A stretch of 64,000 bases of DNA from Candidatus Dojkabacteria bacterium (lineage in GTDB: Bacteria > Patescibacteriota > Dojkabacteria > SC72 > JAHDCA01), in NCBI GenBank assembly GCA_030583845.1, contig CP129478.1, forward strand, positions 279,175 to 343,174, written 5' to 3'. How positions within the stretch are numbered: position 1 is the stretch's first letter; every line of letters begins with the position of its first letter. Of the stretch, positions 1 to 64,000 are shown piece after piece. The notes below the pieces were generated by a model. The model did no database searches, was not told the DNA's origin, and saw only the letters and a program-made list of their open reading frames with translations. Both the position numbers and the translations under genes were made by a program.

Positions 1-16
1 CTTGCCTTCGGCAAGA

Positions 17-250
17 GGGTTCTCAGATACTCTCCTCCGTCCGACCACTAACCTTTGGTTAGTGGTCGGACGGAGGGACAGGGATATCTACGTGTGCCAC
101 TTCGTGGCAACTTCGCTGTCCGTCATGCTTGCCGCTCACGTTGCTCGCGGAGCATGTCCGCTCGAACCCCTGCTTTGCAGTGGGTTCTCAGATACTCTCC
201 TCCGTCCGACCACTAACCTTTGGTTAGTGGTCGGACGGAGGGACAGGGAT
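17..250. repeat. 69-bp perfect direct repeat (17-85 and 182-250). The second copy contains the last 15 nt of tRNA-Ser plus the downstream hairpin CTCCTCCGTCCGACCACTAACC/GGTTAGTGGTCGGACGGAGG.
   Basis: Seen directly: identical 69-mer GGGTTCTCAGATACTCTCCTCCGTCCGACCACTAACCTTTGGTTAGTGGTCGGACGGAGGGACAGGGAT at both positions. Copy B ends in the tRNA 3' acceptor/T-stem. Confidence 0.8.
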
Positions 251-322
251 TCGAACCCTGGGTACGGTTGCCCGCACAACGGTTTTCAAGACCGTCCCTT
301 TCGACCGCTCAGGCATCCCTCC
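236..322 (-). tRNA. tRNA-Ser (anticodon TGA), long variable arm, no encoded CCA
   Basis: Reverse complement reads GGAGGGATGCCTGAGCGGTCGAAAGGGACGGTCTTGAAAACCGTTGTGCGGGCAACCGTACCCAGGGTTCGAATCCCTGTCCCTCCG. It has an acceptor stem, a GGTTCGAATCC T-arm, anticodon loop CTTGAAA and an extra arm. The six-frame ORF 2..334 across it is spurious. Confidence 0.8.
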
Positions 323-371
323 AATCTGACGTGAGAATTATATCATAGCTACACCGATTTAGCTCTCGCGG

Positions 372-1355
372 CTACCGTTCCTCGTAGATAGTACGCACGA
401 TATCATCTAGCTCAGGCTCGCGAATATCGAGATCCTCTACATCAAACTCTTTCAAAATCCTCGCCGCCACCTGTGGCACATCTTTGCGTGGGACCTTTAC
501 TGCAATCAGGTTACGGCTCAAATTTTCAACCTCGCCATATTTCTCTAGACCACTCTTATTACTACTTTTACCAAGGGAAATTGTGACTGTTTTATACTCG
601 GCATATTTTCGAGCCAGCTCGCTGATCGAGCCGTCATACAGCTTCTCACCTGAGCTAAGCAGAATAACCCGCCTACACATCTCCTTTACATCGTCCATAT
701 AGTGACTGCTCATTATTATTGTCGCCCTGGTCTTTTTATTGTAATCGAGAAGGAAATCTCTCAGCTTCTTCTGGACTATCAGATCTAGCCCCAAAGTTGG
801 CTCATCAAGGAAAATAAGCTTTGGTGAATGAAGCAACGCCAGAGCCAATTCGCACCGCATCCTTTGACCCAGTGAGAGCTTACGCACTGGTGAGTCTAAA
901 TATTCTGAGATATTGAGCATATCAACCAATTGATCATAATTTTCTTTATACTGATCCGCACCTATTTGATAGATCTCTTTCTGCAGCTCAAACGAGTCGA
1001 CCACAGGAAGGTCCCACCATAGCTGACCACGGTTACCCATCACAAATGATATCTGCTTCAGATATGCTCGTTTGCGCTCCCAAGGGCTATAGCCGAGGAC
1101 TTTCGCACTTCCAGAGGTTGGCTTTAGGATACCAGATAGCATCTTCAAAAAGGTGCTTTTGCCAGCTCCATTTTCACCTATCAGTCCGACCACCTCGCCC
1201 TCATCGATATTCAATGATAGCGATTTAATTGCATGCACAGAGTGCCTCTCCCTGCTAAGCAGCGAACGAACTGAGCCTTTGACACCAGGCTTCTTTCTAT
1301 ACTTTTGAAACTCTTTGCTTAATTTGATTGCCTCGACGGCTAAAACTCTCCCCAT
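372..1355 (-). CDS. ABC transporter ATP-binding protein
   Basis: Walker A GENGAGKST, ABC signature LSLGQRMR, Walker B LIFLDEPTLGLD. Confidence 0.85.
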   Translation of the reverse strand: MGRVLAVEAIKLSKEFQKYRKKPGVKGSVRSLLSRERHSVHAIKSLSLNIDEGEVVGLIGENGAGKSTFLKMLSGILKPTSGSAKVLGYSPWERKRAYLKQISFVMGNRGQLWWDLPVVDSFELQKEIYQIGADQYKENYDQLVDMLNISEYLDSPVRKLSLGQRMRCELALALLHSPKLIFLDEPTLGLDLIVQKKLRDFLLDYNKKTRATIIMSSHYMDDVKEMCRRVILLSSGEKLYDGSISELARKYAEYKTVTISLGKSSNKSGLEKYGEVENLSRNLIAVKVPRKDVPQVAARILKEFDVEDLDIREPELDDIVRTIYEER

Positions 1356-1360
1356 TCTGC

Positions 1361-2248
1361 CTACTGATTCAAAACCTTAGCGGTTATTGAGAAACTTACC
1401 TTTGCCACTTCTCTTAGCTTATCCTCACCATACATGAGCACGAAGCGTCGCGCCGCCTCAATGACATTGCTTGAGCCCTTGGGGAATTCAAACTCATACT
1501 CCTTCTCCATCACCTCCCACTCGGATAGAAAGACCGCCCTCGCTATCATCGACGCCGCAGCTACGGCGATATCACTCTCACCTTTATGGAACTGCACAAT
1601 TTTGACATTCTCACTTCTAAGGAATTTTTTCCCTGCAGTCTCGAGTCGATCTTTTCTAGTTGAGAACTGGTCAATTACGACGGTATCGCACTCTATACCC
1701 TCGTCTGCGAGTTCTAGCATTAGCTGATTTACGTTTTGCATATGCACATCTGAAAGCATGATATTAATATTTCCTGTGCTATTAATGTTTTCTGCATACT
1801 CGAGAGGCTTCACAACTTTCGAGCTATACTTGCAAAGCTCGGCTAGCTTTGGGAAATCATTCAAAATCCGTTCATCTGAAAGCTTCTTTGAATCCGATAC
1901 CGTGATCTCTTTCAATGCCTGAATATTCTCTGCGGGAATATATGCCGCAGCTACAACCAATGGGCCAAAGTAGTCTCCCTTCCCTACCTCGTCTGCTCCT
2001 ATATGGGGAGTATATGGGCTATTTTCGGATATAGCACCATCATTTAAGCGATTAGCAAACTGCGTGACATCCTTACCTTGTAGCAGGATTTTGCCGGAGC
2101 TATAGATGATTGCAGTCACTCCCATGCCTCGATATCGGTGAGTTTCATACTCGCTCTTGGTTGTCTCTGGCTGCAGGCCCTGGTCTTGGATAATTTGGGC
2201 ATACTTATTGATTTCAGTTTTATTGATCTCTTTGGTGTAGCTTGTCAT
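1361..2248 (-). CDS. rnhC: Ribonuclease HIII-like
   Basis: Catalytic motif GADEVGKGDYFGPLVV typical of RNase HIII, with an N-terminal extra domain. Length 295 aa. Confidence 0.65.
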   Translation of the reverse strand: MTSYTKEINKTEINKYAQIIQDQGLQPETTKSEYETHRYRGMGVTAIIYSSGKILLQGKDVTQFANRLNDGAISENSPYTPHIGADEVGKGDYFGPLVVAAAYIPAENIQALKEITVSDSKKLSDERILNDFPKLAELCKYSSKVVKPLEYAENINSTGNINIMLSDVHMQNVNQLMLELADEGIECDTVVIDQFSTRKDRLETAGKKFLRSENVKIVQFHKGESDIAVAAASMIARAVFLSEWEVMEKEYEFEFPKGSSNVIEAARRFVLMYGEDKLREVAKVSFSITAKVLNQ

Positions 2249-2254
2249 TGCTTG

Positions 2255-3721
2255 CTAGATTTTCCTTAATTCTTGTGATCCATCAGGTTTGTCCAAGACC
2301 TCATATCCCATAGATTTTAGCTTATCGCGCACCTCATCCGACTTAGAGTAATCTTTATTAGCTCTGGCGGCTTCTCGCTCAGACATCAATGATTGCAGCT
2401 CTTCAGTAATCTCGACTTTAGAGAAGGCATTTTCTATAAGCCTTAGCCCGAGCACCTCATCCATATGCCTTACTGTGGCTAACAGGTCGGCACTTTCGGC
2501 ATCAATTTTCAGAAGGTCACTCAGTACTGCTAGCGCGACTGGTTTATTGAGGTCGTCATTCAACGCAGCTTTGAACCTATCTAAATACTCGTCCAATGGT
2601 CGGCCTGCGTCTAACTCCGCCACATTAATAGTCGAAGCGAGATGAGTTATCTTATTTTGAAGGCTGATCCTCGAATCTTTAGCACTATCCAATCCCTCCA
2701 AGCTAAAGTACAAAGGCTGGTTATACTTAACGGTAAGATAGTAGTAACGGAGATCTAGCGGGTCATATCCGAGCTCAACTAACTCAGGAATCGTGTAGAT
2801 ATTCCCTAAGCTCTTGCTCATCTTGGCACCCTTCTTCCCTACCAGGTGCTCGTTGTGTACCCACATATCAACTACATCATGGCCAAACGCGCCGAAATTT
2901 TGCGCCCTCTCATTGGTATGGTGTACTGGGATATGCTCGATACCACCAGTATGAATGTCGATAGCATCGCCAAGCTCAGCACAGCCCATGGCTGTACACT
3001 CGATATGCCAGCCAGGAAATCCCTCTCCCCAAGGCGATGGCCAATGCATTATATGGTTGGCATACTTCCCTGTGAGTTTCATCCATAGCACGAAATCAGC
3101 TGGGTGCTTCTTATTCGTGTCTACTGCAACCTCATCCCGCACCCCAATTTCTTTCTCGTCTAATTTCTGTCTGGAAAGCTCTGTATATTTATCGTATTTG
3201 GTCACATCAAAGTACACAGCCTGCTCGGTCTCGTAGGTCAATCCGGCCTCTTCAATCTTTTTCACACTGTCGACCATCGCCTCAATGTAGTCAGTCGCTC
3301 GAGTCCAGCTGTGATCTGCGACATTTGTATGATTGTCTTTGCTCAGGTCAATCTCGGTGCCATCTGGGTGTCGGATATTCAGCTTGCTAAGATCCTCGAG
3401 AAAAGTATCTATTACTTCATTTGCGATGTCGATCGGCTGCTTGCCCGATTTTGCGGCAGCCTTATCCATCTTATCCTCACCGAAATCCTCATCGGTGGTC
3501 ATATGACCCACATCGGTGATATTTGTGACTCGTTCAACGCAATATCCCAAGTATAGTAGCGACCTATGGAGCACGTCCCACTCTGCGAAAGCGCGGTAAT
3601 TTCCAATATGCTGCCTCGAATACACTGTTGGTCCACAGTTGTACATTTTCAAACAATCGCCGTGGCGCGGCTTAACTAATTCTTTCTGGCGCGTGAGGGT
3701 GTTGTACAGCTGCAGCTCCAT
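2255..3721 (-). CDS. cysS: Cysteinyl-tRNA synthetase
   Basis: MYNCGPTVY...HIGN and KMSKSLGN class I motifs. The ORF extends to 3751, but the alignment-like start MELQLYNTLTRQ at 3721 is preferred. Confidence 0.9.
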   Translation of the reverse strand: MELQLYNTLTRQKELVKPRHGDCLKMYNCGPTVYSRQHIGNYRAFAEWDVLHRSLLYLGYCVERVTNITDVGHMTTDEDFGEDKMDKAAAKSGKQPIDIANEVIDTFLEDLSKLNIRHPDGTEIDLSKDNHTNVADHSWTRATDYIEAMVDSVKKIEEAGLTYETEQAVYFDVTKYDKYTELSRQKLDEKEIGVRDEVAVDTNKKHPADFVLWMKLTGKYANHIMHWPSPWGEGFPGWHIECTAMGCAELGDAIDIHTGGIEHIPVHHTNERAQNFGAFGHDVVDMWVHNEHLVGKKGAKMSKSLGNIYTIPELVELGYDPLDLRYYYLTVKYNQPLYFSLEGLDSAKDSRISLQNKITHLASTINVAELDAGRPLDEYLDRFKAALNDDLNKPVALAVLSDLLKIDAESADLLATVRHMDEVLGLRLIENAFSKVEITEELQSLMSEREAARANKDYSKSDEVRDKLKSMGYEVLDKPDGSQELRKI

Positions 3722-3760
3722 GCTATTAGAAATAAATATTAGTTGAGTCAATTATATCAT

Positions 3761-3977
3761 GCCGCTAACCTATAAGCCGTCAAGAGAAAGGCGGATTTAG
3801 CTTGGCGGTACAGTCTTTGCAAATTTAATGAAAATCACGGTGAAATAGCTATTGAGGTGAGTATCGAGCTACTTTACGGATATTTAGCCATCTAACATAC
3901 ACAGGGCCGCGGGCTATACTTGCTCATTAATGATGCGTAGCGAGCCGTGAAATGCTTCGCATTATAGGTTAGCGGCC
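3761..3977. repeat. REP-like element: inverted arms GCCGCTAACCTATAA (3761-3776) and TTATAGGTTAGCGGC (3962-3977) flanking about 185 bp
   Basis: Seen directly. Arms share the CCGCTAAC(Y)TATAG core of an 8-copy family. It lies in the divergent cysS/ybaB intergenic region. Confidence 0.7.
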
Positions 3978-4046
3978 TAGTTAATTGCTAGTTAAGCCAT
4001 ACCAGTGATACAATCAGCAAGTTTCTAATTTAATGAAATTTACAAA

Positions 4047-4352
4047 ATGGCAAACTCATTTGGACAGATGAAGGATCTATACAAGATGCAGCGAGAGGCA
4101 AAGAAGATGCAGGCAAAGCTTCGCGAGAAGATAATTAGCGGAGAATCAAAGCAGGGAGATGTTAAAATTTTCATGAATGCAGCCCAAGAATTCGAAGATA
4201 TCAATATTGACGACGCGCTCCTCTCACCCGACATGTATGACCAGCTGAAGAGGTCGATGAAGGAAGCATTCAAAGATTACCAGAAGAAGCTGCAGAAGGA
4301 GATGATGAAAGAGTTCGACATGGACTCGCTCAAGGGTATGCTTGGAAACTAG
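4047..4352 (+). CDS. ybaB: Nucleoid-associated protein YbaB/EbfC
   Basis: About 100 aa coiled-coil protein (KMQREAKKMQAKLRE...) directly upstream of recR, the conserved dnaX-ybaB-recR neighbourhood. Confidence 0.8.
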   Translation: MANSFGQMKDLYKMQREAKKMQAKLREKIISGESKQGDVKIFMNAAQEFEDINIDDALLSPDMYDQLKRSMKEAFKDYQKKLQKEMMKEFDMDSLKGMLGN

Positions 4353-4392
4353 CCCTGCTCTAGAGCCACAACTAAATTAGCACACAATCATT

Positions 4393-5016
4393 GTGTCCTA
4401 TCTTCCGAAATCAGTACAAAAGGTGATTGAAGAGTTTGAGCGCCTACCAGGTGTAGGTGCCAAGTCTGCCGCACGGATGGCCTACCACTACATCCGATCA
4501 AGCAACCAAGACGCCGTACGGCTGGCAGATGCATTGAAAGAGATGGATGAGAAGGTGGTTAATTGCTCAAAGTGCTACAACGTGGCGGAGAAAGAGGTGT
4601 GCGACATCTGCTCAAATAGCCTAAGAGAGCAGAATAAGCTTTGCATTGTTGAGGAGCCGCTAGATGTGGTCGCCTTTGAAAGCTCAGCCATATTTAACGG
4701 CCTATATTTCGTAATTGGTGGTGTAATCTCCCCGGCTGACGGTATTGGACCAGACGAGCTACGCTTCAAAGAGCTACAGCAGCGCGTCAATCAGCTAGTC
4801 AGTGAAAACGAGAGTATCGAGATCATCGTGGCTACGAACCCAAGCCTTGAGGGCGAAGCAACGGCAAACCATATACAAGAGGTACTGCAGAAGCTTATCT
4901 CTGAGGAGAAGGTGAAGATTACCAGACTTGCGACTGGGCTTCCTACCGGTGCTGACTTGGAGTATGCGGATAGGTTAACACTCAAGAGAGCCCTCGAGGG
5001 CAGGAGAAACATGTAG
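4393..5016 (+). CDS. recR: Recombination protein RecR
   Basis: HhH motif RLPGVGAKSAARMA, C4 zinc finger CSKCYN...CDIC, Toprim region. Likely GTG start. Confidence 0.9.
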   Translation: MSYLPKSVQKVIEEFERLPGVGAKSAARMAYHYIRSSNQDAVRLADALKEMDEKVVNCSKCYNVAEKEVCDICSNSLREQNKLCIVEEPLDVVAFESSAIFNGLYFVIGGVISPADGIGPDELRFKELQQRVNQLVSENESIEIIVATNPSLEGEATANHIQEVLQKLISEEKVKITRLATGLPTGADLEYADRLTLKRALEGRRNM

Positions 5017-5045
5017 CTTTGCTCACAGCGTAGCGCCCCACACCT

Positions 5046-6848
5046 CTATAGGCCAGCAAATATTGCCTCTATCTTCTTATTCATCTTCCTTGGTTTCTGG
5101 TCACCATTACCACCTTCAGACTTTGCTCCATCTGCCTTCTTCGCATCCTTTGGCTCTGGCTTTGGGATGCTCTTCAGGATCACATCAGCTGCAACCGGTC
5201 GCTTTGTCTGTGCCGACTCGTTTACCACGCACCTATATGCCAATACTCCACCAAATACATCAGCGAATACCGAAGAGATGATCTCTCGGCTCTTTGGTGA
5301 CTCAATTCTATCTTTGTGAAACTCAAAAGGCACCTCGATATTTACCGTGCCCTTCTCCAATCCCTGCAGCTTGCTCGCTTTCAAGAATGCATATAGGTGG
5401 CCGTTGTGCTGCTGTAGTCGGTTGATAATCTCGCCCCACTTTGATTCGACATCTTTCATGGAGAGATCAGCATTGCCTCCCTTCGTTTCTGCCTGTGAAA
5501 CTGGATCGACTACTGCGGTTTCACTCTTTTTTGCTGCCTTTGACTCGGCATTATCCTTACCACTGTCCTTGCTTACGACCTTCTCGCCTTCCTTCGACTG
5601 ACTCACCTCTGCGACTTCGCTCTTACTTTCTGCAACTGCTTTCGCCTTCTTCTCACCCGACTTGGCCGCAGGCTTTTCTACAGGCTTCTCACTATCCTTG
5701 CTAGAGCTGGATTCTTTCTTAGGGCTAGCGGAGTTGCCACCACCCTGCCTATCGCTGCCAGAAACCGCACCACTTCCATCATCGAAACAGATCTCTGCAA
5801 CTACAACCTCGATGATCAGCTTTGGCAAATGAGCTGAGCGCAGTTTACGATCGGCATCAAGGAAGAGATTGATCATCTTTATCACATCTCGCTTGCTCAT
5901 CTGCTTGATGAAACCGTACTCGCTCTGCTCTTCACGGCTGCGCATCTTATCGACCAAGATCTGCCTCAGGGAATTAAGCACGTAGCGGACAAATTGCTGT
6001 AGATCAACACCTTTAACATCTAGCTCGTCGATCAGGTTTAGTGCCTTCTCCGGGTCGCGATTGACCAGATTTTCAAGCAGGTAGTAGACCATAGTAGAAT
6101 CTGGAACACCAAGAATGAGGCGTACCTCATTCTCACTCACCTCGTCGGGCTTATCGCTTGCCGCTTGTCCGCTTACAACCACGTCAAGCAGTGAGAGGGC
6201 ATCTCTATAGCTTCCCCTAGAATTCTCAATTAGCAGCCTAAGCGCACCCTCTGAGAGTGTGACACCCTCATCGCCAGCCACATTTAGGATAAGCTGCTCA
6301 ACATCTTTCTCTGTGCCCAAGCGGAAATCATATCGCTGACACCTCGAAAGAATTGTCGCTGGAAGCTTATGAACATCGGTAGTAGCCAGCATAAAGATCA
6401 CATGCTCTGGCGGCTCCTCAAGCGTTTTCAGAAGTGCGTTGAACGCCTCAGTAGTAAGCATATGAACCTCATCGATGATGTAGATCTTGTACTTTCCCTC
6501 GGTTGGGGAGAATTCGATCTTCTCTTTGAGATCGCGAATCTGGTCAATACCTCGATTAGATGCGGCATCTACTTCTATCAGATCAAGAAATGTGCCAGAG
6601 GTGATTGACTTGCAGGCATTACACTCATTGCATGGATTGCCCTCTTTGGTGAGCTTTTCACAATTAATTGCCTTGGCAAGTATGCGAGCGGTGCTTGTTT
6701 TTCCCGTGCCACGTGACCCAACAAAGAGATAGGCATGCGACAAACTATCTGTCAGCACAGCATTTTTCAATATTCGGGTAATATGTTCTTGACCCAGAAG
6801 GCTGTCGAAGGTTTGTGATCTATATTTTCGGTAAAGGACGTCTGCCAT
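5046..6848 (-). CDS. dnaX: DNA polymerase III subunit tau/gamma
   Basis: AAA+ Walker A GSRGTGKTSTARILA, zinc module CNECNAC, acidic Lys-rich C-terminal region. Confidence 0.9.
   Translation of the reverse strand: MADVLYRKYRSQTFDSLLGQEHITRILKNAVLTDSLSHAYLFVGSRGTGKTSTARILAKAINCEKLTKEGNPCNECNACKSITSGTFLDLIEVDAASNRGIDQIRDLKEKIEFSPTEGKYKIYIIDEVHMLTTEAFNALLKTLEEPPEHVIFMLATTDVHKLPATILSRCQRYDFRLGTEKDVEQLILNVAGDEGVTLSEGALRLLIENSRGSYRDALSLLDVVVSGQAASDKPDEVSENEVRLILGVPDSTMVYYLLENLVNRDPEKALNLIDELDVKGVDLQQFVRYVLNSLRQILVDKMRSREEQSEYGFIKQMSKRDVIKMINLFLDADRKLRSAHLPKLIIEVVVAEICFDDGSGAVSGSDRQGGGNSASPKKESSSSKDSEKPVEKPAAKSGEKKAKAVAESKSEVAEVSQSKEGEKVVSKDSGKDNAESKAAKKSETAVVDPVSQAETKGGNADLSMKDVESKWGEIINRLQQHNGHLYAFLKASKLQGLEKGTVNIEVPFEFHKDRIESPKSREIISSVFADVFGGVLAYRCVVNESAQTKRPVAADVILKSIPKPEPKDAKKADGAKSEGGNGDQKPRKMNKKIEAIFAGL
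5495..5537 (-). promoter_or_regulatory. Putative dnaX programmed -1 ribosomal frameshift cassette (A_AAA_AAG then UGA in the -1 frame, followed by a hairpin)
   Basis: Minus-strand RNA is GCA GCA AAA AAG AGU GAA ACC, in frame with dnaX (…AAKKSET…). The -1 frame reads GAG UGA. Hairpin GUGAAAC(N16)GUUUCAC follows at 5495-5524. The heptamer and post-slip stop are identical to the E. coli dnaX signal. Confidence 0.55.
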
Positions 6849-7174
6849 ATGGCCATCATAGTTTCAAATATTTCAGAGAGCAAACAAATGTAGTGAGGTG
6901 ATATAGTTGCCCTTCCCTAGGGGTATATTCGCATTTAACAAAGCTCTAATTAAAACAGCCCCCACTCTACAGCTGATTAATGCTTTCTCAGAGGGATTTT
7001 AAACAAGAGCATTGGAATAGTTGAAGGCAAATTCACAGAGATCGCGGCCACAGCACACTAGAGGCTAATAGTTACTTCCACCTGCCTGAACAAACTGTTC
7101 TGATAATACGCCAGCTGCCATCGTGCAAATAATTTGAACATGGATTTGTGAAACCCACTTCCATGTTCCACAGC

Positions 7175-9682
7175 TTAAGCTGGCTTAGCGCGCATCTCTT
7201 CGATCTTGTCCTCAAGCATTTTCATGAACAATCCATACCCAACAGTATCGATTGAGCCCGACTGTTCTCGTCCGAGCACATTTCCAGCGCCTCGTATTTC
7301 GAGATCTCGATTTGCGAGAAGCAACCCAGAGCCCAGCTCTTCAGATTCAGACAAAGCATCGAGGCGATTGCCTGCATCACCACGGAGATTCTTATATGTG
7401 AAATAAGCGTAAGCTTGCTTATCGGAGCGCCCTATTCGACCACGGATCTGATAGAGCTGTGAGAGTCCGAAGTTCTCGGCGTCGTTGACGATGAGACAAT
7501 TTACATTAGGGAGGTCGATACCGTTCTCAATAATCGTACTGCAAACCAGCACATCTATATCTCCTGCCGCAAACTCTCGCATCACCATTCCCAGCATATC
7601 GTCATCCATCTGCCCATGCGCCATCTCAATCTTTATCTTCGGTCCAAGCTTCTCAGCCATCTGAGCTTTGATAGAAGCCATATTTTTCACATTGTTGTGC
7701 AGAAAGTATACCTGACCACCTCTATCTACCTCGCCCTTTACAGCTTTCTCCACTAGACTCCATGAAAATTTGGCAAAGTGATTACGAATTGGCTTCCTAC
7801 CTGATGGTGGTGTTGAGATTACGCTAATATCACGAATACCGGAGAGAGCCATATTGAGCGTGCGCGGTATCGGAGTAGCGCTCATTGAGAGCACATGTAC
7901 ATCTACTCTATGCGCTTTTAGCTTCTCCTTATGCTTAACACCAAATTTCTGTTCCTCATCGATCACTACAAGCCCAAGTTTATTAAATTTCACCTGGTCG
8001 CTCAGGAGAGAATGAGTACCCACAACAATTTGCACCTCACCCTTTGCCACTCCATCTATAACCTCCTGCACCTCTCCTTTCCCAAGGAAGCGCGATATAG
8101 AGGCAATGCTAACGTCAAAATCTTTAAATCGTTCCCTTAGCACGGCAAGATGCTGCTCAACGAGTATCGTCGTAGGTGCCAGGAATGCTACTTGGTGTCC
8201 CGAGTCTACTGCAGCAAACATTGCCCTCATTGCCACCTCTGTCTTGCCGAAGCCGACATCCCCTACGATTAGCCTATCCATCGGTACACCACTATATAGG
8301 TCACTCATTATCTCTTCTGTAGCCGCACTTTGATCATCTGTATCCGTAAACTGAAATGCGTCGATAAACTTCTCGACATCCCTGCTACCACTGTCTACTA
8401 TTATTCCCTTATCCTTATTCATCTTCCTCAGTGCATAGATTCTGAGCAGGTGCCTTGCCAATTTCTCGGCATCCTCCTCAACCTTATGTTTCACCCTTCT
8501 CCAGGCTCCACTGTTAAGAGTCGTAAGCTTAGGTACTCGCCTACCTGTCCCTAGATATCGTGTGAGCCGGGAGATTTGATCTAGCGGCACATAGAGCCTA
8601 TCCTTCCCTGCATATTTAACCAGCACAAACAGCTCCTCGCCCCTATCAACGATTCCCACATACTCACCGATTCCATGATCCTCATGCACCACAAAATCTC
8701 CAGGCAGCAAGTTGCGCAAAAACTCATCACTCGTATTCACGCTGCTCTTAGATCGCCCAGCCAGCTTAGCAAATTTCTGCGTATCGATGCTCCCAAATAG
8801 CTCAAAAGGTGTCACATATAGCTCTTTGTTGAGAGAAGATATAAACCCTTTCGATGTGGTGAAAGGCAATGTGCGGCTATATACTACATTGCCGACTTTC
8901 TTCAGCTCTTCAGGCAGCCTGCCCTCTTCCGACTTTCCATTAACTATGAGATCCACCTTATACCCGTCAGCAATATATTTGTTTAATAATTTCCCAATTA
9001 CCTCTGCGTTGTTCTTGTAGATCTCCTTAATTGGCAGCTGCCTAAATCCTATATCGATCGAAGGTAGTCGTATCTCTCCCCTCTCAATATTCGAGAGGCT
9101 CTCAATCACGACAAATATAGGCGGCTGGATATTTGCCTTTTCTTTGTCCGATACCAAAGACTCCCCGATAATTACAGAAGCAAACGACAGCCCACTCTCA
9201 TTATTTATCAGTTCGAAGCTCTTCAACTCCTCGCTCTTCTTCCGGGTCACAGGATCGAGCAACGATATCGACTCGACCTCATTGCCGAAATAACTCACCC
9301 TCACTGGATGAGATCCATCTTTGGGCCAGCATATAACCACATCGCCAAATAGTGAGAATTCTCCAGGCTCCCAGACTCGACTGACTCGCATATAGTTGTA
9401 AGATACCAGTCTCTCGGCTAACTGTAGCTCTTTTCCAACAGCTATCTTAACCGAATCGACCTTTAGCTTATCGATATTCTCCATAAGCTCCTCGAGTGAC
9501 TCTTTGTCGGCAATTTGGACTAGTTCAACTCGCTGACCATAATGTGAGGCAAGTAGATTTGCACCTACCTGGTTGAGAAATTTAGGCAAGCCAGTGACCA
9601 GCACGAGCTGCTTATCATTGGCTCGGCCCTCTACAGGCTGGATATTATCAAGCTCGTTTTTGAAAATTGAATGGTCAAGCAT
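7175..9682 (-). CDS. mfd: Transcription-repair coupling factor Mfd (short form)
   Basis: Superfamily-2 helicase motifs GDVGFGKTEVA, DEEQKFGV and helicase-C, plus a CarD/TRCF-like RNAP-interacting region. 835 aa. Confidence 0.85.
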   Translation of the reverse strand: MLDHSIFKNELDNIQPVEGRANDKQLVLVTGLPKFLNQVGANLLASHYGQRVELVQIADKESLEELMENIDKLKVDSVKIAVGKELQLAERLVSYNYMRVSRVWEPGEFSLFGDVVICWPKDGSHPVRVSYFGNEVESISLLDPVTRKKSEELKSFELINNESGLSFASVIIGESLVSDKEKANIQPPIFVVIESLSNIERGEIRLPSIDIGFRQLPIKEIYKNNAEVIGKLLNKYIADGYKVDLIVNGKSEEGRLPEELKKVGNVVYSRTLPFTTSKGFISSLNKELYVTPFELFGSIDTQKFAKLAGRSKSSVNTSDEFLRNLLPGDFVVHEDHGIGEYVGIVDRGEELFVLVKYAGKDRLYVPLDQISRLTRYLGTGRRVPKLTTLNSGAWRRVKHKVEEDAEKLARHLLRIYALRKMNKDKGIIVDSGSRDVEKFIDAFQFTDTDDQSAATEEIMSDLYSGVPMDRLIVGDVGFGKTEVAMRAMFAAVDSGHQVAFLAPTTILVEQHLAVLRERFKDFDVSIASISRFLGKGEVQEVIDGVAKGEVQIVVGTHSLLSDQVKFNKLGLVVIDEEQKFGVKHKEKLKAHRVDVHVLSMSATPIPRTLNMALSGIRDISVISTPPSGRKPIRNHFAKFSWSLVEKAVKGEVDRGGQVYFLHNNVKNMASIKAQMAEKLGPKIKIEMAHGQMDDDMLGMVMREFAAGDIDVLVCSTIIENGIDLPNVNCLIVNDAENFGLSQLYQIRGRIGRSDKQAYAYFTYKNLRGDAGNRLDALSESEELGSGLLLANRDLEIRGAGNVLGREQSGSIDTVGYGLFMKMLEDKIEEMRAKPA

Positions 9683-9696
9683 ATGTGAAAAGGAAG

Positions 9697-10266
9697 CTAG
9701 AATTCAACGAGGGTTCTTAGACTCTTCGTGGCGTCAGTGCCGATCTCTTTCAGGGTGTCGAGCTCTTCCTGGCTCATCTTGTTAAGTACATAATCTTCGC
9801 CGGGGATCCGATTGTTTTCACTACGGTTTTCGACACCGATTCTGAGTCGGAGGAAGTCGTTTGTGCCGAGAGATAGCTCGACGCTTGTGATTCCGTTATG
9901 AGCTTTGGGGCTTTTTGCCCTTTGGAGCTTATACTGTCCGAGCTTGATATCTAGGTCATCATGTACAACCACCAAGCCGCTTGAGACTCTCACCTCAAAT
10001 TTCTTAACTATCTTGCTCACTGCTCGCCCAGACGCATTCATGAATGTAAGAGGCTTTACCAGCATCACCTTTGTCTCTCCGCCGACACGTGCCTTACAGA
10101 TCTGGCTCTCAAACATCTTATCTTCTTCCCAATCTCCTACAGAATAGAGTGTGTCCCACCCGAGGAATTCCCTCAGCTGATCCAAGAAAAGATAGCCGGC
10201 GTTGTGCGGCGTATTTTCATATTTAGATCCTGGGTTGCCCAATCCTACAATTAGAAGCATGCTCAA
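9697..10266 (-). CDS. pth: Peptidyl-tRNA hydrolase
   Basis: N-terminal LIVGLGNPGSKYENTPHNAGY signature. Confidence 0.9.
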   Translation of the reverse strand: MSMLLIVGLGNPGSKYENTPHNAGYLFLDQLREFLGWDTLYSVGDWEEDKMFESQICKARVGGETKVMLVKPLTFMNASGRAVSKIVKKFEVRVSSGLVVVHDDLDIKLGQYKLQRAKSPKAHNGITSVELSLGTNDFLRLRIGVENRSENNRIPGEDYVLNKMSQEELDTLKEIGTDATKSLRTLVEF

Positions 10267-10305
10267 TAATCAACAACTTATTTCAGGCAGCAAAGCCACT
10301 TTATA

Positions 10306-10770
10306 CTATTTGGGTAATTTCTCCATGAACTCACCCAACATATCTTCCTGCATTCTATACATTATTTCAAGATCGTCGCGATTCTCGTCAAAATAATCCT
10401 CATGCTGATATCCAAAAAGATGCAGGATGCCATGCATAATCATCCTGATACACTCCTCCTTCACCGAAGAGACACCATTATCAACTACATTTTTCCTTAC
10501 ATCCTCAAGCGAGATATACACTTCGCCAAAGACATCGCTTCCCTCTGGCATATTGAACGCAAGCACATCAGTGCTACTGTCCGTGTCTCTGTTCTCCCTA
10601 TTTATCCGCTGCATCTCCTCTTCATCTACGAAGACAATATTTACCAAATTTTTCTGTTTGGCGAATTTGCTCTCAACTACTTCAGAGAGCATTTTAGCGA
10701 ACTGCTCTTCTTTCACTCCGAAGCTACTTTCAAGCTGATCTTTTGCCAATCCAAGTATCTCAAATTTCAT
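10306..10770 (-). CDS. ybeY: Endoribonuclease YbeY
   Basis: HGILHLFGYQHED zinc-binding motif. 154 aa. Confidence 0.85.
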   Translation of the reverse strand: MKFEILGLAKDQLESSFGVKEEQFAKMLSEVVESKFAKQKNLVNIVFVDEEEMQRINRENRDTDSSTDVLAFNMPEGSDVFGEVYISLEDVRKNVVDNGVSSVKEECIRMIMHGILHLFGYQHEDYFDENRDDLEIMYRMQEDMLGEFMEKLPK

Positions 10771-11222
10771 AATGCTGCCAATTTCTGCTCAACTACACTT
10801 TTTACTACACCACCATCGGCCTGACCTTTCAGCCTGCCCATTGCCTGACCCATCACCCTCCCCATATCTTGAGGCCCAGCGGCTCCGCTCTCTTTGATAA
10901 CAGCATCAACAACCGCACCGACCTCCTCTTCGCTCATCATTGCTGGCAAGAAACTATTCAGATAATCAAGCTGACCCTGGGTCGCTGAGACTAACTCCTC
11001 CCGCCCAGCGGCATTAAACTGCTCAATCGAATCCGAGAGCTTCTTTGCCTCTTTCCGCAGGACATTCTGCACCTCTTCATCGGTGAACTCCGAGCCTTTC
11101 TCAATCTCCGCATTCTTAACTGCCGCCATAGCGAGACGGGCAATTCCTGCCTTCATCTCATCTCCATCCTTCACTGCTTGAAATGTATCTGTCCTTAACT
11201 GGTCGATTATCCCTGAAGCCAT
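10767..11222 (-). CDS. yqeY: GatB/YqeY domain protein
   Basis: YqeY-like sequence (…AVKNAEIEKG…DEEVQNVLRKEAKK…) adjacent to rpsU, as in many Gram-positives. Confidence 0.65.
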   Translation of the reverse strand: MASGIIDQLRTDTFQAVKDGDEMKAGIARLAMAAVKNAEIEKGSEFTDEEVQNVLRKEAKKLSDSIEQFNAAGREELVSATQGQLDYLNSFLPAMMSEEEVGAVVDAVIKESGAAGPQDMGRVMGQAMGRLKGQADGGVVKSVVEQKLAAL

Positions 11223-11328
11223 GTTTGGAACCTGCTCAATTTAGCTCGCACTCAATAAATAGTAATCCTACACCCTGAAAAAGGCAAATTCACAGCTCTC
11301 AAAATTACAAAATCCAGCCAAAATCGGC

Positions 11329-11538
11329 CTATCTCTTTGACCTAGCTCGGCGGGCTGCGCTTCTTCTTCGGCGCTTCATCTTAGCCCATTCTCGCCTCTT
11401 ATCTGCTGCAAGCTGAGACTTCTTTACGAAGTATACGCGGTCACGGTAGGTCTCGAGAATCTTCTCTCGCAATACCTCTCTGTGCAATCTTTTCAGTGCG
11501 CTATCAACATTTTCGTTTGAGTGTACGATAACAGCCAT
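11329..11538 (-). CDS. rpsU: 30S ribosomal protein S21
   Basis: MAVIVHSNENVDSALKRLHREV…KRRRRSAARRARSKR, a basic C-terminus typical of bS21. The ORF's first five codons are probably not translated. Confidence 0.8.
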   Translation of the reverse strand: MAVIVHSNENVDSALKRLHREVLREKILETYRDRVYFVKKSQLAADKRREWAKMKRRRRSAARRARSKR

Positions 11539-11617
11539 TCTGCTTTCCAACAAGCTTATATCTTAAAACGGTGTGATTATAACACCCGGTTACCAGGGAA
11601 ACAAGTGACCAAGGGCT

Positions 11618-14257
11618 TTATTTGCCACCCTTTCGCTTCTTTTCTACACCCTTCTCAAATTTCTCCTTGGTGTAGTCAAGTCTCTCATCCTTGCTCATTA
11701 ATCTCAGGAACCACACATCATATCTATCTGACCTAAGGTAAGCCACACTACCTACCACAATTACCAATCCGATAAGTACTTTCACTGCAGCACTTGGGCT
11801 AATGATTGCTGTATCAGGTAGATCTGGGTCTGTAGGCGTGCCTGTCTCAGGACAGAATATACCAGTAACATCCACTGTATCCTCTGCTGTGAACACGGTA
11901 TCATCACCGCCACCACCATCTCCAGGGAATGCCTCTACATTATTATCGTAAGTTGCATAGTACTGCTCAGGGAATACAACTGTATAGGTAAATTCTCGGG
12001 TCTCACCTGGATCAAAGGTCTGCTCAGCCAATGGGATCTCCCACACAATTGTCTGACCTACTATAGTACCGTAGCTTGGGGTAATCGAGCTAGCGTCTAC
12101 CCATGACATATCTACATCAGGATCAAGTGTGTCAATTACCTGCTCCAATACTCCCTCACCATCGCCTGTATTGCTTACCGTGATAGTATAGTTCACAACT
12201 GCTGATGAAGCTGTCCCGTCTGCTTCACATGTGATATCGTGGTTCTTGGCCATATTCCAGTCTGGATTCTCTGTCTCACATAGACACTGTTCATCCTGGT
12301 CATCAACACTACATGCGTCGTTGACACACATTCCGCCAGAGCAGATCAGATCACCAGCACAGTCATTATCAGTCGAGCATTCCTCCATACACTCGTTCTG
12401 TGTTGGGGCTGCACAGTTAGTAAATCTAAAGTCTAGACCGCCTACCTCGGTACCAGCAGCAACACCGCAGCTAGAGTAAGTACCGCTACCACCGACTGAA
12501 TCATTTGGACCACACACCTCACCTGTATCTGTACATTCAGTGCCACTGTTACAATTTACGGCGAAATTGTCACCAGTTGCAGGGGTAGTTGAATTTGGGT
12601 TCATACTTGAGAACGGCTGTCCTGTGGAGAGAGTTCCTGTTGGTAGATTTGTTATCGAGGCATCTACGTTAAACTCCTCATCCTCAGCAGTTGGTACATC
12701 AATTGTATAGTTACCGTTGGCATCAGTTGTTACATTTACGTTTGTACATGCTTCATCGGGAGGACATACACGTGCCCTGACTGTGACCCCAGCTACAGGA
12801 TATGTAGTCGACGATCCTGTATCCTGACAATATACTCGTCCTGTTGCGGTTGCCTCATCCTCTTGTGGTGTACCCTGGCCACAGGTAAAGTTACCAACAT
12901 CTACTCGACATCCATTCGCCTGATCCTGGATTGACCATTGATAGGTCTCACCTGGCTGTATTGTGACTGTATGGCTTCTTGTTGCTGGATTTGAGCCCAC
13001 CTGAGTACCCTGAGATACCAGATATTGGTCGTACAGCTCACATGAGGTATTTGCTAGACAGTACCTATTGGCTACACAAGCCCATCCGACAGGACAGCCA
13101 ACTACACAGCTGGTGTTGCCGTTTGGACATACTGAGACACCCTGGCATGTATAGCCGTTAGGGGCGCTTGAGTTTGCGATTGCCGCTGCTTCCTGGTCAG
13201 TACTTGGGTTGTAACACATAACTGTCTGACAACCTACATATCTTGGGAGACTTGGATCGGCTAGATGCTCTGGACCAACACCCATGCACTGGAATTCATT
13301 TGTAGGATCGCTATTTAGTCTCAAGATCTGGCTAACCGGAGTGGTCGTTGGATTTGTCCAGTTGAATCGCACCTGGTTTGTACCTACACAGCTTGCTGTA
13401 AGGCTACTTGCACACTCAGGAGGATCGTTATCACAATCCCAATCTAGCTCGTCTGGGTCACATGGGTTGCCCTGGTCATCTCTATGTGTCCTTCCACCAT
13501 TGCCATCATCCACCTCTGCACAGATCTCGCCGTTATCACCAATATATACAATTGAATAAGCACCGTTAGGAGCATTGCTGTCCGCCTGTACCGTTGAGCA
13601 CCAGGTCGAAGTGGTTACATTGATCGTTGAACCGCCCTCTGGTGTATAGCTTAGGTCAACGCTTTCGCCAACCTCAACATTGCTGCCACCATTGCCGATA
13701 AACGGTCCGTCTGGATCAAGGGTTGGGAATACTTCTGGGTCGAAGCCCATTGCTGAGTTGCAACCGTCACCACGCTGTCCGCGGCAGTAATCTGTTCCTG
13801 AGAAAAATCCACATTCATGAGGGTCTATTCCATCACACTGTACATTACAGCCAGTATGACCACAGCTTCCTACACATGTGTTGCATTGCTGCTGATTGCC
13901 ACCACCTGATGGGCATTGATTTTCCGGGATACAGCTACCTGTGTTTGAGCAGTGGAAGAGACTATCTTCACAACCACCATTCGTTGGGACATTGCCGTTA
14001 CAAGGTGCACCTTCTGGGTATGGCTCTCCATCATCTCCTCTACAAGCCGCATTCTGAGTACAAGCGTTCTCATCACACCAGCCCTCATTATATCCACCAC
14101 AAGGACAATCTTCTGAACTTGCACTAGACCCACCAAGACCGATCTGCTCTTCTAGATCAGTGAGCATGACTAAAGCAACAATTACAGCTGTAGTTACAAG
14201 CAGAAATCCTACAATCCCTGTTATTATCTTTGCACCTCTGGACATTCGTACAGCCAT
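11618..14257 (-). CDS. Large Cys-rich secreted/surface protein with N-terminal signal anchor, C-terminal DUF11-like domain and C-terminal TM anchor
   Basis: N-terminal TM IITGIVGFLLVTTAVIVALVML and more than 60 Cys in repeated CxxxC/CNxxC modules. The C-terminal domain VNYTITVSNTGDG…VWEI…TYTVVF resembles the DUF11 conserved repeat. A terminal TM LIGLVIVVGSVAYL is followed by a basic tail. Confidence 0.6.
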   Translation of the reverse strand: MAVRMSRGAKIITGIVGFLLVTTAVIVALVMLTDLEEQIGLGGSSASSEDCPCGGYNEGWCDENACTQNAACRGDDGEPYPEGAPCNGNVPTNGGCEDSLFHCSNTGSCIPENQCPSGGGNQQQCNTCVGSCGHTGCNVQCDGIDPHECGFFSGTDYCRGQRGDGCNSAMGFDPEVFPTLDPDGPFIGNGGSNVEVGESVDLSYTPEGGSTINVTTSTWCSTVQADSNAPNGAYSIVYIGDNGEICAEVDDGNGGRTHRDDQGNPCDPDELDWDCDNDPPECASSLTASCVGTNQVRFNWTNPTTTPVSQILRLNSDPTNEFQCMGVGPEHLADPSLPRYVGCQTVMCYNPSTDQEAAAIANSSAPNGYTCQGVSVCPNGNTSCVVGCPVGWACVANRYCLANTSCELYDQYLVSQGTQVGSNPATRSHTVTIQPGETYQWSIQDQANGCRVDVGNFTCGQGTPQEDEATATGRVYCQDTGSSTTYPVAGVTVRARVCPPDEACTNVNVTTDANGNYTIDVPTAEDEEFNVDASITNLPTGTLSTGQPFSSMNPNSTTPATGDNFAVNCNSGTECTDTGEVCGPNDSVGGSGTYSSCGVAAGTEVGGLDFRFTNCAAPTQNECMEECSTDNDCAGDLICSGGMCVNDACSVDDQDEQCLCETENPDWNMAKNHDITCEADGTASSAVVNYTITVSNTGDGEGVLEQVIDTLDPDVDMSWVDASSITPSYGTIVGQTIVWEIPLAEQTFDPGETREFTYTVVFPEQYYATYDNNVEAFPGDGGGGDDTVFTAEDTVDVTGIFCPETGTPTDPDLPDTAIISPSAAVKVLIGLVIVVGSVAYLRSDRYDVWFLRLMSKDERLDYTKEKFEKGVEKKRKGGK

Positions 14258-14337
14258 ATCTAGTTCTGTAAAACAGTTAATGAGAAATTAAGATTTCCTT
14301 ATATCAAATTACATGATCTATACGAAATAATCAAACT

Positions 14338-14437
14338 GTTGCGCTGACCTATAGATCCGCCCACGTCCGGTTAGGCAAACATTCGATGCAGCAAGTCTGA
14401 AACCACCAAGTAGTCGGCTTATAGGTCAGCGCAACAA
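14338..14437. repeat. REP-like element: arms TTGCGCTGACCTATAG and CTTATAGGTCAGCGCAA flanking about 65 bp
   Basis: Seen directly. It is a variant (GCTGACCTATAG) of the family core and lies between the two Cys-rich surface-protein genes. Confidence 0.6.
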
Positions 14438-14453
14438 AAGGTGCGTTGTGGTT

Positions 14454-16095
14454 CTACCAGTCTCGCTCAAATCTCTTTCGAGACTTGCTTACCTTCGCCT
14501 CTTTGCCATATCTCTTATTGATTCCACCCTTTGCCGAGTGCAATGCATTGACAGAGATGATGTCGAATTTCTCAAAGGCTAGGTATGCACCGCTGATTAT
14601 GATCATCAGCACTCCAGCGACAACCTTTGACCTTGTCGAGTCGAAGATTCCTGTCACAGGAGTTGTGCATGAGACCATTACAGTACTCTCATCTGTGAAA
14701 GGCTCACCCTCCTCTGGAGTTGCAGTTACCAAGTTCTCAATCTGTCCGAAGGCTGACCTAGGCACACGCAATGTATAACTCAAAGTCATAGAATCACCTG
14801 GCTCAAACACCTCATTTATCTCCCAAGTGATGGTATTACCATCGACTACTCCAGGAGGAATGATGCTGCTCTGTATAATCCAATCTGGCTGCACAGCTTC
14901 ATCTAAGCTGATCAACTACTGTCTCAAGCGTACCCTGTGTCGTACCGTTATTACTTACTTCAATTACATACTCGACGTCTGCATATGGATCACCTGTAGT
15001 GGAACAGCTTGGCGTACCGACTTTCTCAATCTCCCATCCAGGATTTGGATCTGGGCAGAGACAATCAGACTGACAAGCACCATATGTACATGAGCCTGCA
15101 TTCATATCACACTCTTCACCCTCATCTTCATCGACTACTCCATCTCCACAGCTTGGAGGTGGCTCTTGAGGGCAGGTACAGTTCGTATTGCAAGCTCCAA
15201 ACTCACATGTATTTGCAGCTTCAGGGTCACAAGCCTCCCCTGGATCTACTGTCCCATCACCACAGTATGGATCTGGCTCAGGGACACAAGCTGATACGTC
15301 AAAATCATCTCTTGCGAGACACCATGCCAAGTAGTCACTCGCGCCAGCCTGGCTGGCATCGTTTGAGCTACAGCGAGTCCCATCAGCATCAATCCACACC
15401 ACATTAGCGTTTGTACCTCGACAGCCGGTCACATCATACTGCATAGTCACACAATATCCACGACCGCTACCTGAGCTGCCGTTTGCGTCGTTGCATGACA
15501 CAGGGATCTGCCCCTGGACATCTGTATCAAACGGGCAGTTAAATTCAGCTGTTTGGTATGAACAATTTTCGCTATTTTCACAGCTGAGCAGCCGTTATTG
15601 TTACAGGTTGGGGTTCCTTGACACTCCGTACCACCGATATGAGCCACATGTACCCTGCTCGTTCGGTGCTGCCTGATTGTTACCAGAGGCGTCTAGACAT
15701 TGTAACGGCGGTGTTACATCCGTGATCCCAGGAGCCGATTGTGGCCTTGGCCATCTGCATCACAACAAGGCTCTCCGAGGCGCCACCAGCGAATCTCCGG
15801 GATCTGCATCACACTCGTTGCCATTGCTGAAACCGGAGGAGTTATCCATGCCACAAAACTCCCTCCATCTGTCATTCACAATCTCCCGTGTAGCCTGCTG
15901 GACAATTCACACCAGGCGTACAGGGATTGTAAGAGTCAGTCCTGCACCAGCCGCATCGACCATCAGGACAGGTAAATGAGTTACAACATATCGAAGCCGC
16001 ACTATCATCTGGAGCGACCTGCTCGGTTCTATTAATAAGCCAAATAGCCACACCCGCAACAGCTGCCAGAAGAAAAAGCCCTCCTAGAGGAGATA
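14454..16095 (-). pseudogene. Second Cys-rich/DUF11 surface-protein gene broken into at least three reading frames (frameshifts near 14899-14915 and 15501-15650); pseudogene or sequence errors
   Basis: ORFs 14454..14915 (DUF11 plus C-terminal TM anchor), 14899..15501 and 15447..15647 are collinear pieces. The VVDQL|ISLDEAVQPDW junction aligns to VIDTLDPDVDMSW of the neighbouring intact gene. A signal-peptide-like segment (LGGLFLLAAVAGVAIWLI) is encoded near 16030-16090 in yet another frame. Confidence 0.45.
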
Positions 16096-16213
16096 AACAT
16101 ACCTTTCTTGCTCAGACGGAAACGGACAGCCACTTTGCATTCCCCAGCTTCAAGTTAATGCGGTATTCATACCGAATGTACGACAAATATGCCGCACCTT
16201 CATCTAATCTACA

Positions 16214-17386
16214 TTAACCGAAAAGATTCTGCAAATTTTCTATATAAATAATGTCTTTAAGGATGATGGCAAGCATCAGAAGCATCATCATCACAAAGCT
16301 TATCCTGATCAGCCACGCCTCCACTCTCTTGCTGAAGTATCGTCCCATTGTCGATTCTGCAACCGCCAAGACAATCCTTCCCCCATCAAGCGCAGGGATC
16401 GGCAGCAGGTTAATTACAAACAGGGTCAAGCTCAGGTTAGCAATAAGATCAAGAACCCCCATCCAGCCGAGCCCTTTAATGAAATCAATCACATAGTAAA
16501 GTCCGAGAGGGCCAGATACCACATTCAGTGCAGTCGAGTAATCGCCGGTGGCCGCAGACTGTGAGAAGATTTTCCCCATCTGGGCTATGCTGACATAGAT
16601 CACATTTATCGAGTGCACAAACCCACCAAGGTACACCTCTAACCCGTAATACTGGATATATTGGAGCGAGTTGAAGCCGAGCAGTATGCCTACCCTACCT
16701 TCATCACTCACCAGTGTTGGGTAAAGCTCACAGCTGTCATCCTCTTCTATCGATTCGCAAATCTCTACAACTATCTCTTCCCCTGCATTGTCAGCAATCA
16801 CTTCTCGGAATTCAAAGTCGTACTCGATTGGACTCATATCATGGCCATCGCCAACAGCGATAATATAGCCGCTCTCAGGCCACCCAGCCTCCTCCGCAGC
16901 ACCATCTTCAATCAGCTCGCTATATGAGAGATCACCTAGCTTCTCTACCTGCGCCTCACCAAATGGTGGTGTAATGCCTAGCTCTGCCGCTGGGAATGGG
17001 AATCGAAAACCTGACATGCCAAGGAAAGCGTAGTAGATCACCACCGCAGTCATTAAGTTCATGAAAACACCCGCAAAAAGTATCACAATCTTCTGCCACA
17101 ACTTCTTGCTCTGGAAGCTGCTTGGATCTTTCTTTAAGGCTGTATAGCTCTTGCCCGGCTCATCACCCTCACCATAGATTCGGACGAAACCACCGATTGG
17201 GAGCATGCGGATCGCATACAGGACACCTCTGAACTCTTTGCCTATCACCTTTGGCCCCATACCGAGCGCAAATTCATCAACTCGCACCTTCATGATCTTT
17301 GCGGCGATGAAATGCCCCAGCTCATGCAGGAAAATCAGCAGGTTTAATACAACAATTGTTAATACGATGTTTATAAAAATTTCCAT
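16214..17386 (-). CDS. rseP: RIP zinc metalloprotease RseP (site-2 protease)
   Basis: HELGHFIAA HExxH motif, LNLLPIPALDGGRIV motif, multiple TM segments and a PDZ-like middle. Confidence 0.85.
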   Translation of the reverse strand: MEIFINIVLTIVVLNLLIFLHELGHFIAAKIMKVRVDEFALGMGPKVIGKEFRGVLYAIRMLPIGGFVRIYGEGDEPGKSYTALKKDPSSFQSKKLWQKIVILFAGVFMNLMTAVVIYYAFLGMSGFRFPFPAAELGITPPFGEAQVEKLGDLSYSELIEDGAAEEAGWPESGYIIAVGDGHDMSPIEYDFEFREVIADNAGEEIVVEICESIEEDDSCELYPTLVSDEGRVGILLGFNSLQYIQYYGLEVYLGGFVHSINVIYVSIAQMGKIFSQSAATGDYSTALNVVSGPLGLYYVIDFIKGLGWMGVLDLIANLSLTLFVINLLPIPALDGGRIVLAVAESTMGRYFSKRVEAWLIRISFVMMMLLMLAIILKDIIYIENLQNLFG

Positions 17387-17428
17387 ATTGATGAATTCTT
17401 TACTCGAGACAATCTATCAGAATCAAAG

Positions 17429-17974
17429 TTACACTTCCATTAAGGAGGCCTCTTTCTGCTCCCTAACTTGCTCAATCTCGTCATTGCACTTCTTTGCGGC
17501 CTTCTCGACGCTCTCTTTCTGCCTCTTCCCTTCATCCTCTGACATGCCGTTCTTGACGGCATCCTCGATCGCCTCCATATATTCATGCCTTACACTCCTT
17601 ACTGCTACTCTCGAGGCCTCTACCCGTTCCTTCATTACTTTGACCAAGTCCTTTCTCCGCTCCTCTGTGAGATCAGGAAGGCTAACCCTTACAAAATCAC
17701 CCTCTTCTACTACTGAGAAGCCGAGGTTAGCGGCGCTGATTCCTTTGGCTATCTCTGCCACTATGGACTTATCCCACGGCTGAACGACCAAGGTCTTCGA
17801 ATCTGCCACCGCTACATTTGCGATGCTTTTGATCGGGTTTTCAGCTCCGTATGCCATTACTTTGACTGGCTCAAGCAACTCAACAGTTGCCCGTCCTGTC
17901 CTTAGCTGTGCCAAATCATCCCTTAAGTGATCGACACATTTACCCATATCAGCAGTTAGCTTCGCTTCATCCAT
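17429..17974 (-). CDS. frr: Ribosome recycling factor
   Basis: 181 aa. Characteristic RRF sequence VSLPDLTEERRKDLVK…, at the end of the rpsB-tsf-frr cluster. Confidence 0.9.
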   Translation of the reverse strand: MDEAKLTADMGKCVDHLRDDLAQLRTGRATVELLEPVKVMAYGAENPIKSIANVAVADSKTLVVQPWDKSIVAEIAKGISAANLGFSVVEEGDFVRVSLPDLTEERRKDLVKVMKERVEASRVAVRSVRHEYMEAIEDAVKNGMSEDEGKRQKESVEKAAKKCNDEIEQVREQKEASLMEV

Positions 17975-18083
17975 TTATTAGATATTGCTAGAGATTAGTT
18001 TGCAAATTCATTAATCCCACAGGCATTATCTCAATAATGCACTCCTAACGAATTCGCTTCTCTAGTATATCAGATCCAACAAG

Positions 18084-18258
18084 TCACCCCGCTAACTTAT
18101 AGTGTGCGGCATTTCACAACACCTTAACCATGATTAGACTGCCAGTTTAACGAGAACCTCACAGATCAATATCCCAACCATGAACTCGAGATTTAACGGA
18201 GCTTTACAACCAGTATTGCATGAGCATCGAGGACCACACTATAAGTTAGCGGGGTGAC
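18084..18258. repeat. REP-like element: perfect 24-bp inverted arms GTCACCCCGCTAACTTATAGTGTG / CACACTATAAGTTAGCGGGGTGAC flanking 127 bp
   Basis: Seen directly. The right arm abuts the tsf stop codon. The element fills the tsf-frr gap where pyrH is usually found. Confidence 0.8.
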
Positions 18259-18995
18259 TATTTGCCAAATTCCCAGAGGAGAATCCTCTTTATGACGAGA
18301 GCCTCGCCCATCTGTGAGATCGCTTCGTCGAAAAGATTCTGCATCGTCTTTGAGTCATCCTTGAACCATTTCTGCTGCATTAGACAATTCTCTTCGAAAT
18401 ACTTTGCCATCTTACCCTCAATAATTTTCTCAAGGATATTCTCCGGCTTGCCCTCTTCCTTAGCCTCTCTGGTGAAAAGCTCGCGAAGCTCGGCTACCTT
18501 ATCTTCAGGGATAGACTCCTTCGATACAAACTTCGGCTTCATTGCTGCCACCTGCTTAGCAAGCTCATTTGTAAGCTCGATAAATTTCTCGTTTCGGGCT
18601 ACGAAATCTGTGATGCACTGCACCTCAACCAGAGCTACAGTCTTGCGGTCTGTACCGTGGTGGTATACACCGATTGCACCCTCGCCTACTTTCTCGTTGC
18701 TGTCGTCGACTGGATCAGACTCCCAACCTCGCTCCTTGATAATCTGCAAAGCCTTCTCAAAATCTTGCTCTGCGTCTTGCAATGCGATCTTACAAAGACC
18801 GATCTTTGCGCCAGTCATATTGTGGAGCCTGCTAACTGCATCACTTTTCTCGTTGATATAGGCGATTGCCTTTTCTATATCTCCACCAGTGACTTCTAAT
18901 GCCTCTCTACAAAGCCCGATTCCAGCCGATGTCTTATTACGCAGAAACATAATATCTTTTGCATCAATCTTTACTTTCGTATCTGCTTTTGCCAT
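18258..18995 (-). CDS. tsf: Elongation factor Ts
   Basis: Duplicated UBA-like N-terminal motifs (TSAGIGLCREALE / TGAKIGLCKIALQ) and position downstream of rpsB. Confidence 0.85.
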   Translation of the reverse strand: MAKADTKVKIDAKDIMFLRNKTSAGIGLCREALEVTGGDIEKAIAYINEKSDAVSRLHNMTGAKIGLCKIALQDAEQDFEKALQIIKERGWESDPVDDSNEKVGEGAIGVYHHGTDRKTVALVEVQCITDFVARNEKFIELTNELAKQVAAMKPKFVSKESIPEDKVAELRELFTREAKEEGKPENILEKIIEGKMAKYFEENCLMQQKWFKDDSKTMQNLFDEAISQMGEALVIKRILLWEFGK

Positions 18996-19054
18996 TTCTT
19001 TTAATTATTTAGCTTAATTTAGGAAATGCCAGACCGGATCGGGCATTTATTTGG

Positions 19055-20263
19055 CTATTTAACAGCCTTTAATATATCTTTTGCAGCTTTCTCGCCGATA
19101 CCCTTGATATCCATGAGCTGCTCAGCAGAGAGCTTCTTGATCTTTGCTGCGGTGCTGTAACCTGCTGCTTCGAGGGCTTTAACTGTCCTTGCTGGCAGTC
19201 CGAGGTCACCAAGTGCCGAAGCTTTCTCTGTCTCCTTCTTCACAGCTGCCTTCTTTGGCTTTGCTGCTTTTGGTGATACCTTTGGCTTCTCTGCCTTAGC
19301 TACCTCTGCCTTTGGAGCTTCTTTCTTCACTACTCTCACAACTGAAGCCTTTGTTACTTCTGGAACTGCTTCACCTGTTCGCATTCGTTTCAATTTCTCG
19401 CGATCCTGCTCCTCCATTGCAGCTTTTCTCTCCGTCTCCCGCTCGAACTCTGTAGACAATGCATGCAATTTTGCCTCATGCGACTGCCTGAGTGAGATTA
19501 CTGCTTCCGATCGCTTACCACCCTTTAGAGCCTTACCAAAGAGCTCAATAAATAGTCGGATGCTCTTGATCGAGTCATCGTTGGCTGGGATCGGGTAAGT
19601 TACGAGCTCTGGATCACAGTTGGTGTCAATCAATGCGACTACAGGGATCTTCATGTTTGCTGCCTCACGGATGGTGTTCATCTCGACCTTGCTGTCGATT
19701 ACAACAACCAATTCTGGGAGACGGTCCATAAACTTGATACCACTGTAAAGCTTGTTCAATCTTTCAACATCACGTGCGAGCATTAGCTGCTCTTTCTTTA
19801 CTAGACCCTGTGCGCCGGCTGCAAGCTGCTCTTCCATAGATACAAGCTTGTCGACACTCTTCTTAATCATTGAGAAATTTGTGAAAAGACCACCTGGCCA
19901 TCTGTTATTGATGTAAAACGCACCATTCTCTATCGCGATATTCTGCACCAAAGTAGCTGCCTGACCCTTTGTACCTACAAAGAGCACTGAGCCCTTTTCT
20001 ACTGCATCTTGAATCTTCTCGAGTGCGGTATCAAGCATCTGCATCGTCTTTACGAGGTCGATGATATGCACTCCGTTTCGCGAAGTATAGATATACTGCT
20101 GCATCTTTGGATGCCAGCGGCTGGTCCTATGACCAAAATGAACACCCGCATTCAGAAATTCGTCGAGTGATGGAATTTGCACCTTAGCTTTCTTAGGTGC
20201 TGCAGCCTCTGTCTGGACTGCCTGCGCTCCTTTAACTGGAGCTGCTTTCTTAGCTTCTGCCAT
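19055..20263 (-). CDS. rpsB: 30S ribosomal protein S2 with about 150-aa Lys/Ala-rich C-terminal extension ending in an HhH-like module
   Basis: uS2 core VHFGHRTSRWHPKMQQYIY…. The extension ends in …LGLPARTVKALEAAGYSTAAKIKKLSAEQLMDIKGIGEKAAKDILKAVK, a helix-hairpin-helix resembling the RNAP alpha C-terminal domain. Confidence 0.9.
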   Translation of the reverse strand: MAEAKKAAPVKGAQAVQTEAAAPKKAKVQIPSLDEFLNAGVHFGHRTSRWHPKMQQYIYTSRNGVHIIDLVKTMQMLDTALEKIQDAVEKGSVLFVGTKGQAATLVQNIAIENGAFYINNRWPGGLFTNFSMIKKSVDKLVSMEEQLAAGAQGLVKKEQLMLARDVERLNKLYSGIKFMDRLPELVVVIDSKVEMNTIREAANMKIPVVALIDTNCDPELVTYPIPANDDSIKSIRLFIELFGKALKGGKRSEAVISLRQSHEAKLHALSTEFERETERKAAMEEQDREKLKRMRTGEAVPEVTKASVVRVVKKEAPKAEVAKAEKPKVSPKAAKPKKAAVKKETEKASALGDLGLPARTVKALEAAGYSTAAKIKKLSAEQLMDIKGIGEKAAKDILKAVK

Positions 20264-20466
20264 AAAATATTTCCTTACTATAATTTATCTACCTCTCCGA
20301 GCTTTCTAGCTTCGGGTTGAGGCCACCTACTCCGAAGGGCAATGCCCAGGAAACTTTCGAAGTATGCGAGATTTACGTCGGGATGATAACAAATTTATTA
20401 TCTCGGCGCAAGCCGAGGGTGCTGCTATACAGAAGGATATTACTTAGGCACGTGGGAAGATTAAAA

Positions 20467-20790
20467 CTAATCTAGCACCGCTAGCGTCTTCATTTCAATA
20501 ACATCAACTGCTGGAGTTTCATATGGATGTGAATTCTTTATTGCCTCTAGTACAGCACCCAATCTATCCTCCGGACACACCATTTCGATTTTATTCTCAG
20601 GCTCTCTGCTCATCTTTCCGACTTCACCGATCGCTGGCTTTGCACCAGCCTTACTTAGCCAATTTCCATGTCCAGAAGTAATGAATGCGCAATGAGAATA
20701 GTTGCCAATAACTCCAGCTCCAGCTTCTGCCATTGCTTGAATTACTTTATCAGTGCTATCTTGTGGAACGAATACGTATATCTTATACAT
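20467..20790 (-). CDS. CutA-like / PII-superfamily small protein (tentative)
   Basis: 107 aa. C-terminal SHPYETPAVDVIEM resembles the CutA HHPYxxPE motif. Assignment is weak. Confidence 0.4.
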   Translation of the reverse strand: MYKIYVFVPQDSTDKVIQAMAEAGAGVIGNYSHCAFITSGHGNWLSKAGAKPAIGEVGKMSREPENKIEMVCPEDRLGAVLEAIKNSHPYETPAVDVIEMKTLAVLD

Positions 20791-20813
20791 CCGAATATTT
20801 ACTTACTTATACT

Positions 20814-21920
20814 TTACGCTCGAATCTTCTCCCAAGGGAAATCTTCTCTCCCGAAATGCCCGTATGCCGCTGTAGCTAGATAGATTGGGTTTCTCAGCTC
20901 AAGAAAGTCAATCACCTCAGAGACCGAAAGATTGCCCACTAAACTCTTTACAAAATCTACAATCACATTATTAGGTGACTTGCTTGTCCCAAAAGTATCA
21001 AAATCACTCATAAGAGGATAATGCCCTCCAAAAGTAAACGCAAGCCTAGTCTCAACCTTGTCGGCCAATCCATGAGCTACAATATTCTTGGCTATGTACC
21101 TTGCAAAATAAGCCATCGAACGATCAACTTTGGTTGGATCTTTGCCGCTAAAAGCGCCACCTCCAACTCGTGCAAACGAGCCGTAAGAATCAACAATTAT
21201 CTTGCGCCCCGTTACACCTGTGTCTGAAGCTGGACCACCGATATACCATGGACCACCATTCACGTAAACATTCTCTCTAGAGATTAATGCAAACCCGAAT
21301 TTATCACTCATCGGGACAATAATATTTTCATAGAAGTCCTCTTTTACCTGGTCGGGAGTTACATTTTCTTTGTGCGGCGCTGCTAAAACAATGTTTAAGA
21401 TTTTGTATGGTTTTCCATCTTTATACTGAATAGTCACTTGTGTTTTTCCATCAGGTCTCAAATATGGGATCTTTTTGGATTCCCTGAGCCTGTCAATTTC
21501 ATGTGCAAAGGTGTGTGATAATACAATGGGGGTTGGCATGAATTCTGCTGTTTCATTAGTCGCATATCCATACATAATACCCTGATCCCCTGCACCAGCC
21601 TTATCTACTACATCCGAAATTGTCTGAGATTGTTTATGGATGAATACTGATATTGGGGATCGATCCGAATACCCCAGTTTATCGTCAGTGTACCCAAGCT
21701 TACGGATTACTCCTTTAGCAACATTCTCATAATCAATTTCACCTGCAAGTGTGACCTCACCTGCAAGAATTGTCTTATCTCTAGTGACGAGTGTCTCAAC
21801 TGCAACCCGAGCGTACTTGTCTTGCGATAAGGCGGAATCAACTATCGCATCGCTTATCTGATCACAGATCTTATCTGGATGCCCTGCACAAACCGATTCC
21901 GAAGTGAATGTCTGATTCAT
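20814..21920 (-). CDS. metK: S-adenosylmethionine synthetase
   Basis: FTSESVCAGHPDKICDQISD and GGGAFSGKDPTKVDRS motifs. ATG at 21920 is preferred over the TTG-extended ORF to 21938. Confidence 0.9.
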   Translation of the reverse strand: MNQTFTSESVCAGHPDKICDQISDAIVDSALSQDKYARVAVETLVTRDKTILAGEVTLAGEIDYENVAKGVIRKLGYTDDKLGYSDRSPISVFIHKQSQTISDVVDKAGAGDQGIMYGYATNETAEFMPTPIVLSHTFAHEIDRLRESKKIPYLRPDGKTQVTIQYKDGKPYKILNIVLAAPHKENVTPDQVKEDFYENIIVPMSDKFGFALISRENVYVNGGPWYIGGPASDTGVTGRKIIVDSYGSFARVGGGAFSGKDPTKVDRSMAYFARYIAKNIVAHGLADKVETRLAFTFGGHYPLMSDFDTFGTSKSPNNVIVDFVKSLVGNLSVSEVIDFLELRNPIYLATAAYGHFGREDFPWEKIRA

Positions 21921-22139
21921 TACAATTTGGTAATTCAAATTATTAGGGTGTTATAGCTAGATTCGAACTAGGTACAAGCCCGACTACATACAAAATCACA
22001 CTCTTTAAATATGGGTGCGATGATACTATAAGTCCACCTTGGTGTGAAGTGTTAGCCGTTAAATATTACATAGTCACGTAACACATCAATCCGAAGTTGC
22101 TCATAGATCTATACGCAGAATCAGACTGATGTGTCTGGC

Positions 22140-22862
22140 TTATTTGCTTGCAATGCCCAACTCTGTGAGTAGCTCAGGATAATCTTTTATCGTGAAATCT
22201 GCCTGTACGCCTGCATCCTTCCCCTCTACATTACCGTCGGTTGCTGGGTCGTAAATTCCTGCTCTGATCCCGATTAGCTGCGCACCACGGATATCGTTCT
22301 TATAGTTGTTCCCAATCATCACAGCCTCATTTGGCTCAATCTTGAGTCGCGAGAGAGCCAGGGTAAATATTGCACTAAACGGCTTCTCAAAGATCACCTC
22401 TTCCGAGGCGATTATCTGGTCGACATAATGCAATAGCCCCGCAGCCTTCACCTTACGGATGCGCAGGCTCAGGCTACCATCTGATACGATTGCCACTTTC
22501 ATCCCGGTATCACGGATCCGCATAAGTACATACTCTACATTTGGGAATAGCTCAATATTGTTCATGAAAAATTCCCAGTACATATCCTCAACATCTGGAA
22601 GCAGCGAGAGATCATACTTCCCAACCATCTCATCTAGCGCCATCCTGAATACAAGTATCCTGCTGTGTCGCGTGTGCACCGTCGGGAAATTGCGCTGAAC
22701 GATCAGATGCTTCTCTGCAACCAGGCTATAGAATTCATCTGTATCAAGTGAATACTTCCTCGCCAAGAAATTGGATGCAAACCTGAGTGCACGGTCATAT
22801 ATCTTGCCAGATTTGGTCAATGTATCGTCCAGGTCAAAGAGGACGGCTTTATATTTCAGCAT
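22140..22862 (-). CDS. HAD-superfamily hydrolase
   Basis: Motif I VLFDLDDTL, motif III K…, motif IV GNNYKNDIRGA. Confidence 0.7.
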   Translation of the reverse strand: MLKYKAVLFDLDDTLTKSGKIYDRALRFASNFLARKYSLDTDEFYSLVAEKHLIVQRNFPTVHTRHSRILVFRMALDEMVGKYDLSLLPDVEDMYWEFFMNNIELFPNVEYVLMRIRDTGMKVAIVSDGSLSLRIRKVKAAGLLHYVDQIIASEEVIFEKPFSAIFTLALSRLKIEPNEAVMIGNNYKNDIRGAQLIGIRAGIYDPATDGNVEGKDAGVQADFTIKDYPELLTELGIASK

Positions 22863-22914
22863 GGGCAGCCACAAAACTATCTAAATCAGAATCATTGTAG
22901 CACCTCACTCGGAT

Positions 22915-23565
22915 CTATACGAGATCTGAACCCTTCTGTACTATCCTGCGCCATCCATTCTTGGCAACTATTAAATGGTCGAGCAACACAAAGCCGAGCT
23001 CTTTTGCTACCCTACCCACCCTATCGGTAAGCTCAATATCTTGCCTGCTTGGATCAAGTACTCCTGACGGATGGTTATGTGCCATCACTATATAGAGTGC
23101 GTTCTTCTCTAGCGCCGGCAATAATATATCGCGCGGCTGAATAAAAAGTGAATCTATATTCCCAACCCCGATCACCTCCTTATGGAGCAGCTCAAATCTG
23201 GCGTTCAAGTAGATCGCCTTCAGATATTCGCGCTTTTTATATTTAATATCTTCAAATTGAGCGACTGATTCTTTCGTCGATGAGATGCGAGGCTTCTCGC
23301 TGCTATATAGCTGGTAAAGACGCCTACCAAGCTCTATCCCAGCTAGAACCTGCATTGATTTCACACGGCCAAGCCCGCGGACTTGCGAAAGAGTTTCAAG
23401 ATCTACGGGTCGATCTGGGGAGCCTTTCCTTAGCTCTGTGACTAGATTATTGGCTATATCACGATAGTGCACACCACGACTACCGCTAGAGATCACGATT
23501 GCAGCAAGCTCTCTATCGGAGAGAGACTCTAATCCGCGGGATTCATATTTTTCACGAGGCTTCAT
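22915..23565 (-). CDS. radC: RadC-like JAB/MPN domain protein
   Basis: HhH N-terminal region and JAMM motif HNHPSG…D. Confidence 0.85.
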   Translation of the reverse strand: MKPREKYESRGLESLSDRELAAIVISSGSRGVHYRDIANNLVTELRKGSPDRPVDLETLSQVRGLGRVKSMQVLAGIELGRRLYQLYSSEKPRISSTKESVAQFEDIKYKKREYLKAIYLNARFELLHKEVIGVGNIDSLFIQPRDILLPALEKNALYIVMAHNHPSGVLDPSRQDIELTDRVGRVAKELGFVLLDHLIVAKNGWRRIVQKGSDLV

Positions 23566-23639
23566 TGCTTAATTATAATGAAGGAATGTGAAAAATATCT
23601 TAAACAGTTACAGGCTAAGGGTCTTCGGTTTGCTAACGA

Positions 23640-25763
23640 CTACTCATCATCACCATCTTCATCTTCCGACTTCTTCTCTGCTTTGACCTTCTTAATAAAT
23701 TTGCACTCCGGATAGCCGCTACAACCGATGAAGTTCTTGCCCCACTTGCCTCGGCGTTCGACTAGATGATGTCCAGATTCAGGACACTTCTCGTGTAGAA
23801 GCATCGGGACGATCCCCTTGCACTCTGGATAGCGCTCGCACGCCCAAAATTGCCCATATTTACCGTTCTTGAGCAGCATCTTTGCACCGCATTCTGGGCA
23901 TTTTTCTGGCTTTTTATACTTCTTAAGGTCGATGCTCTCCTCACCGCCGTCGATGCTCTTCATCCCTTTGCACTCTGGGAATTTCGAGCAGCTTAGGAAT
24001 TTTCCATACCGACCTAGCCTAATTACCATCTTTGAACCGCACTTGTCACACTTCTCGTCTGATTTGCCTAGAATGACGACGTCGTTTTTCTCAACGCTCT
24101 TGTCAGCAGCTTTGATATCCTTTACGAGAGGCTTGTACTCTTTATCGAGGAAAGGTGCATACTCGACCTTGCCTTCTGATATTAGGTCAAGCTTCTCCTC
24201 TACCTCGGCTGTATACTCGTAGTCAACTAGGCTCGCGAAGTTCTTCATCAAAAATTCATTTACTACCCTGCCGACGTCGAGCGGGTGAAGGAAACGCGCC
24301 TTCTTCTCTACATAGCCACGACTCTGAACTGTGCTGATGATGGTTGCATAGGTTGAAGGTCGACCAATTCCGTAATGCTCGAGTGCTTTGACCAAGGATG
24401 CGTCTGTGTATCTTGGCTTCGGCTTGGTAAAGTGCTGCTCAGCATCTAGCTTCTTGTTCTCCAATTTCTCTCCTTTCTGGACCTCGCTGATCTGCTGTAG
24501 CTGCTCCTCATCCTTCTCACTTGAGGCCTTCCACACCTTGCGGAAGCCATCAAAGAGCACCTTCTCACCACCCATTCTGAATTCATACTTTGCCTTTGAC
24601 TTGCCAACCACCTCACAGGTCACGGTTAGCACCTCGGTCTGCTGGTTCTTCATCTGACATGCCAATGTGCGGTCATAGATCAATTTGTACAGCTTCGCCT
24701 CCGCTGGGCCTAGATCTGCTTTCACCTGTATATCTGAAGTGTTGAAATCGGTTGGACGGATCGCCTCGTGCGCCTCTTGGGCATTTCGGCTTCGGCTCTT
24801 GTAGTAGTTTGGCTGCTCTGGGAGATATTTCTCGCCGTACTGCTCTACGATCTTGTCTCGTGCTGCATCTATCGCCTGCTGGGCGAGATTAAATGAGTCA
24901 GTTCTCATATAGGTGATGTAACCGGCCTGGTATAACGCCTGAGCCAATCCCATTGTGCGCTTGGCAGTAAATCCAAAAAGATTGTTGGCTGCCTGCTGTA
25001 GAAGCGAGGTCGAGAATGGCGGATATGGCTTCTTCGACTTGGCAGTTGTCTGCACGTCGATAACTTCTAAATCGTTTTTGCCGATATCTTTCTTGATTTT
25101 CTCTACGTCATCCTTGCTGCCAGGTATATTTTTCTTCCCATCTTTCTTGGTGAATTTCGCCTTTAGCTCGTTCTTCTTGTGCTGAACGATTGCATACAGA
25201 TCCCAATACTCATCAGGCACAAATGCCTCGATCTCCTTCTCTCTTTCAACAATTAGCCTGAGAGCTACTGATTGCACACGACCTGCGGATAGTCCGTACC
25301 AGATCTTCTTCCACACAAGCTCAGACACTTTGTATCCGACCAACCTGTCTAGAGCACGACGCGCCAGCTGTGCCTCGACGAGGTTGTCGTCGATCTTCCG
25401 CGGTGCCAATATTGCTTCGTTTACTGCCCCTTTGGTAATTTCGTAGAAAACAACACGCTGCGGCTTCTTTAATTTCAATGCTTTCGCTACATGCCATGCG
25501 ATAGCCTCCCCCTCACGATCCGGGTCCATTGCCAGAAACACTTTCTTCCCTTTAGCTGCTGTACCGAGCTTCTTGATGATGTCGGCTTTGCCTTTAATCG
25601 TGGTAAATTCAGGCTCATACTTGTTGTCAACGTCGATGCCCAGCTTGCTTTTTGGTAGGTCAATTATATGACCAACCGTGGCCATCACCTTGTAATCTTT
25701 TCCTAGATACTTGCTTATTGTCTTCGCCTTAGACGGAGACTCTACGATCACTAAGTTCTTCAT
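23640..25763 (-). CDS. topA: DNA topoisomerase I
   Basis: Toprim N-terminus LVIVESPSKAKTI, active-site Tyr region, three C-terminal C4 zinc ribbons. Confidence 0.9.
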   Translation of the reverse strand: MKNLVIVESPSKAKTISKYLGKDYKVMATVGHIIDLPKSKLGIDVDNKYEPEFTTIKGKADIIKKLGTAAKGKKVFLAMDPDREGEAIAWHVAKALKLKKPQRVVFYEITKGAVNEAILAPRKIDDNLVEAQLARRALDRLVGYKVSELVWKKIWYGLSAGRVQSVALRLIVEREKEIEAFVPDEYWDLYAIVQHKKNELKAKFTKKDGKKNIPGSKDDVEKIKKDIGKNDLEVIDVQTTAKSKKPYPPFSTSLLQQAANNLFGFTAKRTMGLAQALYQAGYITYMRTDSFNLAQQAIDAARDKIVEQYGEKYLPEQPNYYKSRSRNAQEAHEAIRPTDFNTSDIQVKADLGPAEAKLYKLIYDRTLACQMKNQQTEVLTVTCEVVGKSKAKYEFRMGGEKVLFDGFRKVWKASSEKDEEQLQQISEVQKGEKLENKKLDAEQHFTKPKPRYTDASLVKALEHYGIGRPSTYATIISTVQSRGYVEKKARFLHPLDVGRVVNEFLMKNFASLVDYEYTAEVEEKLDLISEGKVEYAPFLDKEYKPLVKDIKAADKSVEKNDVVILGKSDEKCDKCGSKMVIRLGRYGKFLSCSKFPECKGMKSIDGGEESIDLKKYKKPEKCPECGAKMLLKNGKYGQFWACERYPECKGIVPMLLHEKCPESGHHLVERRGKWGKNFIGCSGYPECKFIKKVKAEKKSEDEDGDDE

Positions 25764-25779
25764 ACTTCCCCCACTTCAG

Positions 25780-26955
25780 TCATCTGATTAGATAGTAATT
25801 ACCGTTGTCATAACGCCCCAAAATACCTGTCATTTCATTCCTTGTCAACATAGCGGCCGTCTCGCCGATGCTTTGCATTGTTAATTTTTGGACATCCAAA
25901 AGGCTGAACCCATGAGGATAATTTTGGAGCAGCTTAGCCGCTATCTGCGCAAGCTCTGGTGGGTAGTTTCGGCCATTTTCTGCTTGCACTTCGATGCCAA
26001 GGGCATCTATTAAGTCTTCTAACGAAGCAGCATGTGTAGCACCCTCACTAATTAGCTTGTTGCAACCCTCTGACTGCTTTGAAAATACCGAGCCCGGGAA
26101 AGCGATCACCTCCCGCCCATACTCGGCTGCCAATCTTGCCGTAATCATTGACCCACCATGGATTGCCGACTCCACCACTATTGTGTGGCTCGATAATCCT
26201 GCCATTATTCGGTTGCGCATCGGAAACATCCCCTTAACTATTGGCCTACCTGGCGGGAATTCCGCTACAATAAGCCCCTTTGTCCCTAGATCGCCGTAAA
26301 TCCTCCTCGACGAGGCAGGGTAGCCCTGCCCTAGCCCACCCGCCACCACACCTACCGAAGCGATCCCAACCTCGAGGCATATACGATGCACAGTGGCATC
26401 TACACCATATGCCAATCCACTCACAATTGCATGTGTATTTTTGATCTTCTCGAACAGCTTTGCCAGTACCTCGTGGCATATACGTCTGCCATATTCGCTC
26501 ATCCTCCGTGTGCCAACCACAGTGATCAGCTTCTTATTTAGTATCCCTGGCTCACCTTCGTAGAAAAGGAAGGCTGGGCAATCTGTGAGCTCTTTGAGCT
26601 GAGGCGGGTACTCTTTCTCCCAGAAAGCTATGCTTGGCTGGCCGGGCTCTGTAGTGGGATATTTAGATGAATGGTATCTAGGGTGGGAGGTTGAGATCCT
26701 CGCAGTGGGATATTTAGCCAAATGGTAAGTGTTCGAGATCCTCGCATACTCAAGCTTAGCAGCCTGGCTGCCATAACCTGGCTTGAGTAGCTTTGAGATC
26801 AGGTAGCTCTTAAAATCTTTGTGATCGGGCATACTCCGATTGTAGCGCCCAATCATTAAATATTTCTGAAATTCTCCGTCAATGTGTACTGGCAGATGCA
26901 CCGGCCGAGTGCGATCACCGGGAAAGGCTATTTGAATAGGACAAACCCAATTCAT
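25780..26955 (-). CDS. dprA: DNA processing protein DprA/Smf (start uncertain)
   Basis: Rossmann-like DprA core …FLFYEGEP…VVGTRRMSEYG…IVSGLAYGVDA…IAVLGGGL-like, and conserved dprA-topA order. The ORF extends to 27036, but its first 27 codons run through the 25-bp palindrome and are unlikely to be real. Candidate starts are at 26955, 26850 or 26826. Confidence 0.75.
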   Translation of the reverse strand: MNWVCPIQIAFPGDRTRPVHLPVHIDGEFQKYLMIGRYNRSMPDHKDFKSYLISKLLKPGYGSQAAKLEYARISNTYHLAKYPTARISTSHPRYHSSKYPTTEPGQPSIAFWEKEYPPQLKELTDCPAFLFYEGEPGILNKKLITVVGTRRMSEYGRRICHEVLAKLFEKIKNTHAIVSGLAYGVDATVHRICLEVGIASVGVVAGGLGQGYPASSRRIYGDLGTKGLIVAEFPPGRPIVKGMFPMRNRIMAGLSSHTIVVESAIHGGSMITARLAAEYGREVIAFPGSVFSKQSEGCNKLISEGATHAASLEDLIDALGIEVQAENGRNYPPELAQIAAKLLQNYPHGFSLLDVQKLTMQSIGETAAMLTRNEMTGILGRYDNGNYYLIR

Positions 26956-26988
26956 GACTGCTCTCGTGAAACCAACTCCGCCTTCCCC

Positions 26989-27013
26989 AAGTCGCACTTT
27001 GCAAGTGCGACTT
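26989..27013. repeat. 25-bp palindrome AAGTCGCACTTTGCAAGTGCGACTT, copy 1, overlapping the PBP2 stop
   Basis: Seen directly: 11-bp arms and a 3-nt centre, identical at 30387-30411 and 53921-53945. Confidence 0.9.
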
Positions 27014-28964
27014 AGTAGCCCTCGCTTACCATCCAATCGATATACTCGCGCGCCATCTGCGCAGCATAGAAGCTCTCCCCACCATCCTCGAGTAGTATGA
27101 CAAAGGCATATTTCGGATCATCATACGGGAAGAAGCCAGTTACCCACCCGTGAGCATGCTCATATTGCCCCTTCGAGTTAATTGCACCGAACTCGGCTGT
27201 ACCAGTCTTGGCGGCAACCGCAACTTTCGCATCAGTCAAAGCCGAGATGCTCTTCTTTGGACCAGCTACTGCCTGGCGCATCGCATAGCGGGTTGTTTCT
27301 AAAGCCTCATCGGATATAAAATCGGCTCGAATTGGTTTGAACTCCAGCATCTCCTCACTTCCATCAGCATCCTTGAATTTCATACCAACATGCGGAGTAG
27401 TCAAAGTACCTCCATTGGCAATTGCCGCGATCCAGTTTGACATCTGAAGAGGGGTAACCAAACCAATACCCTGCCCTATGACCGTGTTGCAGCTGTCTCC
27501 CTCCGGATACCAGATCTCATCGAGCCATGTGACGCCTGGAGTATTGGCAAGCTCCTTCTTATGAGCAGGAGATGGTAATCGTCCTGGCTGCTCGCCATAC
27601 AGATCAACCCCTGTATAATCACCAATTCCGAATTTCTCATAATATGGCACCAGCTCATTGATACTCCAGTCTCGGATCGTCTCGCAGAAGAAAATGTTAG
27701 ACGACCGAGCAATAGCGTCTATGATATTAAGCGAACCGTATGAGTTGTTGCGGTACTCCTGAAATGGCGCGCCGTTAGAGAAAGTATAGCCAGTGCGGCT
27801 TACATAGATTGTATCCAGGTCGATCACACCAGCATCAAGTGCGGCTGCCGCAGCGATAGTCTTAAATGTCGATCCGGGCGGAAACTGCGCACCGATCGGC
27901 CTATCCAGCAGTGGCAAGCGCTTATCATTAAGCAATTTATCATAATCCGCTTGAGAGATTCCGCCAATAAACTGATTGTTGTCGTAGGTCGGGAATGTTG
28001 AGAGGACAAGCAGCTCACCTGTCTTGATATCTTGGATGATCCCCGCACCACCAGTAGCGTTATATTTCTCAACTCCGGCATCAATGACCTCCACCATCTT
28101 TTTCTGCGCCTTACTGTCGATCGTGAGATACAGGTTCTTGCCACTGTTAACCGGCTGTAGCTCATGGCTTGTGTCAGTCACTACATTGCCGTAGCCGTCG
28201 ATTTCAAGCGCAATAAGGCCTCGCTCGCCTATCAACTGCTCGTCATATACTTTTTCCACACCTAGCCTTCCAACAATATCGTTATAGCCATTTCGTGCTA
28301 CAAATTCATCGTAATCAAGATAGTCAAGCTCGTCGAGATCTTCAGCAGTTACAATACTTGTGTAGCCAAGAATATGTGTGAACTCATGACCGCCTGGGTA
28401 ATTTCGCTTGCTCCCTTCTCTTACAGCGAGACCTTCGACGGTGTCACTTAGAGATTTCAGCTTAATTGTCGTCTCATTATCTACATCCTCAGAGATCAAT
28501 ACCTCACTTAGTAGCTCCACAGTCATATCTTCCTCCCTCTTATCGAGAGATTTCTGCATCTGATCTACTAGCCAAGCAGCTAGGCTTTCCGTGTCCTGAT
28601 CCTCGATTTGGGTGCGCCACTGGTCGCCTATCACGGCAACAATCTGCTCTGCCGCTTCGCTCACCTTCTCCTTATCTACCCCCTCCTTTGTGTAGTAATC
28701 ATCAAGCACTAGGTAGAGGTTATTTGCTGCAACATTTTCGGCCAAAATCTCACCGTTTCGATCTAAGATCACTCCACGGTTTGGATATTTATAGCTTAGC
28801 ACTACACTATTTGCTGCAGAGGTTTGTGAATACTCCCCACCCTCTACTATCTGAAGCCCTACTAGCGCGACTGCTAGCCAGACAAAAAGCACTATCATAA
28901 TTATGAATAGATAGGTGAAGTTCCAAGAGGAGGTTTTGATTTTTTCTTCTTCGTGCCAGACCAA
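27012..28964 (-). CDS. mrdA: Penicillin-binding protein 2 (peptidoglycan D,D-transpeptidase)
   Basis: N-terminal TM, SxxK (STFKT), SSN and KTGT (AKTGTAE) motifs. Lies downstream of mreBCD. Confidence 0.85.
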   Translation of the reverse strand: MVWHEEEKIKTSSWNFTYLFIIMIVLFVWLAVALVGLQIVEGGEYSQTSAANSVVLSYKYPNRGVILDRNGEILAENVAANNLYLVLDDYYTKEGVDKEKVSEAAEQIVAVIGDQWRTQIEDQDTESLAAWLVDQMQKSLDKREEDMTVELLSEVLISEDVDNETTIKLKSLSDTVEGLAVREGSKRNYPGGHEFTHILGYTSIVTAEDLDELDYLDYDEFVARNGYNDIVGRLGVEKVYDEQLIGERGLIALEIDGYGNVVTDTSHELQPVNSGKNLYLTIDSKAQKKMVEVIDAGVEKYNATGGAGIIQDIKTGELLVLSTFPTYDNNQFIGGISQADYDKLLNDKRLPLLDRPIGAQFPPGSTFKTIAAAAALDAGVIDLDTIYVSRTGYTFSNGAPFQEYRNNSYGSLNIIDAIARSSNIFFCETIRDWSINELVPYYEKFGIGDYTGVDLYGEQPGRLPSPAHKKELANTPGVTWLDEIWYPEGDSCNTVIGQGIGLVTPLQMSNWIAAIANGGTLTTPHVGMKFKDADGSEEMLEFKPIRADFISDEALETTRYAMRQAVAGPKKSISALTDAKVAVAAKTGTAEFGAINSKGQYEHAHGWVTGFFPYDDPKYAFVILLEDGGESFYAAQMAREYIDWMVSEGY

Positions 28965-28975
28965 GAAAGCTCTAT

Positions 28976-29464
28976 TTATAGTTTAATCGTAGAATGACTA
29001 CTTTCCGATATCTTAGAAACAACAGTCTTAAGAGCGAAATAAATTGCCACCTCAATCAAGGAGAACTTAACCGCCGAAAATAGCTCTCTCCAACTCAAGC
29101 CTATCTGGCCCTGCTCCAGCACACCAGCAGCCATAAAGAAGAGGAGGTGAAATCCAATGAATAGAAAAATTAATGTAATTATTTCTACTGGGATATTGCT
29201 CATAGGGAGAAAGCGACACACCAATTTGAAGAGTAAGCAAGCAATAATAAGTAACAAAAATGTAAACCCGATCGGGTATGAGAAATATATGTCATTTAAC
29301 AAGGTTGCAGGCAGGATTAAGCCTAAAAACGCAACCAGCCTCATCCTGCTATAGGCGAAAACAGCCACTACCAGTAGCAAACTAAAGACACTTAATGTGT
29401 TCAATATTGCCTGGATAAAGACAAGCAGCAGGGAGCCTATTATTACAGCAATGATCAATCCCAT
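28976..29464 (-). CDS. mreD: Rod shape-determining protein MreD (by position and hydrophobicity)
   Basis: 162-aa polytopic membrane protein between mreC and PBP2. Its start overlaps the mreC stop. Confidence 0.55.
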   Translation of the reverse strand: MGLIIAVIIGSLLLVFIQAILNTLSVFSLLLVVAVFAYSRMRLVAFLGLILPATLLNDIYFSYPIGFTFLLLIIACLLFKLVCRFLPMSNIPVEIITLIFLFIGFHLLFFMAAGVLEQGQIGLSWRELFSAVKFSLIEVAIYFALKTVVSKISESSHSTIKL

Positions 29465-30324
29465 TATTCAATAACCACAAATAAGTAATTTATATTGTCA
29501 TACACAAAAGCTGGTCTAACTTTGGCACGCTTCACCGGTGCAGCCGGATCATCGATCACCTCACTTACGCTTCCGATGTAGAGCAGCTCCTGAATCTCGG
29601 GGTCATTCACTACAACAGCATATCCAGCCTGCACCGTATCGTTCCTGGATATATTGTCGACCTTGATAGCTGAATTTTCGCCTAGGGCGAGACCATTTGC
29701 TAAATCGTCGCGGTTGCTAAACTCCTCTTTTAGTTGCTCAATTCCCTTGTCAAGATCAGGATTATCGATTAGCAACACCTCGAGGGTGCTTGTCTCGTTA
29801 TTTGGCAAGATCACCTTTGAGGTAAGCTCGCTCACGGCGCCTATGTAGCCAATATATATGCTCCCAATCCGTACAATATCGCCCTCTTCTACTCCATCCT
29901 TCTTGCCGGCATCAATTATCATCGAGTCATCTACTCCTATATCTGAAGCCAATACATTGGCCTCCAACAACTTATCCTCTCGCTTGCCTAAATCTATCTC
30001 CTTGCGCAATGCAGCATTCTCTTCTAATAGTAGCTGTAGCTTACGATTTTCAGCCTCTAACTCTGCCGATGTTATCTGCAAGACTGCATTTTCAGAGCGG
30101 ATGTATGGGATTGAGAAGAATGCTTCAACTGAGTCGTCAATTGCCTTGCCTACAGCCACACCACCCTTCATCAAAGGCGACCCGGCATATGCAATCGGCT
30201 TTCTCAGGCTCTCTGCGGGCAATATATAGTTGGCCGAAAGCAGCAGCACCGCCACCGCCAGGGCAATAAACTCTTTGGGAACTTTTGAGCTTTTCTCATT
30301 GAGAGAGAGGTCAGTAACTTTCAT
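29464..30324 (-). CDS. mreC: Rod shape-determining protein MreC
   Basis: N-terminal TM, coiled coil LQITSAELEAENRKLQLLLEENAALRKEI, beta-rich C-terminal domain. Confidence 0.8.
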   Translation of the reverse strand: MKVTDLSLNEKSSKVPKEFIALAVAVLLLSANYILPAESLRKPIAYAGSPLMKGGVAVGKAIDDSVEAFFSIPYIRSENAVLQITSAELEAENRKLQLLLEENAALRKEIDLGKREDKLLEANVLASDIGVDDSMIIDAGKKDGVEEGDIVRIGSIYIGYIGAVSELTSKVILPNNETSTLEVLLIDNPDLDKGIEQLKEEFSNRDDLANGLALGENSAIKVDNISRNDTVQAGYAVVVNDPEIQELLYIGSVSEVIDDPAAPVKRAKVRPAFVYDNINYLFVVIE

Positions 30325-30383
30325 CGGTTGATTGTAGCAATTTTCCCGATTTCTGTCTTAAGAGGGTCTTATGGCGAGCGGGA

Positions 30384-30414
30384 GAAACGCCACGCCAAGT
30401 CGCACTTTGCAAGT
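30384..30414. repeat. 25-bp palindrome copy 2 (extended to 14-bp arms: CGCCAAGTCGCACTT TGC AAGTGCGACTTGGCG) between mreB stop and mreC start
   Basis: Seen directly. Confidence 0.9.
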
Positions 30415-30477
30415 GCGACTTGGCGAAGTCCGACTTCGTGAAGGCGGAGTTTGTGAAACGGTTTGTGCAACTTGCAA

Positions 30478-31527
30478 TTAGGCCAGCTCCTCCCAGGACT
30501 TCTGTACTCTCTCGAGCAGCTCGATGTGGTCGAGCATAGCTGAGGTTCCGCGCGCTACAGCAGAGAGTGGCTCGTCTACGATATTTATCGGAAGCTTTAG
30601 CTCCTGCTCCCAAAGCTTATCGAGCCCTCGAATCAGGGCGCCACCACCTGCAATATATGCACCTGAGGTCACCAAGTCTGAGAGTAGCTCCGGAGGCGTC
30701 TCTTCGATGGCGTCCTTCACAGCATCGGTGATCTTGTCCAGCGAATTCATGATAGCCTCACGACATTCGATGCTTGAAAATTCAACTGATTTTGGGAGGC
30801 CAGTCAGCAGGTTGCGACCCTGGATGATCACCTTCTTTTCTTCTTCCTGCGGCACAGCTGAGCCGATCGCTATCTTCACATCTTCGGCGGTTCTCTCCCC
30901 TATCAGCAGGTTATATTTCTGACGCACATAATTGATGATATCCTGATCCATTTCATCACCAGCTACTCTCAAGGTCTTGTCTACGACAATATCGCCAAGC
31001 GAGAGCACTGCAATGTCAGAGGTTCCACCACCAATATCTATAATCATGCTACCCGACGCCTGCTCGATTGGCAGCTCGGCACCGATCGCGGCGGCCATTG
31101 CCTCTTCTACGATGAATACTTGGCGCGCTCCTGCGCTCTTAGCAGCGTCCATGACGGCTTGGCGCTCTACTTCGGTCACCGATGAGGGTACGCCCACAAT
31201 CACACGTGGACGAGGGATTTTGAAGCTTCCAGAGCTGTACCGATGCACCTTACTGATAAAGTAATGAATCATCGCCTGGGTCATATCGAAGTCTGAGATC
31301 ACACCATCTTGCAGGGGCTTAGCGGCAACTACCCGGGCTGGAGTCCTACCGATCATCTGGCGAGCCTCAGCTCCTACGGCAAGCACTCGCTTCGTCTTCT
31401 TATCTATCGCAACCACTGAAGGTTCTGAGATTACGATACCCTTCCCTCTGAGGTACACCAAAGTATTCGCGGTACCGAGATCAATTCCGATATCGTATGT
31501 GACTAGATTCCAAAGTTTGTCGAACAT
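30478..31527 (-). CDS. mreB: Rod shape-determining protein MreB
   Basis: Actin-fold motifs IGIDLGTANTLVY, DIGGGTSD. Confidence 0.9.
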   Translation of the reverse strand: MFDKLWNLVTYDIGIDLGTANTLVYLRGKGIVISEPSVVAIDKKTKRVLAVGAEARQMIGRTPARVVAAKPLQDGVISDFDMTQAMIHYFISKVHRYSSGSFKIPRPRVIVGVPSSVTEVERQAVMDAAKSAGARQVFIVEEAMAAAIGAELPIEQASGSMIIDIGGGTSDIAVLSLGDIVVDKTLRVAGDEMDQDIINYVRQKYNLLIGERTAEDVKIAIGSAVPQEEEKKVIIQGRNLLTGLPKSVEFSSIECREAIMNSLDKITDAVKDAIEETPPELLSDLVTSGAYIAGGGALIRGLDKLWEQELKLPINIVDEPLSAVARGTSAMLDHIELLERVQKSWEELA

Positions 31528-31597
31528 TTCTTCAATATGATAATTACACTTTCAGGGTGATTATACTCTACAGGACTGTAACTGTGGAACAAAATAG

Positions 31598-31721
31598 CTC
31601 CCGCTAACTTATAGTATGTACTCAACCCTTAGTACTGCACTGTTTTCTCAAGATTCATTAAATCCGGGCTGGGCAATTGGTCACAGTGGACAGTGATGCA
31701 CGAACTATAAGTTAGCGGGAG
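31598..31721. repeat. REP-like element: arms CTCCCGCTAACTTATAGT / ACTATAAGTTAGCGGGAG flanking 88 bp
   Basis: Seen directly. Lies between the mreB start and rpmB stop. Confidence 0.8.
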
Positions 31722-31727
31722 GGATAA

Positions 31728-31979
31728 TTAGTTTGCTGAAGCTGCTTTGGCTGCAGGAGCTACTACTGCTGCATCTTCTTTGCGAAGTCGCTTGTAGCAC
31801 TTCATACATACCGAGATAGACTGCACTTTGCCATCAACGCTGGCCTTAATTTTGCGGACATTTGGCTTAAAGACGCGATTCTTGCGAGGAGCTTTAAACC
31901 TCCAACCGATGGAGTGATGGTGCTGAATTCGCTTGCCTGCGACTGTTGATTTTCCACAAATTTCACATTGACGTGCCAT
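31728..31979 (-). CDS. rpmB: 50S ribosomal protein L28
   Basis: MARQCEICGK…H…C…C pattern of bL28. 83 aa. Confidence 0.75.
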   Translation of the reverse strand: MARQCEICGKSTVAGKRIQHHHSIGWRFKAPRKNRVFKPNVRKIKASVDGKVQSISVCMKCYKRLRKEDAAVVAPAAKAASAN

Positions 31980-32112
31980 TTCGATGACTCAATAAATTTT
32001 CTTAAGCGATTAAAGGGTTCATTAACTTCTCTTGTGTTAACAACCTTCAATGTTTAAAATTACAAGCGTGATATTATCAGAAAGTAAATTATTTGACAAG
32101 GATTAACAAGGC

Positions 32113-32757
32113 ATGGTTCCCGACCTCCAATGGATTTTAGTAGGACTCCCAGCATTCATATTAGCCGGTACAGTTCACGAGTATATGCACGCCTGGACAG
32201 CCAAGAAACTGGGAGATTACACCGCCACTATAGAAGGCAGGCTCACACTGAATCCCTTAGCCCATCTCGACCCGTTCGGCCTGCTACTTATGATAATTGC
32301 CAAGTTCGGCTGGATGAAGCCCGTTCCGGTGAATTCATACAATTTTAAGAATCCTGTTGTAGGAATGGCGATCACAGCACTTGCTGGTCCTGCTTCCAAC
32401 CTGGTAATGGCAACAGCTGCTGCGATTGTATACAACGCTCTCTTTGCACAGCAATTTCTCGCACTACTACCATCATCTAGCCCTGTCCTTGGAGTGCTCA
32501 ACTCTGCACTGATATCATTTATATATGTAAATATTGTGCTGATGCTTTTCAACCTTATTCCAATCCCACCGCTCGATGGTTCAAGGATTGTGAAAGTGAT
32601 AATGCCAAAGAGCCTCCAGTACTACTGGGATCTAATGGAGAACTACTCAGGGATACTGCTGCTATTAATTCTGCTTCCTTTCTCCCCTTTGAGCCAGGTA
32701 ATCGGGACATTTCTGACAAGTGGAATTCTCTACTTTATGAACCTTTTAATCCTGTAA
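32113..32757 (+). CDS. M50-family (site-2 protease-like) zinc metallopeptidase
   Basis: HEYMH HExxH motif in a TM segment and LFNLIPIPPLDGSRIV motif. Confidence 0.7.
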   Translation: MVPDLQWILVGLPAFILAGTVHEYMHAWTAKKLGDYTATIEGRLTLNPLAHLDPFGLLLMIIAKFGWMKPVPVNSYNFKNPVVGMAITALAGPASNLVMATAAAIVYNALFAQQFLALLPSSSPVLGVLNSALISFIYVNIVLMLFNLIPIPPLDGSRIVKVIMPKSLQYYWDLMENYSGILLLLILLPFSPLSQVIGTFLTSGILYFMNLLIL

Positions 32758-32845
32758 ATCTGTTCGCTTTTCAAGGGCGGGAAAAGTAACGTCACTAGGC
32801 GCTTTTCAACCTATTTAAGGATTTATTAACAGTCGCTTGAAATTG

Positions 32846-33104
32846 TTGTACAACAGTTTTGGCAATTGTATAATAGGTTACCCTAGCACGTTACAAGAGG
32901 AATTCTTAAGCCCCTTAGTTTAAGAATGGGACTCCGAGATCGCACTTGCCCTTGGGCTTGTGTTGAGGAGGTGACCCACCCTAAATATTCTTTAGGGCTC
33001 TTAAGTTTCTCTGGTGCTAGGGTACTTTATCCCCGTGTGTAATGAGTGCTCTATAAGATCGATTCTTTCACGAGCCGGTATCTTGTAACTAGACTACATC
33101 TGCC
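32846..33104 (+). promoter_or_regulatory. Sigma70-like promoter (TTGTAC-17-TATAAT, 32846-32874) followed by about 225-nt structured leader with an enclosing helix TACCCTAGCAC (32879-32889) / GTGCTAGGGTA (33014-33024)
   Basis: Seen directly: promoter hexamers with 17-bp spacing, an 11-bp long-range helix enclosing about 125 nt with nested helices (CTTAAGCCCC/GGGCTCTTAAG, CCCTAAA/TTTAGGG), then the ORF at 33105. No match to a riboswitch class I can recognise. Confidence 0.4.
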
Positions 33105-33635
33105 ATGCACGATGAGTTCTCTTATGACACTCGAACAAAATCAAAGATCTCTACTAAGATAGCCGACGCAGTGGATGGTTTCTTGGACCAAAGCTCACCT
33201 CTCACTGATGTGATTAGCTGCATACATCAAGCCGCCGGAGTAGATTCATTTCGATCAGCCTATCTTGAATCCATGCATTCAGACGCACCAGATCTTGAAA
33301 AGCTCGGTGCCGCAATAGCGCTACTTATATCCTACAAACCAGATTATTATGAGTATGACACGGGCGAATTGAATGCAATTAGAGCACTTCAACATTACGT
33401 TATCTGGAACTATGCAGTGTACTCGAACAGTGACAGCAAGATAGTCCCACTTGAGGCTATTCGAGCAGTTATCGAACCCTCGTTCAACCCAGCAAGATCA
33501 ATACCTAATGAGCTCTACAAACAGGTTCGAAAAGAGCATTTTATAGCATTGCAAAACTATGAGCAGCTCCTCTACCTAATCGGTTGCATACAAAAGTCTT
33601 TATGGCACTTCCTCTACGAGGAGCCTACCAAATAG
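33105..33635 (+). CDS. Hypothetical protein
   Basis: 176-aa ORF with no motif I recognise, preceded by the structured leader. Confidence 0.4.
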   Translation: MHDEFSYDTRTKSKISTKIADAVDGFLDQSSPLTDVISCIHQAAGVDSFRSAYLESMHSDAPDLEKLGAAIALLISYKPDYYEYDTGELNAIRALQHYVIWNYAVYSNSDSKIVPLEAIRAVIEPSFNPARSIPNELYKQVRKEHFIALQNYEQLLYLIGCIQKSLWHFLYEEPTK

Positions 33636-33749
33636 AAATAGAATCCCCACTAGCAGACATTTGACTATCCTATTACTCTATATTAAACTCTCAACCGATT
33701 TCGGATTGTGGCGATTTTGTGTAGAATAATAGTGCTCTTTTAAATAATC

Positions 33750-33826
33750 GCTGGAGTAGCTCAGTTGGTCAGAGCAACGGTTTTGTAAACCGTGGGTCGA
33801 GGGTTCGAATCCCTCCTCCAGCTCCA
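33750..33826 (+). tRNA. tRNA-Thr (anticodon TGT), CCA encoded
   Basis: GCTGGAGTAGCTCAGTTGGTCAGAGCAACGGTTTTGTAAACCGTGGGTCGAGGGTTCGAATCCCTCCTCCAGCTCCA. Confidence 0.85.
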
Positions 33827-34029
33827 TGTTTTAGGAATCTCTCGAACTCAGTCCTCGCTGCGCTGCGGAAGAATACTCCAAATGGCCGCAAAAGCATGCT
33901 TATGGTGAGGCGAGTTCTCAAACTCCCTAAAACATGGCATGATATGAATCACAACCATGAGGTGATGTTAAATAAAGCTTCGCACGCAGCGTAGCGAGTA
34001 TTAGAAGCTTTATTTAACATCACCGAGAA

Positions 34030-34115
34030 GCAGGGGTGGCAGAGCGGTCAAATGCATTGGACTGTAAATCCAACGTCTTCGGACTACACAGGTTCAAATC
34101 CTGTCCCCTGCACCA
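34030..34115 (+). tRNA. tRNA-Tyr (anticodon GTA), long variable arm, CCA encoded
   Basis: GCAGGGGTGGCAGAGCGGTCAAATGCATTGGACTGTAAATCCAACGTCTTCGGACTACACAGGTTCAAATCCTGTCCCCTGCACCA. Confidence 0.85.
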
Positions 34116-34176
34116 TTTCAAAATTTAATAGCTGTAGTTGAAACCAGTCCCAAACTTAAGATTTCAATTTACAGTC

Positions 34177-34737
34177 ATGATTCTTTCAGACAAAACTATC
34201 CGCGACCGCGTCAAGAGCGGCCAATTAGTCCTCGAGCCATTTAATGAGGATCATCTTCAGCCTGCCTCATATGATCTTACTTTGGGAAACAAATTTCTGA
34301 TTTTCGACACTCCGAACAACTTGGTAATTGATGTGAAAGAAGACTCAAGCGCCCTGATGCGCGAGGTGGTCGTAAATGACGGTGATTTCTTCGTGCTGCA
34401 CCCAGGAGAATTTGCCCTCGCAAACATTGCCGAAGTTACAGGTGTAGACGATAAGCATGTTGGTCGACTTGAAGGCAAAAGCTCACTCGGCCGCATCGGG
34501 ATAATTATCCATGCGACCGCAGGCTTCCTCGACCCAGGCAATAAGCTTCGCATGACTCTCGAATTCAGTAATATCGGCACTCTGCCGGTCAAGCTGTATC
34601 CAGGGATGAAAATTGCCCAGATGGCATTTGAGGAGCTCGATCAGCCATGTGAGAAGCCTTATGGCCACAAGTCATTAAACAGCAAATATTATGGCGACAT
34701 GGATGTACAGGCGAGCAAGATGCACAAGAATTTCTAG
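34177..34737 (+). CDS. dcd: dCTP deaminase
   Basis: MILSDKTIRDRVKSGQLVLEPF… and dUTPase-fold motifs. The ORF begins at 34138, but the conserved start is MILSDK. Confidence 0.85.
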   Translation: MILSDKTIRDRVKSGQLVLEPFNEDHLQPASYDLTLGNKFLIFDTPNNLVIDVKEDSSALMREVVVNDGDFFVLHPGEFALANIAEVTGVDDKHVGRLEGKSSLGRIGIIIHATAGFLDPGNKLRMTLEFSNIGTLPVKLYPGMKIAQMAFEELDQPCEKPYGHKSLNSKYYGDMDVQASKMHKNF

Positions 34738-34814
34738 GCCTCTCCTATAGCGGCGTTGACTGAGCACCCTTGCTATATTAAACTCTCGTGCACTGCTGTA
34801 TCATTTGGATATAG

Positions 34815-34891
34815 GCTGGATTAGCTCAGTTGGCCAGAGCGCATCCATGGTAAGGATGAGGTCCCGGGTTCGACCCCCGGATCCAGCTCCA
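34815..34891 (+). tRNA. tRNA-Thr (anticodon GGT), CCA encoded
   Basis: GCTGGATTAGCTCAGTTGGCCAGAGCGCATCCATGGTAAGGATGAGGTCCCGGGTTCGACCCCCGGATCCAGCTCCA. The 3' end lies 4 bp from the stop of the giant minus-strand gene. Confidence 0.8.
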
Positions 34892-34895
34892 TTTA

Positions 34896-37800
34896 TTAAG
34901 CGGTAATTTGTGTTGGAGAAACCGATTGCGGACTATCAACTCTCCTCATCACTCCACTCTCAGTACTCCCGGTCCAATTATCCTCGGGAGGCTGCAGCTT
35001 GAAATTACCCGTTATCAGATCCAATTTCTTATTAATTGTGTACTTTACCTTCCCTTTGACCACTTTATGCTCACCGTTGAATTCCAATCTGTAAATCCCG
35101 GCGAATGAGACAATCCTATACCTTCCCTGCTCGTCAGTAATCACCTTCTGAACAGTTTTATCCGTCCCCTCTTCGATTAAAGTAATCTCCACACCGGCCA
35201 ACCTATTCCCTTTAACAGACCTTACCACACCATATGTATAGCCACTCTTAAGCATGCTCTGAATGATTAAAAGGCTTACAGGTATTAGATATAGCAGGAA
35301 GAATGTGAAGTTCAACCACGATGGAGAGGTAATAAGTACAAGGCCAGAGAGCACCATGCCTAGAACTAATAGTATCCTCAAAACAATAAATAGTGCATTC
35401 ACAAAACCGCTCTGTGCGACATTTACTAATACTGTGCTCCACCCGCTCTCAGCTCTATCTAGCGGCACTGCTCTATCTACCGAGTAATCCTTTTTGTGAC
35501 TAAATACTCCACCAAGGTAAAGGCTTTGATAGATCCCATCTGTAGAGGTCTTGATCGTCCTTGCAGGGAATCGGTAGCCAGTCTTAACTGCATCGATCCT
35601 ATATCTACCATTATCAAGGTATAGGTTATACACACCGTTATATCTGGTCACATCTGTATCAACCAACCTGCCAAAATCGTCGTAAACACGTACTATCACA
35701 TTATTTAGTGGGGCTTTGTCTTGAGCATCGTAGACGATACCGAACGACTCACGTTTGCGCGATTTCAAGAAGTTCAGCAGTGCGATCCAGAACCGCAAGG
35801 CCATGCCAGGGATCTCTGGTATGAAGAGTAATATGTAGCCCGCAGAAGCGGCTGTAGCCACTCCAGAAGTTACCAGATCGTACTCTCCCTCCTCCCACTC
35901 CTCCACCACCCGTCCAGTGGTCTCAACGATAGCTTCCCCAGCCCTACCTATTATCGACTGTGGTTGCGAGGTAGTCTGCCTTCCGCTACCATTATTTGCT
36001 GGTGCGGCTGGCTCCTCTCCGTCGTCTGGTTCTGCGCCTGGTACAGGCTCAGGTTCTGGTTCGGGTTCAGGATCCTGTTCTGGTTCAGGCGGTAAAGGTT
36101 CACTATTAGATATCAGCACCGTCTCTGAATAAACCTCCGAAAGGTTACCAACGGCGTCTCTAAGCCTCACATTTATTGTTACCGAGCCAGTTGCCGTAGT
36201 CCTGTATTCAAGATTTGCTTCGTACTGCTCCCACTCAGTTTCAATAAATTCTTCGCCTTCCGATATCATAATCTCGGCAACGCCAGAACCAGTATCGATC
36301 GCAGGTATCAAAATTACTATATCTCGAATATTACTACTGCCCGAATTGTCTGTAATAAATAGTTCGCCCACAGGAGGGATAGTGTCAACTCCGAAGGCAA
36401 CCTCTCCTTCGTTTGCAGTACTATAAACGACTGGGTAAAGGGTTGGATCATAGCCACCAACGCGCCAGTAGTAAGTAGAATCACCTAGAACTTGCCCTTC
36501 GTTACCTACAGCATATGTGCCGCCTGAAGGAGCCTGACCAACGGTGAAGGTATAACTACCTTGTGCTAGTGGTGCCGATGTGAAATCAACGACAGGGGTT
36601 GAGAAATCTTCGCTGTCATCAATCTGAATTCGATACTGGACTGTGTCCGTACTGTCCTCATCAGATATAGCAAATGCAAATACAGGGGCTGTATTAACGC
36701 TAAACTCTCCATCTATTACGGCACCCTCACCAAGATCGGTCGTCACCGGAATTCCGAAGTTCCAACCAACATTATTACCTAGGTTAGACCCAGTACCAAG
36801 TAGCTGAATAGCAGTCGGACTATTATTTACGCTATCGCTAACATCCACATACTGTATATTCCTTGAACCTTGAGGATCAATGTACCAAGGCTGACCTGGA
36901 GTTACAGAGACCAAATCAATATGATTGTTTTCTGTCCCCGCAATCGTAGTCATACCTTCTACTGTTATCACACTTCCTTCTAACACCTGGAAAGTAGCGA
37001 TGTTTGGCAATACCTCAATATTATTAAACTGATAGTTTCCTGTAAGGATCGTTGCACCACCGTCGAAGATCACTGTACCGTTATTATGATTAAAAATACC
37101 ACTATTGGTTAAGTCACCTGTGACAATAAGCTCATCAGATGGTGCGGTTAATGTACCGTTATAGTTAATGACCAATTGCGAAACCGTTGAAGTAGCAGGT
37201 AGCATCAGGTGACTCGAGACTTCAACCATAACATCACTATTAAAGCTCGTTGACCCACTTAGGTCAGTAACAGTTGTAGTTGAAACAGTAAGGTTGTCAA
37301 TGTTAAGAGAGTCAAATCCTGAGAAAAAGCCACCAGGATCCTGGGATAACTCAGCTAGGTAAAGTGTATCTCCTCCCTTCGTGAGCGTTCCCGTGCCAGT
37401 CAAACTGGCACCGCCCAGGTCATACCTGTACAGATTTATTGCTCCATTTGGAAGTACTGGATCGTTACCGACTGGAAGGCTACAGTTATTTGCGATTCCT
37501 AGAATAGAGTCTAGGCCGAATGTCACATGGTTAAACACGAAGTTTTCACAGTCTATTGGCTCATATGCGGTATTATCAAAGTGGATTGTTCCATTGTTAT
37601 GATCAAATGTTGTCGTGCCAGTCACCTGCATCTGGCCACGTAATGTAGTTGTGCCGGCGGAAGCGATCAGGTTTCCGCCAGAAAAGGTGAAGTCGCCAAA
37701 AGCGGAGTTCTCAGCAAGTGTGAGTGTGCCCGAACTAAAGGTCAGAGTTCCTGCAATGTCCAAACCGCTGTATCCAGATAGGTTTAATGTTGGACCTGAG

Positions 37801-40685
37801 ACTATCATATCCTCCAGTATATATAGACTCTCAAAGCCGCTAAGAACGCCTGTGCTATTTACAGTCAAATCACCCTGAATGGTCAGATCACCACTGCCCG
37901 AGAGAGTCCCCTGCAGTGATATTGCTGCTGTGACGACTGCATCGCCCCCGAGTGGTAATGAACAGCTAGACGCTACGGTTTTCGTACTCGTGTGATTAAA
38001 GCTCACGAGATTGAAAGTTGAATTATTACAATTAATACTGCCTGAGATTCCGTCAAAGGTAAGTACCCCTCCGTTATGATTAAATGATCCAGACCCACTT
38101 ATGGTGAAAGAACCGGAGACGGACATTGTATTTGAAGATGCTGTCATACTCCCACCACTGACTGATACCGAGGTAAGATCAGCAATCGGCGGCAAGGTTA
38201 TGCTTCCAGAGCTTACTGCAACAGTAGTCGCTGCTATACCTGTCATTATCGATGTGTTAAACGTCCCACCTGCGATGGTAATAGAGTTCATCGAACCATT
38301 ACTGAAACCGCTTACCACTCCACCACTATTCACTGTGAGTATCCCCATTGCTGTAAGCGTACCACTCCCACTCACATTACCGTTGACTGTCAAACCGCCG
38401 GAGTTGTTTACCCCAACGGTGGGATTATTTCCTAATGCAATAGTGCAGGTGGAGGATATAGTCTTAACCCCTGTATTGCTAAAAATTACCTGATTAAATG
38501 ACACACTGTTACAGTTGAGTGTTGCAGTGCTGCCATCAAATATTATCGTCCCACTATTGTGGTTGAATACAGCACTACCTGAGATGGTAAGCGCGCCTGC
38601 TAAGTTAAGTGTCGAGGATGAGGCTGTAAAGGTTCCGGCGCTCATGGAAAGAGTTCCATTTATATCTGCAACTGGGGGTAAAGTTACGCTACCTGAAGTC
38701 ATAAGCAGCTGACCTGAGAGGGTCAAACTACTTATCCCGCTGAGATTCAGAGTGGCACCAGATACAGTCAAGCCGCCACCTGAGATGCTAGAGAATCCAC
38801 TAAAACTAGCGCCACTGTTGAGAGTAAATAGTGAACCAGTAGGAAAGGTCAAAGTACCAGTTCCACTTAAGGTACCTGCCACCGTTAGCCCTCCGTTTCC
38901 GAGTAGAGTTGGGTTGTTCCCAAGTGGTATTGTGCAACTTGATGAAATAGTCTTACTGCCACTATTGTTAAACGTCACAAGGTTAAACAGTTTCCCTCCG
39001 CAGGTTACTGTCCCAGAGCTACCCGTAAAGCTTACTGTACCGTTATTGTGATTAAAGGTTGAGCTAGCGTTAAAGTTTATACCTCCAGTAATAGTCATAG
39101 TCCCAGATGGGGCGGTAACATTTGCAGCTGCATTTAGGTTCAGTGTACCGAAACTCGTCCCAGACGGTGGTAACACGATTGTCCCATTAACTATTAGCGA
39201 CGAGGTGGAAACAAACGATGTGTAGCTACTAAAATCGCCGTCTACAACAATTAACGATGCTATGGCAAGTCCACTAAAGCCACTGAAAACTGAACCTGCA
39301 GAAGCAGTCATACTCCCATTGTTTTTAGTAAAAGTTCCAGTGCCACTCAAAGTACCATACAACTGGATAAATCCAGATGCTGTGGTTGTGTAATTGTTTC
39401 CTACTGGTAGGGTACAATCACTGTTGAAAGTCCGGCTTGAGCTACTTGTGATTTGCACAGTGTTGAAGGTTACATTTCCACACGCAATCACAGCTGATGA
39501 CGACCCATCAAAAATTACAATTCCACTGTTGTTATTAAATGTTGCAGCGCTGTCGATTGTTACCGCATTGCCTAGGTTCGTATTACCGGACGAGGCAGTA
39601 AAAATTGCGCCACTATTAAGCGTAACCGTACTATTTGCATCAAAGTTGAAACTGTTCGCACTATATGTACCTGCGGACTGAGTATAGGCACCATTCATAA
39701 TCAGGGCTCGTCCCTGGGTTACTACTCCGCTATACCCAGCATTAATACTTACAGCCGTTATAGTACCACCAAAAGAGCTGTCTACCGTAGAATTTTTACT
39801 GCTTGTACCATCAAATATTACTGAGTCCGCTGAGGTAGGACACACATCGGTGCTCCAGTTAGTACACTCGCTCCAGTTCTCCGTAGCTCCACCACCATCC
39901 CAGGTGTAGGTAGCCGCTTTCGCCGGAGATCTAAAAAAATTAAAAAACTCATACGAGGATAACGATACTAGAACAACCTGCGCACAGAGGAAAAGAGTGA
40001 AGGTGAGGGTGACAGCTAACGCCGGATAGGCTCGAACTCTGGATAGCCTTAGATCGTCTTTGCGCTGAGGGACATTGAGATCCTTGTCGCCCCGGGAGAT
40101 CAGAAAGTAGAGTATCGAGAGAAAGAAGGTCGTTATTACCTGGTAGAAAATCCAATTCGCTCGCAGGATAGCTTTGGAGATAGGACCGTTACCCTTCTGC
40201 GCCATGTCAGCGGACTGATTTGAGAGGTGAGCATACCTGTATGCTTGCGAAGCAATATACTTAACAAATCGGAACCATCTCGAGCCATCCTCCACTCTGC
40301 CCTCTACTAGTGAAGAGATCTCATTGATAAGCCTGTCGAGAAAATCGGAGTCGTCTTTATCCAGTACTACATAATCGCTGGGAAGATCACCCAGTTTCTG
40401 ATTTGCCGCGGTCAGTACTACCACCTTTTTTGATGACTCGTTAAGTACCTTGTTGGTTCTCACATACTCTATTATTTCTAATCCACCATACTGAGGGAGT
40501 GTCGCATCGATTACTATGATCTCTGGATGGACTACATATAGATAGCCGAGACCGTCCATGCCGTTAGAGCATGTATAGATATTTAACTTCTCCTTGCGAA
40601 ATGAGGAGTAGAGCAGGTTTTTCAGTACAAGCCGTATGACAGAATCGTCTTCTATTAATACTATATTTACGGAATCCCTTCCCAT
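34896..40685 (-). CDS. Giant 1929-aa protein: N-terminal CheY-like receiver domain, TM segments, about 1300-aa tandem beta-helix-like repeat region, Pro/Glu linker, further TM segments and two PEGA/CarboxypepD_reg-like domains
   Basis: REC residues in place (IEDD, VIDATLP, VVLTAAN, LDKDD). TM candidates ILRANWIFYQVITTFFLSILYFLI and AYPALAVTLTFTLFLCAQVVLVSL. Six or more repeats of about 150 aa around FNHNNGT[VI]xFDG…C…N…C…LP[LV]GN. EPEPEPEPEP linker. Later TM helices and domains such as VRVYDDFGRLV…GVYNLYL…GRYRIDAVKTGYRF and GVEITLIEEGTDKTVQKVITDEQGRYRI. Confidence 0.6.
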   Translation of the reverse strand: MGRDSVNIVLIEDDSVIRLVLKNLLYSSFRKEKLNIYTCSNGMDGLGYLYVVHPEIIVIDATLPQYGGLEIIEYVRTNKVLNESSKKVVVLTAANQKLGDLPSDYVVLDKDDSDFLDRLINEISSLVEGRVEDGSRWFRFVKYIASQAYRYAHLSNQSADMAQKGNGPISKAILRANWIFYQVITTFFLSILYFLISRGDKDLNVPQRKDDLRLSRVRAYPALAVTLTFTLFLCAQVVLVSLSSYEFFNFFRSPAKAATYTWDGGGATENWSECTNWSTDVCPTSADSVIFDGTSSKNSTVDSSFGGTITAVSINAGYSGVVTQGRALIMNGAYTQSAGTYSANSFNFDANSTVTLNSGAIFTASSGNTNLGNAVTIDSAATFNNNSGIVIFDGSSSAVIACGNVTFNTVQITSSSSRTFNSDCTLPVGNNYTTTASGFIQLYGTLSGTGTFTKNNGSMTASAGSVFSGFSGLAIASLIVVDGDFSSYTSFVSTSSLIVNGTIVLPPSGTSFGTLNLNAAANVTAPSGTMTITGGINFNASSTFNHNNGTVSFTGSSGTVTCGGKLFNLVTFNNSGSKTISSSCTIPLGNNPTLLGNGGLTVAGTLSGTGTLTFPTGSLFTLNSGASFSGFSSISGGGLTVSGATLNLSGISSLTLSGQLLMTSGSVTLPPVADINGTLSMSAGTFTASSSTLNLAGALTISGSAVFNHNSGTIIFDGSTATLNCNSVSFNQVIFSNTGVKTISSTCTIALGNNPTVGVNNSGGLTVNGNVSGSGTLTAMGILTVNSGGVVSGFSNGSMNSITIAGGTFNTSIMTGIAATTVAVSSGSITLPPIADLTSVSVSGGSMTASSNTMSVSGSFTISGSGSFNHNGGVLTFDGISGSINCNNSTFNLVSFNHTSTKTVASSCSLPLGGDAVVTAAISLQGTLSGSGDLTIQGDLTVNSTGVLSGFESLYILEDMIVSGPTLNLSGYSGLDIAGTLTFSSGTLTLAENSAFGDFTFSGGNLIASAGTTTLRGQMQVTGTTTFDHNNGTIHFDNTAYEPIDCENFVFNHVTFGLDSILGIANNCSLPVGNDPVLPNGAINLYRYDLGGASLTGTGTLTKGGDTLYLAELSQDPGGFFSGFDSLNIDNLTVSTTTVTDLSGSTSFNSDVMVEVSSHLMLPATSTVSQLVINYNGTLTAPSDELIVTGDLTNSGIFNHNNGTVIFDGGATILTGNYQFNNIEVLPNIATFQVLEGSVITVEGMTTIAGTENNHIDLVSVTPGQPWYIDPQGSRNIQYVDVSDSVNNSPTAIQLLGTGSNLGNNVGWNFGIPVTTDLGEGAVIDGEFSVNTAPVFAFAISDEDSTDTVQYRIQIDDSEDFSTPVVDFTSAPLAQGSYTFTVGQAPSGGTYAVGNEGQVLGDSTYYWRVGGYDPTLYPVVYSTANEGEVAFGVDTIPPVGELFITDNSGSSNIRDIVILIPAIDTGSGVAEIMISEGEEFIETEWEQYEANLEYRTTATGSVTINVRLRDAVGNLSEVYSETVLISNSEPLPPEPEQDPEPEPEPEPVPGAEPDDGEEPAAPANNGSGRQTTSQPQSIIGRAGEAIVETTGRVVEEWEEGEYDLVTSGVATAASAGYILLFIPEIPGMALRFWIALLNFLKSRKRESFGIVYDAQDKAPLNNVIVRVYDDFGRLVDTDVTRYNGVYNLYLDNGRYRIDAVKTGYRFPARTIKTSTDGIYQSLYLGGVFSHKKDYSVDRAVPLDRAESGWSTVLVNVAQSGFVNALFIVLRILLVLGMVLSGLVLITSPSWLNFTFFLLYLIPVSLLIIQSMLKSGYTYGVVRSVKGNRLAGVEITLIEEGTDKTVQKVITDEQGRYRIVSFAGIYRLEFNGEHKVVKGKVKYTINKKLDLITGNFKLQPPEDNWTGSTESGVMRRVDSPQSVSPTQITA

Positions 40686-40826
40686 TGCATTGTAGGCAGA
40701 TTATTTTGGTTATACAGGATAATGTATTTCCTTGATGAATTCAACGAATCATACAGTATGATCTTGGGCATATTCGCGTACACGACAACCAACTTTATCA
40801 CCACAGATTAAAGCAGAAAAAATTGT

Positions 40827-40855
40827 TTGACCAGCGCCGAAATATCACCTATAAT
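40827..40855 (+). promoter_or_regulatory. Sigma70-like promoter TTGACC-17-TATAAT upstream of rpmG
   Basis: Seen directly. Confidence 0.5.
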
Positions 40856-40886
40856 CACTCACGAATCATTTTTCACGATATTCCCA

Positions 40887-41060
40887 ATGGCTAAGAAAAC
40901 AAAAAAGACCGTTCTCGGCTTGAAATGTGAGGGTTGCGGGAAGAGACATTACACTATCTACAAGCCGAACAACCAGGAAAACAACGAAAAGTTGAAGATT
41001 AAAAAGTATTGTCCTGAAAGCCAGAAACACGAGTGGCAGACAGAGACAAAGCTTAGTTAG
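40887..41060 (+). CDS. rpmG: 50S ribosomal protein L33
   Basis: MAKKTKKTVLGLKCEGCGKRHYTIYKPNN…KYCPESQKH, the bL33 zinc-ribbon pattern. Start at MAKK is preferred over the extended ORF. Confidence 0.8.
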   Translation: MAKKTKKTVLGLKCEGCGKRHYTIYKPNNQENNEKLKIKKYCPESQKHEWQTETKLS

Positions 41061-41155
41061 TCAGTTTGCTCTTTAATTTAAGAACCTAAGCCCCCCCGAC
41101 CACTTGACGGTAATGGTTACACCGTATTTGGTAGAGATTGGGTCAAGTGGTCGGG

Positions 41156-41229
41156 GGGCCCATAGTTTCAATCGGTTAAAACAGCGGTCTCCAAAACCGT
41201 AGTTCTCCGTTCGAGTCGGAGTGGGCCTG
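41156..41229 (+). tRNA. tRNA-Trp (anticodon CCA), discriminator G, no encoded CCA
   Basis: GGGCCCATAGTTTCAATCGGTTAAAACAGCGGTCTCCAAAACCGTAGTTCTCCGTTCGAGTCGGAGTGGGCCTG, preceded by a 17-bp-stem hairpin. Classic position upstream of secE-nusG. Confidence 0.8.
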
Positions 41230-41339
41230 TATTTTAGTAGGCTCAATCGATGAGAGCTGGGCGTACTAGAGGTTTTTGGAGTTAGATTGCTAAGCCGGAG
41301 TTAACAATAAGTCAGTTACAGTTAATTAAGAGTCTAATT

Positions 41340-41516
41340 ATGTTACAGAGAATTAAAAATGTAGTTGCAGAGTTGAGAAAGGTAACCTGGCCTACGAGGC
41401 GAGAGACATTCTTCCTACTCGTGTACACAATGATACTCTGTGGTATAGTTGCACTCATAATCTTGGGTCTGGACGTGGTATTTTTTAACATCAGAGAGAC
41501 CTTACTAAAGTTATAA
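41340..41516 (+). CDS. secE: Preprotein translocase subunit SecE (58 aa, below the ORF-track cutoff)
   Basis: Own translation: MLQRIKNVVAELRKVTWPTRRETFFLLVYTMILCGIVALIILGLDVVFFNIRETLLKL. It has the SecE consensus (E…KVxWP…E) plus one TM and lies between tRNA-Trp and nusG. Confidence 0.65.
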   Translation: MLQRIKNVVAELRKVTWPTRRETFFLLVYTMILCGIVALIILGLDVVFFNIRETLLKL

Positions 41517-41525
41517 TTGAGAGAG

Positions 41526-42188
41526 ATGGCAAATAAGAAAGTGAAAAACGAAGTAGAAATGGAAAATGCAGGTGATCTGCAGATTGTAGATAATTCTGCA
41601 GCAGTCGATCAGGCAGTTGAAGCACCTGCAGCTGAGGCAGAGCCAGCAGCCAAGAAAACAAATCCAAAGTGCAAATGGTATGTATTGAGCACAAGGACAG
41701 GCTATGAGAATAGCGTGTCAGAGGCTCTAAAGCAGCGTGTCGAGGCTTCTGGCCTTGACGACATGGTTGAGCAGATCCTAGTACCAGTACAGAAGAAGAT
41801 CGTCGTAAAGAAGGGCAAGCAGACAGTTAAAGAAGAGAAGATCTTCCCAGGCTATGTGCTTATCAAGATGGAGTTGAACCAGAATACATGGAGCATCCTT
41901 TCAAATACTGAAGGTGTACGCGGCTTCGTAAAGACTGACAAGCACCCTCGCCCACTCCCAGAGAAAGAAGTCGAAGCAATCATGAAATTCATGGAGGTTG
42001 AGCAGCCTGCTTACCAGGCATCGTTCAGCGTCGGTGAGGCCGTTAAGATTGTGGATGGAGAATTCACAGACTTTATCGGTAGCGTGAAGGAGATCGACGA
42101 GTCGAAGGGTAAGGTGAAGATAATGATCACATTCTTCGGCCGCGAGGTGCCAATTGAATTAGAATTCTCGCAGGTAAGCAAACTTTAA
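41526..42188 (+). CDS. nusG: Transcription termination/antitermination factor NusG
   Basis: NGN domain (WYVLSTRTGYENSV, FPGYVLIKM) and C-terminal KOW (KIVDGEFTDFIGSVKEID). Confidence 0.9.
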   Translation: MANKKVKNEVEMENAGDLQIVDNSAAVDQAVEAPAAEAEPAAKKTNPKCKWYVLSTRTGYENSVSEALKQRVEASGLDDMVEQILVPVQKKIVVKKGKQTVKEEKIFPGYVLIKMELNQNTWSILSNTEGVRGFVKTDKHPRPLPEKEVEAIMKFMEVEQPAYQASFSVGEAVKIVDGEFTDFIGSVKEIDESKGKVKIMITFFGREVPIELEFSQVSKL

Positions 42189-42193
42189 GCTCT

Positions 42194-42236
42194 ACCGCTA
42201 ACTTATAGTGCGCTTCGCACTATAAGTTAGCGGTAA
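42194..42236. repeat. REP-like tight hairpin ACCGCTAACTTATAGTGCG ctt CGCACTATAAGTTAGCGGT just after the nusG stop
   Basis: Seen directly. No U-tract follows. Confidence 0.8.
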
Positions 42237-42275
42237 GCGATTGTAGTAGTTAAATATTTTATACATAAAACAGAA

Positions 42276-42710
42276 ATGGCAAAAGAAATAGTAAACAAAA
42301 TGAAGTTCACGATCCCAGCCGGACAGGCCACTATGGCTCCTCCGCTCGGACCTGCGCTTGCTCCTACAGGTATCAACACCCAGGAGTTCATCACCAAATT
42401 TAATGAAGCAACTCGCGAGGGTCAGGGAGTCCTCACACCAGTAATCATCACAATCTACGATGACAGGACATTCACACTCGAGTATAAGACACCTCCTGTA
42501 TCTGAGCTGATCAGACGAGAATTGAAGCTTAAGAGTGGCTCAGCCACACCAAACTTGAAGAAGGTTGGTAAATTGAGCAAAGAACAGGTTCTCAAGATCA
42601 TCGAGATAAAGAAGCCCGACCTGAACAGCATTAGCGAAGAGAGCGCCTACAATATTATTGCGGGAACAGCTAAGCAGATGGGCGTAGAAGTAGCACCATA
42701 CTCGAATTAA
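42276..42710 (+). CDS. rplK: 50S ribosomal protein L11
   Basis: MAKEIVNKMKFTIPAGQATMAPPLGPALAPTGIN…. Confidence 0.9.
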   Translation: MAKEIVNKMKFTIPAGQATMAPPLGPALAPTGINTQEFITKFNEATREGQGVLTPVIITIYDDRTFTLEYKTPPVSELIRRELKLKSGSATPNLKKVGKLSKEQVLKIIEIKKPDLNSISEESAYNIIAGTAKQMGVEVAPYSN

Positions 42711-42781
42711 TACTCCTTCGCTAAAGCTACGGAGTATTGTTAACATAATTAGCGGCATAAATTTTAGACAGATTTACAAAA

Positions 42782-43477
42782 ATGGCAACAAGAAGCAAAC
42801 AGTACCAGAAAATGAAGAAGGCAGCCCCAGCTCCAGACCAGGAGTTTGCACTTAAGGATGCAGTGGCAGCAGTAAAGAAGCTTTCATACTCAAAGTTTGA
42901 CGGCACAGTAGAGCTGCACATCACCCTTAAGCTCCCTAAGGATACAGACATGAAGTCGCTTAAGGGCTCAGTCTCACTCCCCCACTCTACAGGCACCAAG
43001 GATGTTAAGGTCGCAGTTTTCTGCACACCAGATAACGAAGCAGCCGCAAAAGAGGCAGGTGCGGACATGTACAACATGGAGCAGCTGATCAAGGATGTAA
43101 AGGGTGGAAAAGTTGATTTTGATGTTGCAATCGCAACTCCAGATGTAATGCCTCAGATCGCTATGCTCGGTAAGGAGCTTGGACCTCGAGGATTGATGCC
43201 AAACCCTAAGACAGGCACAGTAACCGACGATGTCGCAACAGCAGTATCAGAGTATAAGAAGGGTAAGCTAACATTCAAATGCGACGACAGCGGCAACATG
43301 CATTTCCCAGTCGGCAAGATCTCGATGGAGGACGAGCAGATTGTGGAGAATATAATGGCAGCAGTCGCAGCAGCCTCCGATGTGGTTGGTCGCCGACCAG
43401 CCCAGCTCGTATCGAAAGCTCACCTCGCCCCTACCATGGGAGCAAGTGTGAAGGTTCGATTTGAGTTTGAGGATTAG
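42782..43477 (+). CDS. rplA: 50S ribosomal protein L1
   Basis: uL1 motifs …GSVSLPHSTGTKDVKVAVF…. Confidence 0.9.
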   Translation: MATRSKQYQKMKKAAPAPDQEFALKDAVAAVKKLSYSKFDGTVELHITLKLPKDTDMKSLKGSVSLPHSTGTKDVKVAVFCTPDNEAAAKEAGADMYNMEQLIKDVKGGKVDFDVAIATPDVMPQIAMLGKELGPRGLMPNPKTGTVTDDVATAVSEYKKGKLTFKCDDSGNMHFPVGKISMEDEQIVENIMAAVAAASDVVGRRPAQLVSKAHLAPTMGASVKVRFEFED

Positions 43478-43664
43478 TTAGCCCGATTCCGCTGAATTAA
43501 CACTTTACGATTAGGCAGATCAGTGCTATACTCCCTTCAGCCAAAGACGTAAGGTATTTCGCAGCTGGCAGCTAGACTCCAGCCCGAATATAAAACCATA
43601 CCAGGCTAACGCAGTACCCTACTCGGGAGCTGCACAAAGATTCAAATTTACAAAATAAATAATA
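43478..43664 (+). promoter_or_regulatory. rplJ leader region (possible L10 autoregulatory leader)
   Basis: 187-nt non-coding gap between rplA and rplJ, the position of the L10(L12) leader in other bacteria. Structure not verified. Confidence 0.3.
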
Positions 43665-44195
43665 ATGGCAAAGAGTAAAGACCAGAAAACGGCTCTTTTA
43701 GAGCAGTACAAATCACTCCTTACAGAGAATAAGGGATATATCGCCGTCGACACCGAGGGTGTAGATACAACAGCTGTAACTGAGCTCAAGAAGAAGCTCA
43801 GAGAGATCGGCTCAACCGTAACTGTTGTTAAGAACAATATCTTCAAGATCGCACTTGATGAGACCAAATCACCTGTTGAGACAAAGGATTTCGACTTCCA
43901 GACAGCTGTCATCACCTACGATGCCGACCCTACCGTTGTTGCCAAGCTTATCAAGGATGTCCAGAAGGACACTGAGAAGTTTGAGGCACGATTTGGTGTG
44001 GTTGAGGGCAAATTTGTTGAGAAATCAAAGGTCATGGGTCTTGCAGAGATCCCTTCGAGAGAAGAACTACTCGCAAAGATGCTTGGTTCTATGATTGCAC
44101 CTGTATCTGGCGTGATGAATGCAGTGACTGGTAATGTTCGAGGGTTTGCTCAGGTATTGAGCCAGCTCGGTGAGAAGGGCGAGCAGAAAGCGTAG
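43665..44195 (+). CDS. rplJ: 50S ribosomal protein L10
   Basis: uL10 N-terminus MAKSKDQKTALLEQYKSLL…. Confidence 0.9.
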   Translation: MAKSKDQKTALLEQYKSLLTENKGYIAVDTEGVDTTAVTELKKKLREIGSTVTVVKNNIFKIALDETKSPVETKDFDFQTAVITYDADPTVVAKLIKDVQKDTEKFEARFGVVEGKFVEKSKVMGLAEIPSREELLAKMLGSMIAPVSGVMNAVTGNVRGFAQVLSQLGEKGEQKA

Positions 44196-44205
44196 CATTT
44201 AACAC

Positions 44206-44250
44206 TGTCCGCTAACTCATAGTGAGATACTCGCTATGAGTTAGCGGACA
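44206..44250. repeat. REP-like tight hairpin (GTCCGCTAACTCATAGTGAG / CTCGCTATGAGTTAGCGGAC) after rplJ
   Basis: Seen directly. One mismatch in the stem. Confidence 0.75.
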
Positions 44251-44283
44251 AAAGCTAATAATTTAATTTATTTACACATTAAT

Positions 44284-44685
44284 ATGGCAGACGAAGTAAA
44301 GAATCTTCCAGAGCTTTCAGAGAATGGCCAGAAAGTGCTCGAAATGGTTGAGAAAATGACCGTTCTTGAGCTTGCTGACCTCGTGAAGGTTATGGAGGAC
44401 AAATTCGGTGTAAGCGCAGCAGCTCCAGTAGCAGTTGCAGCAGCTCCAGCAGCAGCTGGTGAGGCAGCCGAGGAGAAGTCTATCTTCAATGTTGTCCTCA
44501 AGGATGCAGGTGCCAATAAGATTGAGGTTATCAAGGTTGTGAAAGATGCAACCGGCCAGGGTCTTATGGAGGCAAAGCAGCTTGTTGAGGCTGGTGGTAC
44601 CATCAAAGAGGGTGCACCAAAGGAAGAGGCTGAAGCTCTCAAAGCATCTCTGGAAGCAGCAGGTGCAACAGTTGAGCTTGCTTAA
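44284..44685 (+). CDS. rplL: 50S ribosomal protein L7/L12
   Basis: Ala-rich hinge and C-terminal domain …[27 protein letters not shown]…. Confidence 0.9.
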
Positions 44686-44699
44686 TAGCACAATACTAG

Positions 44700-44750
44700 A
44701 TCACCCCGCTAACCTATAAGTCGATGCGACTTATAGGTTAGCGGGGTGAT
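44700..44750. repeat. REP-like tight hairpin ATCACCCCGCTAACCTATAAGTCG atgc GACTTATAGGTTAGCGGGGTGAT after rplL
   Basis: Seen directly. Confidence 0.8.
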
Positions 44751-44826
44751 TCCTTAGTTGCAACCTCTACCCTTCTATCCTACAATGCATTTAGCTATTT
44801 ATTAATTTCCTTACACATAGCCGTAA

Positions 44827-45486
44827 ATGATGGATTTCACACAGTGGGTTACAGACATTGGAATGACAGAGCAGATGCTACTTATGCTGCTCTATATTCC
44901 TGTGATCGTCACTCTTATTAACTTCACCAGGTATGTGGTTGGATTTAAGACTTTGGGAATCTATGCCCCAATGGTTCTAGCATATGCCTATATCTTCACC
45001 GGGATACGTTTCGGTTTACTTATCACCGCTGCGGTAATCGCTGGAACTCTCATCACCTACTCTATCTTCAAGAAGGTGAGAATGCACTATATCTCCAGAA
45101 TCTCTGTCAACTATATATTGGTAACCTTTTTCATTATCTTCGTGATTGCTTTTAATGAAATTTCGCCATTCCCCATCACTACTGAGAACCATAACGTTGC
45201 TACAATTCCACCACTTGGTGTGATCTTGATCGTAACTCTTTCTGACTTCTTCATTAAACAGTATGTTAAGAAGGACCTGGGTAGCTCACTTAGAGCTGTG
45301 GCCGAGACTGTAGTCATCGGTATTGCTGGCTGGGCACTCCTAAGACTCCCATTTCTACAGGTATTTATCCTAGATAACCTATGGCTGCAGCCGATCCTCT
45401 TAGGGGTAAATATTGCACTTGGTAAATATACAGGGGTAAGATTTAAAGAGCTCTTCAGATTTCAACGGGTTATTAAAGACGAGTAA
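44827..45486 (+). CDS. Seven-TM integral membrane protein (no catalytic motif), first gene of the ATP-grasp locus
   Basis: 219 aa with about seven hydrophobic helices. Its position immediately upstream of a RimK-like ATP-grasp mirrors the 7TM partner of RLAN-type amidoligase systems (family assignment unverified). Confidence 0.5.
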   Translation: MMDFTQWVTDIGMTEQMLLMLLYIPVIVTLINFTRYVVGFKTLGIYAPMVLAYAYIFTGIRFGLLITAAVIAGTLITYSIFKKVRMHYISRISVNYILVTFFIIFVIAFNEISPFPITTENHNVATIPPLGVILIVTLSDFFIKQYVKKDLGSSLRAVAETVVIGIAGWALLRLPFLQVFILDNLWLQPILLGVNIALGKYTGVRFKELFRFQRVIKDE

Positions 45487-45536
45487 GCGTCTAAAGCATA
45501 TTTAACCTTTTCACTTAATCATTTCCATCTACAAGC

Positions 45537-46997
45537 ATGATAGCCACAGCCATTTTTGGGCAGAAAGAAAAAGAGGTGTTGGGGATCAACAGGCGCAACC
45601 AGAACTATATCCGTGCCTTCAATCCCCCATCAGCTCGTGGTAAGGCCGACAACAAGCTCACGACCAAGAAGATTCTCAATCAGGTTGGCATCAAGACACC
45701 TGAACTGTACAAAGTAATCCGCAGCAAGCAGCAGCTCAAATTCTTCGACTGGAACTCATTGCCCAAGAGCTACGTCATCAAGCCAAACCGCGGCTCTCAA
45801 GGAAGCGGCATCATAGTCTTCTACGGCCAGAAGAAGAATAGCCTCGAATGGATCCGACCGAGCGGCCAGACCATGGATCCACACGAGATCTCCCTGCACA
45901 TGGAGAAGATTCTGGACGGCCGTCTATCTATGGGTAACCGCAAAGATATTGTGATAATAGAGGATAGAATTCGAACCCATAGTGAATTGAAGCGCTACTC
46001 ATACAAGGGTGTTCCCGACATTCGCCTCATCGTCTTCAACAGAGTGCCTATCATGGCCATGGTACGCCTGCCCACCCGTCGCTCCGACGGTAAAGCCAAC
46101 CTACACGCTGGTGCGATCTGTGCTGGTATCGACATAGCATCAGGCGTCACTACAAATGCAATGCACCTTCGCAAGCAGCCGCTGATTGAGGACACATATG
46201 AAGACCTCGAATTTACCCTAGACCAGAATCCTCCCCTACCCCTGAGAGGTATCAAGATCCCATTTTGGGAAGAGATCCTACAGATAGCAGTAAAATGCCA
46301 AGAGGTTAGCGGCCTAGGCTATCTAGGCGTCGACATCGTAATCGACCAAGAGCATGGCCCAATGGTGCTTGAGCTGAACGCACGTCCCGGGCTAGGCATC
46401 CAGACAGCAAACAAGACAGGTCTACGGGCTCGATTAGAGCGAGTCGCTGGGCTGCAAATCAAGAGCAATAAGCATGGAATCCGCGTGGCTAAGAGCCTAT
46501 TCGGTGGTGAGGTCGAGGAAGAGATCGAGGTGATCAGCGGTAAGCGGGTAGTCAATCTTGTAGAGAAGGTAAATGTATACCACTCCGAGCATGCAGACAA
46601 GAAGGAGCTGGTGAGTGCAATGTTGGACACAGGAATTACTACATCTCGAATCGACGAGGGGCTCGCCTCTCGGCTTGGTTTCACAGACGCTCTGAAAAGC
46701 TTTTCCGAGCATAAACCACCCCGTGAGTTCGGTAGTTTCACAGAAGCCCAACAGTACATAGATGCCCATGAGGAAGAGATTACCTCACACCCACAGATTT
46801 TACGTCTCGCTAAGATATCAGAAGATGGCAAAATCAATGTAAAGCCTGTTATTAGCCTTGAAATCAAGGTCGCAGGTGAAAGACGCGCGATGGACTTTGT
46901 TGTAAGCACTCAAAGTGATATGCTCTATCCAGTGCTGATCGGTCGCGCAGAGCTGAAGAGCTACCTGATAGACGCCAGCAAGACCTTCACACGCTAA
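45537..46997 (+). CDS. RimK-like ATP-grasp amidoligase with N-terminal INRRN region and C-terminal retropepsin-like (PF05618-type) peptidase domain
   Basis: N-terminal GINRRNQNYI (the motif of alpha-L-glutamate-ligase-related proteins). Central ATP-grasp elements (…IIEDRI…RLIVFNRVPIMAMVRLP…DGKANLHAGA…LGVDIVID…VLELNARPG). C-terminal …MDFVVSTQSDMLYPVLIGRAELKSYLIDASKTF matches the LLGRraL…VDps signature of the ATP-dependent-zinc-protease/retropepsin-like family. Confidence 0.6.
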   Translation: MIATAIFGQKEKEVLGINRRNQNYIRAFNPPSARGKADNKLTTKKILNQVGIKTPELYKVIRSKQQLKFFDWNSLPKSYVIKPNRGSQGSGIIVFYGQKKNSLEWIRPSGQTMDPHEISLHMEKILDGRLSMGNRKDIVIIEDRIRTHSELKRYSYKGVPDIRLIVFNRVPIMAMVRLPTRRSDGKANLHAGAICAGIDIASGVTTNAMHLRKQPLIEDTYEDLEFTLDQNPPLPLRGIKIPFWEEILQIAVKCQEVSGLGYLGVDIVIDQEHGPMVLELNARPGLGIQTANKTGLRARLERVAGLQIKSNKHGIRVAKSLFGGEVEEEIEVISGKRVVNLVEKVNVYHSEHADKKELVSAMLDTGITTSRIDEGLASRLGFTDALKSFSEHKPPREFGSFTEAQQYIDAHEEEITSHPQILRLAKISEDGKINVKPVISLEIKVAGERRAMDFVVSTQSDMLYPVLIGRAELKSYLIDASKTFTR

Positions 46998-47016
46998 CCT
47001 AACTCTTCATTTGAAT

Positions 47017-48006
47017 ATGAGCCAGTACAATATGGATCCCAAATATCTAGAGCAAGGCGGCAATGTCCACCTCGCTTACTATCTAGAAGCAGCCGACCAG
47101 CTTGGCATCAAATATGATGTCATCATCCGCTCGCTCACAGCCCGCATGGAGAAAGATGGGAAGATCTGGTTTATGATGAACGCCTCGGTTCCTATTAACG
47201 GCGAGCCCAGCTCTACACTATCCCGCATCAAGAGCTATACATACAAAGTTTTCCAGCACGCTGGTATCCCAGTGGCTGAGCAGGCTGAGTTATTCAGTGA
47301 GCAAGATGCATTAGGATTCTTCAACCAGTATAAGAATATCGTCATAAAGCCTGTCCGCAATATCGGAGGCACCGGCATCACTATCCTGCCACAAAGCGAA
47401 GATGAGGTGCGTCAGGCATATGTCCTCGCCCGCGACAAGAATATGGCAAGCACAAAGGTCGAGGCTTTGGCCGAACGATTCGCTATCGGCTCTAATTATA
47501 GACTGTTAGTACTTGGTGATGAGGTAATTGGTGCCGTACATAGAAGGCCAGCCCATGTCACAGGTGATGGAGTCTCGACAGTTGCACAGCTGGTCGAAGC
47601 AAAAAATGCAGCACGCAAGGCAGAGCTGATGAAACCGATCAAGCTTGATGCCCAGAGCATGCTGAAGCTGAGGTCCAACGGATTTACCGAGGGCTATGTG
47701 CCTCAAGCGGGCGAAGAGGTCGAGCTGAGATTCAACTCGAATCTCTCAACTGGAGGCACGACTGAGGAGTGCATGTCGAGAATTCACCCTAGCTATCTGG
47801 ATCTAGCCATACGCGCTACTAAGGAGCTCGGCTTAAAACTAGGCGGCGTAGATCTGATTGCCGAGGATGTGACCACTCCTGGTGCTGCTGCAGTTATTAA
47901 CGAGATAAACACAAATCCAGGGCTAAGGGTGCATTATAAGGTGGATAAGGGCGAGGTTGTGCCAGTTGCTACGAAGATTCTCTCCTACATAGTGGCCAAT
48001 ATATAG
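47017..48006 (+). CDS. Cyanophycin-synthetase-like ATP-grasp domain protein (short, 329 aa)
   Basis: …IVIKPVRNIGGTGITIL…NYRLLVLGDEVIGAVHRRPAHVTGDGVSTVAQLVEAKN…STGGT…GVDLI… resembles the CphA central ATP-grasp block. Confidence 0.6.
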   Translation: MSQYNMDPKYLEQGGNVHLAYYLEAADQLGIKYDVIIRSLTARMEKDGKIWFMMNASVPINGEPSSTLSRIKSYTYKVFQHAGIPVAEQAELFSEQDALGFFNQYKNIVIKPVRNIGGTGITILPQSEDEVRQAYVLARDKNMASTKVEALAERFAIGSNYRLLVLGDEVIGAVHRRPAHVTGDGVSTVAQLVEAKNAARKAELMKPIKLDAQSMLKLRSNGFTEGYVPQAGEEVELRFNSNLSTGGTTEECMSRIHPSYLDLAIRATKELGLKLGGVDLIAEDVTTPGAAAVINEINTNPGLRVHYKVDKGEVVPVATKILSYIVANI

Positions 48007-48028
48007 TTTGAGCTCACAGAAGGGATCC

Positions 48029-48223
48029 TTAGCGTACCCAGAGCTGCCACACTACTACTGAGCTGAGGACTGCAATAACTGCAATTAGCATGAACACAAG
48101 GTATGTATTTGCCCTCATAAGCCTTCGTGATTTAGCGAGCTGGAGCTTCTGGTTTACAGTGCTACCACTCTTCTTTGCAGTTGTAATCTTCATCTCTTTT
48201 GCCATATCGCCAGTATACCACAA
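48029..48223 (-). CDS. Small hypothetical tail-anchored membrane protein (doubtful)
   Basis: 64-aa ORF with a C-terminal hydrophobic helix YLVFMLIAVIAVLSSVVVWQLW. It overlaps the glyQS promoter region. Confidence 0.2.
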   Translation of the reverse strand: MWYTGDMAKEMKITTAKKSGSTVNQKLQLAKSRRLMRANTYLVFMLIAVIAVLSSVVVWQLWVR

Positions 48224-48226
48224 GCA

Positions 48227-48557
48227 AAAGCGAAATTTGCATTGCCTGCCTGCTTAGAGCTATAATACCAGCAGAAAGAGATCTTTGAAGCAAACACAGA
48301 GAGTCGACCCAAGGCATGAATTGCCGGATTTGAGAGGTTGGCGAGCTTACAAATTGGCACTCTTTTCGCTTGAGAAAGCAGCGTGATAAAAGAATATCGA
48401 GAGATTATCGCAGCTTATATGGCGCGGTAATAATGCGGGTGGAACCGCGGTAGTACATTTTTGAAATATACCGTCCCGCTAACTTATAGTCCATAGCCTC
48501 GGCGACGGAGTATAAGTTAGCGGGACGGTTTTTATTTATATATAATCATTTAAGAAT
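48227..48557 (+). promoter_or_regulatory. glyQS T-box riboswitch leader: promoter TTGCAT-18-TATAAT (48227-48256), AGAGA and GGC specifier region, T-box sequence AATGCGGGTGGAACCGCGG (48432-48450), terminator hairpin (48470-48529) plus U-tract (48530-48540)
   Basis: Seen directly: 17/19 match to the AAUUAGGGUGGNACCGCGG consensus, with UGGA (N=A, matching the tRNA-Gly discriminator U). Antiterminator pairing GCGGG/CCCGC and CGGUA/UACCG around a UGGAACC bulge. The terminator is a REP-family hairpin followed by TTTTTATTTAT immediately before the glyQS start. Confidence 0.7.
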
Positions 48558-48575
48558 ATGGAAAAAGAGAAAAGC

Positions 48576-49973
48576 ATGACAATAGAGACGCTTGCGGCAT
48601 TTGCAAAAAGGCGCGGCTTCGTATTTCAATCATCAGAGATCTATGGTGGATTTGCCGCTGTATACGACTACGCACATTACGGTGCGCTTATGCGCGAGAA
48701 TATCAAGCAGGCGTGGGTCAAAGAGATGATCCGCCGAGATGATGTGAAGCTTCTCGATTCAGCAGTATTTATGCACCCAACCACCTGGAAGGCCAGCGGA
48801 CATGTTGATTCATTCGCCGATCCTGAGATCGATTGCAAAAGCTGTAAGAACCGATTTAAAGCCGACCACCTCTTGGAGCCACTTGGATATACCGATGTCG
48901 ACCGCATGGAGATTTCAGAAGCAAACAAGATCGTAGAGCAGGTCAAAGCAGAAGGGAAATTGAAGTGTCCAGTATGCGGAGGCAAAGATCTCACAGATAT
49001 TAAGCGATTTGACCTGCTGGTTAAATCAAACTTAGGCTCCCCTACTTCAGAGCTTTCAGAAGAGAATGTTGTCTACCTACGAGGTGAGACCTGCCAAGGT
49101 ATCTATCTCAACTATAAGAATTACCTGCAGAATATGCGGGTGAAGGTTCCGTTTGGTATAGCTCAGGTTGGTAAAGCTTTCCGAAACGAGGTGGTCGCAC
49201 GACAGTACACTTTCCGTATGCGCGAATTTGAACAGTGCGAGATGCAATATTTCGTTCACCCAACTGACGAGCAGCCGAAATATGACTATTGGAAAAAGGA
49301 GCGAATGAGGTGGTGGAAAGAGGAGTTGGGCGTGCCTGCAGAGATGCTTAGATTTAAAGATCACGAAAAGCTTGCCCACTACGCGAAAGCAGCATGTGAT
49401 GTAGAGTACGACTTCAATGTACTTGGGAAATTTGCCGAGGTTGAGGGTATCCATCAGCGAGGTGATTGGGATCTCTCACAGCATCAGAAATTCTCAGGCG
49501 AGAATCTCGAGTATTTCGACCAGGATAAGAACGAAAAGTATATCCCACACATAGTAGAGACTTCGGGTGGACTCGACCGAATGTTCCTTGCCGTACTCGA
49601 TAGCGGCTATACAGAAGAGACGCTTGAAGATGGTAGCGAAAGAGTTGTGTTGAAGGTGAAGCCATCATTGGCACCAATAAAGGTGGCAGTATTCCCACTT
49701 ATCAAGAAGCCCGAGCTCACAAAATTGGCTAAAGATATCTATCAATACTTGCTTTCACAGCACATGGTCGAATATGATGAAACAGGATCAATCGGTAAGC
49801 GATATAGAAGACAGGATGAGATCGGTACACCTTTCTGCATCACTGTCGACTTCGAATCACTCGAGGACAACATGGTGACATTGCGCAACAGAGATACGCT
49901 AGAGCAGGAAAGGATCAAGATCGACGATATGCCACAGATTATTAACTCAAGGTTGTATCCGGAGAAGGCTTAA
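48576..49973 (+). CDS. glyQS: Glycyl-tRNA synthetase (single-chain alpha2 type)
   Basis: Class II motifs (…FRNE…, …GGLDR…) and N-terminal …FVFQSSEIYGG…. An alternative ATG lies at 48558. Confidence 0.9.
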   Translation: MTIETLAAFAKRRGFVFQSSEIYGGFAAVYDYAHYGALMRENIKQAWVKEMIRRDDVKLLDSAVFMHPTTWKASGHVDSFADPEIDCKSCKNRFKADHLLEPLGYTDVDRMEISEANKIVEQVKAEGKLKCPVCGGKDLTDIKRFDLLVKSNLGSPTSELSEENVVYLRGETCQGIYLNYKNYLQNMRVKVPFGIAQVGKAFRNEVVARQYTFRMREFEQCEMQYFVHPTDEQPKYDYWKKERMRWWKEELGVPAEMLRFKDHEKLAHYAKAACDVEYDFNVLGKFAEVEGIHQRGDWDLSQHQKFSGENLEYFDQDKNEKYIPHIVETSGGLDRMFLAVLDSGYTEETLEDGSERVVLKVKPSLAPIKVAVFPLIKKPELTKLAKDIYQYLLSQHMVEYDETGSIGKRYRRQDEIGTPFCITVDFESLEDNMVTLRNRDTLEQERIKIDDMPQIINSRLYPEKA

Positions 49974-50011
49974 AACCAGGGTAATTGTTAAATTTATTGC
50001 CAGCTGCCAAT

Positions 50012-51694
50012 ATGGAAATCAAAGTATTACAGGGTGTGAACTTTGAAGCACCGCACACGCTTATTAAGATCAGCCTAGATGGTGATGCTGGTAAAGTAAC
50101 TCCCCTACTCGACCTAGTTAAATCTTTCCACCATGTCTTGTTAAAGGAGTATGTGGTGGACGGCTCGACGGTGATATTGAATTCGAAGCTAACGCACTTG
50201 TGGAAGAGTTCAGCAGAGCATCTGAACAAACTATCTTTAGGCGAACTCTCACAAGAAGAGGTTGAAGAATACGTTATAGGATATACTATCAAGAATCAGA
50301 TCTACTCGATGTCGACACTGTTTATGCTGGAAGGCGCGATCGAGTTAGGTGAAGAAGTCACCCAGTCTCTCTTTAACGGCCCTGTATTCGATGACCCTTC
50401 TTATGAGAAGCCTGGTGGTGCATGGAATCGTGTCTATACGATCGGAGCCGGCTCGGCCGCAATGCTTACAAAATCAACTGGCTCTACTGGTGACCCGATC
50501 ATGGCTTTGAATATCCAGCGAGACAAGTGGGTAACCAACACATATGCCGATCGATTGAAGCTCCCTGTAGCCAAATGGGACTTACTTCGATCCGAAGAAG
50601 AGGTTGAGCGACTTTTTGAGGAGTATGAGAAGCCCGTGGTTATAAAACCGACAGGATTGGTAGGTGGCAATGGGGTCACCACCAATATTAATACTCTCGA
50701 GCAAGCTAAAAAGGCATACAATTATGCCTACGACATCGTCCATGAGAAAAACCGATCGGCGTGGCAGCAGAAGATTATGATCCAGCAGCAGGTCGCAGGT
50801 GAAGATTATCGACTACTGGTCGTTGGTGGAATCTTGGAGATTGCTACCAAGCGCATCCCAGCCTTTGTGACTGGCGATGGGAAATCCACTCTGGAGCAGT
50901 TGATCGAAGAGACAAACAGAGATCCACGCCGAGACATGCGCAACCCCGCCCATATCTTGAAGCCGATAGCTTTCGATGAGAAACTGGACGAGTATCTTGC
51001 TGAGCAGAATCTATCGCTCGACCATATCCCAGGTGAGGGTGAGAAGATCTTCGTGCGCAAGGTTGCAAGCATGAGCCAGGGTGGGATCACAGAAGATTTC
51101 ACAGATAAAGTACACCCACAGATTAAGTATCTTGCAGAATCAATGGCCAGCTCGATCCACGCACATGTGGTTGGCATCGACGTGATCTGCAAAGATATCT
51201 CGAAGCCTTTGACCGCAGACAACGGTAGCTTTATCGAGATGAACACAATGCCCGAAGCATACCTCAACACCTTCCCGGTGATCGGCAAGCAGTATCCCGA
51301 GACAGGTCAGGTAATCATTAAGCGACTGCTGGAGAAGATGAAGCCAGTAACCCGTATCGTGGCTATAGGGTTGGGATTACCAGAGCTGTTTGAGAAGTTG
51401 GAGAACGAGGGTGTGATTGTCGATGATGCAATTGTAGGTACAGTGTCGGGTGGTAGCATCTATATCGACAGCGAGATTATGCATGAGGATGTAGAGACCT
51501 GGGAGGCAGTAGAGGCACTCAAATTGAATGCCCTACCCTCGGTGCTAGTGCTGCACTATAAAGATGCTGACGAAGTTGAGGAAGTGGGACTTGGGTTTGA
51601 TAAGGTAGACTATCTAATCGCCAATGATGAGGTAAGTGAGAAGCTGAGTGGCGAGGGATATAAGAGTAAGGTGTTGAATTTCATTAAAATCTAA
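50012..51694 (+). CDS. Cyanophycin-synthetase-like ATP-grasp protein lacking the Mur-ligase half (561 aa), with about 120-aa unknown C-terminal region
   Basis: …VVIKPTGLVGGNGVTTNI…DYRLLVVGGILEIATKRIPAFVTGDGKSTLEQLIEETNRDPRR…SMSQGGITEDFTDKVHPQ…HVVGIDVICKDISKPL…FIEMNTMPEAY closely follows the CphA ATP-grasp block (…HRVLVV…AVAERVPAHVIG.GKSTI.ELIE.VN.DPRRG…). No MurE-like domain follows. Confidence 0.65.
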   Translation: MEIKVLQGVNFEAPHTLIKISLDGDAGKVTPLLDLVKSFHHVLLKEYVVDGSTVILNSKLTHLWKSSAEHLNKLSLGELSQEEVEEYVIGYTIKNQIYSMSTLFMLEGAIELGEEVTQSLFNGPVFDDPSYEKPGGAWNRVYTIGAGSAAMLTKSTGSTGDPIMALNIQRDKWVTNTYADRLKLPVAKWDLLRSEEEVERLFEEYEKPVVIKPTGLVGGNGVTTNINTLEQAKKAYNYAYDIVHEKNRSAWQQKIMIQQQVAGEDYRLLVVGGILEIATKRIPAFVTGDGKSTLEQLIEETNRDPRRDMRNPAHILKPIAFDEKLDEYLAEQNLSLDHIPGEGEKIFVRKVASMSQGGITEDFTDKVHPQIKYLAESMASSIHAHVVGIDVICKDISKPLTADNGSFIEMNTMPEAYLNTFPVIGKQYPETGQVIIKRLLEKMKPVTRIVAIGLGLPELFEKLENEGVIVDDAIVGTVSGGSIYIDSEIMHEDVETWEAVEALKLNALPSVLVLHYKDADEVEEVGLGFDKVDYLIANDEVSEKLSGEGYKSKVLNFIKI

Positions 51695-51701
51695 GGATGT
51701 A

Positions 51702-52661
51702 ATGCAGATGCGATACCTATACATAGAAAAGCCCCAAAGAGTCAAAATGTCCGGTGAATACCCGAAGCGTGCTATACGCATAATGGAGGAGCTTGAGAAG
51801 GCCGGTCTTCCTTATGATTTCGCATACAACGATCAGATATCAATTTCATTAAATAAAAGCGAGCTCCAGATTAAAGTTAATGGAAAAGATGTTAGAGAGT
51901 ACACACATATTATCTTTGGTGGTCACCACCTCCATAGCCAACGAGATTACGAGATAAAGAGACTGATCGTCGACGTTGTCGATGAGCATAACCAGGATAG
52001 CGGTAACTCAGAGCCCATAAGAGTTCAGAACTCTCGATTCATTAAACGAATGACATTCTACTCAAAGCTGCACATGGCAAAGATCTGCGCAGACTATGGC
52101 CTACCGTTCCTCGCAACATATTACGACCGCTCGGGTAAGTATCAGCAGTCCAACCTACCCTTCCCCTACCCTCTGATTGCAAAACATGTCGATGGTCGCA
52201 ATGATCTGGTGATGATCGACGGTGAGAAGAAAGTTAAAAAGAATGTATACAAGCTTGATAATGAGAACGGTTGGAAGCAGGACAGGCTGGCCACCAAGAG
52301 CCCAGCGCTCTTCTTCATACAGGAATTCGCCGACTCAGGAGAAGATTTCCGATATTTTGTATCCAAGGGCGAAGTGATAGGAGGCTGGAAGCGTGTCGCG
52401 GGCGACAGCTTTATGACCGTGAACCGCAAAGAGGGTGCCAGATATTTCTATGCCAACGAGCCAGACAAGAAGATTCGAGATATCTGTAAAGCCGCCGCGG
52501 ATGGCTGGGGAGTCGACTTTATGGCATTGGACTTCATGTATAAGGATGGTGAGCCTCACATTTTGGAGTTCAGCATGAACCCTGGCTTCGATGCCTATGA
52601 GAAGAAGTGCGAAGATGGCGAGCCAACAAATATCGCCGAGGCGATCGTTAAATCTTTTTAA
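51702..52661 (+). CDS. RimK-like ATP-grasp ligase (alpha-L-glutamate ligase family)
   Basis: …FFIQEFADSGEDFRYFVSKGEVIGGWKRV…MALDFMYKDGEPHILEFSMNPGF… parallels RimK (…DIRCFVVGD.VVAAMKR…EVNSSPGL). Confidence 0.6.
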   Translation: MQMRYLYIEKPQRVKMSGEYPKRAIRIMEELEKAGLPYDFAYNDQISISLNKSELQIKVNGKDVREYTHIIFGGHHLHSQRDYEIKRLIVDVVDEHNQDSGNSEPIRVQNSRFIKRMTFYSKLHMAKICADYGLPFLATYYDRSGKYQQSNLPFPYPLIAKHVDGRNDLVMIDGEKKVKKNVYKLDNENGWKQDRLATKSPALFFIQEFADSGEDFRYFVSKGEVIGGWKRVAGDSFMTVNRKEGARYFYANEPDKKIRDICKAAADGWGVDFMALDFMYKDGEPHILEFSMNPGFDAYEKKCEDGEPTNIAEAIVKSF

Positions 52662-52709
52662 TGAAATTCAGATAAGCCTGCGAGGTGTCTAGGTGACTAC
52701 AGGATGCGA

Positions 52710-53870
52710 TTATAGCCCTGCTACCTTGAAAGCATCATCAAACATCTTCTTGCTGTAAACAAGCTTTGGCTTAGGGATGAGCCCTTCATCCACCCACTTT
52801 ATCTGGCTAAATCCGATCTTGCCAGCATATAGCTTCTCATAGATTGTAGGATCCTTCTCTACTTTATTCCTGACCCTTCTAAAGCCTTTAAAGTAGTTAT
52901 AGTCCCGCGAGTATATACCCGGCATATTTGTATCCCCTAGCCCACGCTTGACTCGATATACGATGTGGAATGCCTCGATCCTAGGAGCAAAAGCCTGTGT
53001 AGCATTATAAAGCTCACGGAACGACATCTGCTCACCAACCCGGATAGCCCACACCTTGACTGCTCGGCCTACCAGATCTTTCTTCTTCAATACGCCAACC
53101 ATCTCCTCATTATATGTAGCTAATCCCTCCTCTGCCTCAAGATATGAAGGGAGGTTTGAATTTGCCAAGGCAGGCACTTTAGTCTGCTCTCCATTATAGG
53201 CCCTGGCTATATGCGTGAATTCATGCACAATTGTCTTCCGTAGATCTACGGCACTCTTCTCAATCTCTGGATCCATCAATATCTCCTTCTTCTTGATACC
53301 AACCTTCACCCCGTTCTTGTCGATGTTCTTTGACTTGCCTGCTTTCCAATCACTCAGTCCAAGCTCCTCAAGGACGATTGCCATAGTTTCTGCAATCTCT
53401 TCGTACCTCAGCTTTCTCTCAACTTTCTTACTCCCCTCATCCATCAGTTTGTAATTTTTCACCTTGCCCCGTAGCACTCTTGTGGCATTCCTAAAAAGGA
53501 TATCGCCAGGCATTCCAAATCTCTCCTGCGAGAGTCTTGTGAATCTAAAATTCTGGCCGACTGAATGTAGAAGCTCATTGAGCTGGTGCTTCGAATCGAT
53601 CAGTTCTAGGTAGAATTCTGAAATTCGAGGATCTACATCGGTGACAACTTTTACACTACTCAGCTTTGCTAAGATGTCGGCATTTTTATTTTTTACAACT
53701 GTATAAGTGAAAAGCGGGTTGTAGCTGCTGGACTCAAAGAATCTCTTGCGCTCTTCTTTTAGGTTGGTTGGGGTGAACACTAGGGATGTAGGGGCGCGGA
53801 ATTCTTGCAGCAGCTCTGTTAGTTCCTTGAGCTTAATTTCGCTCTTTCCTTTTTTGGCGAATATCGTCAT
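52710..53870 (-). CDS. DUF1704 / QEGLA-motif zincin-like protein
   Basis: HExxH IVHEFTHI and EEGLATY (QEGLA-like) motifs. The ORF's first 23 codons (to 53939) run through the 25-bp palindrome, so the ATG at 53870 is preferred. Confidence 0.5.
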   Translation of the reverse strand: MTIFAKKGKSEIKLKELTELLQEFRAPTSLVFTPTNLKEERKRFFESSSYNPLFTYTVVKNKNADILAKLSSVKVVTDVDPRISEFYLELIDSKHQLNELLHSVGQNFRFTRLSQERFGMPGDILFRNATRVLRGKVKNYKLMDEGSKKVERKLRYEEIAETMAIVLEELGLSDWKAGKSKNIDKNGVKVGIKKKEILMDPEIEKSAVDLRKTIVHEFTHIARAYNGEQTKVPALANSNLPSYLEAEEGLATYNEEMVGVLKKKDLVGRAVKVWAIRVGEQMSFRELYNATQAFAPRIEAFHIVYRVKRGLGDTNMPGIYSRDYNYFKGFRRVRNKVEKDPTIYEKLYAGKIGFSQIKWVDEGLIPKPKLVYSKKMFDDAFKVAGL

Positions 53871-53920
53871 ATGGTTACCATATTCAATCTTACCGCCGAT
53901 TCTAACAGAAATATTAGCCT

Positions 53921-53945
53921 TAACCAAGGGAAGTCGCACTTTGCA
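53921..53945. repeat. 25-bp palindrome copy 3 between the mreB-paralogue stop and the DUF1704 gene start
   Basis: Seen directly. Confidence 0.9.
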
Positions 53946-53971
53946 AGTGCGACTTGGTTCGCGCTTCGCGC

Positions 53972-54982
53972 TTATTCTTTCGCGATGCTAGTCACGCCTG
54001 CTGCGAGCAGCTCCAAGGCTGCACCAGTACCCTTTGCCACACAGTACATCGGCTCATCAGCAACGTATGCAGGCACGCCGGTCGCCTTCGTGAATAGCTT
54101 GTCCAGATTCCGAAGCATTGCTGTACCCCCACTCATCGCCATGCCACGATCAATAATATCGGCCGATAGTTCAGGCGGTGTCTTTTCTAACACAGACTTG
54201 ATAGCCTGAATAATTTGCGCCAGCGGCACTCGCAAAGCCTCTGCGACCTCATTCGAATTTATCTCCATCGAGCGAGGCATTCCGCCTGCTGCATCACGAC
54301 CACGAATCTCCATCGATTGTGGATTCTCCACCTTCATCGCTGAGCCAATCTTAATCTTGATCATCTCGGCTGTTTGCTCACCAACCAGCAACCCATGTCG
54401 CTTACGCAGGTATGACACAATAGCATCATTAAGCGCATCTCCTGCGACACGCAAGGATGAGTACTCTACAATTCCACGGAGCGAGATCACGGCAATTTCA
54501 GAGGTACCACCACCCATATTTACGATCATGCTTCCGGTCGAGGTCTCAATTGGCAAGCCGGCGCCAATCGCTGCGAGCAACGGCTCGGGCACCAGATAGA
54601 TCTTACGGGCTCCAGCAGCCGTAGCCGCCTTGAGCACAGCACGCTTCTCTACAGAGGTGATTCCGGCAGGCACGCTAATCATCACATCCGGTTTGAAAAA
54701 TCGAGAAGGACCTCCAAGTGCTTTGTTGAAGAAATACTTAAGCAGAGCTTCGGTCACGCGTGAGTCTGCAATAACACCGCTTCGCATTGGCCTGCGAGCT
54801 ACGATGTCATCGGGAGTCTTGCCGATCATCTCCTTTGCCTCCATCCCTACGGCTAGGACCGACATATTGTTTACATCAAGGGCGACAACTGTGGGCTCTG
54901 TTAGCACCACACCCTTGCCCTCGAGAAATACTATTGAATTGGCTGTTCCTAGGTCGATGCCTAGCTTCTTTCCTCCTATCAT
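53972..54982 (-). CDS. MreB/Mbl-like actin homologue (second copy)
   Basis: LGIDLGTANSIVF…, NMGGGTSE… actin-fold motifs. About 50% identical by eye to the mreB at 30478..31527. Confidence 0.8.
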   Translation of the reverse strand: MIGGKKLGIDLGTANSIVFLEGKGVVLTEPTVVALDVNNMSVLAVGMEAKEMIGKTPDDIVARRPMRSGVIADSRVTEALLKYFFNKALGGPSRFFKPDVMISVPAGITSVEKRAVLKAATAAGARKIYLVPEPLLAAIGAGLPIETSTGSMIVNMGGGTSEIAVISLRGIVEYSSLRVAGDALNDAIVSYLRKRHGLLVGEQTAEMIKIKIGSAMKVENPQSMEIRGRDAAGGMPRSMEINSNEVAEALRVPLAQIIQAIKSVLEKTPPELSADIIDRGMAMSGGTAMLRNLDKLFTKATGVPAYVADEPMYCVAKGTGAALELLAAGVTSIAKE

Positions 54983-55122
54983 TGGTCTGATTATACTTGT
55001 GGGCTGGTAAATTTCAAAGCTTATGGGCTCAATTAATTAATGAATCGGCAATATTAAGCGGCCGGGCGACTTCATGAAAGCTGCTTATAGTAATTTCCCT
55101 CGCTATTCGCTATTATGAATTC

Positions 55123-56004
55123 ATGAAAGCACTCTTCTATTTTCATGAAAATAGCCGAAAGGCACCTTGGCAGCCTGCTGAAGACAGGTCTATGATCGAC
55201 CTTGAGAATAACTTGCTCGCACTAGCCGACGGCGCTACCAGAAACATCGTCAAAGAGAAGCACAACTACCCTAAAGATTTCTATGCGGCTGCAACTGCTG
55301 AGCTATTCGTGAAAAGCGCTCAGGAGCTACAGGAGCAGTTTGATTTCGCAAGTGGTGAAATGGATGACATGCTTCATGAAATTAATAAGAGAATATATGA
55401 AAACAACCAGACTCTAGGCTTCGATTATGAGAAGCTGGAACAGTATTGGAAGCCAGAATGCGTAGGTGCTGTTGTAAAAGTAGTTGAGGGGGTCCTCTAC
55501 TACGGCGTGATGGAGGATGTCTATCTGAATGTGCTTCGTGGCGAGGAGCTATCCGACCAGGTTAATATGAGCTACACATTGATGAAGGCATTTCAATATG
55601 CCCAGCACGAGAAGGAGAAAGATCCTACTCTAGACTTCGAGAAATTTTGGTGCACCAAGCTGCGCAACAACCCCGATGCGAAAGACGCCGAGGGCAATAA
55701 AACTGGATGGGGCTCATTTAACGGCGAGCAAGGCGCGTCGGCTTTCTGGCAAACAGGCAAAGTAGAGCTAAAGCCAGGCGATATTATCCTGCTACTGACC
55801 GATGGTGCACTGGATCTGTTTAATGATTCTCCGTTTAATAAGCAAGCTGAGGAGATCATCTTCAAGAGCGGAGTCACTGAAGGGGTGAAAAGCCAAGAAG
55901 AGCTATCTGGCCTAATTACCCAGATGGTTAATGCTGGCAACGAAAGGCTGCTCAAAGAGAAAAGCATCATCCGCACTCTTTGGAATCTGCCACCTATTGG
56001 CTAG
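55123..56004 (+). CDS. Hypothetical protein, possibly a divergent PP2C-like fold
   Basis: Weak resemblance only: …LLALADGATRN… and …GDIILLLTDGALDLFND… echo PP2C motifs (ADGMGG, GDrlLLcSDGL.D). Confidence 0.3.
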   Translation: MKALFYFHENSRKAPWQPAEDRSMIDLENNLLALADGATRNIVKEKHNYPKDFYAAATAELFVKSAQELQEQFDFASGEMDDMLHEINKRIYENNQTLGFDYEKLEQYWKPECVGAVVKVVEGVLYYGVMEDVYLNVLRGEELSDQVNMSYTLMKAFQYAQHEKEKDPTLDFEKFWCTKLRNNPDAKDAEGNKTGWGSFNGEQGASAFWQTGKVELKPGDIILLLTDGALDLFNDSPFNKQAEEIIFKSGVTEGVKSQEELSGLITQMVNAGNERLLKEKSIIRTLWNLPPIG

Positions 56005-56041
56005 CTCCCAATCATCTACCTGACCCACGTCAGACACTTCA

Positions 56042-57025
56042 TTAGATCTTCATTGCATCCATCACTCGTCCTATAACATCATCTGCAACCTTATTTGCAC
56101 TTTTCTCACCCTCCTCTAATAGCTCAACTATATACTTGTCTCCAAGCTTATCTACCTCAGCCCTCTTCTCTCGTACAGGCTGAAGCATCTTCTCAATTGC
56201 TGCGTATAGTTTCTCCTTCACCTCTACATCGCCTACAGTTCCCTTAACATATCTTTCTTTCAGATCGTTAATTTCATCTTTATCTTCATTAAAGTAGTCA
56301 TGATAGATGAACACAGGATTACCCTCTACGCGACCAGGGTCGGTAGCACGGATTCGGTTAGGATCTGTATACATGCCCATTACTTTCTTACGCACATCTT
56401 CTGGCGAGTCACTAAAGAAGATTCCACCCGTCGATTTCCCTGCCTTCCCTTGTCCATCCAGTCCTACCAGTATCTCCCCTATCAAACCTGCAGGAACTTT
56501 CAAAGCCTTTCCATAAGTCTTATTAAATTTGTTCGCCAAGTCGCGTGTGATCTCAATATGCGCCTCCTGATCCTTACCAACTGGGACTACGTCGGAATCT
56601 ACAATCAATATATCGGATGCCATCAGAACTGGATATCCCAAAAGACCATATGTTAGGTCATGCCCACCCTGCAGCTTCTCCTTCAGTGCAGGCTGCCTCT
56701 CGAGCTCAACCATTGGAGTCAGCATAGAGAGAATTAGATGCAATCTAAATGTCTGAGCCAACCTAGACTGCCTGTAGAACGTAACTTTCTCCGGGTCCAT
56801 TCCGAGGCTGATCTGCGTCTTTATCAAATCGATCGCGTTTTGATGAATTATATCGGCCTGATTATAATGAGTAGTCAAGGTATGATAGTCTGCAGAGAAG
56901 ATAAAGGTATCGTACTCATCTTGCCTTGCGATTCTGTTTTTGAGCGTGCCAATATAAGCACCGATTACATATGAATTTCCAGATGCCCTATCCCCTGTCA
57001 GTAGCCTTTTCTTTTTTTCCATCAC
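56042..57025 (-). CDS. trpS: Tryptophanyl-tRNA synthetase
   Basis: Class I HIGH-region …SGNSYVIGAY… and KMSKS-variant …GQGKAGKSTGG…, size 327 aa. Confidence 0.9.
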   Translation of the reverse strand: MMEKKKRLLTGDRASGNSYVIGAYIGTLKNRIARQDEYDTFIFSADYHTLTTHYNQADIIHQNAIDLIKTQISLGMDPEKVTFYRQSRLAQTFRLHLILSMLTPMVELERQPALKEKLQGGHDLTYGLLGYPVLMASDILIVDSDVVPVGKDQEAHIEITRDLANKFNKTYGKALKVPAGLIGEILVGLDGQGKAGKSTGGIFFSDSPEDVRKKVMGMYTDPNRIRATDPGRVEGNPVFIYHDYFNEDKDEINDLKERYVKGTVGDVEVKEKLYAAIEKMLQPVREKRAEVDKLGDKYIVELLEEGEKSANKVADDVIGRVMDAMKI

Positions 57026-57413
57026 TTTTCTTCATTAAATTTAATCTATCTTACTTGGGGACCTCGTTTACAGCCTAAGCCATAAAACAAAAATCCCCGA
57101 ACAAGAATGAACCAAAATTCACTCTTGCCCGGGGACGTTACTCACGTGTTGCCACCCCTTCTTTGCGAGTACATCGCTGCACCCACCTTGTCGACTGACT
57201 TCCGGTGTAGAAACTAACTTCCACCACTTATCTCATCAGTCCGAATCTATTACGTGATTCGCTACGTCGCACATACTCAATCATGCCTTCGTGTGACAGA
57301 CCTTTCTGATTGCTGCTCCCTGGCCCATTCTCCAGATCACGGCATTTCATACCTTCGCAAAATCATTTACAAGGGTATGATTACATTATACTACAGCCTT
57401 ATTGATTTGTTAA
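57026..57413 (-). promoter_or_regulatory. trpS T-box riboswitch leader: promoter TTAACA-17-TATAAT (plus coordinates 57385-57413), candidate T-box GGGGUGGCAACACG with UGGC bulge (57146-57166), terminator hairpin (57096-57135) plus U-tract (57085-57095)
   Basis: Minus-strand RNA: …AAGAAGGGGUGGCAACACGUGAGUAACGUCCCCGGGCAAGAGUGAAUUUUGGUUCAUUCUUGUUCGGGGAUUUUUGUUUU…. Antiterminator architecture A1 GGGG/CCCC, 7-nt bulge UGGCAAC (UGGC complementary to the G-CCA end of the tRNA-Trp found in this window), A2 ACGU(GAGUA)ACGU. A strong terminator lies about 30 nt upstream of the start. Several UGG triplets are candidate specifiers. Confidence 0.55.
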
Positions 57414-57437
57414 TTGCACTCTGATATCTTCAGATTG

Positions 57438-59072
57438 ATGAAAAAGCAATTCAGAACGAAAATCCTTCCGGTCATTACAAGCATATTCGGAGCGCTAATA
57501 ATTATATCGGGTACTCTTATTGTCTTCCTCTACGCTAACGGCTATAGATTTAATAGAGAGGAAGGGACACTAGACAAGACTGGTGTCATAAGTATAAGTG
57601 CAAGCCCATATAGAAGTGAGATCTATCTCGATGGCAAACCAATCGGTAGGACCCCGAAGACGGTCTCCTCCCTTAAAGCAGGTGTCCACACAGTGAGGAT
57701 TACCAATGATGGGTTCCATGATTGGTACAAAGAGGTTGATGTAAAAGTTGAAAAGTCTACACCTATCAGTGCCATTCTTTTGAGGTCTGAGCTCAAAGCA
57801 GAAGAGGTATTTAAGGTCGACGATGAGATAGTAAATGTGAGCCATGACCAGCTGTACAACTATGTCTTCATCACCACCAAGAAAGAGCTGACCACCTCAC
57901 CCACACCAACAGCTCCATTGGCTCAAGATCAGGCACTCTATAAAATATGGCGGTACAACATAAATCCTAATTTTTGGGAGCTAGCCCAGAACCCAGTGCT
58001 CATCTACGAAGAGGAGATAGCAGCAGTAGAGGAATTTGAATTGCTCGTATCACCAAACGGCCAGAAGGCGCTCCTGACGCTAACCACACCTGTCGCCGGC
58101 CCAGAAGAGCAAACCAAAGCCTACTCACTGCTCAACACTGGCAGCAAGAATGATACCCCGACCCCATTAAATCTCGAGGCCTTTACGGAGGGCTACGAGA
58201 TCGAATGGGCAATGGACAGTCAGTTCCTTATGCTTCAATCTGACACCGAGCTGGTCACCCTTAACACCAGAGACGAGACCAAGTACATCATCCGCAGAGA
58301 CAATCTACCAGCCGCATGGAGCACCAACACCGACGGCCATCTATACCTAATTGATGAGGTTAGCGAGGCAGCTGAGGACGAGCAGGTTCAGCAATCGAAA
58401 TTTCAGATCGCAAGATCAAGCATGGAAGGAAATGACAGCACTGTCTTTATCGATGATATTTTCACTCTGCCTGAGTCGGAGATATTGGTAGAGCAGTTCC
58501 AGGATCCTGTCACCAAGAGTGAGCTACAGACACCATTTGAGGTTAGTGAAGTTGGAGATAAATTGGCAGGAGATATTACTGGGATCTTAGAGATGGAGGA
58601 TTTCCCTGGCTTTGTTATATTCACCACTCTTTCGACCTATTTCTATGACCCTGAGGATAACAGGTACACGCTCATGCTACCGGAAGCTGCTACAGTTGTC
58701 GGCTCAGACAGTGGCAACACCGAGCTAGGACTTTATGGGACTACCGTTACAGCAGTCTATACATATGATAAGGAGGAAGCGGACCATACGGTAGAGATCG
58801 GCACACTGGTGCTAACTCACCATTCTGAGGGATCAAAGAATGAGCAATTCAGATGGGTCCCTTCGACAGATTATCTTTCAACATTGGTCGACAGTAGCCT
58901 CTATGTGATCGATGATGAGGGTGATAATTATCTAAAGATTCTTGATGATAAGGCAGCTCTAGATTTCTACATGATAAACAGATCAGGCGAATACTTATAT
59001 ACATTCGCTCCTGAATCTGACAGCGAGGGCGAATCAGGCAGCTACAGCCTAGTACGTTACGAGCTAAGATAA
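57438..59072 (+). CDS. PEGA domain-containing membrane protein
   Basis: N-terminal TM ILPVITSIFGALIIISGTLIVFLY, then a PEGA-like segment …SASPYRSEIYLDGKPIGRTPKTV…GVHTVRITNDGFHDWYKEVDVKV. The rest is unassigned. Confidence 0.55.
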   Translation: MKKQFRTKILPVITSIFGALIIISGTLIVFLYANGYRFNREEGTLDKTGVISISASPYRSEIYLDGKPIGRTPKTVSSLKAGVHTVRITNDGFHDWYKEVDVKVEKSTPISAILLRSELKAEEVFKVDDEIVNVSHDQLYNYVFITTKKELTTSPTPTAPLAQDQALYKIWRYNINPNFWELAQNPVLIYEEEIAAVEEFELLVSPNGQKALLTLTTPVAGPEEQTKAYSLLNTGSKNDTPTPLNLEAFTEGYEIEWAMDSQFLMLQSDTELVTLNTRDETKYIIRRDNLPAAWSTNTDGHLYLIDEVSEAAEDEQVQQSKFQIARSSMEGNDSTVFIDDIFTLPESEILVEQFQDPVTKSELQTPFEVSEVGDKLAGDITGILEMEDFPGFVIFTTLSTYFYDPEDNRYTLMLPEAATVVGSDSGNTELGLYGTTVTAVYTYDKEEADHTVEIGTLVLTHHSEGSKNEQFRWVPSTDYLSTLVDSSLYVIDDEGDNYLKILDDKAALDFYMINRSGEYLYTFAPESDSEGESGSYSLVRYELR

Positions 59073-59150
59073 GGCCACGATTGGGTATTTACCATCTGCT
59101 CACTCCTCATTGGGGAAATCATTAGCTCACGCATTCCAACCCTACTAAAT

Positions 59151-59224
59151 CGCACCCGACCGGAATCGAACCAGTAACCTACTCGTTAGGAGTGAGTTGC
59201 TCTATCCAATTGAGCTACGGGTGC
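59151..59224 (-). tRNA. tRNA-Arg (anticodon CCT), no encoded CCA
   Basis: Reverse complement GCACCCGTAGCTCAATTGGATAGAGCAACTCACTCCTAACGAGTAGGTTACTGGTTCGATTCCGGTCGGGTGCG. One mismatch at the base of the anticodon stem. Confidence 0.7.
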
Positions 59225-59389
59225 AAATTGCTTACGGAGACAATTGTATCTTAAATAGTGTCGCTTGAAAACCTCTCATAACTGCGAGTGAAACAGTGTC
59301 GAAATCAAGTGAAACATTGAAATTTTGCGATGGAGGCCAGGTTCACAATAATTACCCGAATACTGAGAATTCCGCTCTATGAGAGGCTT

Positions 59390-60205
59390 CTAGCTCTTGC
59401 CTAGGTAGCTAACCTCTTTCAGGTTGCCTCCGAAGCTCCTCTTCCGAGTCGCATACTCCAAGACAAGCTCCTCAAATCGATCAGGAGTAAGCTCGGGGAA
59501 TTTTTCATCGACGAAGAACAGTTCTGCATACGCACTCTGCCATAGGAGGAATCCACTCAGCCTTTGCTCCCCACCAGTTCGTATAATCATATCCGGGTAA
59601 ATGAGTCCGGCTGTGTCCAGATGTGAGGAAATAAGGTCGGTGTCGATTTCATCGGCTGGGATACCCTTTTCCACTATCTGTTTCACAGCCCGGACGATCT
59701 CATCTTGTGACCCGTAGTCGAGCGCGATTGAAAAAGTAGTCGCAGTATTGTTCTTTGTTCTTTCCTCTAGGTCATGAAATATATCAAGCAACTTCTTAGG
59801 CAGTCGATCTTTCCTACCAATATGCCTAAACTTCACATTGTTATCTAAGAATTTGCGCTTAAATCGTCTCGAGACCTGGATGAACAGCTGCATAATGAAC
59901 TTCACCTCATCCTTGCCGCGCTGCCAGTTCTCGGTTGACCACCCCCACAGGGTGACATCCTCTATACCAAGCTCAATACCTCGCTCGGCTAGCATCAGGA
60001 CGTTCTCTGCCCCTGCCTTATGGCCCTCAAAGGCTGTCAGGCCGCGTTCCTCGGCCCATCGCCTGTTTCCATCGCAAATAATTGCAACGTGCCTTGGACC
60101 TCCTTCAATCTTCCGAGCGCCAAACTGTATTTTCTTCCCATTTTCGCCAGTAAACAGCTTCTTTTTGGTTTGTTTCTTGCTACTTGTCTTGCTCATAGTT
60201 GCCAA
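59390..60205 (-). CDS. uppS: Undecaprenyl pyrophosphate synthase
   Basis: HVAIICDGNRRWA…, …RTGGEQRLSGFLLWQSAYAELFF… cis-prenyltransferase motifs. Confidence 0.9.
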   Translation of the reverse strand: MATMSKTSSKKQTKKKLFTGENGKKIQFGARKIEGGPRHVAIICDGNRRWAEERGLTAFEGHKAGAENVLMLAERGIELGIEDVTLWGWSTENWQRGKDEVKFIMQLFIQVSRRFKRKFLDNNVKFRHIGRKDRLPKKLLDIFHDLEERTKNNTATTFSIALDYGSQDEIVRAVKQIVEKGIPADEIDTDLISSHLDTAGLIYPDMIIRTGGEQRLSGFLLWQSAYAELFFVDEKFPELTPDRFEELVLEYATRKRSFGGNLKEVSYLGKS

Positions 60206-60313
60206 ATTTTATAAGGTATGTGCTCGTAATTATACGCAAATAGAACACAAATGGAACCCCGACAATACCATACGGTTAAGAGAGATTCCAGTTGTATCTA
60301 AGAGATTAATTAG

Positions 60314-62071
60314 CTACTCTGCGGTCAGCTCAGACTCTAGGTTCTTTTTTATCTCCTGCAATCGACCCAAAAGCTTATCAAGTGCAACCACCTCACTACT
60401 ATCTTCTCTGCGCTGCTTTACCTCTGCCCCGCCATTCTCTAGGCTCCTCTTACTGATCACTACACGAATTGGATTGCCTATCAGGTCTGCGTCGGCGAAT
60501 TTCACTCCAGGCGATGCATCCTCTCGGTCATCCCACAACACCTGAAGTCCTGCACCTATCAGCTCGTCGTATGCTGCCTCTGCTTTCTTCAAAATCTGCT
60601 CATCCTTATCTAGCGTGATCAGCTGCATATGATATGGCGCAACGCTTATAGGCCAAATTACCCCATTCTCGTCATTAAATAGCTCCGCAATTATGCCCAT
60701 CATTCTGCTAATACCGATGCCATAGCTCCCCATATATATAGGCTTGCTCTTTCCTGCCTCATCTACCACTTCATATTTGAATGCCGAGGTAAATTTAGTC
60801 TCGAGCGGGAAGATATTACCTGCCTCGGATGACTTGAACAGCTCATACACCTCACCGCTCTCAGGGTGGATATCACCCTCTTTGGCAAGCTTGATGTCGT
60901 AGAACTGCTCAGGCTTATCGATATCGCGCCCCCAGTTCACATTTATAGTGTGATAGTTAGTCTTATTTGTACCGCACTCGAAGTTTCTCATCGGCTCGAT
61001 CGAGTCATCAAGATACAGCTCCACACTATCGGGCAGATTTATAATCCCTGCGTACCCGATTTCTGCTCCTGTGACCTCTTTGACTGTGGCTTCATCAGCC
61101 AGCTCCAACTGCTTTGCACCGACGACCTTCTTCAGCTTTATCTCGTTCACGTCGTAGTCGCCACGAACAGCTGCGACGATTACTCGATCGTCAGCCTTAT
61201 ATATCAATGTCTTTACGCACTTCTGTGCTGGCACATCTAAGAATTTCACAAGCTCCTCCATCCCTGTGATCTCCTCACCATACACATCCTCAAGCTTTCG
61301 TTCTGACTCCTCTGCGTTGCCCTCAAATTCAGGCGCTTTGCTAGGCGCAACCTCTCTATTATATGTAACCCCAGTGCTCTCAACGTGGAAAAGCCAATCC
61401 TCACCTGTCTCGAGCCTCACCTGGAACTCATGCGAGAAGTTCTCAGTGAAGTCACCGCCTGATGCGAGCGCTAAATATGTATAATTACCGATACCAACCC
61501 TCTTCATCACATTCATATAATATTTCTTCGATTCTTCGTAATACTGCTCAAAGTCCTCCTTCGATGCATGGAAACTATACAGATCTTTCATCCTGAACTC
61601 TCTCATGCGGAGCAGTCCCGATTTGGCCCTCGGCTCATTTCTAAATTTGGTCTGGATCTGGTACAACGCTATGGGTAAGTTCTTATAGCTATTCCCGTAC
61701 TGTTTTACGATCGAGGTTGTCACATCCTCGTGGGTCGGGTTTAGGATATATTCGGAGCTATTCTTGGCCTTAGACACCTCATTTGCAGGAGATGTCTTCA
61801 TCAGTACGTCTACTGTATTGAGTCGGTTGGTAGTCTGCCAGGTCTCTTTCGGAGCGAGTGCGGGCATCTGCATCTCCTCACCTATCTTATCCATCTCGTC
61901 TCGTACAATTGTCTCGATATTTCTAATCACCCTTAACCCTAGTGGCAGGTATGCATACACGCCTGACATTACCTGGCTTACGAAGCCCCCTCTTACTAGG
62001 TATGTTGCATTCTTAGAGTCGTACTCTTTTGATCCTTTACTGGTTTTGAAAAGCGTATTTGAATATTTCAT
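60314..62071 (-). CDS. proS: Prolyl-tRNA synthetase
   Basis: Class II bacterial-type ProRS with insertion domain. N-terminal …YLVRGGFVSQVMSGVYAYLPLGLRV…. Confidence 0.9.
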   Translation of the reverse strand: MKYSNTLFKTSKGSKEYDSKNATYLVRGGFVSQVMSGVYAYLPLGLRVIRNIETIVRDEMDKIGEEMQMPALAPKETWQTTNRLNTVDVLMKTSPANEVSKAKNSSEYILNPTHEDVTTSIVKQYGNSYKNLPIALYQIQTKFRNEPRAKSGLLRMREFRMKDLYSFHASKEDFEQYYEESKKYYMNVMKRVGIGNYTYLALASGGDFTENFSHEFQVRLETGEDWLFHVESTGVTYNREVAPSKAPEFEGNAEESERKLEDVYGEEITGMEELVKFLDVPAQKCVKTLIYKADDRVIVAAVRGDYDVNEIKLKKVVGAKQLELADEATVKEVTGAEIGYAGIINLPDSVELYLDDSIEPMRNFECGTNKTNYHTINVNWGRDIDKPEQFYDIKLAKEGDIHPESGEVYELFKSSEAGNIFPLETKFTSAFKYEVVDEAGKSKPIYMGSYGIGISRMMGIIAELFNDENGVIWPISVAPYHMQLITLDKDEQILKKAEAAYDELIGAGLQVLWDDREDASPGVKFADADLIGNPIRVVISKRSLENGGAEVKQRREDSSEVVALDKLLGRLQEIKKNLESELTAE

Positions 62072-62297
62072 ATCTTATAAGCTCAAATTATATTTACTAG
62101 TTCAGCTATTCTATAAAATTTTACCCCTAACGGGGTGGCATCAACTGCCATGTGGGATTCTTGAAGCAATAAGAGTCGGAGGATTGTAAAAACAAACCTA
62201 AGTTATCTGTGAACGATTTTTCTGTCTTCCACGATGAAATATCCATCTCAAAACAATTCTATCACCTTTATTCATAAATTCTACCCCTGATACCGAG

Positions 62298-63941
62298 CTA
62301 CATCTGCTCTAGTGGCTTCATGCCGAGCAGCTTCATACCGTCTGCGAGCACCTGAGTTACCAGATCTACTGCGAGAAGCCTTACAGCCTTTTCGCTCTCA
62401 TTTGCGTTCTGTATGGACTCTCTTTCATAAAAGTTGTTGAATAGCTTGGCCAGATCATAGATATACTCTGCGACGATGCTTGGTGCATAATTATTTGCTG
62501 CCGATACAAACCTCTCCTGATACTCTAACGCCTTCATTAGCAATTGGTGGTCTAGCTCTGTCATCGAGTCACTAATATTGCCCATATCGACAGGTATAGT
62601 GCCCGGCTCATAGTTCTGACCTCTCAGAATGCTCTTGCCTCTTGCATATGCATACATTATATATGGGCCGCTCTTACCGGTGAATGAGACAGCCTTCTCA
62701 ATATCAAATCGCATATCCTTGAACGGGTCGGTCACCAAGAATGCAAACTTCAATGCATTCACAGCAACTACTTCAGCGATCTCCTCCTCACTCATGCTGG
62801 ACTCCATCTGCACATTGCGCTCCTGCACTGCCTTCACTGCGGCCTCGTGCATCTTATCCAGCAAACCATCGCCCGATAGAGCCTGGCCATCTCGCGAAGA
62901 CATCTTCTTTCCATCCTTGCCATACACATAACCGTAGGCATAATGGTAAAGATTATCGATCGGGATAAGCTCAAGCATGTCGAGCAGAGAGAACAGCCTC
63001 TGGAAATGCATGATCTGCTCATTGCCCACAACCCACATCGCTCTCCACGGTTTGAATTTCTCGATCTTCAGCGTAGTCAGGTGAATATCTTGGGTGTGAT
63101 ATAGAGATGTTCCATCCGACTTAAGCAGCACAACATCTGGAACACCATACTCATCCTCTATACGACCGACAATAGCACCGTCCTCTAGTTTCTCAATCTT
63201 GGTGCCGTCGAGGTAGTTCATAATAGTATCTCGACCGCTTGTATAGATCTCGCTTTCATACCACCTATGTCCGAAATCTTCCCACACTCTGCCTGCTGTA
63301 GCTAACTGACCTTCAAGTACCCAGTCGATCATCTTTCTCCAGGTCGCTCTTATTTCTGGATCTCCCTGCTCCCACTTGGCCAGCATGCCCTTGATCTGCT
63401 CTTTTACATCGTTGTCATCTTTATATTTCTGAGATCCTAACACATAGTATTTACCGACAAACTGGTCAGGCTTCAGCCCTTCACTATCGGGCGTGCCTCC
63501 TTGGGCTAGATTATCGAGTGCCCAGATCGTCTTAACGATCGGCATGCCGCGGTCATTGATGATGCTGTCTTGCTCTCCCACAAACCCAACCTTATCAAAC
63601 ATCCTCAATAGTGAAGTGCCTAAGAACAGGTTGAGAAGGTGTCCTATATGAAGTGGCTTGTTTGGGTTGGGTGATGGAGATTCAACAAGTATCACACGCT
63701 CCTGGCCTGCTGTTGCTGTTGAGAATTTTGCAAAATTGAGCCCAGCTTTGGCTGCATTCTCTATAAGCCATGCGTTATTTACTTTCAGATTAATGAAATT
63801 GTTAGGAGCAACTGTAAGTTCTGATATCCAATCGAGGTTGGCATCGTTAATTATGCGTGCCAGCTCTTCGGCAATCTCTTTAGGGCTTTTCTTCAATTCG
63901 CCCGCTAGCCTCATAGCCGCAGTGCTTGAGAAATCTCCCAT
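62298..63941 (-). CDS. argS: Arginyl-tRNA synthetase (the reading frame stays open to the window edge, so the true start may lie beyond 64000)
   Basis: HIGH motif PNPNKPLHIGHL, KMSK-variant KMSSRDG, DALR anticodon-binding C-terminus. Confidence 0.9.
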   Translation of the reverse strand: MGDFSSTAAMRLAGELKKSPKEIAEELARIINDANLDWISELTVAPNNFINLKVNNAWLIENAAKAGLNFAKFSTATAGQERVILVESPSPNPNKPLHIGHLLNLFLGTSLLRMFDKVGFVGEQDSIINDRGMPIVKTIWALDNLAQGGTPDSEGLKPDQFVGKYYVLGSQKYKDDNDVKEQIKGMLAKWEQGDPEIRATWRKMIDWVLEGQLATAGRVWEDFGHRWYESEIYTSGRDTIMNYLDGTKIEKLEDGAIVGRIEDEYGVPDVVLLKSDGTSLYHTQDIHLTTLKIEKFKPWRAMWVVGNEQIMHFQRLFSLLDMLELIPIDNLYHYAYGYVYGKDGKKMSSRDGQALSGDGLLDKMHEAAVKAVQERNVQMESSMSEEEIAEVVAVNALKFAFLVTDPFKDMRFDIEKAVSFTGKSGPYIMYAYARGKSILRGQNYEPGTIPVDMGNISDSMTELDHQLLMKALEYQERFVSAANNYAPSIVAEYIYDLAKLFNNFYERESIQNANESEKAVRLLAVDLVTQVLADGMKLLGMKPLEQM

Positions 63942-64000
63942 CTCAGAGTTCGCACAGTATTGGAAATATAGACTCTCGGCTGCCAGCCCTGCTTCACTAA

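Follow-up and report, generated by a model that had tools for sequence, protein, structure and literature searches.

A divergent, putatively tRNA-Gly-sensing T-box leader in a Dojkabacteria genome has a terminator made up mostly of a dispersed palindromic repeat

Judged from its sequence, the leader RNA of the glyS operon of a tiny, uncultured CPR bacterium of the Dojkabacteria is a real but divergent glycine T-box riboswitch leader of the transcriptional kind. It occupies positions 48273-48540 (+) of the window, which is the whole 64,000-nucleotide stretch of contig CP129478.1 that was analysed, and is located upstream of the gene for a dimeric glycyl-tRNA synthetase (GlyRS; 48558-49973). The leader comprises a stem I, a linker, a stem III, and an antiterminator; there is neither a stem II nor a pseudoknot. 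It very probably represents a class I (transcription-attenuating) T-box of the glyQS type, putatively sensing tRNA, in which most of the terminator is a copy of a repeat scattered over the window. A glycine T-box had been claimed in the original prediction, and the sequence features listed there (T-box sequence, antiterminator, AGAGA element, and hairpin with U-run) are all present where they were said to be. The claim is strengthened by the canonical discriminator core and by eight further GlyRS leaders that contain the same ordered elements, a glycine specifier, and helices that have changed in sequence and still pair.

A default scan with the Rfam T-box model (RF00230) at its gathering score of 93 bits leaves the leader unmatched. 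With permissive filters the model matches 48276-48481 at 30.1 bits, corresponding to an E-value of 7.8e-5 for a 651-nt search and 0.0076 for the whole window. The 3' half of this match is cleanly aligned, and stem I is mostly unaligned. The original prediction had proposed such a scan and named the lack of a significant match as a ground for rejection. At the threshold this is technically the outcome (30 against 93 bits), and it is the permissive scan that agrees with the prediction; the gathering score is a detection threshold and not a mechanistic feature. RF00230 ranks second among the 14 Rfam matches listed for the leader, where CopA obtains 36.4 bits on the opposite strand over the hairpin. 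The CopA and miRNA matches on this hairpin are artefacts of the long perfect stem. The RF00230 scores of related leaders are 36.1 bits for L009, the closest relative and a sister species, and 42.9 bits for L014, and neither L012 nor L013 gives any Rfam match at E <= 0.01. Since the score of the window leader is below the threshold, the case for a T-box rests on comparison.

Nine leaders were compared, that of the window and eight others, found upstream of GlyRS orthologues with 62-83% identity. The loci with useful leaders were found through exact-protein look-ups; scans of genomes and metagenomes with the GlyRS protein gave mostly distant loci (45-49% identity) without leaders. A MAFFT alignment of the nine whole leaders aligned the 3' half and scrambled stem I. 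It was replaced by a fold of each leader and a hand-annotated, script-checked table of elements for the nine sequences, and the pairing evidence is taken from this table. All nine leaders contain, in the same order, a -10 box, a basal helix, an apex of the form AGNNA...UGNNA, a Gly codon, a purine string, stem III, the T-box core GGGUGGAACCGC, and a G.U pair at the base of helix A2. A terminator with a U-run is usual, but not universal. The 14-nt core is identical in all nine and always lies upstream of GlyRS, while the sequences of the basal helix, the distal helix, stem III, and A2 vary from leader to leader with pairing kept. The -10-like hexamer is found at the equivalent position in 9/9 leaders. 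In the window it is the TATAAT at 48261-66, which with an 18-nt spacer and TTGCAT at 48237-42 forms a putative promoter (48237-48266, +) that was read directly from the sequence. With only three of six positions matching in its -35 hexamer, it was not listed by the promoter-scan program.

Stem I covers 48274-48366 (+), as delimited by folding and the element table. Its basal helix pairs GAAAGAG (48274-80) with CUCUUUU (48360-66), the second helix pairs 48284-91 with 48345-53 and has one bulged A, and the distal helix of 7 bp pairs GUCGACC (48303-09) with GGUUGGC (48336-42). The distal helix is flanked by the AG-bulge T-loop AGAGA (48298-302) and by UGAGA (48331-35). At the sequence level these two motifs conform to the AGNNA...UGNNA pattern described for the stem I apex (PMC3664808). 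The motif pair is present in 9/9 leaders, and Rfam aligns those of L014 and L009 with the AG bulge and the distal loop of its model. The distal loop (48310-35), which includes both a mini-hairpin (48313-25) and the UGAGA T-loop, is 26 nt long compared to about 11 nt usually, and this counts against a T-box. So does the unconstrained minimum free energy (MFE) fold, where the AGAGA motif is paired with 48282-87 and not free.

The specifier is assigned, from the folds and the element table of the nine leaders, to the Gly codon GGC at 48356-58 (+), followed by the purine A48359. It immediately precedes the 3' strand of the basal helix, upstream of a gene encoding GlyRS, and this agrees with the glycyl specifier pattern that has been published (PMC11404447). 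The codon and purine are GGC+A in eight leaders and GGA+G in L018, at an identical structural position, and the MFE folds of the window, L009, L012, L014, and L022 have the codon in the 3' strand of an internal loop, immediately ahead of the basal helix. The original prediction pointed to an AGAGA element with a nearby GGC in the stem I region. The AGAGA is there and corresponds to the AG-bulge T-loop, but the adjoining GGC (48313-15) is not the specifier; it is an unconserved part of the lineage-specific mini-hairpin in the distal loop.

Inspection of sequence and fold around 48270-80 and 48360-70 reveals no K-turn (GA motif) in stem I, while one is seen in the relative L018 (GCGAUGA...GA). 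In a survey of 200 leaders 29% had no K-turn, and streptococcal glyQS leaders likewise do without one (PMC11404447); the motif is thus not strictly defining for T-boxes. A clear AGUA/GAA S-turn is not visible in stem I of the window either, and both absences weigh against a T-box. After stem I follows a small predicted hairpin, GCUU-GAGA-AAGC (48368-48379, +). It has a counterpart at the same place in L009 (GGCUC-AACU-GAGCC) and is missing from more distant leaders, and it is regarded as lineage-specific.

The purine string GAGAG (48399-403) and stem III, formed by AUUAUCGC (48404-11) and GCGGUAAU (48424-31), make up 48399-48431 (+) according to the Rfam alignment, the fold, and the element table. 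The sequence of stem III differs in each leader with the pairing kept; the string before it reads RAGAG in eight leaders and UAAAG in L021, next to stem III sequences that are unrelated. The T-box sequence AAUGCGGGUGGAACCGCGG (48432-48450), with GGGUGGAACCGCG at 48437-49, starts the antiterminator region (48432-48479, +), which is supported by both the Rfam alignment and the fold. Helix A1 of 5 bp pairs GCGGG (48435-39) with CCCGC (48475-79), and helix A2 of 6 bp pairs GCGGUA (48447-52) with UACCGU (48469-74). Between them is the 7-nt bulge UGGAACC (48440-46), which fits the consensus UGGNACC. The canonical antiterminator that had been proposed from GCGGG/CCCGC, CGGUA/UACCG, and the UGGAACC bulge does fold in this way, with -13.5 kcal/mol. 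Both the bulge and a G.U pair at the base of A2 are established features of such leaders (PMC11404447; PMC4574755; PMC7583486), and a G.U or G-C pair at this position has been described as a steric sensor (PMC7583486; PMC11404447). The pair is G48447.U48474 in the window, and it is G.U in 9/9 leaders. The UGGA of the bulge is complementary to the UCCA end published for tRNA-Gly (PMC4574755; PMC11404447). A tRNA-Gly gene was found neither in the window nor in any of the relatives' loci searched.

The intrinsic terminator (48470-48539, +) is predicted by folding as a 24-bp hairpin at 48470-48529 with an energy of -44.4 kcal/mol, followed by the U-run UUUUAUUUAU at 48530-39. The antiterminator uses the first 10 nt of this hairpin (48470-79) as its 3' strand, making the two structures mutually exclusive. 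The hairpin contains the arms CCGCTAACTTATAG at 48476-89 and 48510-23 (one mismatch), which a repeat search identified together with a copy-specific apex as 48476-48523 (+). The upper 48 of the 60 nt are therefore a copy of a dispersed palindromic repeat, as had been claimed for the terminator stem. The repeat stands on a base of 6 bp, ACCGUC/GACGGU, the counterpart, on sequence comparison, of the plain stem that forms the terminator in related species, and the outermost CCGC of the repeat is also used in helix A1.

The core arm of the repeat is CCGCTAACYTATA. When two mismatches or fewer are allowed, CCGCTAACTTATAG is found 14 times in the window, as seven inverted pairs, against 0.28 matches expected; none of 100 shuffled sequences reaches 14. 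With an eighth inverted pair, of variant arms, at 14337/14436, there are eight pairs in 64 kb, all of them intergenic, and the T-box copy is the only one with a U-run. Three are short copies, the first of 39 nt, placed 6, 13, and 20 nt after stop codons (42195-42233, 44209-44247, and 44706-44744, respectively). Four are long forms in which the arms enclose unique DNA: 186 nt just upstream of cysS with the same arms (3762-3975), 66 nt between the variant arms GCGCTGACCTATA (14337-14436), 128 nt between complementary arms of 30 nt (18089-18252), and 88 nt between arms of 18 nt (31601-31718). A 14-nt core is conserved among the copies, and the inner 4 bp and the outer flanks vary yet stay complementary. 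The interiors of the long forms contain no long ORF, and their structure is not unusual (z about 0). As these four interiors resemble neither each other nor the rest of the window, the long forms cannot be read as MITEs; the flanks of the copies are complementary and not direct duplicates, which speaks against a target-site duplication as well. The CTAAC/GTTAG core resembles the R boxes of integron attC sites, but on reading the sequence this assignment was rejected, since the copies occur singly, dispersed among housekeeping genes, and can be only 39 nt long. The terminator of L014, CCCUAACCUA, raised the possibility of a clade-wide CTAAC...GTTAG hairpin theme. Beyond the window and L009 no enrichment of such hairpins was seen, and none of 20 further loci of the clade contains the exact arms.

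Extragenic palindromes that double as transcript-end hairpins or terminators include the REP/BIME sequences of Escherichia coli, the DUS pairs and Correia elements of Neisseria, and the USS pairs of Haemophilus. Like these, the repeat of the window is a short, imperfect palindrome, multi-copy and intergenic, often just after stop codons, which would form a stable RNA hairpin. Unlike these, its sequence is unrelated, and it is known from 64 kb of genome. The original prediction placed the hairpin in the REP family. With eight pairs in 64 kb, it agrees with the description of REP as a short, imperfect, extragenic, multi-copy palindrome, but the likeness is one of analogy. REP elements are associated with a RAYT (IS200/IS605-like Y1) transposase and have a conserved end tetranucleotide such as GTAG. 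The arms in the window begin with CCGC, and REP can only be used descriptively.

The T-box terminator of L009 contains the same repeat arms, matching those of the window at 18 of 19 positions on each side, with an unrelated apex and a predicted energy of -41.1 kcal/mol. In L012, L014, L018, L020, L021, and L022 this place is taken by terminators without the repeat, of about -16 to -24 kcal/mol. The two repeat-bearing leaders also have the stronger antiterminators, -13.5 and -16.8 kcal/mol versus -8.8 to -11.6 kcal/mol in the others; their A1 is 5 bp long versus 3 bp elsewhere, and their A2 is free of an A.C mismatch. Of two other repeat copies of L009, the window retains only left-arm remnants. 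On these sequence comparisons it seems reasonable to call the repeat co-opted, because distant relatives have short non-repeat terminators at this place, because T-box-complementary flanks and a U-run are found only at this copy, and because, unlike other copies, which have decayed, it is kept in the sister species. The retention in two species is, however, a single phylogenetic event.

The repeat might instead be a neutral passenger of a working T-box, that is, a mobile or self-propagating palindrome that landed in the apex of an existing terminator and was tolerated since a longer stem is harmless, without adaptive co-option. We consider this possible, though somewhat doubtful. The repeat family does turn over between the window and L009, related T-boxes work with terminators of 8-16 bp, the 6-bp base around the repeat corresponds to the ancestral stem, and the entirely different apexes in the two species are what would be expected from exchange with, or re-insertion from, other copies. 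On the other hand, only a loopless 6-bp stem would be left if the repeat were removed, so that the terminator in its present form relies on it physically. Both species also keep the T-box copy, where two other copies have degraded in the window, and the strengthened antiterminator in exactly the two repeat-bearing leaders would fit a rebalancing of the switch, albeit seen in one event. Another reading, which appears unlikely, is that the arms are a genome-wide sequence signal (protein-binding, of the DNA-uptake type, or a U-less terminator or mRNA-end hairpin) and not a mobile REP-like element, and that the T-box simply uses the standard hairpin. It would explain why three short copies follow stop codons of plus-strand genes by 6-20 nt, why the 14-nt core is kept while the inner 4 bp and the outer flanks vary and remain complementary, why the arms are far better conserved between the species than their surroundings, and why the long forms bracket unrelated unique DNA, which fits a MITE poorly. 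It would not explain that a U-run is found at the T-box copy and no other, that the trpS T-box of the same genome uses an unrelated terminator, that 20 other loci of the clade are without the family, or that copies are gained or lost between close relatives.

The leader could also be a decayed relic in which the repeat has left the terminator as a constitutive block, or as no more than a hairpin at an mRNA end, with glyS expressed from another promoter. The best promoter-like site within 41-54 kb is indeed internal to the leader (TTGAAA-18-TATAGT, 48461-48490), matches at 10/12 positions, and has its -10 inside a repeat arm. Moreover, the terminator is 20-28 kcal/mol more stable than those of the relatives, which might bias the switch strongly to off, and stem I has no K-turn. 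[quoted passage not shown] The internal site was rejected as a promoter: L009 does not preserve its -35, and the region contains no excess of such sites (17 found, 18.7 expected). The idea that there is no T-box, and that a GC-rich hairpin region resembles the T-box core by chance, draws on the Rfam score far below the gathering threshold and on the spurious CopA and miRNA matches given by the same hairpin. It can hardly be upheld and is effectively refuted by the nine-leader comparison, since nine independent leaders share an identical 14-nt core, always upstream of GlyRS, together with a Gly codon at the specifier position in 9/9, paired T-loop motifs, and pairing-preserving helix changes. 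A second T-box, with matching tRNA-Trp identity, in the same window points the same way.

For the favoured reading, a functional T-box with a co-opted repeat, a mechanism may be proposed from the established T-box model. The anticodon of an uncharged tRNA-Gly(GCC) would pair with the specifier GGC (48356-58), its elbow would stack on the AGAGA/UGAGA double T-loop at the apex of stem I, and its 3' UCCA end would pair with UGGA (48440-43) in the 7-nt bulge. The bound tRNA is expected to stabilise the antiterminator (A1 and A2), so that RNA polymerase would read through into glyS and, probably, two downstream genes. If the tRNA-Gly is charged, the antiterminator would not be stabilised, and its 3' strand (48470-79) would be captured by 48520-29. 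The 24-bp terminator would then form and transcription would stop in the U-run (48530-39). The repeat hairpin may fold with or without the antiterminator; it would thus provide an upper stem that is already formed, and the decisive lower 10 bp could zip up from it.

The product of glyS (48558-49973, +), a dimeric (alpha2-type) glycine-tRNA ligase, matches NF003211 with 590 bits (cut-off 312) and is 100% identical to a protein that NCBI assigns to a Candidatus Dojkabacteria MAG. Downstream are two called genes for ATP-grasp ligases (50012-52661, +), one cyanophycin-synthetase-like (50012-51694) and one RimK-like (51708-52661). The gaps are 38 nt from glyS to the first and 13 nt to the second, and no terminator-like site was found on the plus strand in either. 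The order of the three genes is conserved in seven loci (L009, L011, L012, L014, L018, L020, and L022). Given the short gaps without a terminator and the conserved order, the two ATP-grasp genes are probably co-transcribed with glyS and governed by the same T-box. The suggestion that the T-box gives glyS control independent of its neighbours therefore holds for the upstream ATP-grasp genes, from which it is insulated, but probably not for those downstream.

The trpS leader in the window is a second T-box, also below the Rfam threshold, with an ultrashort stem I. Its specifier is UGG, its bulge reads UGGC, and the discriminator G of the tRNA-Trp gene in the window matches the latter; the terminator is unrelated to the repeat. 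Two other candidates, the long repeat form upstream of cysS and a 226-nt gap upstream of proS, were rejected as further T-boxes, having neither a UGGNACC core nor an Rfam match. We find the arguments about evenly balanced for a broader proposal, namely that CPR bacteria of the Dojkabacteria type carry a divergent T-box lineage missed by curated models, with at least two members in the window. It would include the Gly terminator rebuilt from a repeat, with a matching strengthening of the antiterminator, and a trpS leader whose ultrashort stem I holds the specifier in its apical loop, has no platform for binding the tRNA elbow, and is combined with a classical intrinsic terminator, a combination that reviews regard as all but confined to translational, actinobacterial T-boxes. 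If this is true, the known range of T-boxes extends into the Patescibacteria.

Among known systems, the leader is most readily compared with the glyQS/glyQ T-boxes of Bacillus subtilis, Geobacillus kaustophilus, and Oceanobacillus iheyensis (RF00230), which are transcriptional and lack stem II and the IIA/B pseudoknot. It shares with the B. subtilis type the Gly specifier followed by a purine, the double T-loop apex, the single-stranded linker, stem III with flanking purines, the UGGAACC bulge between A1 and A2, the G.U pair at the base of A2, a competing terminator with a U-run, and the location upstream of a glycyl-tRNA synthetase gene. It differs in lacking a K-turn and an evident S-turn, in its 26-nt distal loop with a mini-hairpin, in the extra hairpin after stem I, and in its terminator of 24 bp and -44 kcal/mol, which is mostly dispersed repeat. 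The gene encodes an alpha2-type enzyme and has two ATP-grasp genes downstream, the Rfam score is 30 bits, and the host is a CPR/Patescibacteria (Dojkabacteria) MAG. The Staphylococcus aureus glyS T-box with stem Sa (PMC4574755; PMC9177973) likewise controls an alpha2-type GlyRS, and its terminator/antiterminator domain contains an insertion, lineage-specific and some 40 nt long, that makes up much of a terminator stem. However, stem Sa is located inside the antiterminator on top of A2 and is unique and genus-specific, while the insertion in the window is a multi-copy repeat at the apex of the terminator, outside the antiterminator. [quoted passage not shown]

T-boxes have been described as a feature of the Firmicutes, scattered in Actinobacteria, Chloroflexi, Deinococcus, and a few delta-proteobacteria (PMC2494555). 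No paper linking them to CPR/Patescibacteria was found in the literature searched, and no report of a repeat of this kind serving as a riboswitch expression platform was found in the open-access literature. The mechanism is ordinary and the findings leave what is known of it unchanged; it is the host group and the recycled repeat that are unusual. The terminator would be a natural case of an expression platform remodelled by repetitive DNA, and might be used to probe how much terminator stability a kinetic switch tolerates. That a conserved operon of GlyRS and two ATP-grasp ligases may respond to glycine starvation hints at a function of these unannotated ligases. With two T-boxes in 64 kb of a genome of roughly 1 Mb, both invisible at the Rfam threshold, standard annotation appears to under-report T-boxes in such bacteria, and RNA-based amino-acid sensing appears to have been retained in these reduced, host-dependent organisms.

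The region 48227-48557 is a gap with a small minus-strand ORF on one side and, on the other, an ORF of 471 aa (48558-49973) encoding a dimeric (alpha2-type) glycine--tRNA ligase, GlyS (NCBIfam NF003211, 590 bits against a cut-off of 312), with the Pfam domains tRNA-synt_2b and HGTP_anticodon. The protein shows 100% identity to one that NCBI assigns to a Candidatus Dojkabacteria MAG, which places the window in a CPR/Patescibacteria genome, and an identical 7.4-kb stretch is present in the assembly of run SRR24881069. The original prediction placed a glyQS T-box riboswitch in this gap, and all the sequences it named are present. The T-box sequence AAUGCGGGUGGAACCGCGG is found at 48432-50, the bulge UGGAACC (48440-46) lies between the antiterminator helices A1 (GCGGG/CCCGC) and A2 (GCGGUA/UACCGU), and a long terminator hairpin (48470-48529) is followed by UUUUAUUUAU. 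The AGAGA proposed for stem I is found at 48298-302, but the adjoining GGC (48313-15) is not the specifier. It sits in a non-conserved mini-hairpin (48313-25), while the specifier is the GGC at 48356-58. The whole leader folds with -96.9 kcal/mol (z = -6.1 versus shuffles).

The Rfam scan proposed as a check does not report the T-box model RF00230 at its gathering score of 93 bits. With permissive filters the model matches 48276-48481 with 30.1 bits (E-value 7.8e-5 when 651 nt are searched and 0.0076 when the search covers the entire window). The alignment is free of non-canonical pairs over stem III, T-box sequence and antiterminator, and skips most of stem I. The low score has four causes: there is no K-turn, the S-turn is unrecognisable, the distal loop is 26 nt long and holds the mini-hairpin, and the lower stem I is short. 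The K-turn is also missing in streptococcal glyQS leaders and in 29% of the leaders in a survey of 200 (PMC11404447), and since its absence is thus documented in known leaders it does not rule out T-box membership.

Because the Rfam result was not decisive, the upstream DNA of GlyRS homologues was fetched. At eight more loci (L009/L010, L012, L013, L014, L018, L020, L021, and L022; 62-83% protein identity), of which L009 is from the nearest relative, a sister species, GGGUGGAACCGC is found 108-191 nt ahead of the start codon. Together with the window this gives nine leaders, and the comparison, also suggested with the original prediction, shows the same elements in the same order in all of them. 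The order runs from a -10-like hexamer through a basal helix, which is weak or missing in L013 and L021, to AGNNA, the distal helix and UGNNA. Next come a Gly codon with its purine, a purine string (UAAAG in L021 and RAGAG in the eight others) and stem III, and then the T-box core, A2, which starts with a G.U pair, and A1. For L021 the order was read from its sequence and fold, apart from the table of the other leaders. AGNNA...UGNNA is the signature of the double T-loop docking the tRNA elbow (PMC3664808), and Rfam places these motifs of L014 and L009 on the AG bulge and distal loop of the model. In L018 the specifier is GGA+G and in the other eight leaders GGC+A, which is exactly the published glycyl T-box range (PMC11404447). 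MFE folds of the window, L009, L012, L014, and L022 place the codon in an internal loop, on its 3' side, with the 3' strand of the basal helix following directly. The basal helix, the distal helix, stem III and A2 vary in sequence between leaders while pairing is kept, and UGGAACC is the published glycyl form of the bulge, which pairs with the UCCA end reported for tRNA-Gly (PMC4574755, PMC11404447). Judged from sequence, the ordered elements, the Gly specifier, the kept pairing and the glycyl bulge identify the window leader as a glycine T-box. The leader is absent at L019 (65%), at L023 (62%; glyS 8 nt after recO), and at GlyRS loci of other taxa with 45-49% identity, and the element is thus confined to a sub-clade. 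In L013 (2806-2968) the antiterminator is strong (-18.5 kcal/mol), no competing terminator adjoins it, and the sole hairpin with a U-run is found about 90 nt further downstream; this expression platform may work differently.

The terminator stem was suggested to be the hairpin of a dispersed repeat, and 48476-48523 does belong to such a family, with 14-nt core arms (one mismatch between them) and a copy-specific apex. The complete terminator has 24 bp (19 + 3 + 2; -44.4 kcal/mol). A2 and A1 take their 3' strands from its nucleotides 1-10 (48470-79), and the outer CCGC of the repeat doubles as part of A1. The remaining basal 6 bp, ACCGUC/GACGGU, correspond to the stem GCCGUCCC/GGGGCGG, which is the whole terminator base in L014, L018, L020, and L022. 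Repeat-free terminators range from -15.8 to -23.8 kcal/mol (L012: -20.3), and that of L009, built on the same arms, reaches -41.1 kcal/mol. Between the window and L009, identity is 18 of 19 positions in each 19-nt arm segment, 54% in stem I and 42% in the linker with stem III; the two apices are unrelated. Among the leaders having a terminator, the two repeat-bearing ones also have the strongest antiterminators (-13.5 and -16.8 versus -8.8 to -11.6 kcal/mol), with an A1 of 5 bp versus 3 bp elsewhere and an A2 without the A.C mismatch. This is suggestive of a rebalancing, but it amounts to one evolutionary event only.

That the hairpin is scattered over the window is borne out by the 14 occurrences of CCGCTAACTTATAG with at most two mismatches, forming seven inverted pairs, against 0.28 expected; with three mismatches allowed, arm matches drop to chance level. 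An eighth pair has variant arms (14337/14436), and all eight are intergenic. The three short forms are 39 nt and are found 6-20 nt after stop codons. The four long forms (3762-3975, 14337-14436, 18089-18252, and 31601-31718; 100-214 nt) have the same arms, 15-30 nt and complementary, around unique interiors of 66-186 nt. These interiors show no similarity to the rest of the window, contain no long ORF and fold no better than shuffles, and as they are also unrelated to one another a MITE identity was rejected. Each copy has extra copy-specific flanks complementary to each other, and a U-run follows the T-box copy only. Exact arms are found in this genome and L009/L010, and are absent in 20 other loci; a wider CTAAC...GTTAG theme was also tested for and did not hold up. 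In L009, the stretch behind the ATPgrasp_ST gene and the one upstream of the T-box promoter carry full copies (1286-1331 and 2627-2677); the window has only degenerate left arms there (46991-47003 and 48243-48259), indicating that copies turn over or decay, with retention of the T-box copy. "REP-like" is a fair description of the proposed REP family, without implying REP/RAYT membership. One left-arm remnant overlaps CGC TAA, the Arg and stop codons of the ATPgrasp_ST gene. The first long form immediately precedes cysS, and a TATAAT lies between its arm and the ORF. Other inverted repeats in the window are two identical 43-nt perfect palindromes (34-76 and 199-241; CCTCCGTCCGACCACTAACC TTT GGTTAGTGGTCGGACGGAGG), the second of which runs into the end of tRNA-Ser (233-323, minus), and a 17-nt inverted pair (41092-41158) whose right arm overlaps the first bases of tRNA-Trp.

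Control of glyS was originally described as independent of its neighbours. On the upstream side this holds, as the leader has its own putative -10 (TATAAT, 48261-66, plus strand) and a conserved minus-strand mini-gene stands between it and the upstream ATP-grasp genes. Downstream, a cyanophycin-synthetase-like ATP-grasp gene (50012-51694, plus; about 560 aa) follows glyS after 38 nt, and a RimK-like gene (51708-52661, plus; about 317 aa) after another 13 nt. No terminator-like site was found in these two gaps, and the gene order is kept in seven related loci (L009, L011, L012, L014, L018, L020, and L022); the three genes therefore most likely form one operon under the T-box, and the two downstream neighbours are probably co-controlled. 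The mini-gene (48029-48118) encodes a hydrophobic peptide of about 29 aa, MRANTYLVFMLIAVIAVLSSVVVWQLWVR, divergently from the glyS promoter, and L009 and L019 have genes for near-identical peptides at this position. A 7TM_transglut gene and more ATP-grasp genes lie further upstream (44827-48006). Of the sigma-70-like matches in 41-54 kb, the best lies inside the leader (48461-48490; TTGAAA, 18 nt, TATAGT; 10/12). Its -10 falls in the repeat arm, and every repeat arm contains TATAGT or TATAAG; its -35 is not conserved in L009, and sigma-70-like sites show no overall enrichment in the region.

Independent support comes from a second sub-threshold T-box, also given by the permissive Rfam scan (57128-57349, minus; RF00230, 28.9 bits against 93). 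This leader (57086-57390, minus) is found upstream of trpS (56042-57025; TIGR00233, 261 bits). It has a K-turn and stem II, while stem I is ultrashort, consisting of just CUGG-AGAAUGGG-CCAG with GAA-UGG-G in the apical loop. The bulge is UGGC, and the terminator (20 bp and a U-run, -28.8 kcal/mol) is unrelated to that of glyS. The tRNA-Trp gene (41156-41229) has the discriminator G, complementary to the C of UGGC. At the level of gene sequence, the logic of specifier and bulge has thus been verified for one of this genome's T-boxes, that of trpS; no tRNA-Gly gene is found in the window or the fetched loci. According to the Zhang 2020 review (PMC7583486), a long stem I that bears the platform is generally needed in transcriptional T-boxes, and an ultrashort stem I has been generalised as a feature of translational, mostly actinobacterial, T-boxes. 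The trpS leader, which combines an apical-loop specifier in an ultrashort stem I with an intrinsic terminator, runs counter to this. Five aaRS genes are found in the 64 kb (cysS, glyS, trpS, proS, and argS; coordinates beside those of glyS are 2255-3751, 56042-57025, 60314-62071, and 62298-63941), and only glyS and trpS have T-box leaders. No T-box core was found upstream of cysS, proS or argS, the last with 59 nt of upstream sequence within the window.

The mechanism is of a known kind, that of the glyQS-type class I T-box. [quoted passage not shown] In other bacteria, extragenic palindromes serve as transcript-end hairpins, which is a close precedent for the repeat-built terminator. No precedent for a dispersed repeat as terminator body was found in open-access text, and this feature appears to be new, as does the fact that these leaders escape the curated model. 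Classical surveys place T-boxes in Firmicutes, Actinobacteria, Chloroflexi, Deinococcus, and a few delta-proteobacteria (PMC2494555). The literature searched gave no reports from Patescibacteria or CPR, and the host group appears to be new for T-boxes. The trpS leader, with its apical-loop specifier and intrinsic terminator, adds somewhat to the interest of the window.

Follow-up and report, generated by a model that had tools for sequence, protein, structure and literature searches.

Genes at the locus

We analyzed a stretch of 64,000 nucleotides (hereafter the window) from Candidatus Dojkabacteria, a bacterium with a tiny genome. An earlier note on this DNA had described a convergent pair of genes at 51702-53870, formed by a RimK-like ATP-grasp gene and a DUF1704 gene. 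Both ORFs are indeed present at these coordinates and are separated by 48 bp, and the HMM searches confirmed the two assignments: PF08443 (RimK) matched the C-terminal half only of the first product with 24.9 bits (cut-off, 21), and the second product exceeded the gathering score of PF08014 (DUF1704, now named MATCAP in Pfam) with 93.2 bits (cut-off, 27) over residues 66-392. The features of the region are the following:

44827-45486, forward strand: 7TM membrane protein corresponding to the C-terminal half of RloB, without the inactive transglutaminase domain (PF14402, 62.4 bits)
45537-46997, forward strand: RloC-like ATP-grasp ligase (ATPgrasp_ST, alpha-L-glutamate-ligase-like; PF14397, TIGR02291) with a C-terminal RimB/RloA-like retropepsin domain
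46626-46634, forward strand: putative catalytic DTG of the retropepsin (MLDTGITT in the translation)
47011-48006, forward strand: ATP-grasp ligase of 331 aa resembling the G domain of CphA (NF010623, 199.2 bits; CphA1 7LGN, E = 2.6e-35)
48558-49973, forward strand: glycyl-tRNA synthetase (Pfam tRNA-synt_2b and HGTP_anticodon)
49985-51694, forward strand: ATP-grasp ligase of 569 aa resembling the G domain of CphA (NF010623), with an extra N-terminal region and a C-terminal stub
51702-52661, forward strand: diverged ATP-grasp protein of the RimK/LysX/ArgX type, 319 aa, or 317 aa from the ATG at 51708 (PF08443, Foldseek, hhalign)
52710-53870, reverse strand: putative zinc metallopeptidase of the MATCAP/DUF1704 family, 386 aa (PF08014, profile against 7Z5G, AF2 model)
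53211-53225, reverse strand: putative metal-binding and catalytic motif HEFTH, of the HExxH form (translation, homologue alignment)
53124-53132, reverse strand: EEG motif, putative third metal ligand (translation), inside AEEGLAT at 53115-53135 on the same strand

The 7TM protein matched the RloB model NF052267 only over model positions 310-508 of 508, with 58.5 bits for a cut-off of 900. The RloC-like ligase scored 232.5 bits with PF14397 and 282.1 bits with TIGR02291 (cut-off, 314.2), and its retropepsin domain (residues 397-486) was recognized through weak matches to PF05618 and RloA3, the latter with 33 bits for a cut-off of 210. A secreted RloA with a signal peptide is absent, the retropepsin being fused here to the C-terminus of a cytoplasmic ligase. 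The 331-aa Cph-like ligase presents an intact ExN (EIN), and the 569-aa ligase aligned with CphA positions 185-567 (NF010623, 236.9 bits; CphA1 7WAC, E = 5.9e-41). The glycyl-tRNA synthetase gene was found between the two Cph-like genes only in the relatives of the window (L001-L003 and L009) and is absent from most of the 80 Dojkabacteria loci that we compared. We regard this housekeeping gene as a lineage-specific insertion that splits the cluster and lies outside the system.

The 550-bp gap between 48006 and 48558 contained unconvincing short ORFs and no tRNA, and a precursor-peptide gene was not found there. A scan for promoters and terminators yielded the same counts as in shuffled sequence. 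Finally, PADLOC returned no match among the four cluster proteins that we scanned (MATCAP-like, RimK-like, ligase-retropepsin and 7TM), and membership in an anti-phage defense system was dropped on this basis.

The MATCAP-like protein

The profile of the family of the 386-aa protein matched human MATCAP (7Z5G; E = 1.9e-36), with the catalytic motifs HE...H and EEG aligned. Its AF2 model (pLDDT 90.5) is predicted to adopt the fold of human MATCAP, which was the sole strong PDB match identified by Foldseek (7Z5G and 7Z6S; E from 1e-10 to 7e-10; TM 0.6-0.69), the next match having an E-value of 0.05. The protein is basic (pI 9.6) and appears to be cytoplasmic, since no signal peptide was visible when its N-terminus was looked over. 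We assigned the start of the gene to the ATG at 53870 because the homologues are 384-389 aa long, and a GTG-started version of 409 aa (to 53939) was dropped for the same reason. A hairpin is situated between mreB and this gene.

We further analyzed the putative metal site. Residues H216, E217 and H220 are invariant among 48 diverse homologues (22-55% identity), among which G249 is also invariant and E248 is at least 90% conserved, and AEEGLAT aligns with TEEGLA of 7Z5G. The metal site made of HExxH and EEGLA that the earlier note had described is therefore supported for its H/E/H and EEG residues, but its spacing is not the one typical of the family. HExxxH, reported as a hallmark of the MATCAP family along with the EEG motif of human MATCAP/TMCP1 (PMC10499314), was found in 135 of 149 family representatives, in 76 of the 80 Dojkabacteria species loci and in human MATCAP. 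Based on the alignment, HEFTH corresponds to HExxxH minus one residue, and this deletion is restricted to the sub-clade containing the window protein. Such a switch between HExxxH and HExxH inside one orthologous group offers a test case for how much variation in spacing a zincin metal site tolerates. The QEGLA label that had also been given to the protein does not apply: the motif is EEGLA and the score with the TIGR02421 "QEGLA" equivalog was 107.1 bits, below the cut-off of 338.65.

The RimK-like protein

With TIGR00768, the RimK-like protein scored 39.4 bits for a cut-off of 143.4. Its AlphaFold model (pLDDT 90.4) gave full-length Foldseek matches to ArgX, LysX and RimK (E of about 1e-13; TM 0.68-0.74; about 305 columns), and the three-domain ATP-grasp fold of these proteins is predicted to be present; the hhalign comparison with E. 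coli RimK yielded a probability of 90%. All 108 homologues with a name belong to Dojkabacteria/WS6, and the family was seen only in Dojkabacteria-type genomes. Starting the gene at 51702 or 51708 includes an N-terminal MKYLIIDKRQRV that is kept in homologues, with AAGGA located just upstream, and the 304-aa call of NCBI is probably too short.

The equivalents of K100, K141, QEY (as a QEF hinge), DIR (DxR), D248 and E260 are kept in this family: its two lysines for ATP binding, the hinge, DxR and the metal-binding Asp and Glu do not vary. N262, the Asn of ExN, is a Ser in 33 of 37 members, FMTV is conserved in place of the FRSN of RimK, and the Gly-rich loop has degenerated and is mostly lost. 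The RimK-like protein does not possess the full ATP-grasp catalytic set, as the Asn of ExN is gone; its three ATP-grasp companions in the cluster retain ExN. Its activity is uncertain because this canonical Asn is absent, and the protein may not be an active ligase.

Conservation of the cluster across Dojkabacteria

We compared 80 species-level loci of Dojkabacteria, found with a Dojkabacteria-level alignment on genome contigs, and 80 diverse loci found on metagenome contigs with a small alignment built around an Elusimicrobiota protein; both samples are biased because of these starting alignments. A RimK-like gene lies convergently downstream of the MATCAP gene in 68 of the 71 Dojkabacteria species loci with enough flank, at a median distance of 13 bp and within 500 bp in 59 loci. 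This arrangement is not due to chance. The five upstream genes were all present in 46 of the 49 species loci with enough flank, and the cluster follows the order 7TM, RloC-like ligase-retropepsin, two CphA-G-like ligases, RimK-like and convergent MATCAP. The RimK-like/MATCAP pair closes a single conserved cluster, which comprises four ligases, two peptidases and a membrane protein. The earlier note had presented the pair as a second ligase/peptidase module, a view that we abandon: the pair is not an independent module because it belongs to this one cluster and because, elsewhere, MATCAP is fused to or located after the RloC-like ligase that the first module was supposed to contain.

Synteny across Dojkabacteria extends beyond the cluster, from rplJ-rplL (L10/L7-L12) on one side to MreB and trpS (TrpRS) on the other, and adjacency inside the class is for this reason weak evidence when taken alone. 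The MreB gene stands directly upstream of the MATCAP gene, in the same direction, in 78 of the 80 loci. Outside Dojkabacteria, L007, whose cluster layout is the same, was the one locus with this adjacency, and it was absent in the other contexts examined. In one Dojkabacteria locus (L023), MreB and MATCAP are retained although no ligase gene lies within 8.3 kb. MreB was considered as a substrate and set aside as unsupported, since its C-termini are variable and not acidic across the 80 loci and since its adjacency beyond Dojkabacteria is confined to L007. A conserved acidic C-terminus that might act as an acceptor was found on neither MreB nor any cluster protein; the 7TM protein, which mostly ends in Lys, and the other cluster proteins were rejected as acceptors accordingly.

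MATCAP homologues in other lineages

ATP-grasp ORFs were detected in 22 of the 80 diverse metagenomic loci, and all 22 are within 300 bp of the MATCAP gene or fused to it. The 591 kb of metagenomic flank contained no ATP-grasp ORF at a distance from the MATCAP gene. The recurrent association with ligases anticipated by the earlier note is thus real in these loci but not universal: roughly 60% of the diverse metagenomic loci and four archaeal loci with MATCAP homologues present no ATP-grasp neighbor, which suggests that the MATCAP family works in other contexts too.

Fusions of ATPgrasp_ST to MATCAP represent 7 of the 10 long family representatives, and these fusion genes adjoin a PKD-7TM_transglut gene, with four more ATP-grasp genes following in L088. 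The fusion protein of L088 has a shortened retropepsin segment with ETG instead of DTG and an appended MATCAP domain, which suggests that the retropepsin and MATCAP peptidases may serve one system. In L163, three co-directional genes encode successively the 7TM protein, ATPgrasp_ST with a retropepsin, and MATCAP. Other ligase types were also observed: RimK comes after MATCAP in the archaeal locus L004, RimK-type genes adjoin the MATCAP gene in L115 and L167, and an ATP-grasp_3 gene is located after MATCAP in Elusimicrobiota and in 17 metagenomic loci. The RimK-like family of Dojkabacteria did not match these other RimK neighbors by BLAST at 1e-3, and we consider that it is not orthologous to them. 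Prokaryotic MATCAP-type proteins are repeatedly linked to ATP-grasp peptide ligases, by fusion or adjacency, in several lineages.

Proposed function of the MATCAP-like protein

The family and fold assignments, the conserved catalytic residues, the conservation of the cluster, the fusions or adjacency with ATP-grasp ligases in several lineages and the basic, apparently cytoplasmic nature of the protein suggest that the MATCAP-like peptidase is the C-terminal trimmer of one multi-ligase system, a reading that we consider fairly probable. The protein would be a cytoplasmic carboxypeptidase using zinc (or another divalent metal) and would constitute the trimming, or "eraser", component of a single seven-part system: the 7TM protein, the RloC-like ligase fused to the retropepsin, the two CphA-G-like ligases, the RimK/LysX-like protein and the MATCAP-like protein. 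Working non-ribosomally and consuming ATP, the ligases would make or lengthen a probably acidic peptide or C-terminal tail. The retropepsin would make internal cuts in this product, the MATCAP-like enzyme would remove its C-terminal residues, and the two peptidases would jointly govern its length or turnover. We infer the carboxypeptidase activity, the acidic peptide substrate and this division of labor. Such a system would parallel RimK with RimB and TTL/TTLL with MATCAP. In eukaryotes, the ATP-grasp ligases TTL/TTLL modify the C-termini of tubulin and MATCAP erases such marks. Human MATCAP/TMCP1 and TMCP2 are metallocarboxypeptidases that take C-terminal Tyr and Glu off acidic tubulin tails and reverse polyglutamylation (PMC10499314), RimB trims the poly-Glu tails made by RimK (PMC11957791), and the loss of the RloA proteases is rescued by deletion of rloB or rloC (PMC12239564).

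The HExxH spacing of the MATCAP-like protein, unlike that of the characterized enzyme, counts against the trimming model, as do the homologue loci devoid of ATP-grasp neighbors, the missing catalytic residues of the RimK-like protein and the failure to find a conserved acidic C-terminus on the cluster proteins or MreB. In addition, the convergent orientation implies that the peptidase is transcribed separately from the ligases, and this separate transcription, along with the hairpin between mreB and the MATCAP gene, counts against a single system.

Alternatively, the RimK-like ligase and the MATCAP-like peptidase could form a self-contained writer/eraser pair, independent of the upstream RloC-like/retropepsin module, in which the ligase would attach residues to a C-terminus and the peptidase would take off precisely the same ones. 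Their immediate convergence in Dojkabacteria, the RimK-type genes directly beside MATCAP in L004, L115 and L167, and a fold shared with the C-terminus-modifying ligases RimK, LysX and ArgX are all consistent with such a pair. However, those RimK neighbors are not orthologous to the Dojkabacteria family by sequence comparison, the Asn of ExN and FRSN are gone from the RimK-like protein, the five ligase and membrane genes stay together in nearly all loci (46/49), and the strongest Rosetta-stone evidence points to ATPgrasp_ST and 7TM, not RimK, as the partners of MATCAP; we find a self-contained pair unlikely. The MATCAP-like protein might also be a peptidase of general function or without relation to the cluster, connected for example with mreB, and owe its position to the frozen gene order of reduced genomes. 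Synteny from L10/L7-L12 to TrpRS, the near-constant presence of MreB upstream of MATCAP, the L023 locus and the several archaeal homologues without a ligase neighbor would all fit this explanation. It accounts poorly for fusions or adjacency with at least four ATP-grasp families in unrelated lineages and for the lack of ATP-grasp ORFs away from MATCAP in the metagenomic flanks, and the link to MreB is itself limited to Dojkabacteria loci and L007 and involves a protein with variable, non-acidic C-termini, making this explanation quite improbable.

It is also conceivable, although doubtful, that the RimK-like protein has lost catalysis and, as an ATP-grasp pseudo-enzyme, serves not as a ligase but as a substrate-binding adaptor or a regulator that could, for example, present the tail to the MATCAP-like peptidase. 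The change of the Mg-binding Asn of ExN to Ser, the conserved FMTV and the degenerate Gly-rich loop point in this direction, as does the retention of ExN in the three other ATP-grasp proteins of the cluster, but the invariant lysines, QEF hinge, DxR and Asp/Glu ligands are typical of selection to bind ATP-Mg. A dead RimK-like protein would be compatible with the multi-ligase explanation and would refine one of its components.

A C-terminal trimmer within a single multi-ligase system would give a widespread "DUF" family a function that is concrete and can be tested. It would also enlarge the RloABC/RimBK type of system, still poorly understood, into a four-ligase, two-peptidase cassette in CPR bacteria and suggest a plausible prokaryotic root for the writer/eraser pair of the tubulin code. 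In the paper library that we searched, nothing relevant was found on DUF1704, QEGLA, TIGR02421 and prokaryotic MATCAP; the neighborhood predictions probably go back to Iyer et al. in 2009. The role of MATCAP as a tubulin detyrosinase has been known for only a few years: the structures became public in 2022, and TMCP1/2 were reported in 2023 (PMC10499314). As a speculation that we judge unlikely to be correct, these proteins might reflect an ancestral prokaryotic "C-terminal tail code", with ATP-grasp writers (RloC-, RimK- and CphA-G-like) and MATCAP/retropepsin erasers arranged around a 7TM protein. The TTL/TTLL and MATCAP machinery of tubulin would have descended from such a cassette, and in Dojkabacteria four successive ligases would build the tail on a protein or envelope component.

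Comparison with known systems

The G (ATP-grasp) domain of CphA extends the peptide backbone at its C-terminal carboxylate. Both the 331-aa and the 569-aa proteins matched this domain in the cyanophycin synthetases CphA1/CphA2 (7LG5, 7WAC, 7TA5), with E-values from 1e-35 to 1e-41. Unlike CphA, they are two separate G-like proteins in which the Mur-ligase-like M domain was not detected with Pfam, and they scored about 200-237 bits for CphA cut-offs of 850-877 bits.

Human MATCAP/TMCP1 (KIAA0895L) and TMCP2 (KIAA0895) belong to the same PF08014 family as the window protein and share its predicted fold, with HE...H and EEG aligned, and both organisms also have ATP-grasp ligases of the type that modifies C-termini (TTL/TTLL in eukaryotes). 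Identity is 15-18%, and HExxxH in human MATCAP corresponds to HExxH in the window protein. In contrast to the human enzyme, the host is prokaryotic, no tubulin gene was seen in the window and the microtubule-binding context is absent. The proteobacterial DUF1704 proteins of TIGR02421, annotated as "flavohemoglobin expression-modulating QEGLA motif protein", belong to the same superfamily and align over their full length (window residues 55-394 with model positions 18-351), but the EEGLA motif and the score below the cut-off indicate a different subfamily.

The RimK-RimB pair and the RimB-RimK hybrids acting on ribosomal protein S6 (PMC11957791; 4IWX, 5ZCT) likewise combine two opposing activities, an ATP-grasp ligase lengthening a C-terminus and a peptidase taking the additions off again, and a ligase-retropepsin fusion is common to these hybrids and to the window cluster. 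RimK shares its fold and ATP-site residues with the RimK-like protein, which is devoid of the ExN Asn and FRSN. The peptidase partner is an aspartic endopeptidase in RimK-RimB, whereas that of the window is predicted to be of the metallo-carboxypeptidase type.

Finally, RloABC of Pseudomonas aeruginosa (PMC12239564) resembles the window cluster in associating a 7TM_transglut protein, a ligase of the ATPgrasp_ST/TIGR02291 type and a retropepsin-like peptidase. Unlike in RloABC, no inactive transglutaminase domain accompanies the 7TM protein of the window, the retropepsin forms part of the cytoplasmic ligase rather than being secreted, and all scores are below the NCBIfam Rlo cut-offs; the window further adds three ATP-grasp proteins and a MATCAP-type metallopeptidase. 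The genetics of the Pseudomonas system indicate that its protease counters the product of the membrane protein and the ligase (PMC12239564).

A conserved gene cluster around the RimK-like and MATCAP-like genes

The RimK-like and MATCAP-like genes of this Candidatus Dojkabacteria genome (WS6, Patescibacteria/CPR) are convergent and separated by 48 bp. Both were found where the earlier note had placed them, and we retain the starts proposed there as the best. For the RimK-like gene, the long start yields an N-terminus conserved among homologues and has AAGGA upstream, and the ATG of the MATCAP-like gene at 53870 agrees with homologue lengths of 384–389 aa. A GTG-extended MATCAP-like ORF of 409 aa was rejected, as it would cross a perfect hairpin downstream of mreB. 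Between mreB and the MATCAP-like gene, this perfect hairpin (53925–53949) has an 11-bp stem. Four cluster genes lie upstream of the RimK-like gene on the same strand:

Genes of the cluster and its surroundings
upstream, same strand as the RimK-like gene: 7TM_transglut membrane protein, corresponding to the C-terminal half of RloB
45537–46997, +: ATPgrasp_ST/TIGR02291 (RloC-like) ligase with a C-terminal RimB/RloA-like retropepsin, intact DTG at 46626–46634
same strand as the RimK-like gene: 331-aa ATP-grasp protein (Cph331), resembling the cyanophycin-synthetase G domain
48558–49973, +: GlyRS gene, interrupting the cluster in the window
49985–51694, +: 569-aa ATP-grasp protein (Cph569), resembling the cyanophycin-synthetase G domain
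51702–52661, +: RimK-like gene, 319 aa, PF08443 in the C-terminal half
52710–53870, -: MATCAP-like gene, 386 aa, PF08014
53972–54982, -: mreB, directly upstream of the MATCAP-like gene

We surveyed this cluster in 80 Dojkabacteria loci, each representing a species. MreB and MATCAP usually share one strand and face the genes on the opposite strand, in the order RimK-like, Cph569, Cph331, ligase-retropepsin, 7TM. The RimK-like gene is convergent and 3' of MATCAP in 68 of 71 loci, and within 500 bp of it in 59 of 71 (median gap 13 bp). Of the 49 loci flanked by at least 7.5 kb, 46 contained all five upstream genes, and the full five-gene set spans less than 7.2 kb in 39. The two Cph-like genes are contiguous in most Dojkabacteria, and GlyRS was found within the cluster only in the close relatives of the window (L001–L003 and L009). 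This restriction indicates that GlyRS is an insertion and does not mark a module boundary. The pair had been read as a second ligase/peptidase module; it instead forms one end of a larger, conserved cluster, into which GlyRS has been inserted in one lineage. The sub-lineage carrying GlyRS also shows the deletion that gives HExxH and a distinct MreB C-terminus. Because synteny extends from rplJ-rplL to trpS throughout the class Dojkabacteria, conservation of the cluster cannot by itself prove a functional link.

The ligase-retropepsin fusion is likewise conserved throughout Dojkabacteria. The alignment of Cph569 with CphA extends beyond the G domain: residues ~450–569 reach the beginning of the M (Mur-ligase-like) domain, and the protein stops after ~100 residues. 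By eye, the sequence IVAIGLGL sits at what we take to be the CphA1 P-loop position, and this segment would presumably be a degenerate M-domain stub. Elsewhere in the window, a 1929-aa ORF (34896–40685, -) shows a weak N-terminal match to response-regulator receivers and weak prealbumin-like/SpaA-type matches near its C-terminus, and is otherwise uncharacterised.

The MATCAP-like protein and its metal-site motif

The assignment of the 52710–53870 product to DUF1704 holds: it matches PF08014, which Pfam now names MATCAP (microtubule-associated tyrosine carboxypeptidase), with 93.2 bits. A profile built from 48 diverse homologues matched human MATCAP (PDB 7Z5G) with an E-value of 1.9e-36, its "vHEigtH" lying against "RHEIGTH" and its "teEGLA" against "TEEGLA". 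The AlphaFold model (pLDDT 90.5) had human MATCAP as its sole strong PDB match (E 1e-10; next match E 0.05). No signal peptide is visible in the protein, which is basic (pI 9.6, net charge +18).

The HExxH and EEGLA motifs previously claimed are both present in the translation. His216, Glu217 and His220 are invariant in homologues down to 22% identity, and Glu248 and Gly249 are nearly invariant over the same range. The spacing of the first motif differs across the family:

Spacing of the metal-site motif
149 representatives (50% identity clusters): HExxxH 135; HExxH 2, plus 1 with both
120 close homologues: HExxxH 103; HExxH 17
80 Dojkabacteria species loci: HExxxH 76; HExxH 4
80 diverse metagenomic loci: HExxxH 76; HExxH 3

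HExxxH is also present in human MATCAP/TMCP1, where it served to identify the enzyme (PMC10499314). The earlier note had expected HExxH to be conserved among homologues. This was true of the three residues but not of their spacing, and since the family motif is HExxxH, the expectation is answered in spirit rather than to the letter. Our alignment shows a one-residue deletion (HEVGTH to HEF-TH) shared by the window protein with its closest relatives, and the four species loci with HExxH (L009, L046, L066 and L084) all possess the MreB C-terminal type of the window. A single deletion within one sub-lineage is the simplest account of the HExxH form. The further assignment to QEGLA did not survive, as the score for TIGR02421 (107 bits) is far below the equivalog cut-off (338.65 bits). 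Judged by sequence, the protein is a PF08014 member with a variant spacing of its predicted metal site, and the TIGR02421 equivalog is excluded.

The RimK-like protein

PF08443 (Pfam RimK) matches the C-terminal half of the RimK-like protein above its cut-off (24.9 vs 21 bits), and TIGR00768 and MptN match below theirs. The AlphaFold model, built with 37 homologues (pLDDT 90.4), matched ArgX, LysX and RimK over its full length with Foldseek (E ~1e-13, TM ~0.7). These are ATP-grasp ligases that work on protein or peptide C-termini. In profile alignment, E. coli RimK (query 100% identical to PDB 5ZCT) matched the family with 90% probability. The RimK/LysX fold agrees with the assignment to a diverged RimK-type protein.

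Both ATP-binding lysines, the QEY hinge, DIR and the next Arg, and the Asp and Glu metal ligands are kept, and the protein probably retains ATP-Mg binding. The Asn of ExN is replaced by Ser in 33 of 37 family members. The other three ATP-grasp proteins of the cluster retain ExN. FMTV is conserved in place of the FRSN of RimK, and the Gly-rich loop is degenerate. The protein has the RimK/LysX fold but departs from RimK in its catalytic motifs. All 108 matches to this family were Dojkabacteria-type sequences.

MATCAP and ATP-grasp ligases outside Dojkabacteria

The association of DUF1704 with neighbouring RimK-type genes had been presented as prior knowledge; we did not find it in the literature searched. 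Several links between MATCAP and ATP-grasp ligases do not depend on Dojkabacterial synteny. ATPgrasp_ST-MATCAP fusions represent seven of the ten long representatives (one annotated as Gracilibacteria), and the fusion gene comes after a PKD-7TM_transglut gene in the genomes that bear it. In L088, four further ATP-grasp genes lie downstream of the fusion gene, whose product keeps a shortened retropepsin segment with DTG changed to ETG. Proteins combining ATPgrasp_ST, a shortened retropepsin-like remnant and MATCAP were observed in CPR-like genomes (L088:8001-10355, L089:4990-7377, L102 and L109). In L163, 7TM, ATPgrasp_ST+retropepsin and MATCAP are three co-directional genes.

RimK-type genes adjoin MATCAP in L115 and L167, and a canonical RimK gene directly follows MATCAP in one locus judged archaeal from its neighbour genes. 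The L115 ligase (7049-7900, on a 1.1-Mb metagenomic contig) also matches PF03133 (tubulin-tyrosine ligase; 21.6 bits vs a gathering threshold of 20.1), RimK being a far better match (82 bits). In an Elusimicrobiota genome and in 17 metagenomic loci, the gene after MATCAP encodes an ATP-grasp_3 protein; most often, a conserved 488-aa protein without assigned family is encoded there as well. The separate conserved operon of this kind (L090:4230-8147 and 17 metagenomic loci, e.g. L103:6001-10113) encodes MATCAP, a 469-aa ATP-grasp_3 protein and a third protein of ~488–530 aa, detected in 13 of these loci and without Pfam match.

Our query set detected an ATP-grasp ORF in 22 of 80 diverse metagenomic loci (591 kb). 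Each of these 22 ORFs was either adjacent to MATCAP (≤300 bp) or fused with it, and the same queries found none elsewhere in the flanks. The proposed recurrence of ligases beside DUF1704 is thus borne out but not universal: a ligase neighbour was present in only 14 of the 39 metagenomic loci flanked on each side by at least 1.2 kb, and in none of four archaeal loci (two annotated Woesearchaeota, two judged archaeal by neighbours).

In P0367 and P0407 (Bacteroidales/Porphyromonas, 1275 aa), MATCAP stands at the C-terminal end of a protein of DUF4062-NB-ARC-TPR (STAND NTPase) architecture; at the N-terminus there is a match to PDC-S60, a candidate defence family of PADLOC. This architecture and match suggest that MATCAP-type peptidases may act as conflict-system effectors in some bacteria.

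Proposed mechanism and candidate substrates

MATCAP/TMCP enzymes are metallocarboxypeptidases that take C-terminal Tyr and Glu off acidic tubulin tails and reverse polyglutamylation (PMC10499314). Poly-Glu tails made by RimK are trimmed by RimB retropepsins (PMC11957791). In Pseudomonas, deletion of rloB or rloC rescues the loss of RloA retropepsins, and RloA proteases therefore counteract a product of the membrane protein and ligase (PMC12239564). From these precedents, we infer that the Dojkabacterial cluster forms a single system. In it, a peptide or C-terminal tail, probably of acidic character, would be made or lengthened by up to four ATP-grasp ligases. Its length would be restricted jointly by an endopeptidase, the fused retropepsin, and an exopeptidase, the MATCAP-like enzyme. 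Judging from the fusions and the three-gene arrangement, the MATCAP-like protein may have its primary partner in the pair of RloC-like ligase and 7TM protein no less than in its RimK-like neighbour.

Comparing C-termini, we found no conserved acidic C-terminus in MreB or in any cluster protein, and the search for a precursor ORF yielded no convincing candidate. In 78 of the 80 Dojkabacteria loci, mreB immediately precedes the MATCAP-like gene on the same strand. The proximity of an actin homologue to a homologue of a tubulin-tail peptidase is striking, but the C-terminus of MreB varies and is not acidic. Topoisomerase I (23640–25763, -) has a strongly acidic C-terminal tail (...KKSEDEDGDDE) and is the only window ORF of at least 70 aa with at least five Asp/Glu in its last eight residues; 27 kb separate its gene from the cluster, with nothing to tie it to the ligases.

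Comparison with known systems

The upstream genes of the window are similar to RloABC and RimBK, yet they score below the curated cut-offs of these systems. Relative to RloABC, the 7TM protein is without a transglutaminase domain and the retropepsin is fused and non-secreted. The ligase-retropepsin fusion is analogous to RimB-RimK hybrids (PMC11957791), but it uses an RloC-type ligase and sits beside a 7TM protein without a transglutaminase domain. The parallel with the eukaryotic writer/eraser pair of TTL/TTLL and MATCAP is suggestive and testable. We rate the cluster as a putative expanded Rlo/Rim-type ligase-peptidase cassette with a MATCAP-type eraser.

Follow-up and report, generated by a model that had tools for sequence, protein, structure and literature searches.

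The window analysed in this work is a stretch of 64,000 nucleotides in which trpS, the gene encoding tryptophan--tRNA ligase, is located on the minus strand. The TrpS product was 100% identical to the TrpS annotated in a metagenome-assembled genome of Candidatus Dojkabacteria (WS6, CPR/Patescibacteria). The leader of this gene and all its elements are read on the minus strand, and their positions are collected in Table 1. A preliminary description of the region had placed a good promoter about 350 nt from trpS and a candidate T-box leader between both; the promoter was recovered as a sigma-70-type element at a distance of ~360 nt from the gene, and transcription would start from it near position 57378. 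The tRNA-Trp gene of the window, whose product would be the ligand, presents a 7-bp acceptor stem followed by G, the CCA end not being encoded. Its anticodon CCA matches the codon UGG, and G73 plus the CCA end matches UGGC, in agreement with the complementarity previously proposed between UGGC and the G-CCA end of this tRNA. Divergent from trpS, a gene for a PEGA-domain protein occupies positions 57438..59072 of the plus strand.

Table 1. Proposed elements of the trpS leader and associated features (positions of the window).
Feature	Position	Strand	Remarks
trpS (tryptophan--tRNA ligase), gene under regulation	56042..57025	minus	ATG 57022, in-frame GTG 57025; PF00579
Sigma-70-type promoter TTAACA-17-TATAAT	57385..57413	minus	11/12 consensus positions; same promoter sequence in L013, there directly before trpS
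5' hairpin, 34 nt, between transcription start and Stem I	57347..57380	minus	Predicted by MFE and centroid folds; window-specific
Stem I, 31 nt	57314..57344	minus	Rfam alignment; unguided RNAalifold; two compensatory pairs; same 31-nt length in 3/3 members
Specifier UGG (Trp codon), then purine G57324	57325..57327	minus	Invariant in three members; complementary to tRNA-Trp anticodon CCA
Stem II with S-turn motifs	57267..57313	minus	GAA 57306-57304 opposite AGUA 57277-57274; variable upper hairpin
Stem IIA/B pseudoknot, F-box-like ACGUAAUA	57242..57266	minus	IIA CGU (57266-57264)/ACG (57255-57253); IIB GAAUC (57260-57256)/GAUUC (57247-57243)
Linker hairpin GACUGAU/GUCAGUC with hairpin insert	57193..57241	minus	Folds and RNAalifold; helix nearly invariant, so that covariation gives no test
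Stem III, 9 bp, loop GCGA, then AAAGAA	57165..57186	minus	5/6 counted pairs compensatory; precedes T-box sequence
Antiterminator, loop GAGUA	57131..57158	minus	A1 GGGG (57158-57155)/CCCC (57134-57131); A2 ACGU/ACGU; -8.8 kcal/mol folded alone
Intrinsic terminator	57083..57136	minus	20-pair stem (G-U included) 57136..57093, then UUUUUGUUUU
tRNA-Trp, presumed ligand	41156..41229	plus	Anticodon CCA; discriminator G73 is the last base

A total of 108 trpS loci were collected; a single-protein contig scan yielded 12 loci, with one Dojkabacteria-like relative among them, and an alignment-based metagenome scan yielded 80, mostly distant. A homologous leader was found in two further Dojkabacteria lineages, L015 (the same as L016 and L017; GCA_020429305.1) and L104. 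TrpS proteins of the three leader-bearing lineages shared ~70% identity pairwise and their leaders ~64%. The 5' hairpin that precedes Stem I in the window was absent in L015 and L104, where the end of the -10 box is separated from Stem I by 11 nt. Transcription in these two lineages should start 4-5 nt before Stem I, which leaves no room for a longer Stem I.

Stem I consists of a K-turn base and a short upper helix. The base comprises a 3-bp C-stem (UGC/GCA), a 3-nt bulge (CGU, 57341-57339) and the tandem sheared G-A/A-G pairs G57338-A57317 and A57337-G57318, and thus displays the GA motif. Above it, a 5-bp helix (UCUGG/CCAGG) carries the apical loop AGAAUGGG (57331-57324), which contains 8 nt, or 6 if A-G closes, and is invariant in the three members. 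Compensatory changes appeared in the C-stem (G-C to A-U) and in the Stem I helix (U-A to G-C). The spacing from the start of Stem I was also the same in all members, with the codon at nucleotides 18-20 and the GAA of Stem II at nucleotides 39-41. A specifier loop presenting UGG, for which a search had been suggested, was therefore found in this loop, with a purine next to the codon and in the same context as in nine canonical trpS T-boxes. The distal part of Stem I characteristic of Class I is missing: the specifier lies in the terminal loop, the distal positions of the Rfam model are deleted in the three members, and the search of the trpS leader for an AG bulge or for motifs of the distal loop gave none.

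The second domain is formed by Stem II and the IIA/B pseudoknot. In the three members, Stem II starts with two closing pairs (G-C and C-G), followed by a purine-rich internal loop, two pairs and the GAA/AGUA S-turn; above the latter, a mismatch leads to two to four pairs capped by a variable hairpin (26-47 nt). The pairs flanking GAA/AGUA were conserved in all members, and the Rfam model aligned the S-turn in L015 and L104. In the window, the string that follows AGUA contains a U at the place where the ileS structures carry a purine. The lower helix is irregular and partly supported, and an alternative 6-bp helix (CAAUCA/UGAUUG) can be drawn in the window, which is non-conserved and puts GAA/AGUA out of register; Stem II with its S-turn is consequently the weakest part of the structural model. 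The IIA/B pseudoknot is, as judged from covariation, well supported: four of its eight pairs were compensatory across the three members and none was broken, with a change from U-A to G-C in IIA and the variants GAAUC/GAUUC, GAGCA/UGCUU and GAGAU/AUCUC in IIB. Its layout matches the canonical arrangement CGG..CCGUUA..IIB.

Between the pseudoknot and Stem III, the linker forms a hairpin that bears an insert in the window, and that in L104 is a simple GGCUGAU-GUUU-GUCAGUC hairpin devoid of it. The linker sequence GUCAGU (57199..57194, minus strand), invariant in the three members, can pair either with CUGAU (57241..57235) or with the UGGC bulge and its neighbouring Gs (57157..57151). The pairing with the bulge was the one chosen by RNAalifold and by the single-sequence fold, and covariation cannot test it because the sequence is invariant. 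The linker GUCA resembles the GCCA end of the tRNA and may mask the UGGC bulge until the tRNA arrives.

The antiterminator agreed in sequence exactly with what had been described, namely A1 GGGG/CCCC, the bulge UGGCAAC and A2 ACGU/ACGU. The T-box sequence AGGGGUGGCAACACG gives a 7-nt antiterminator bulge (57154-57148) of the UGGN type, in which UGGC (57154-57151) is complementary to G73-C-C-A of tRNA-Trp. A1 and A2 each presented one compensatory pair in L104 (G-C to A-U and A-U to G-C, respectively). The segment AAGGGGUGGCAACACGUGAGUAACGUCCCC, which lies directly 5' of the terminator hairpin and overlaps it, folds alone as antiterminator. The terminator and U-tract announced in the preliminary description were present as well, whereas the 17-bp stem and the position ~30 nt before the start codon given there did not hold: the stem comprises 20 pairs including G-U, and 61 nt separate the end of the U-tract from the start codon. 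This hairpin (57136..57093) was the only terminator-like site of the region. Once the downstream arm was included in the fold, the terminator prevailed with -34.5 kcal/mol (z = -5.9), as against -8.8 kcal/mol for the antiterminator. As the 3' strands of A2 and A1 are taken up in the 5' arm of the terminator (57136-57117), the two helices are mutually exclusive.

In the three members the hairpin is followed by a U-tract (UUUUUGUUUU or UUUUUUGUUUUUU), which ends 61, 20, and 77 nt before the start codon. Hairpin and U-tract at this place indicate a switch acting on transcription termination rather than on ribosome access. The translational platform typical of Class III, based on Shine-Dalgarno sequestration, was found in none of the three members. 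It is hence highly unlikely that, as in most known short-Stem-I T-boxes, the hairpin works as a sequestrator acting on translation, the ribosome-binding region being outside it.

Search of the whole window at the Rfam gathering threshold detected tRNAs only and no T-box. With permissive filters, RF00230 matched positions 57349..57128 of the minus strand with 28.9 bits (E = 1.5e-4 in a 601-nt search), as compared to a gathering score of 93; the Rfam scan recommended for the candidate thus returned a match, although far below the cutoff. The low score is explained by the alignment, in which only 4 nt stood for 72 distal Stem I positions of the model in the window, L015 and L104, 68 of the 72 being deleted. 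Posterior probabilities were high at the antiterminator and at the K-turn base of Stem I, and what remained of the upper Stem I was CUGG-AGAAUGGG-CCAG. L015 and L104 scored 23.6 and 37.9 bits, respectively, and the matches in the three members covered the K-turn, the S-turn motifs, IIA, Stem III and the T-box/antiterminator. The proposal of a T-box leader before trpS was therefore supported by the RF00230 match, the K-turn, the UGG loop, the UGGC bulge and the recurrence of the element with compensatory changes in two independent assemblies. According to the preliminary description, a T-box would be refuted if there were neither a covariance match nor a GA motif or AG bulge in Stem I; match and GA motif were both present and the AG bulge was absent. 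Beyond what had been proposed, the analysis revealed a drastically shortened Stem I, a Class III-like decoding domain and a CPR bacterium as the host.

Folding of the leader was more stable than that of shuffled sequences (z = -5.2). Single-sequence MFE folds of the decoding domain did not differ significantly from shuffles (z from about -0.4 to -1.0) and varied among members, and no weight was given to them. For counting pairs, we aligned the three leaders by modules. In this hand-made alignment, which treats variable loops as spacers and leans toward the proposed structure, 99.1% of 111 cells were paired (one broken) and 13 of the 37 pairs changed on both sides. None of 500 shuffles was as good, and sliding the register by 1-3 columns lowered the paired fraction to 33-43%. 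RNAalifold applied unguided to a plain MAFFT alignment recovered both Stem I helices and Stem III. From Stem II to the linker the plain alignment cannot be trusted, and it was not used for a covariance model; a long-range helix proposed from it by RNAalifold (columns 91-97 with 303-309) was rejected, since it contained broken cells in each sequence. The comparison is limited to three members, for which covariation statistics are weak, and the covariation observed, which fits selection on structure, is suggestive rather than conclusive.

The order PEGA-domain gene, trpS, mreB was kept across the Dojkabacteria loci, which made it simple to tell loci with the leader from loci without it. In a neighbour-joining tree of TrpS, the three leader-bearing loci fell inside one Dojkabacteria subclade. 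The same subclade contains L013 and L014, the sister and closest relative of the window (TrpS 86% identical), in which the promoter sequence is the same (2455..2503 in L013) and exactly the ~350 nt of the leader are missing. Their -10 box, TATAGT, is found 8 nt before the ATG, and the trpS mRNA would accordingly be nearly leaderless. The leader was also missing in L107, again of this subclade. No T-box was found upstream of trpS in L013/14, L098-L103 or L105-L108, where the upstream regions examined spanned 62-95 nt (about 560 nt in L107), and the leader was absent from every other Dojkabacteria-like trpS locus examined (eleven or more). Absence from most trpS loci of Dojkabacteria indicates that the leader is dispensable; it could have been lost repeatedly, be mobile within the clade, or be on its way out.

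Four classes of T-boxes have been distinguished (PMC10482949). Class I carries a long Stem I with a double T-loop plus Stem II; Class II is glycine-specific and devoid of Stem II; Class III, exemplified by N. farcinica ileS, combines a short Stem I without double T-loop, a Specifier in the apical loop and a required Stem II; and Class IV has an intermediate Stem I (PMC10482949). The first two classes are said to "generally regulate transcription termination" and the last two to "mostly regulate translation initiation", a "mostly" that leaves room for terminator-type examples with short Stem I (PMC10482949).

The decoding part of the trpS leader shares with Class III, the ileS leaders with "ultrashort Stem I" of Nocardia farcinica, Mycobacterium tuberculosis and M. 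smegmatis, a short Stem I without interdigitated double T-loop, an apical-loop Specifier followed by a purine, a K-turn that leads to a likely Stem II bearing S-turn motifs and to a IIA/B pseudoknot, and a canonical discriminator (PMC10482949, PMC7583486). The spacing is similar too: in N. farcinica ileS the codon occupies nucleotides 16-18 and the S-turn GAA nucleotides 37-39 (PMC7583486), so that the 18-20/39-41 found here represent a 2-nt shift. In contrast to these leaders, which are actinobacterial, located on ileS and specific for Ile, the element of the window is Trp-specific, located on trpS and hosted by a member of the Patescibacteria (Dojkabacteria); it ends in an intrinsic terminator with U-tract instead of a Shine-Dalgarno sequestrator, its apical loop has 8 nt (6 if A-G closes) as compared to the 5-6 nt described (PMC10482949), and the context of the loop matches that of Class I trpS T-boxes.

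Distant trpS genes (46-52% TrpS identity) were often preceded by canonical T-boxes scoring 69-113 bits and with full Stem I, in which the 5' AGUA, the upper helices, the CAGAGAG bulge and the GGUGnAA distal loop were present. The 3' side of the specifier loop in all of them reads GAA-UGG-(G/A)-CC...GGAGC, and in the window A-GAA-UGG-G-CCAG-GGAGC. The likeness to Class I trpS elements (RF00230) extends to the gene, this specifier context (GAA-UGG-R-CC...GGAGC), the K-turn, the GAA/AGUA of Stem II, the pseudoknot and its F-box-like stretch, Stem III and the UGGC bulge, as well as the terminator/antiterminator switch; the difference resides in distal Stem I, where the window has no upper helices, AG bulge or distal loop and its specifier loop is without the 5' AGUA, and in the score, which was 24-38 bits for the Dojkabacteria members. 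The Dojkabacteria loop thus equals a canonical Trp specifier loop minus everything distal to it, which points to deletion of distal Stem I in a canonical (Class I) Trp T-box as the most likely origin of the short Stem I. The likeness in loop context suggests that this origin was independent of Class III.

Taken together, these features indicate that the trpS leader is quite probably a functional Trp-specific T-box riboswitch controlling transcription read-through. Judged from its sequence, the element joins a decoding module of Class III-like (actinobacterial ileS) type to a transcriptional platform, with Trp specificity and in a CPR bacterium. Its mode of action would follow the established T-box mechanism; what is new is that a decoding domain devoid of the elbow contact is coupled to transcription termination, a pairing regarded in reviews as exceptional, and that it occurs in a phylum where it was not expected. 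The transcript starting from the promoter at 57413..57385 would fold into the 31-nt Stem I, whose loop AGAAUGGG would display UGG for pairing with the anticodon of uncharged tRNA-Trp. As Stem I lacks an elbow-docking platform, the codon-anticodon helix would be clamped sideways by the S-turn of Stem II and positioned by the K-turn and the pseudoknot, as happens in the actinobacterial ileS leaders of Class III. The free 3' end of the tRNA would then pair with UGGC and stack on the discriminator, thus stabilising the antiterminator and allowing RNA polymerase to enter trpS; charged tRNA could not pair with UGGC and the terminator would form. The presence of an intact terminator before an essential single-copy aminoacyl-tRNA synthetase gene implies that a working route of antitermination exists.

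Genomes of the CPR are generally reduced. In line with this tendency, the leader might be a decaying relic, that is, a once-canonical Trp T-box deprived of distal Stem I, unable to bind tRNA productively and disappearing from Dojkabacteria, trpS being expressed through leakiness of the terminator. The main argument for such a decay is the patchy distribution, with the clean deletion of the leader behind the same promoter in L013 and its absence from the remaining Dojkabacteria loci. Nevertheless, the loop has remained invariant, the spacing identical and 13 pairs compensatory, with a single broken cell in 111, across lineages whose TrpS proteins are only ~70% identical, and an invariant loop together with compensatory pairs in three diverged lineages is the signature of purifying selection on structure. 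Moreover, a dead antiterminator in front of terminators as strong as that of the window (-34.5 kcal/mol) would choke an essential gene. We consequently regard decay as unlikely, and a working riboswitch as the better reading of the conservation observed.

If the leader were a plain Class I T-box with a long Stem I that had escaped recognition, the latter built for instance from upstream sequence or from downstream hairpins, the window would offer material for it: Stem I is preceded there by an additional 34-nt hairpin, and the linker holds additional hairpins. However, the expected transcription start of L015 and L104 leaves no upstream sequence for it and the linker insertion is absent in L104, so that no part of the RNA would be consistently available for a long Stem I; the trpS leader showed neither an AG bulge nor distal-loop motifs, and the corresponding positions of the Rfam model are deleted in the three members. 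This possibility is very improbable. The same holds for a leader with attenuator or terminator that acts independently of tRNA and resembles a T-box by coincidence: it would account for an Rfam score under the family threshold, but it would require that UGG in canonical context, UGGC fitting G73, K-turn, IIA/B pseudoknot, Stem III and location before trpS coincide in three lineages.

A functional Trp-specific riboswitch being thus the preferred reading, it is possible, and we propose it tentatively, that the T-box of Dojkabacteria senses tRNA co-transcriptionally without an elbow-docking platform and that its origin, a loss of distal Stem I from a canonical Trp T-box, was separate from that of the actinobacterial ileS class. 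Reviews hold that, without the elbow contact, a transcriptional T-box would not capture its tRNA fast enough (PMC7583486); a conserved elbow-less T-box before a strong terminator would be a natural counter-example to this kinetic argument. If the proposal is true, the double T-loop would not be obligatory for kinetically controlled (terminator-type) T-boxes, and the "anticodon groove" between Stem I and Stem II would be enough. T-boxes are usually presented as a Gram-positive device, and the elbow-less short Stem I as a trait of translational actinobacterial ileS leaders (PMC7583486, PMC10482949); the short-Stem-I model of TBDB was searched in Actinobacteria only (PMC7778990). We found no report of a T-box riboswitch in Patescibacteria or the candidate phyla radiation in the open-access full-text literature. 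A Trp-responsive transcriptional switch of ~260 nt with a 31-nt Stem I is compact and could also serve as an engineering part.

A second T-box leader was observed in the same window (48239..48540, plus strand), upstream of a GlyRS gene (48558..49973). It was not detected by the gathering scan and reached 30.1 bits (cutoff 93) with the Rfam T-box model at 48276..48481. Its bulge UGGA fits the U73-CCA end of tRNA-Gly, Stem III and the antiterminator were well aligned, a terminator with U-tract is located at ~48470..48535 and a promoter (TTGCAT-17-TATAAT) at ~48239..48267. The Stem I region of ~100 nt includes CAGAGAG and GGC-A (48356-48359), although the Rfam alignment of this Stem I was too poor for interpretation, and there is no Stem II; this leader thus looks Class II-like. 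Both leaders of the window share the genome, the terminator-type platform and a sub-threshold Rfam score, whereas they differ in that the glyS leader keeps its ~100-nt Stem I region with CAGAGAG, lacks the Stem II domain and carries UGGA in the bulge. Since both T-boxes scored ~30 bits against a cutoff of 93, regulation by T-boxes in CPR/Patescibacteria is probably invisible to standard Rfam annotation and under-counted.

Two minor observations were made on other sequences. ARAGORN identified a tRNA-Thr (GGU) at 34815..34891 of the window (plus strand) that was missing from the Rfam gathering scan (6 tRNAs vs. 5). In L015, imperfect tandem repeats of ~30 nt (GGGCTATGTGGACATATAC / GGAGGAGCTATGTGGACAT...) occupy positions 1890..2040, upstream of the trpS promoter and inside an intergenic region of 835 nt.
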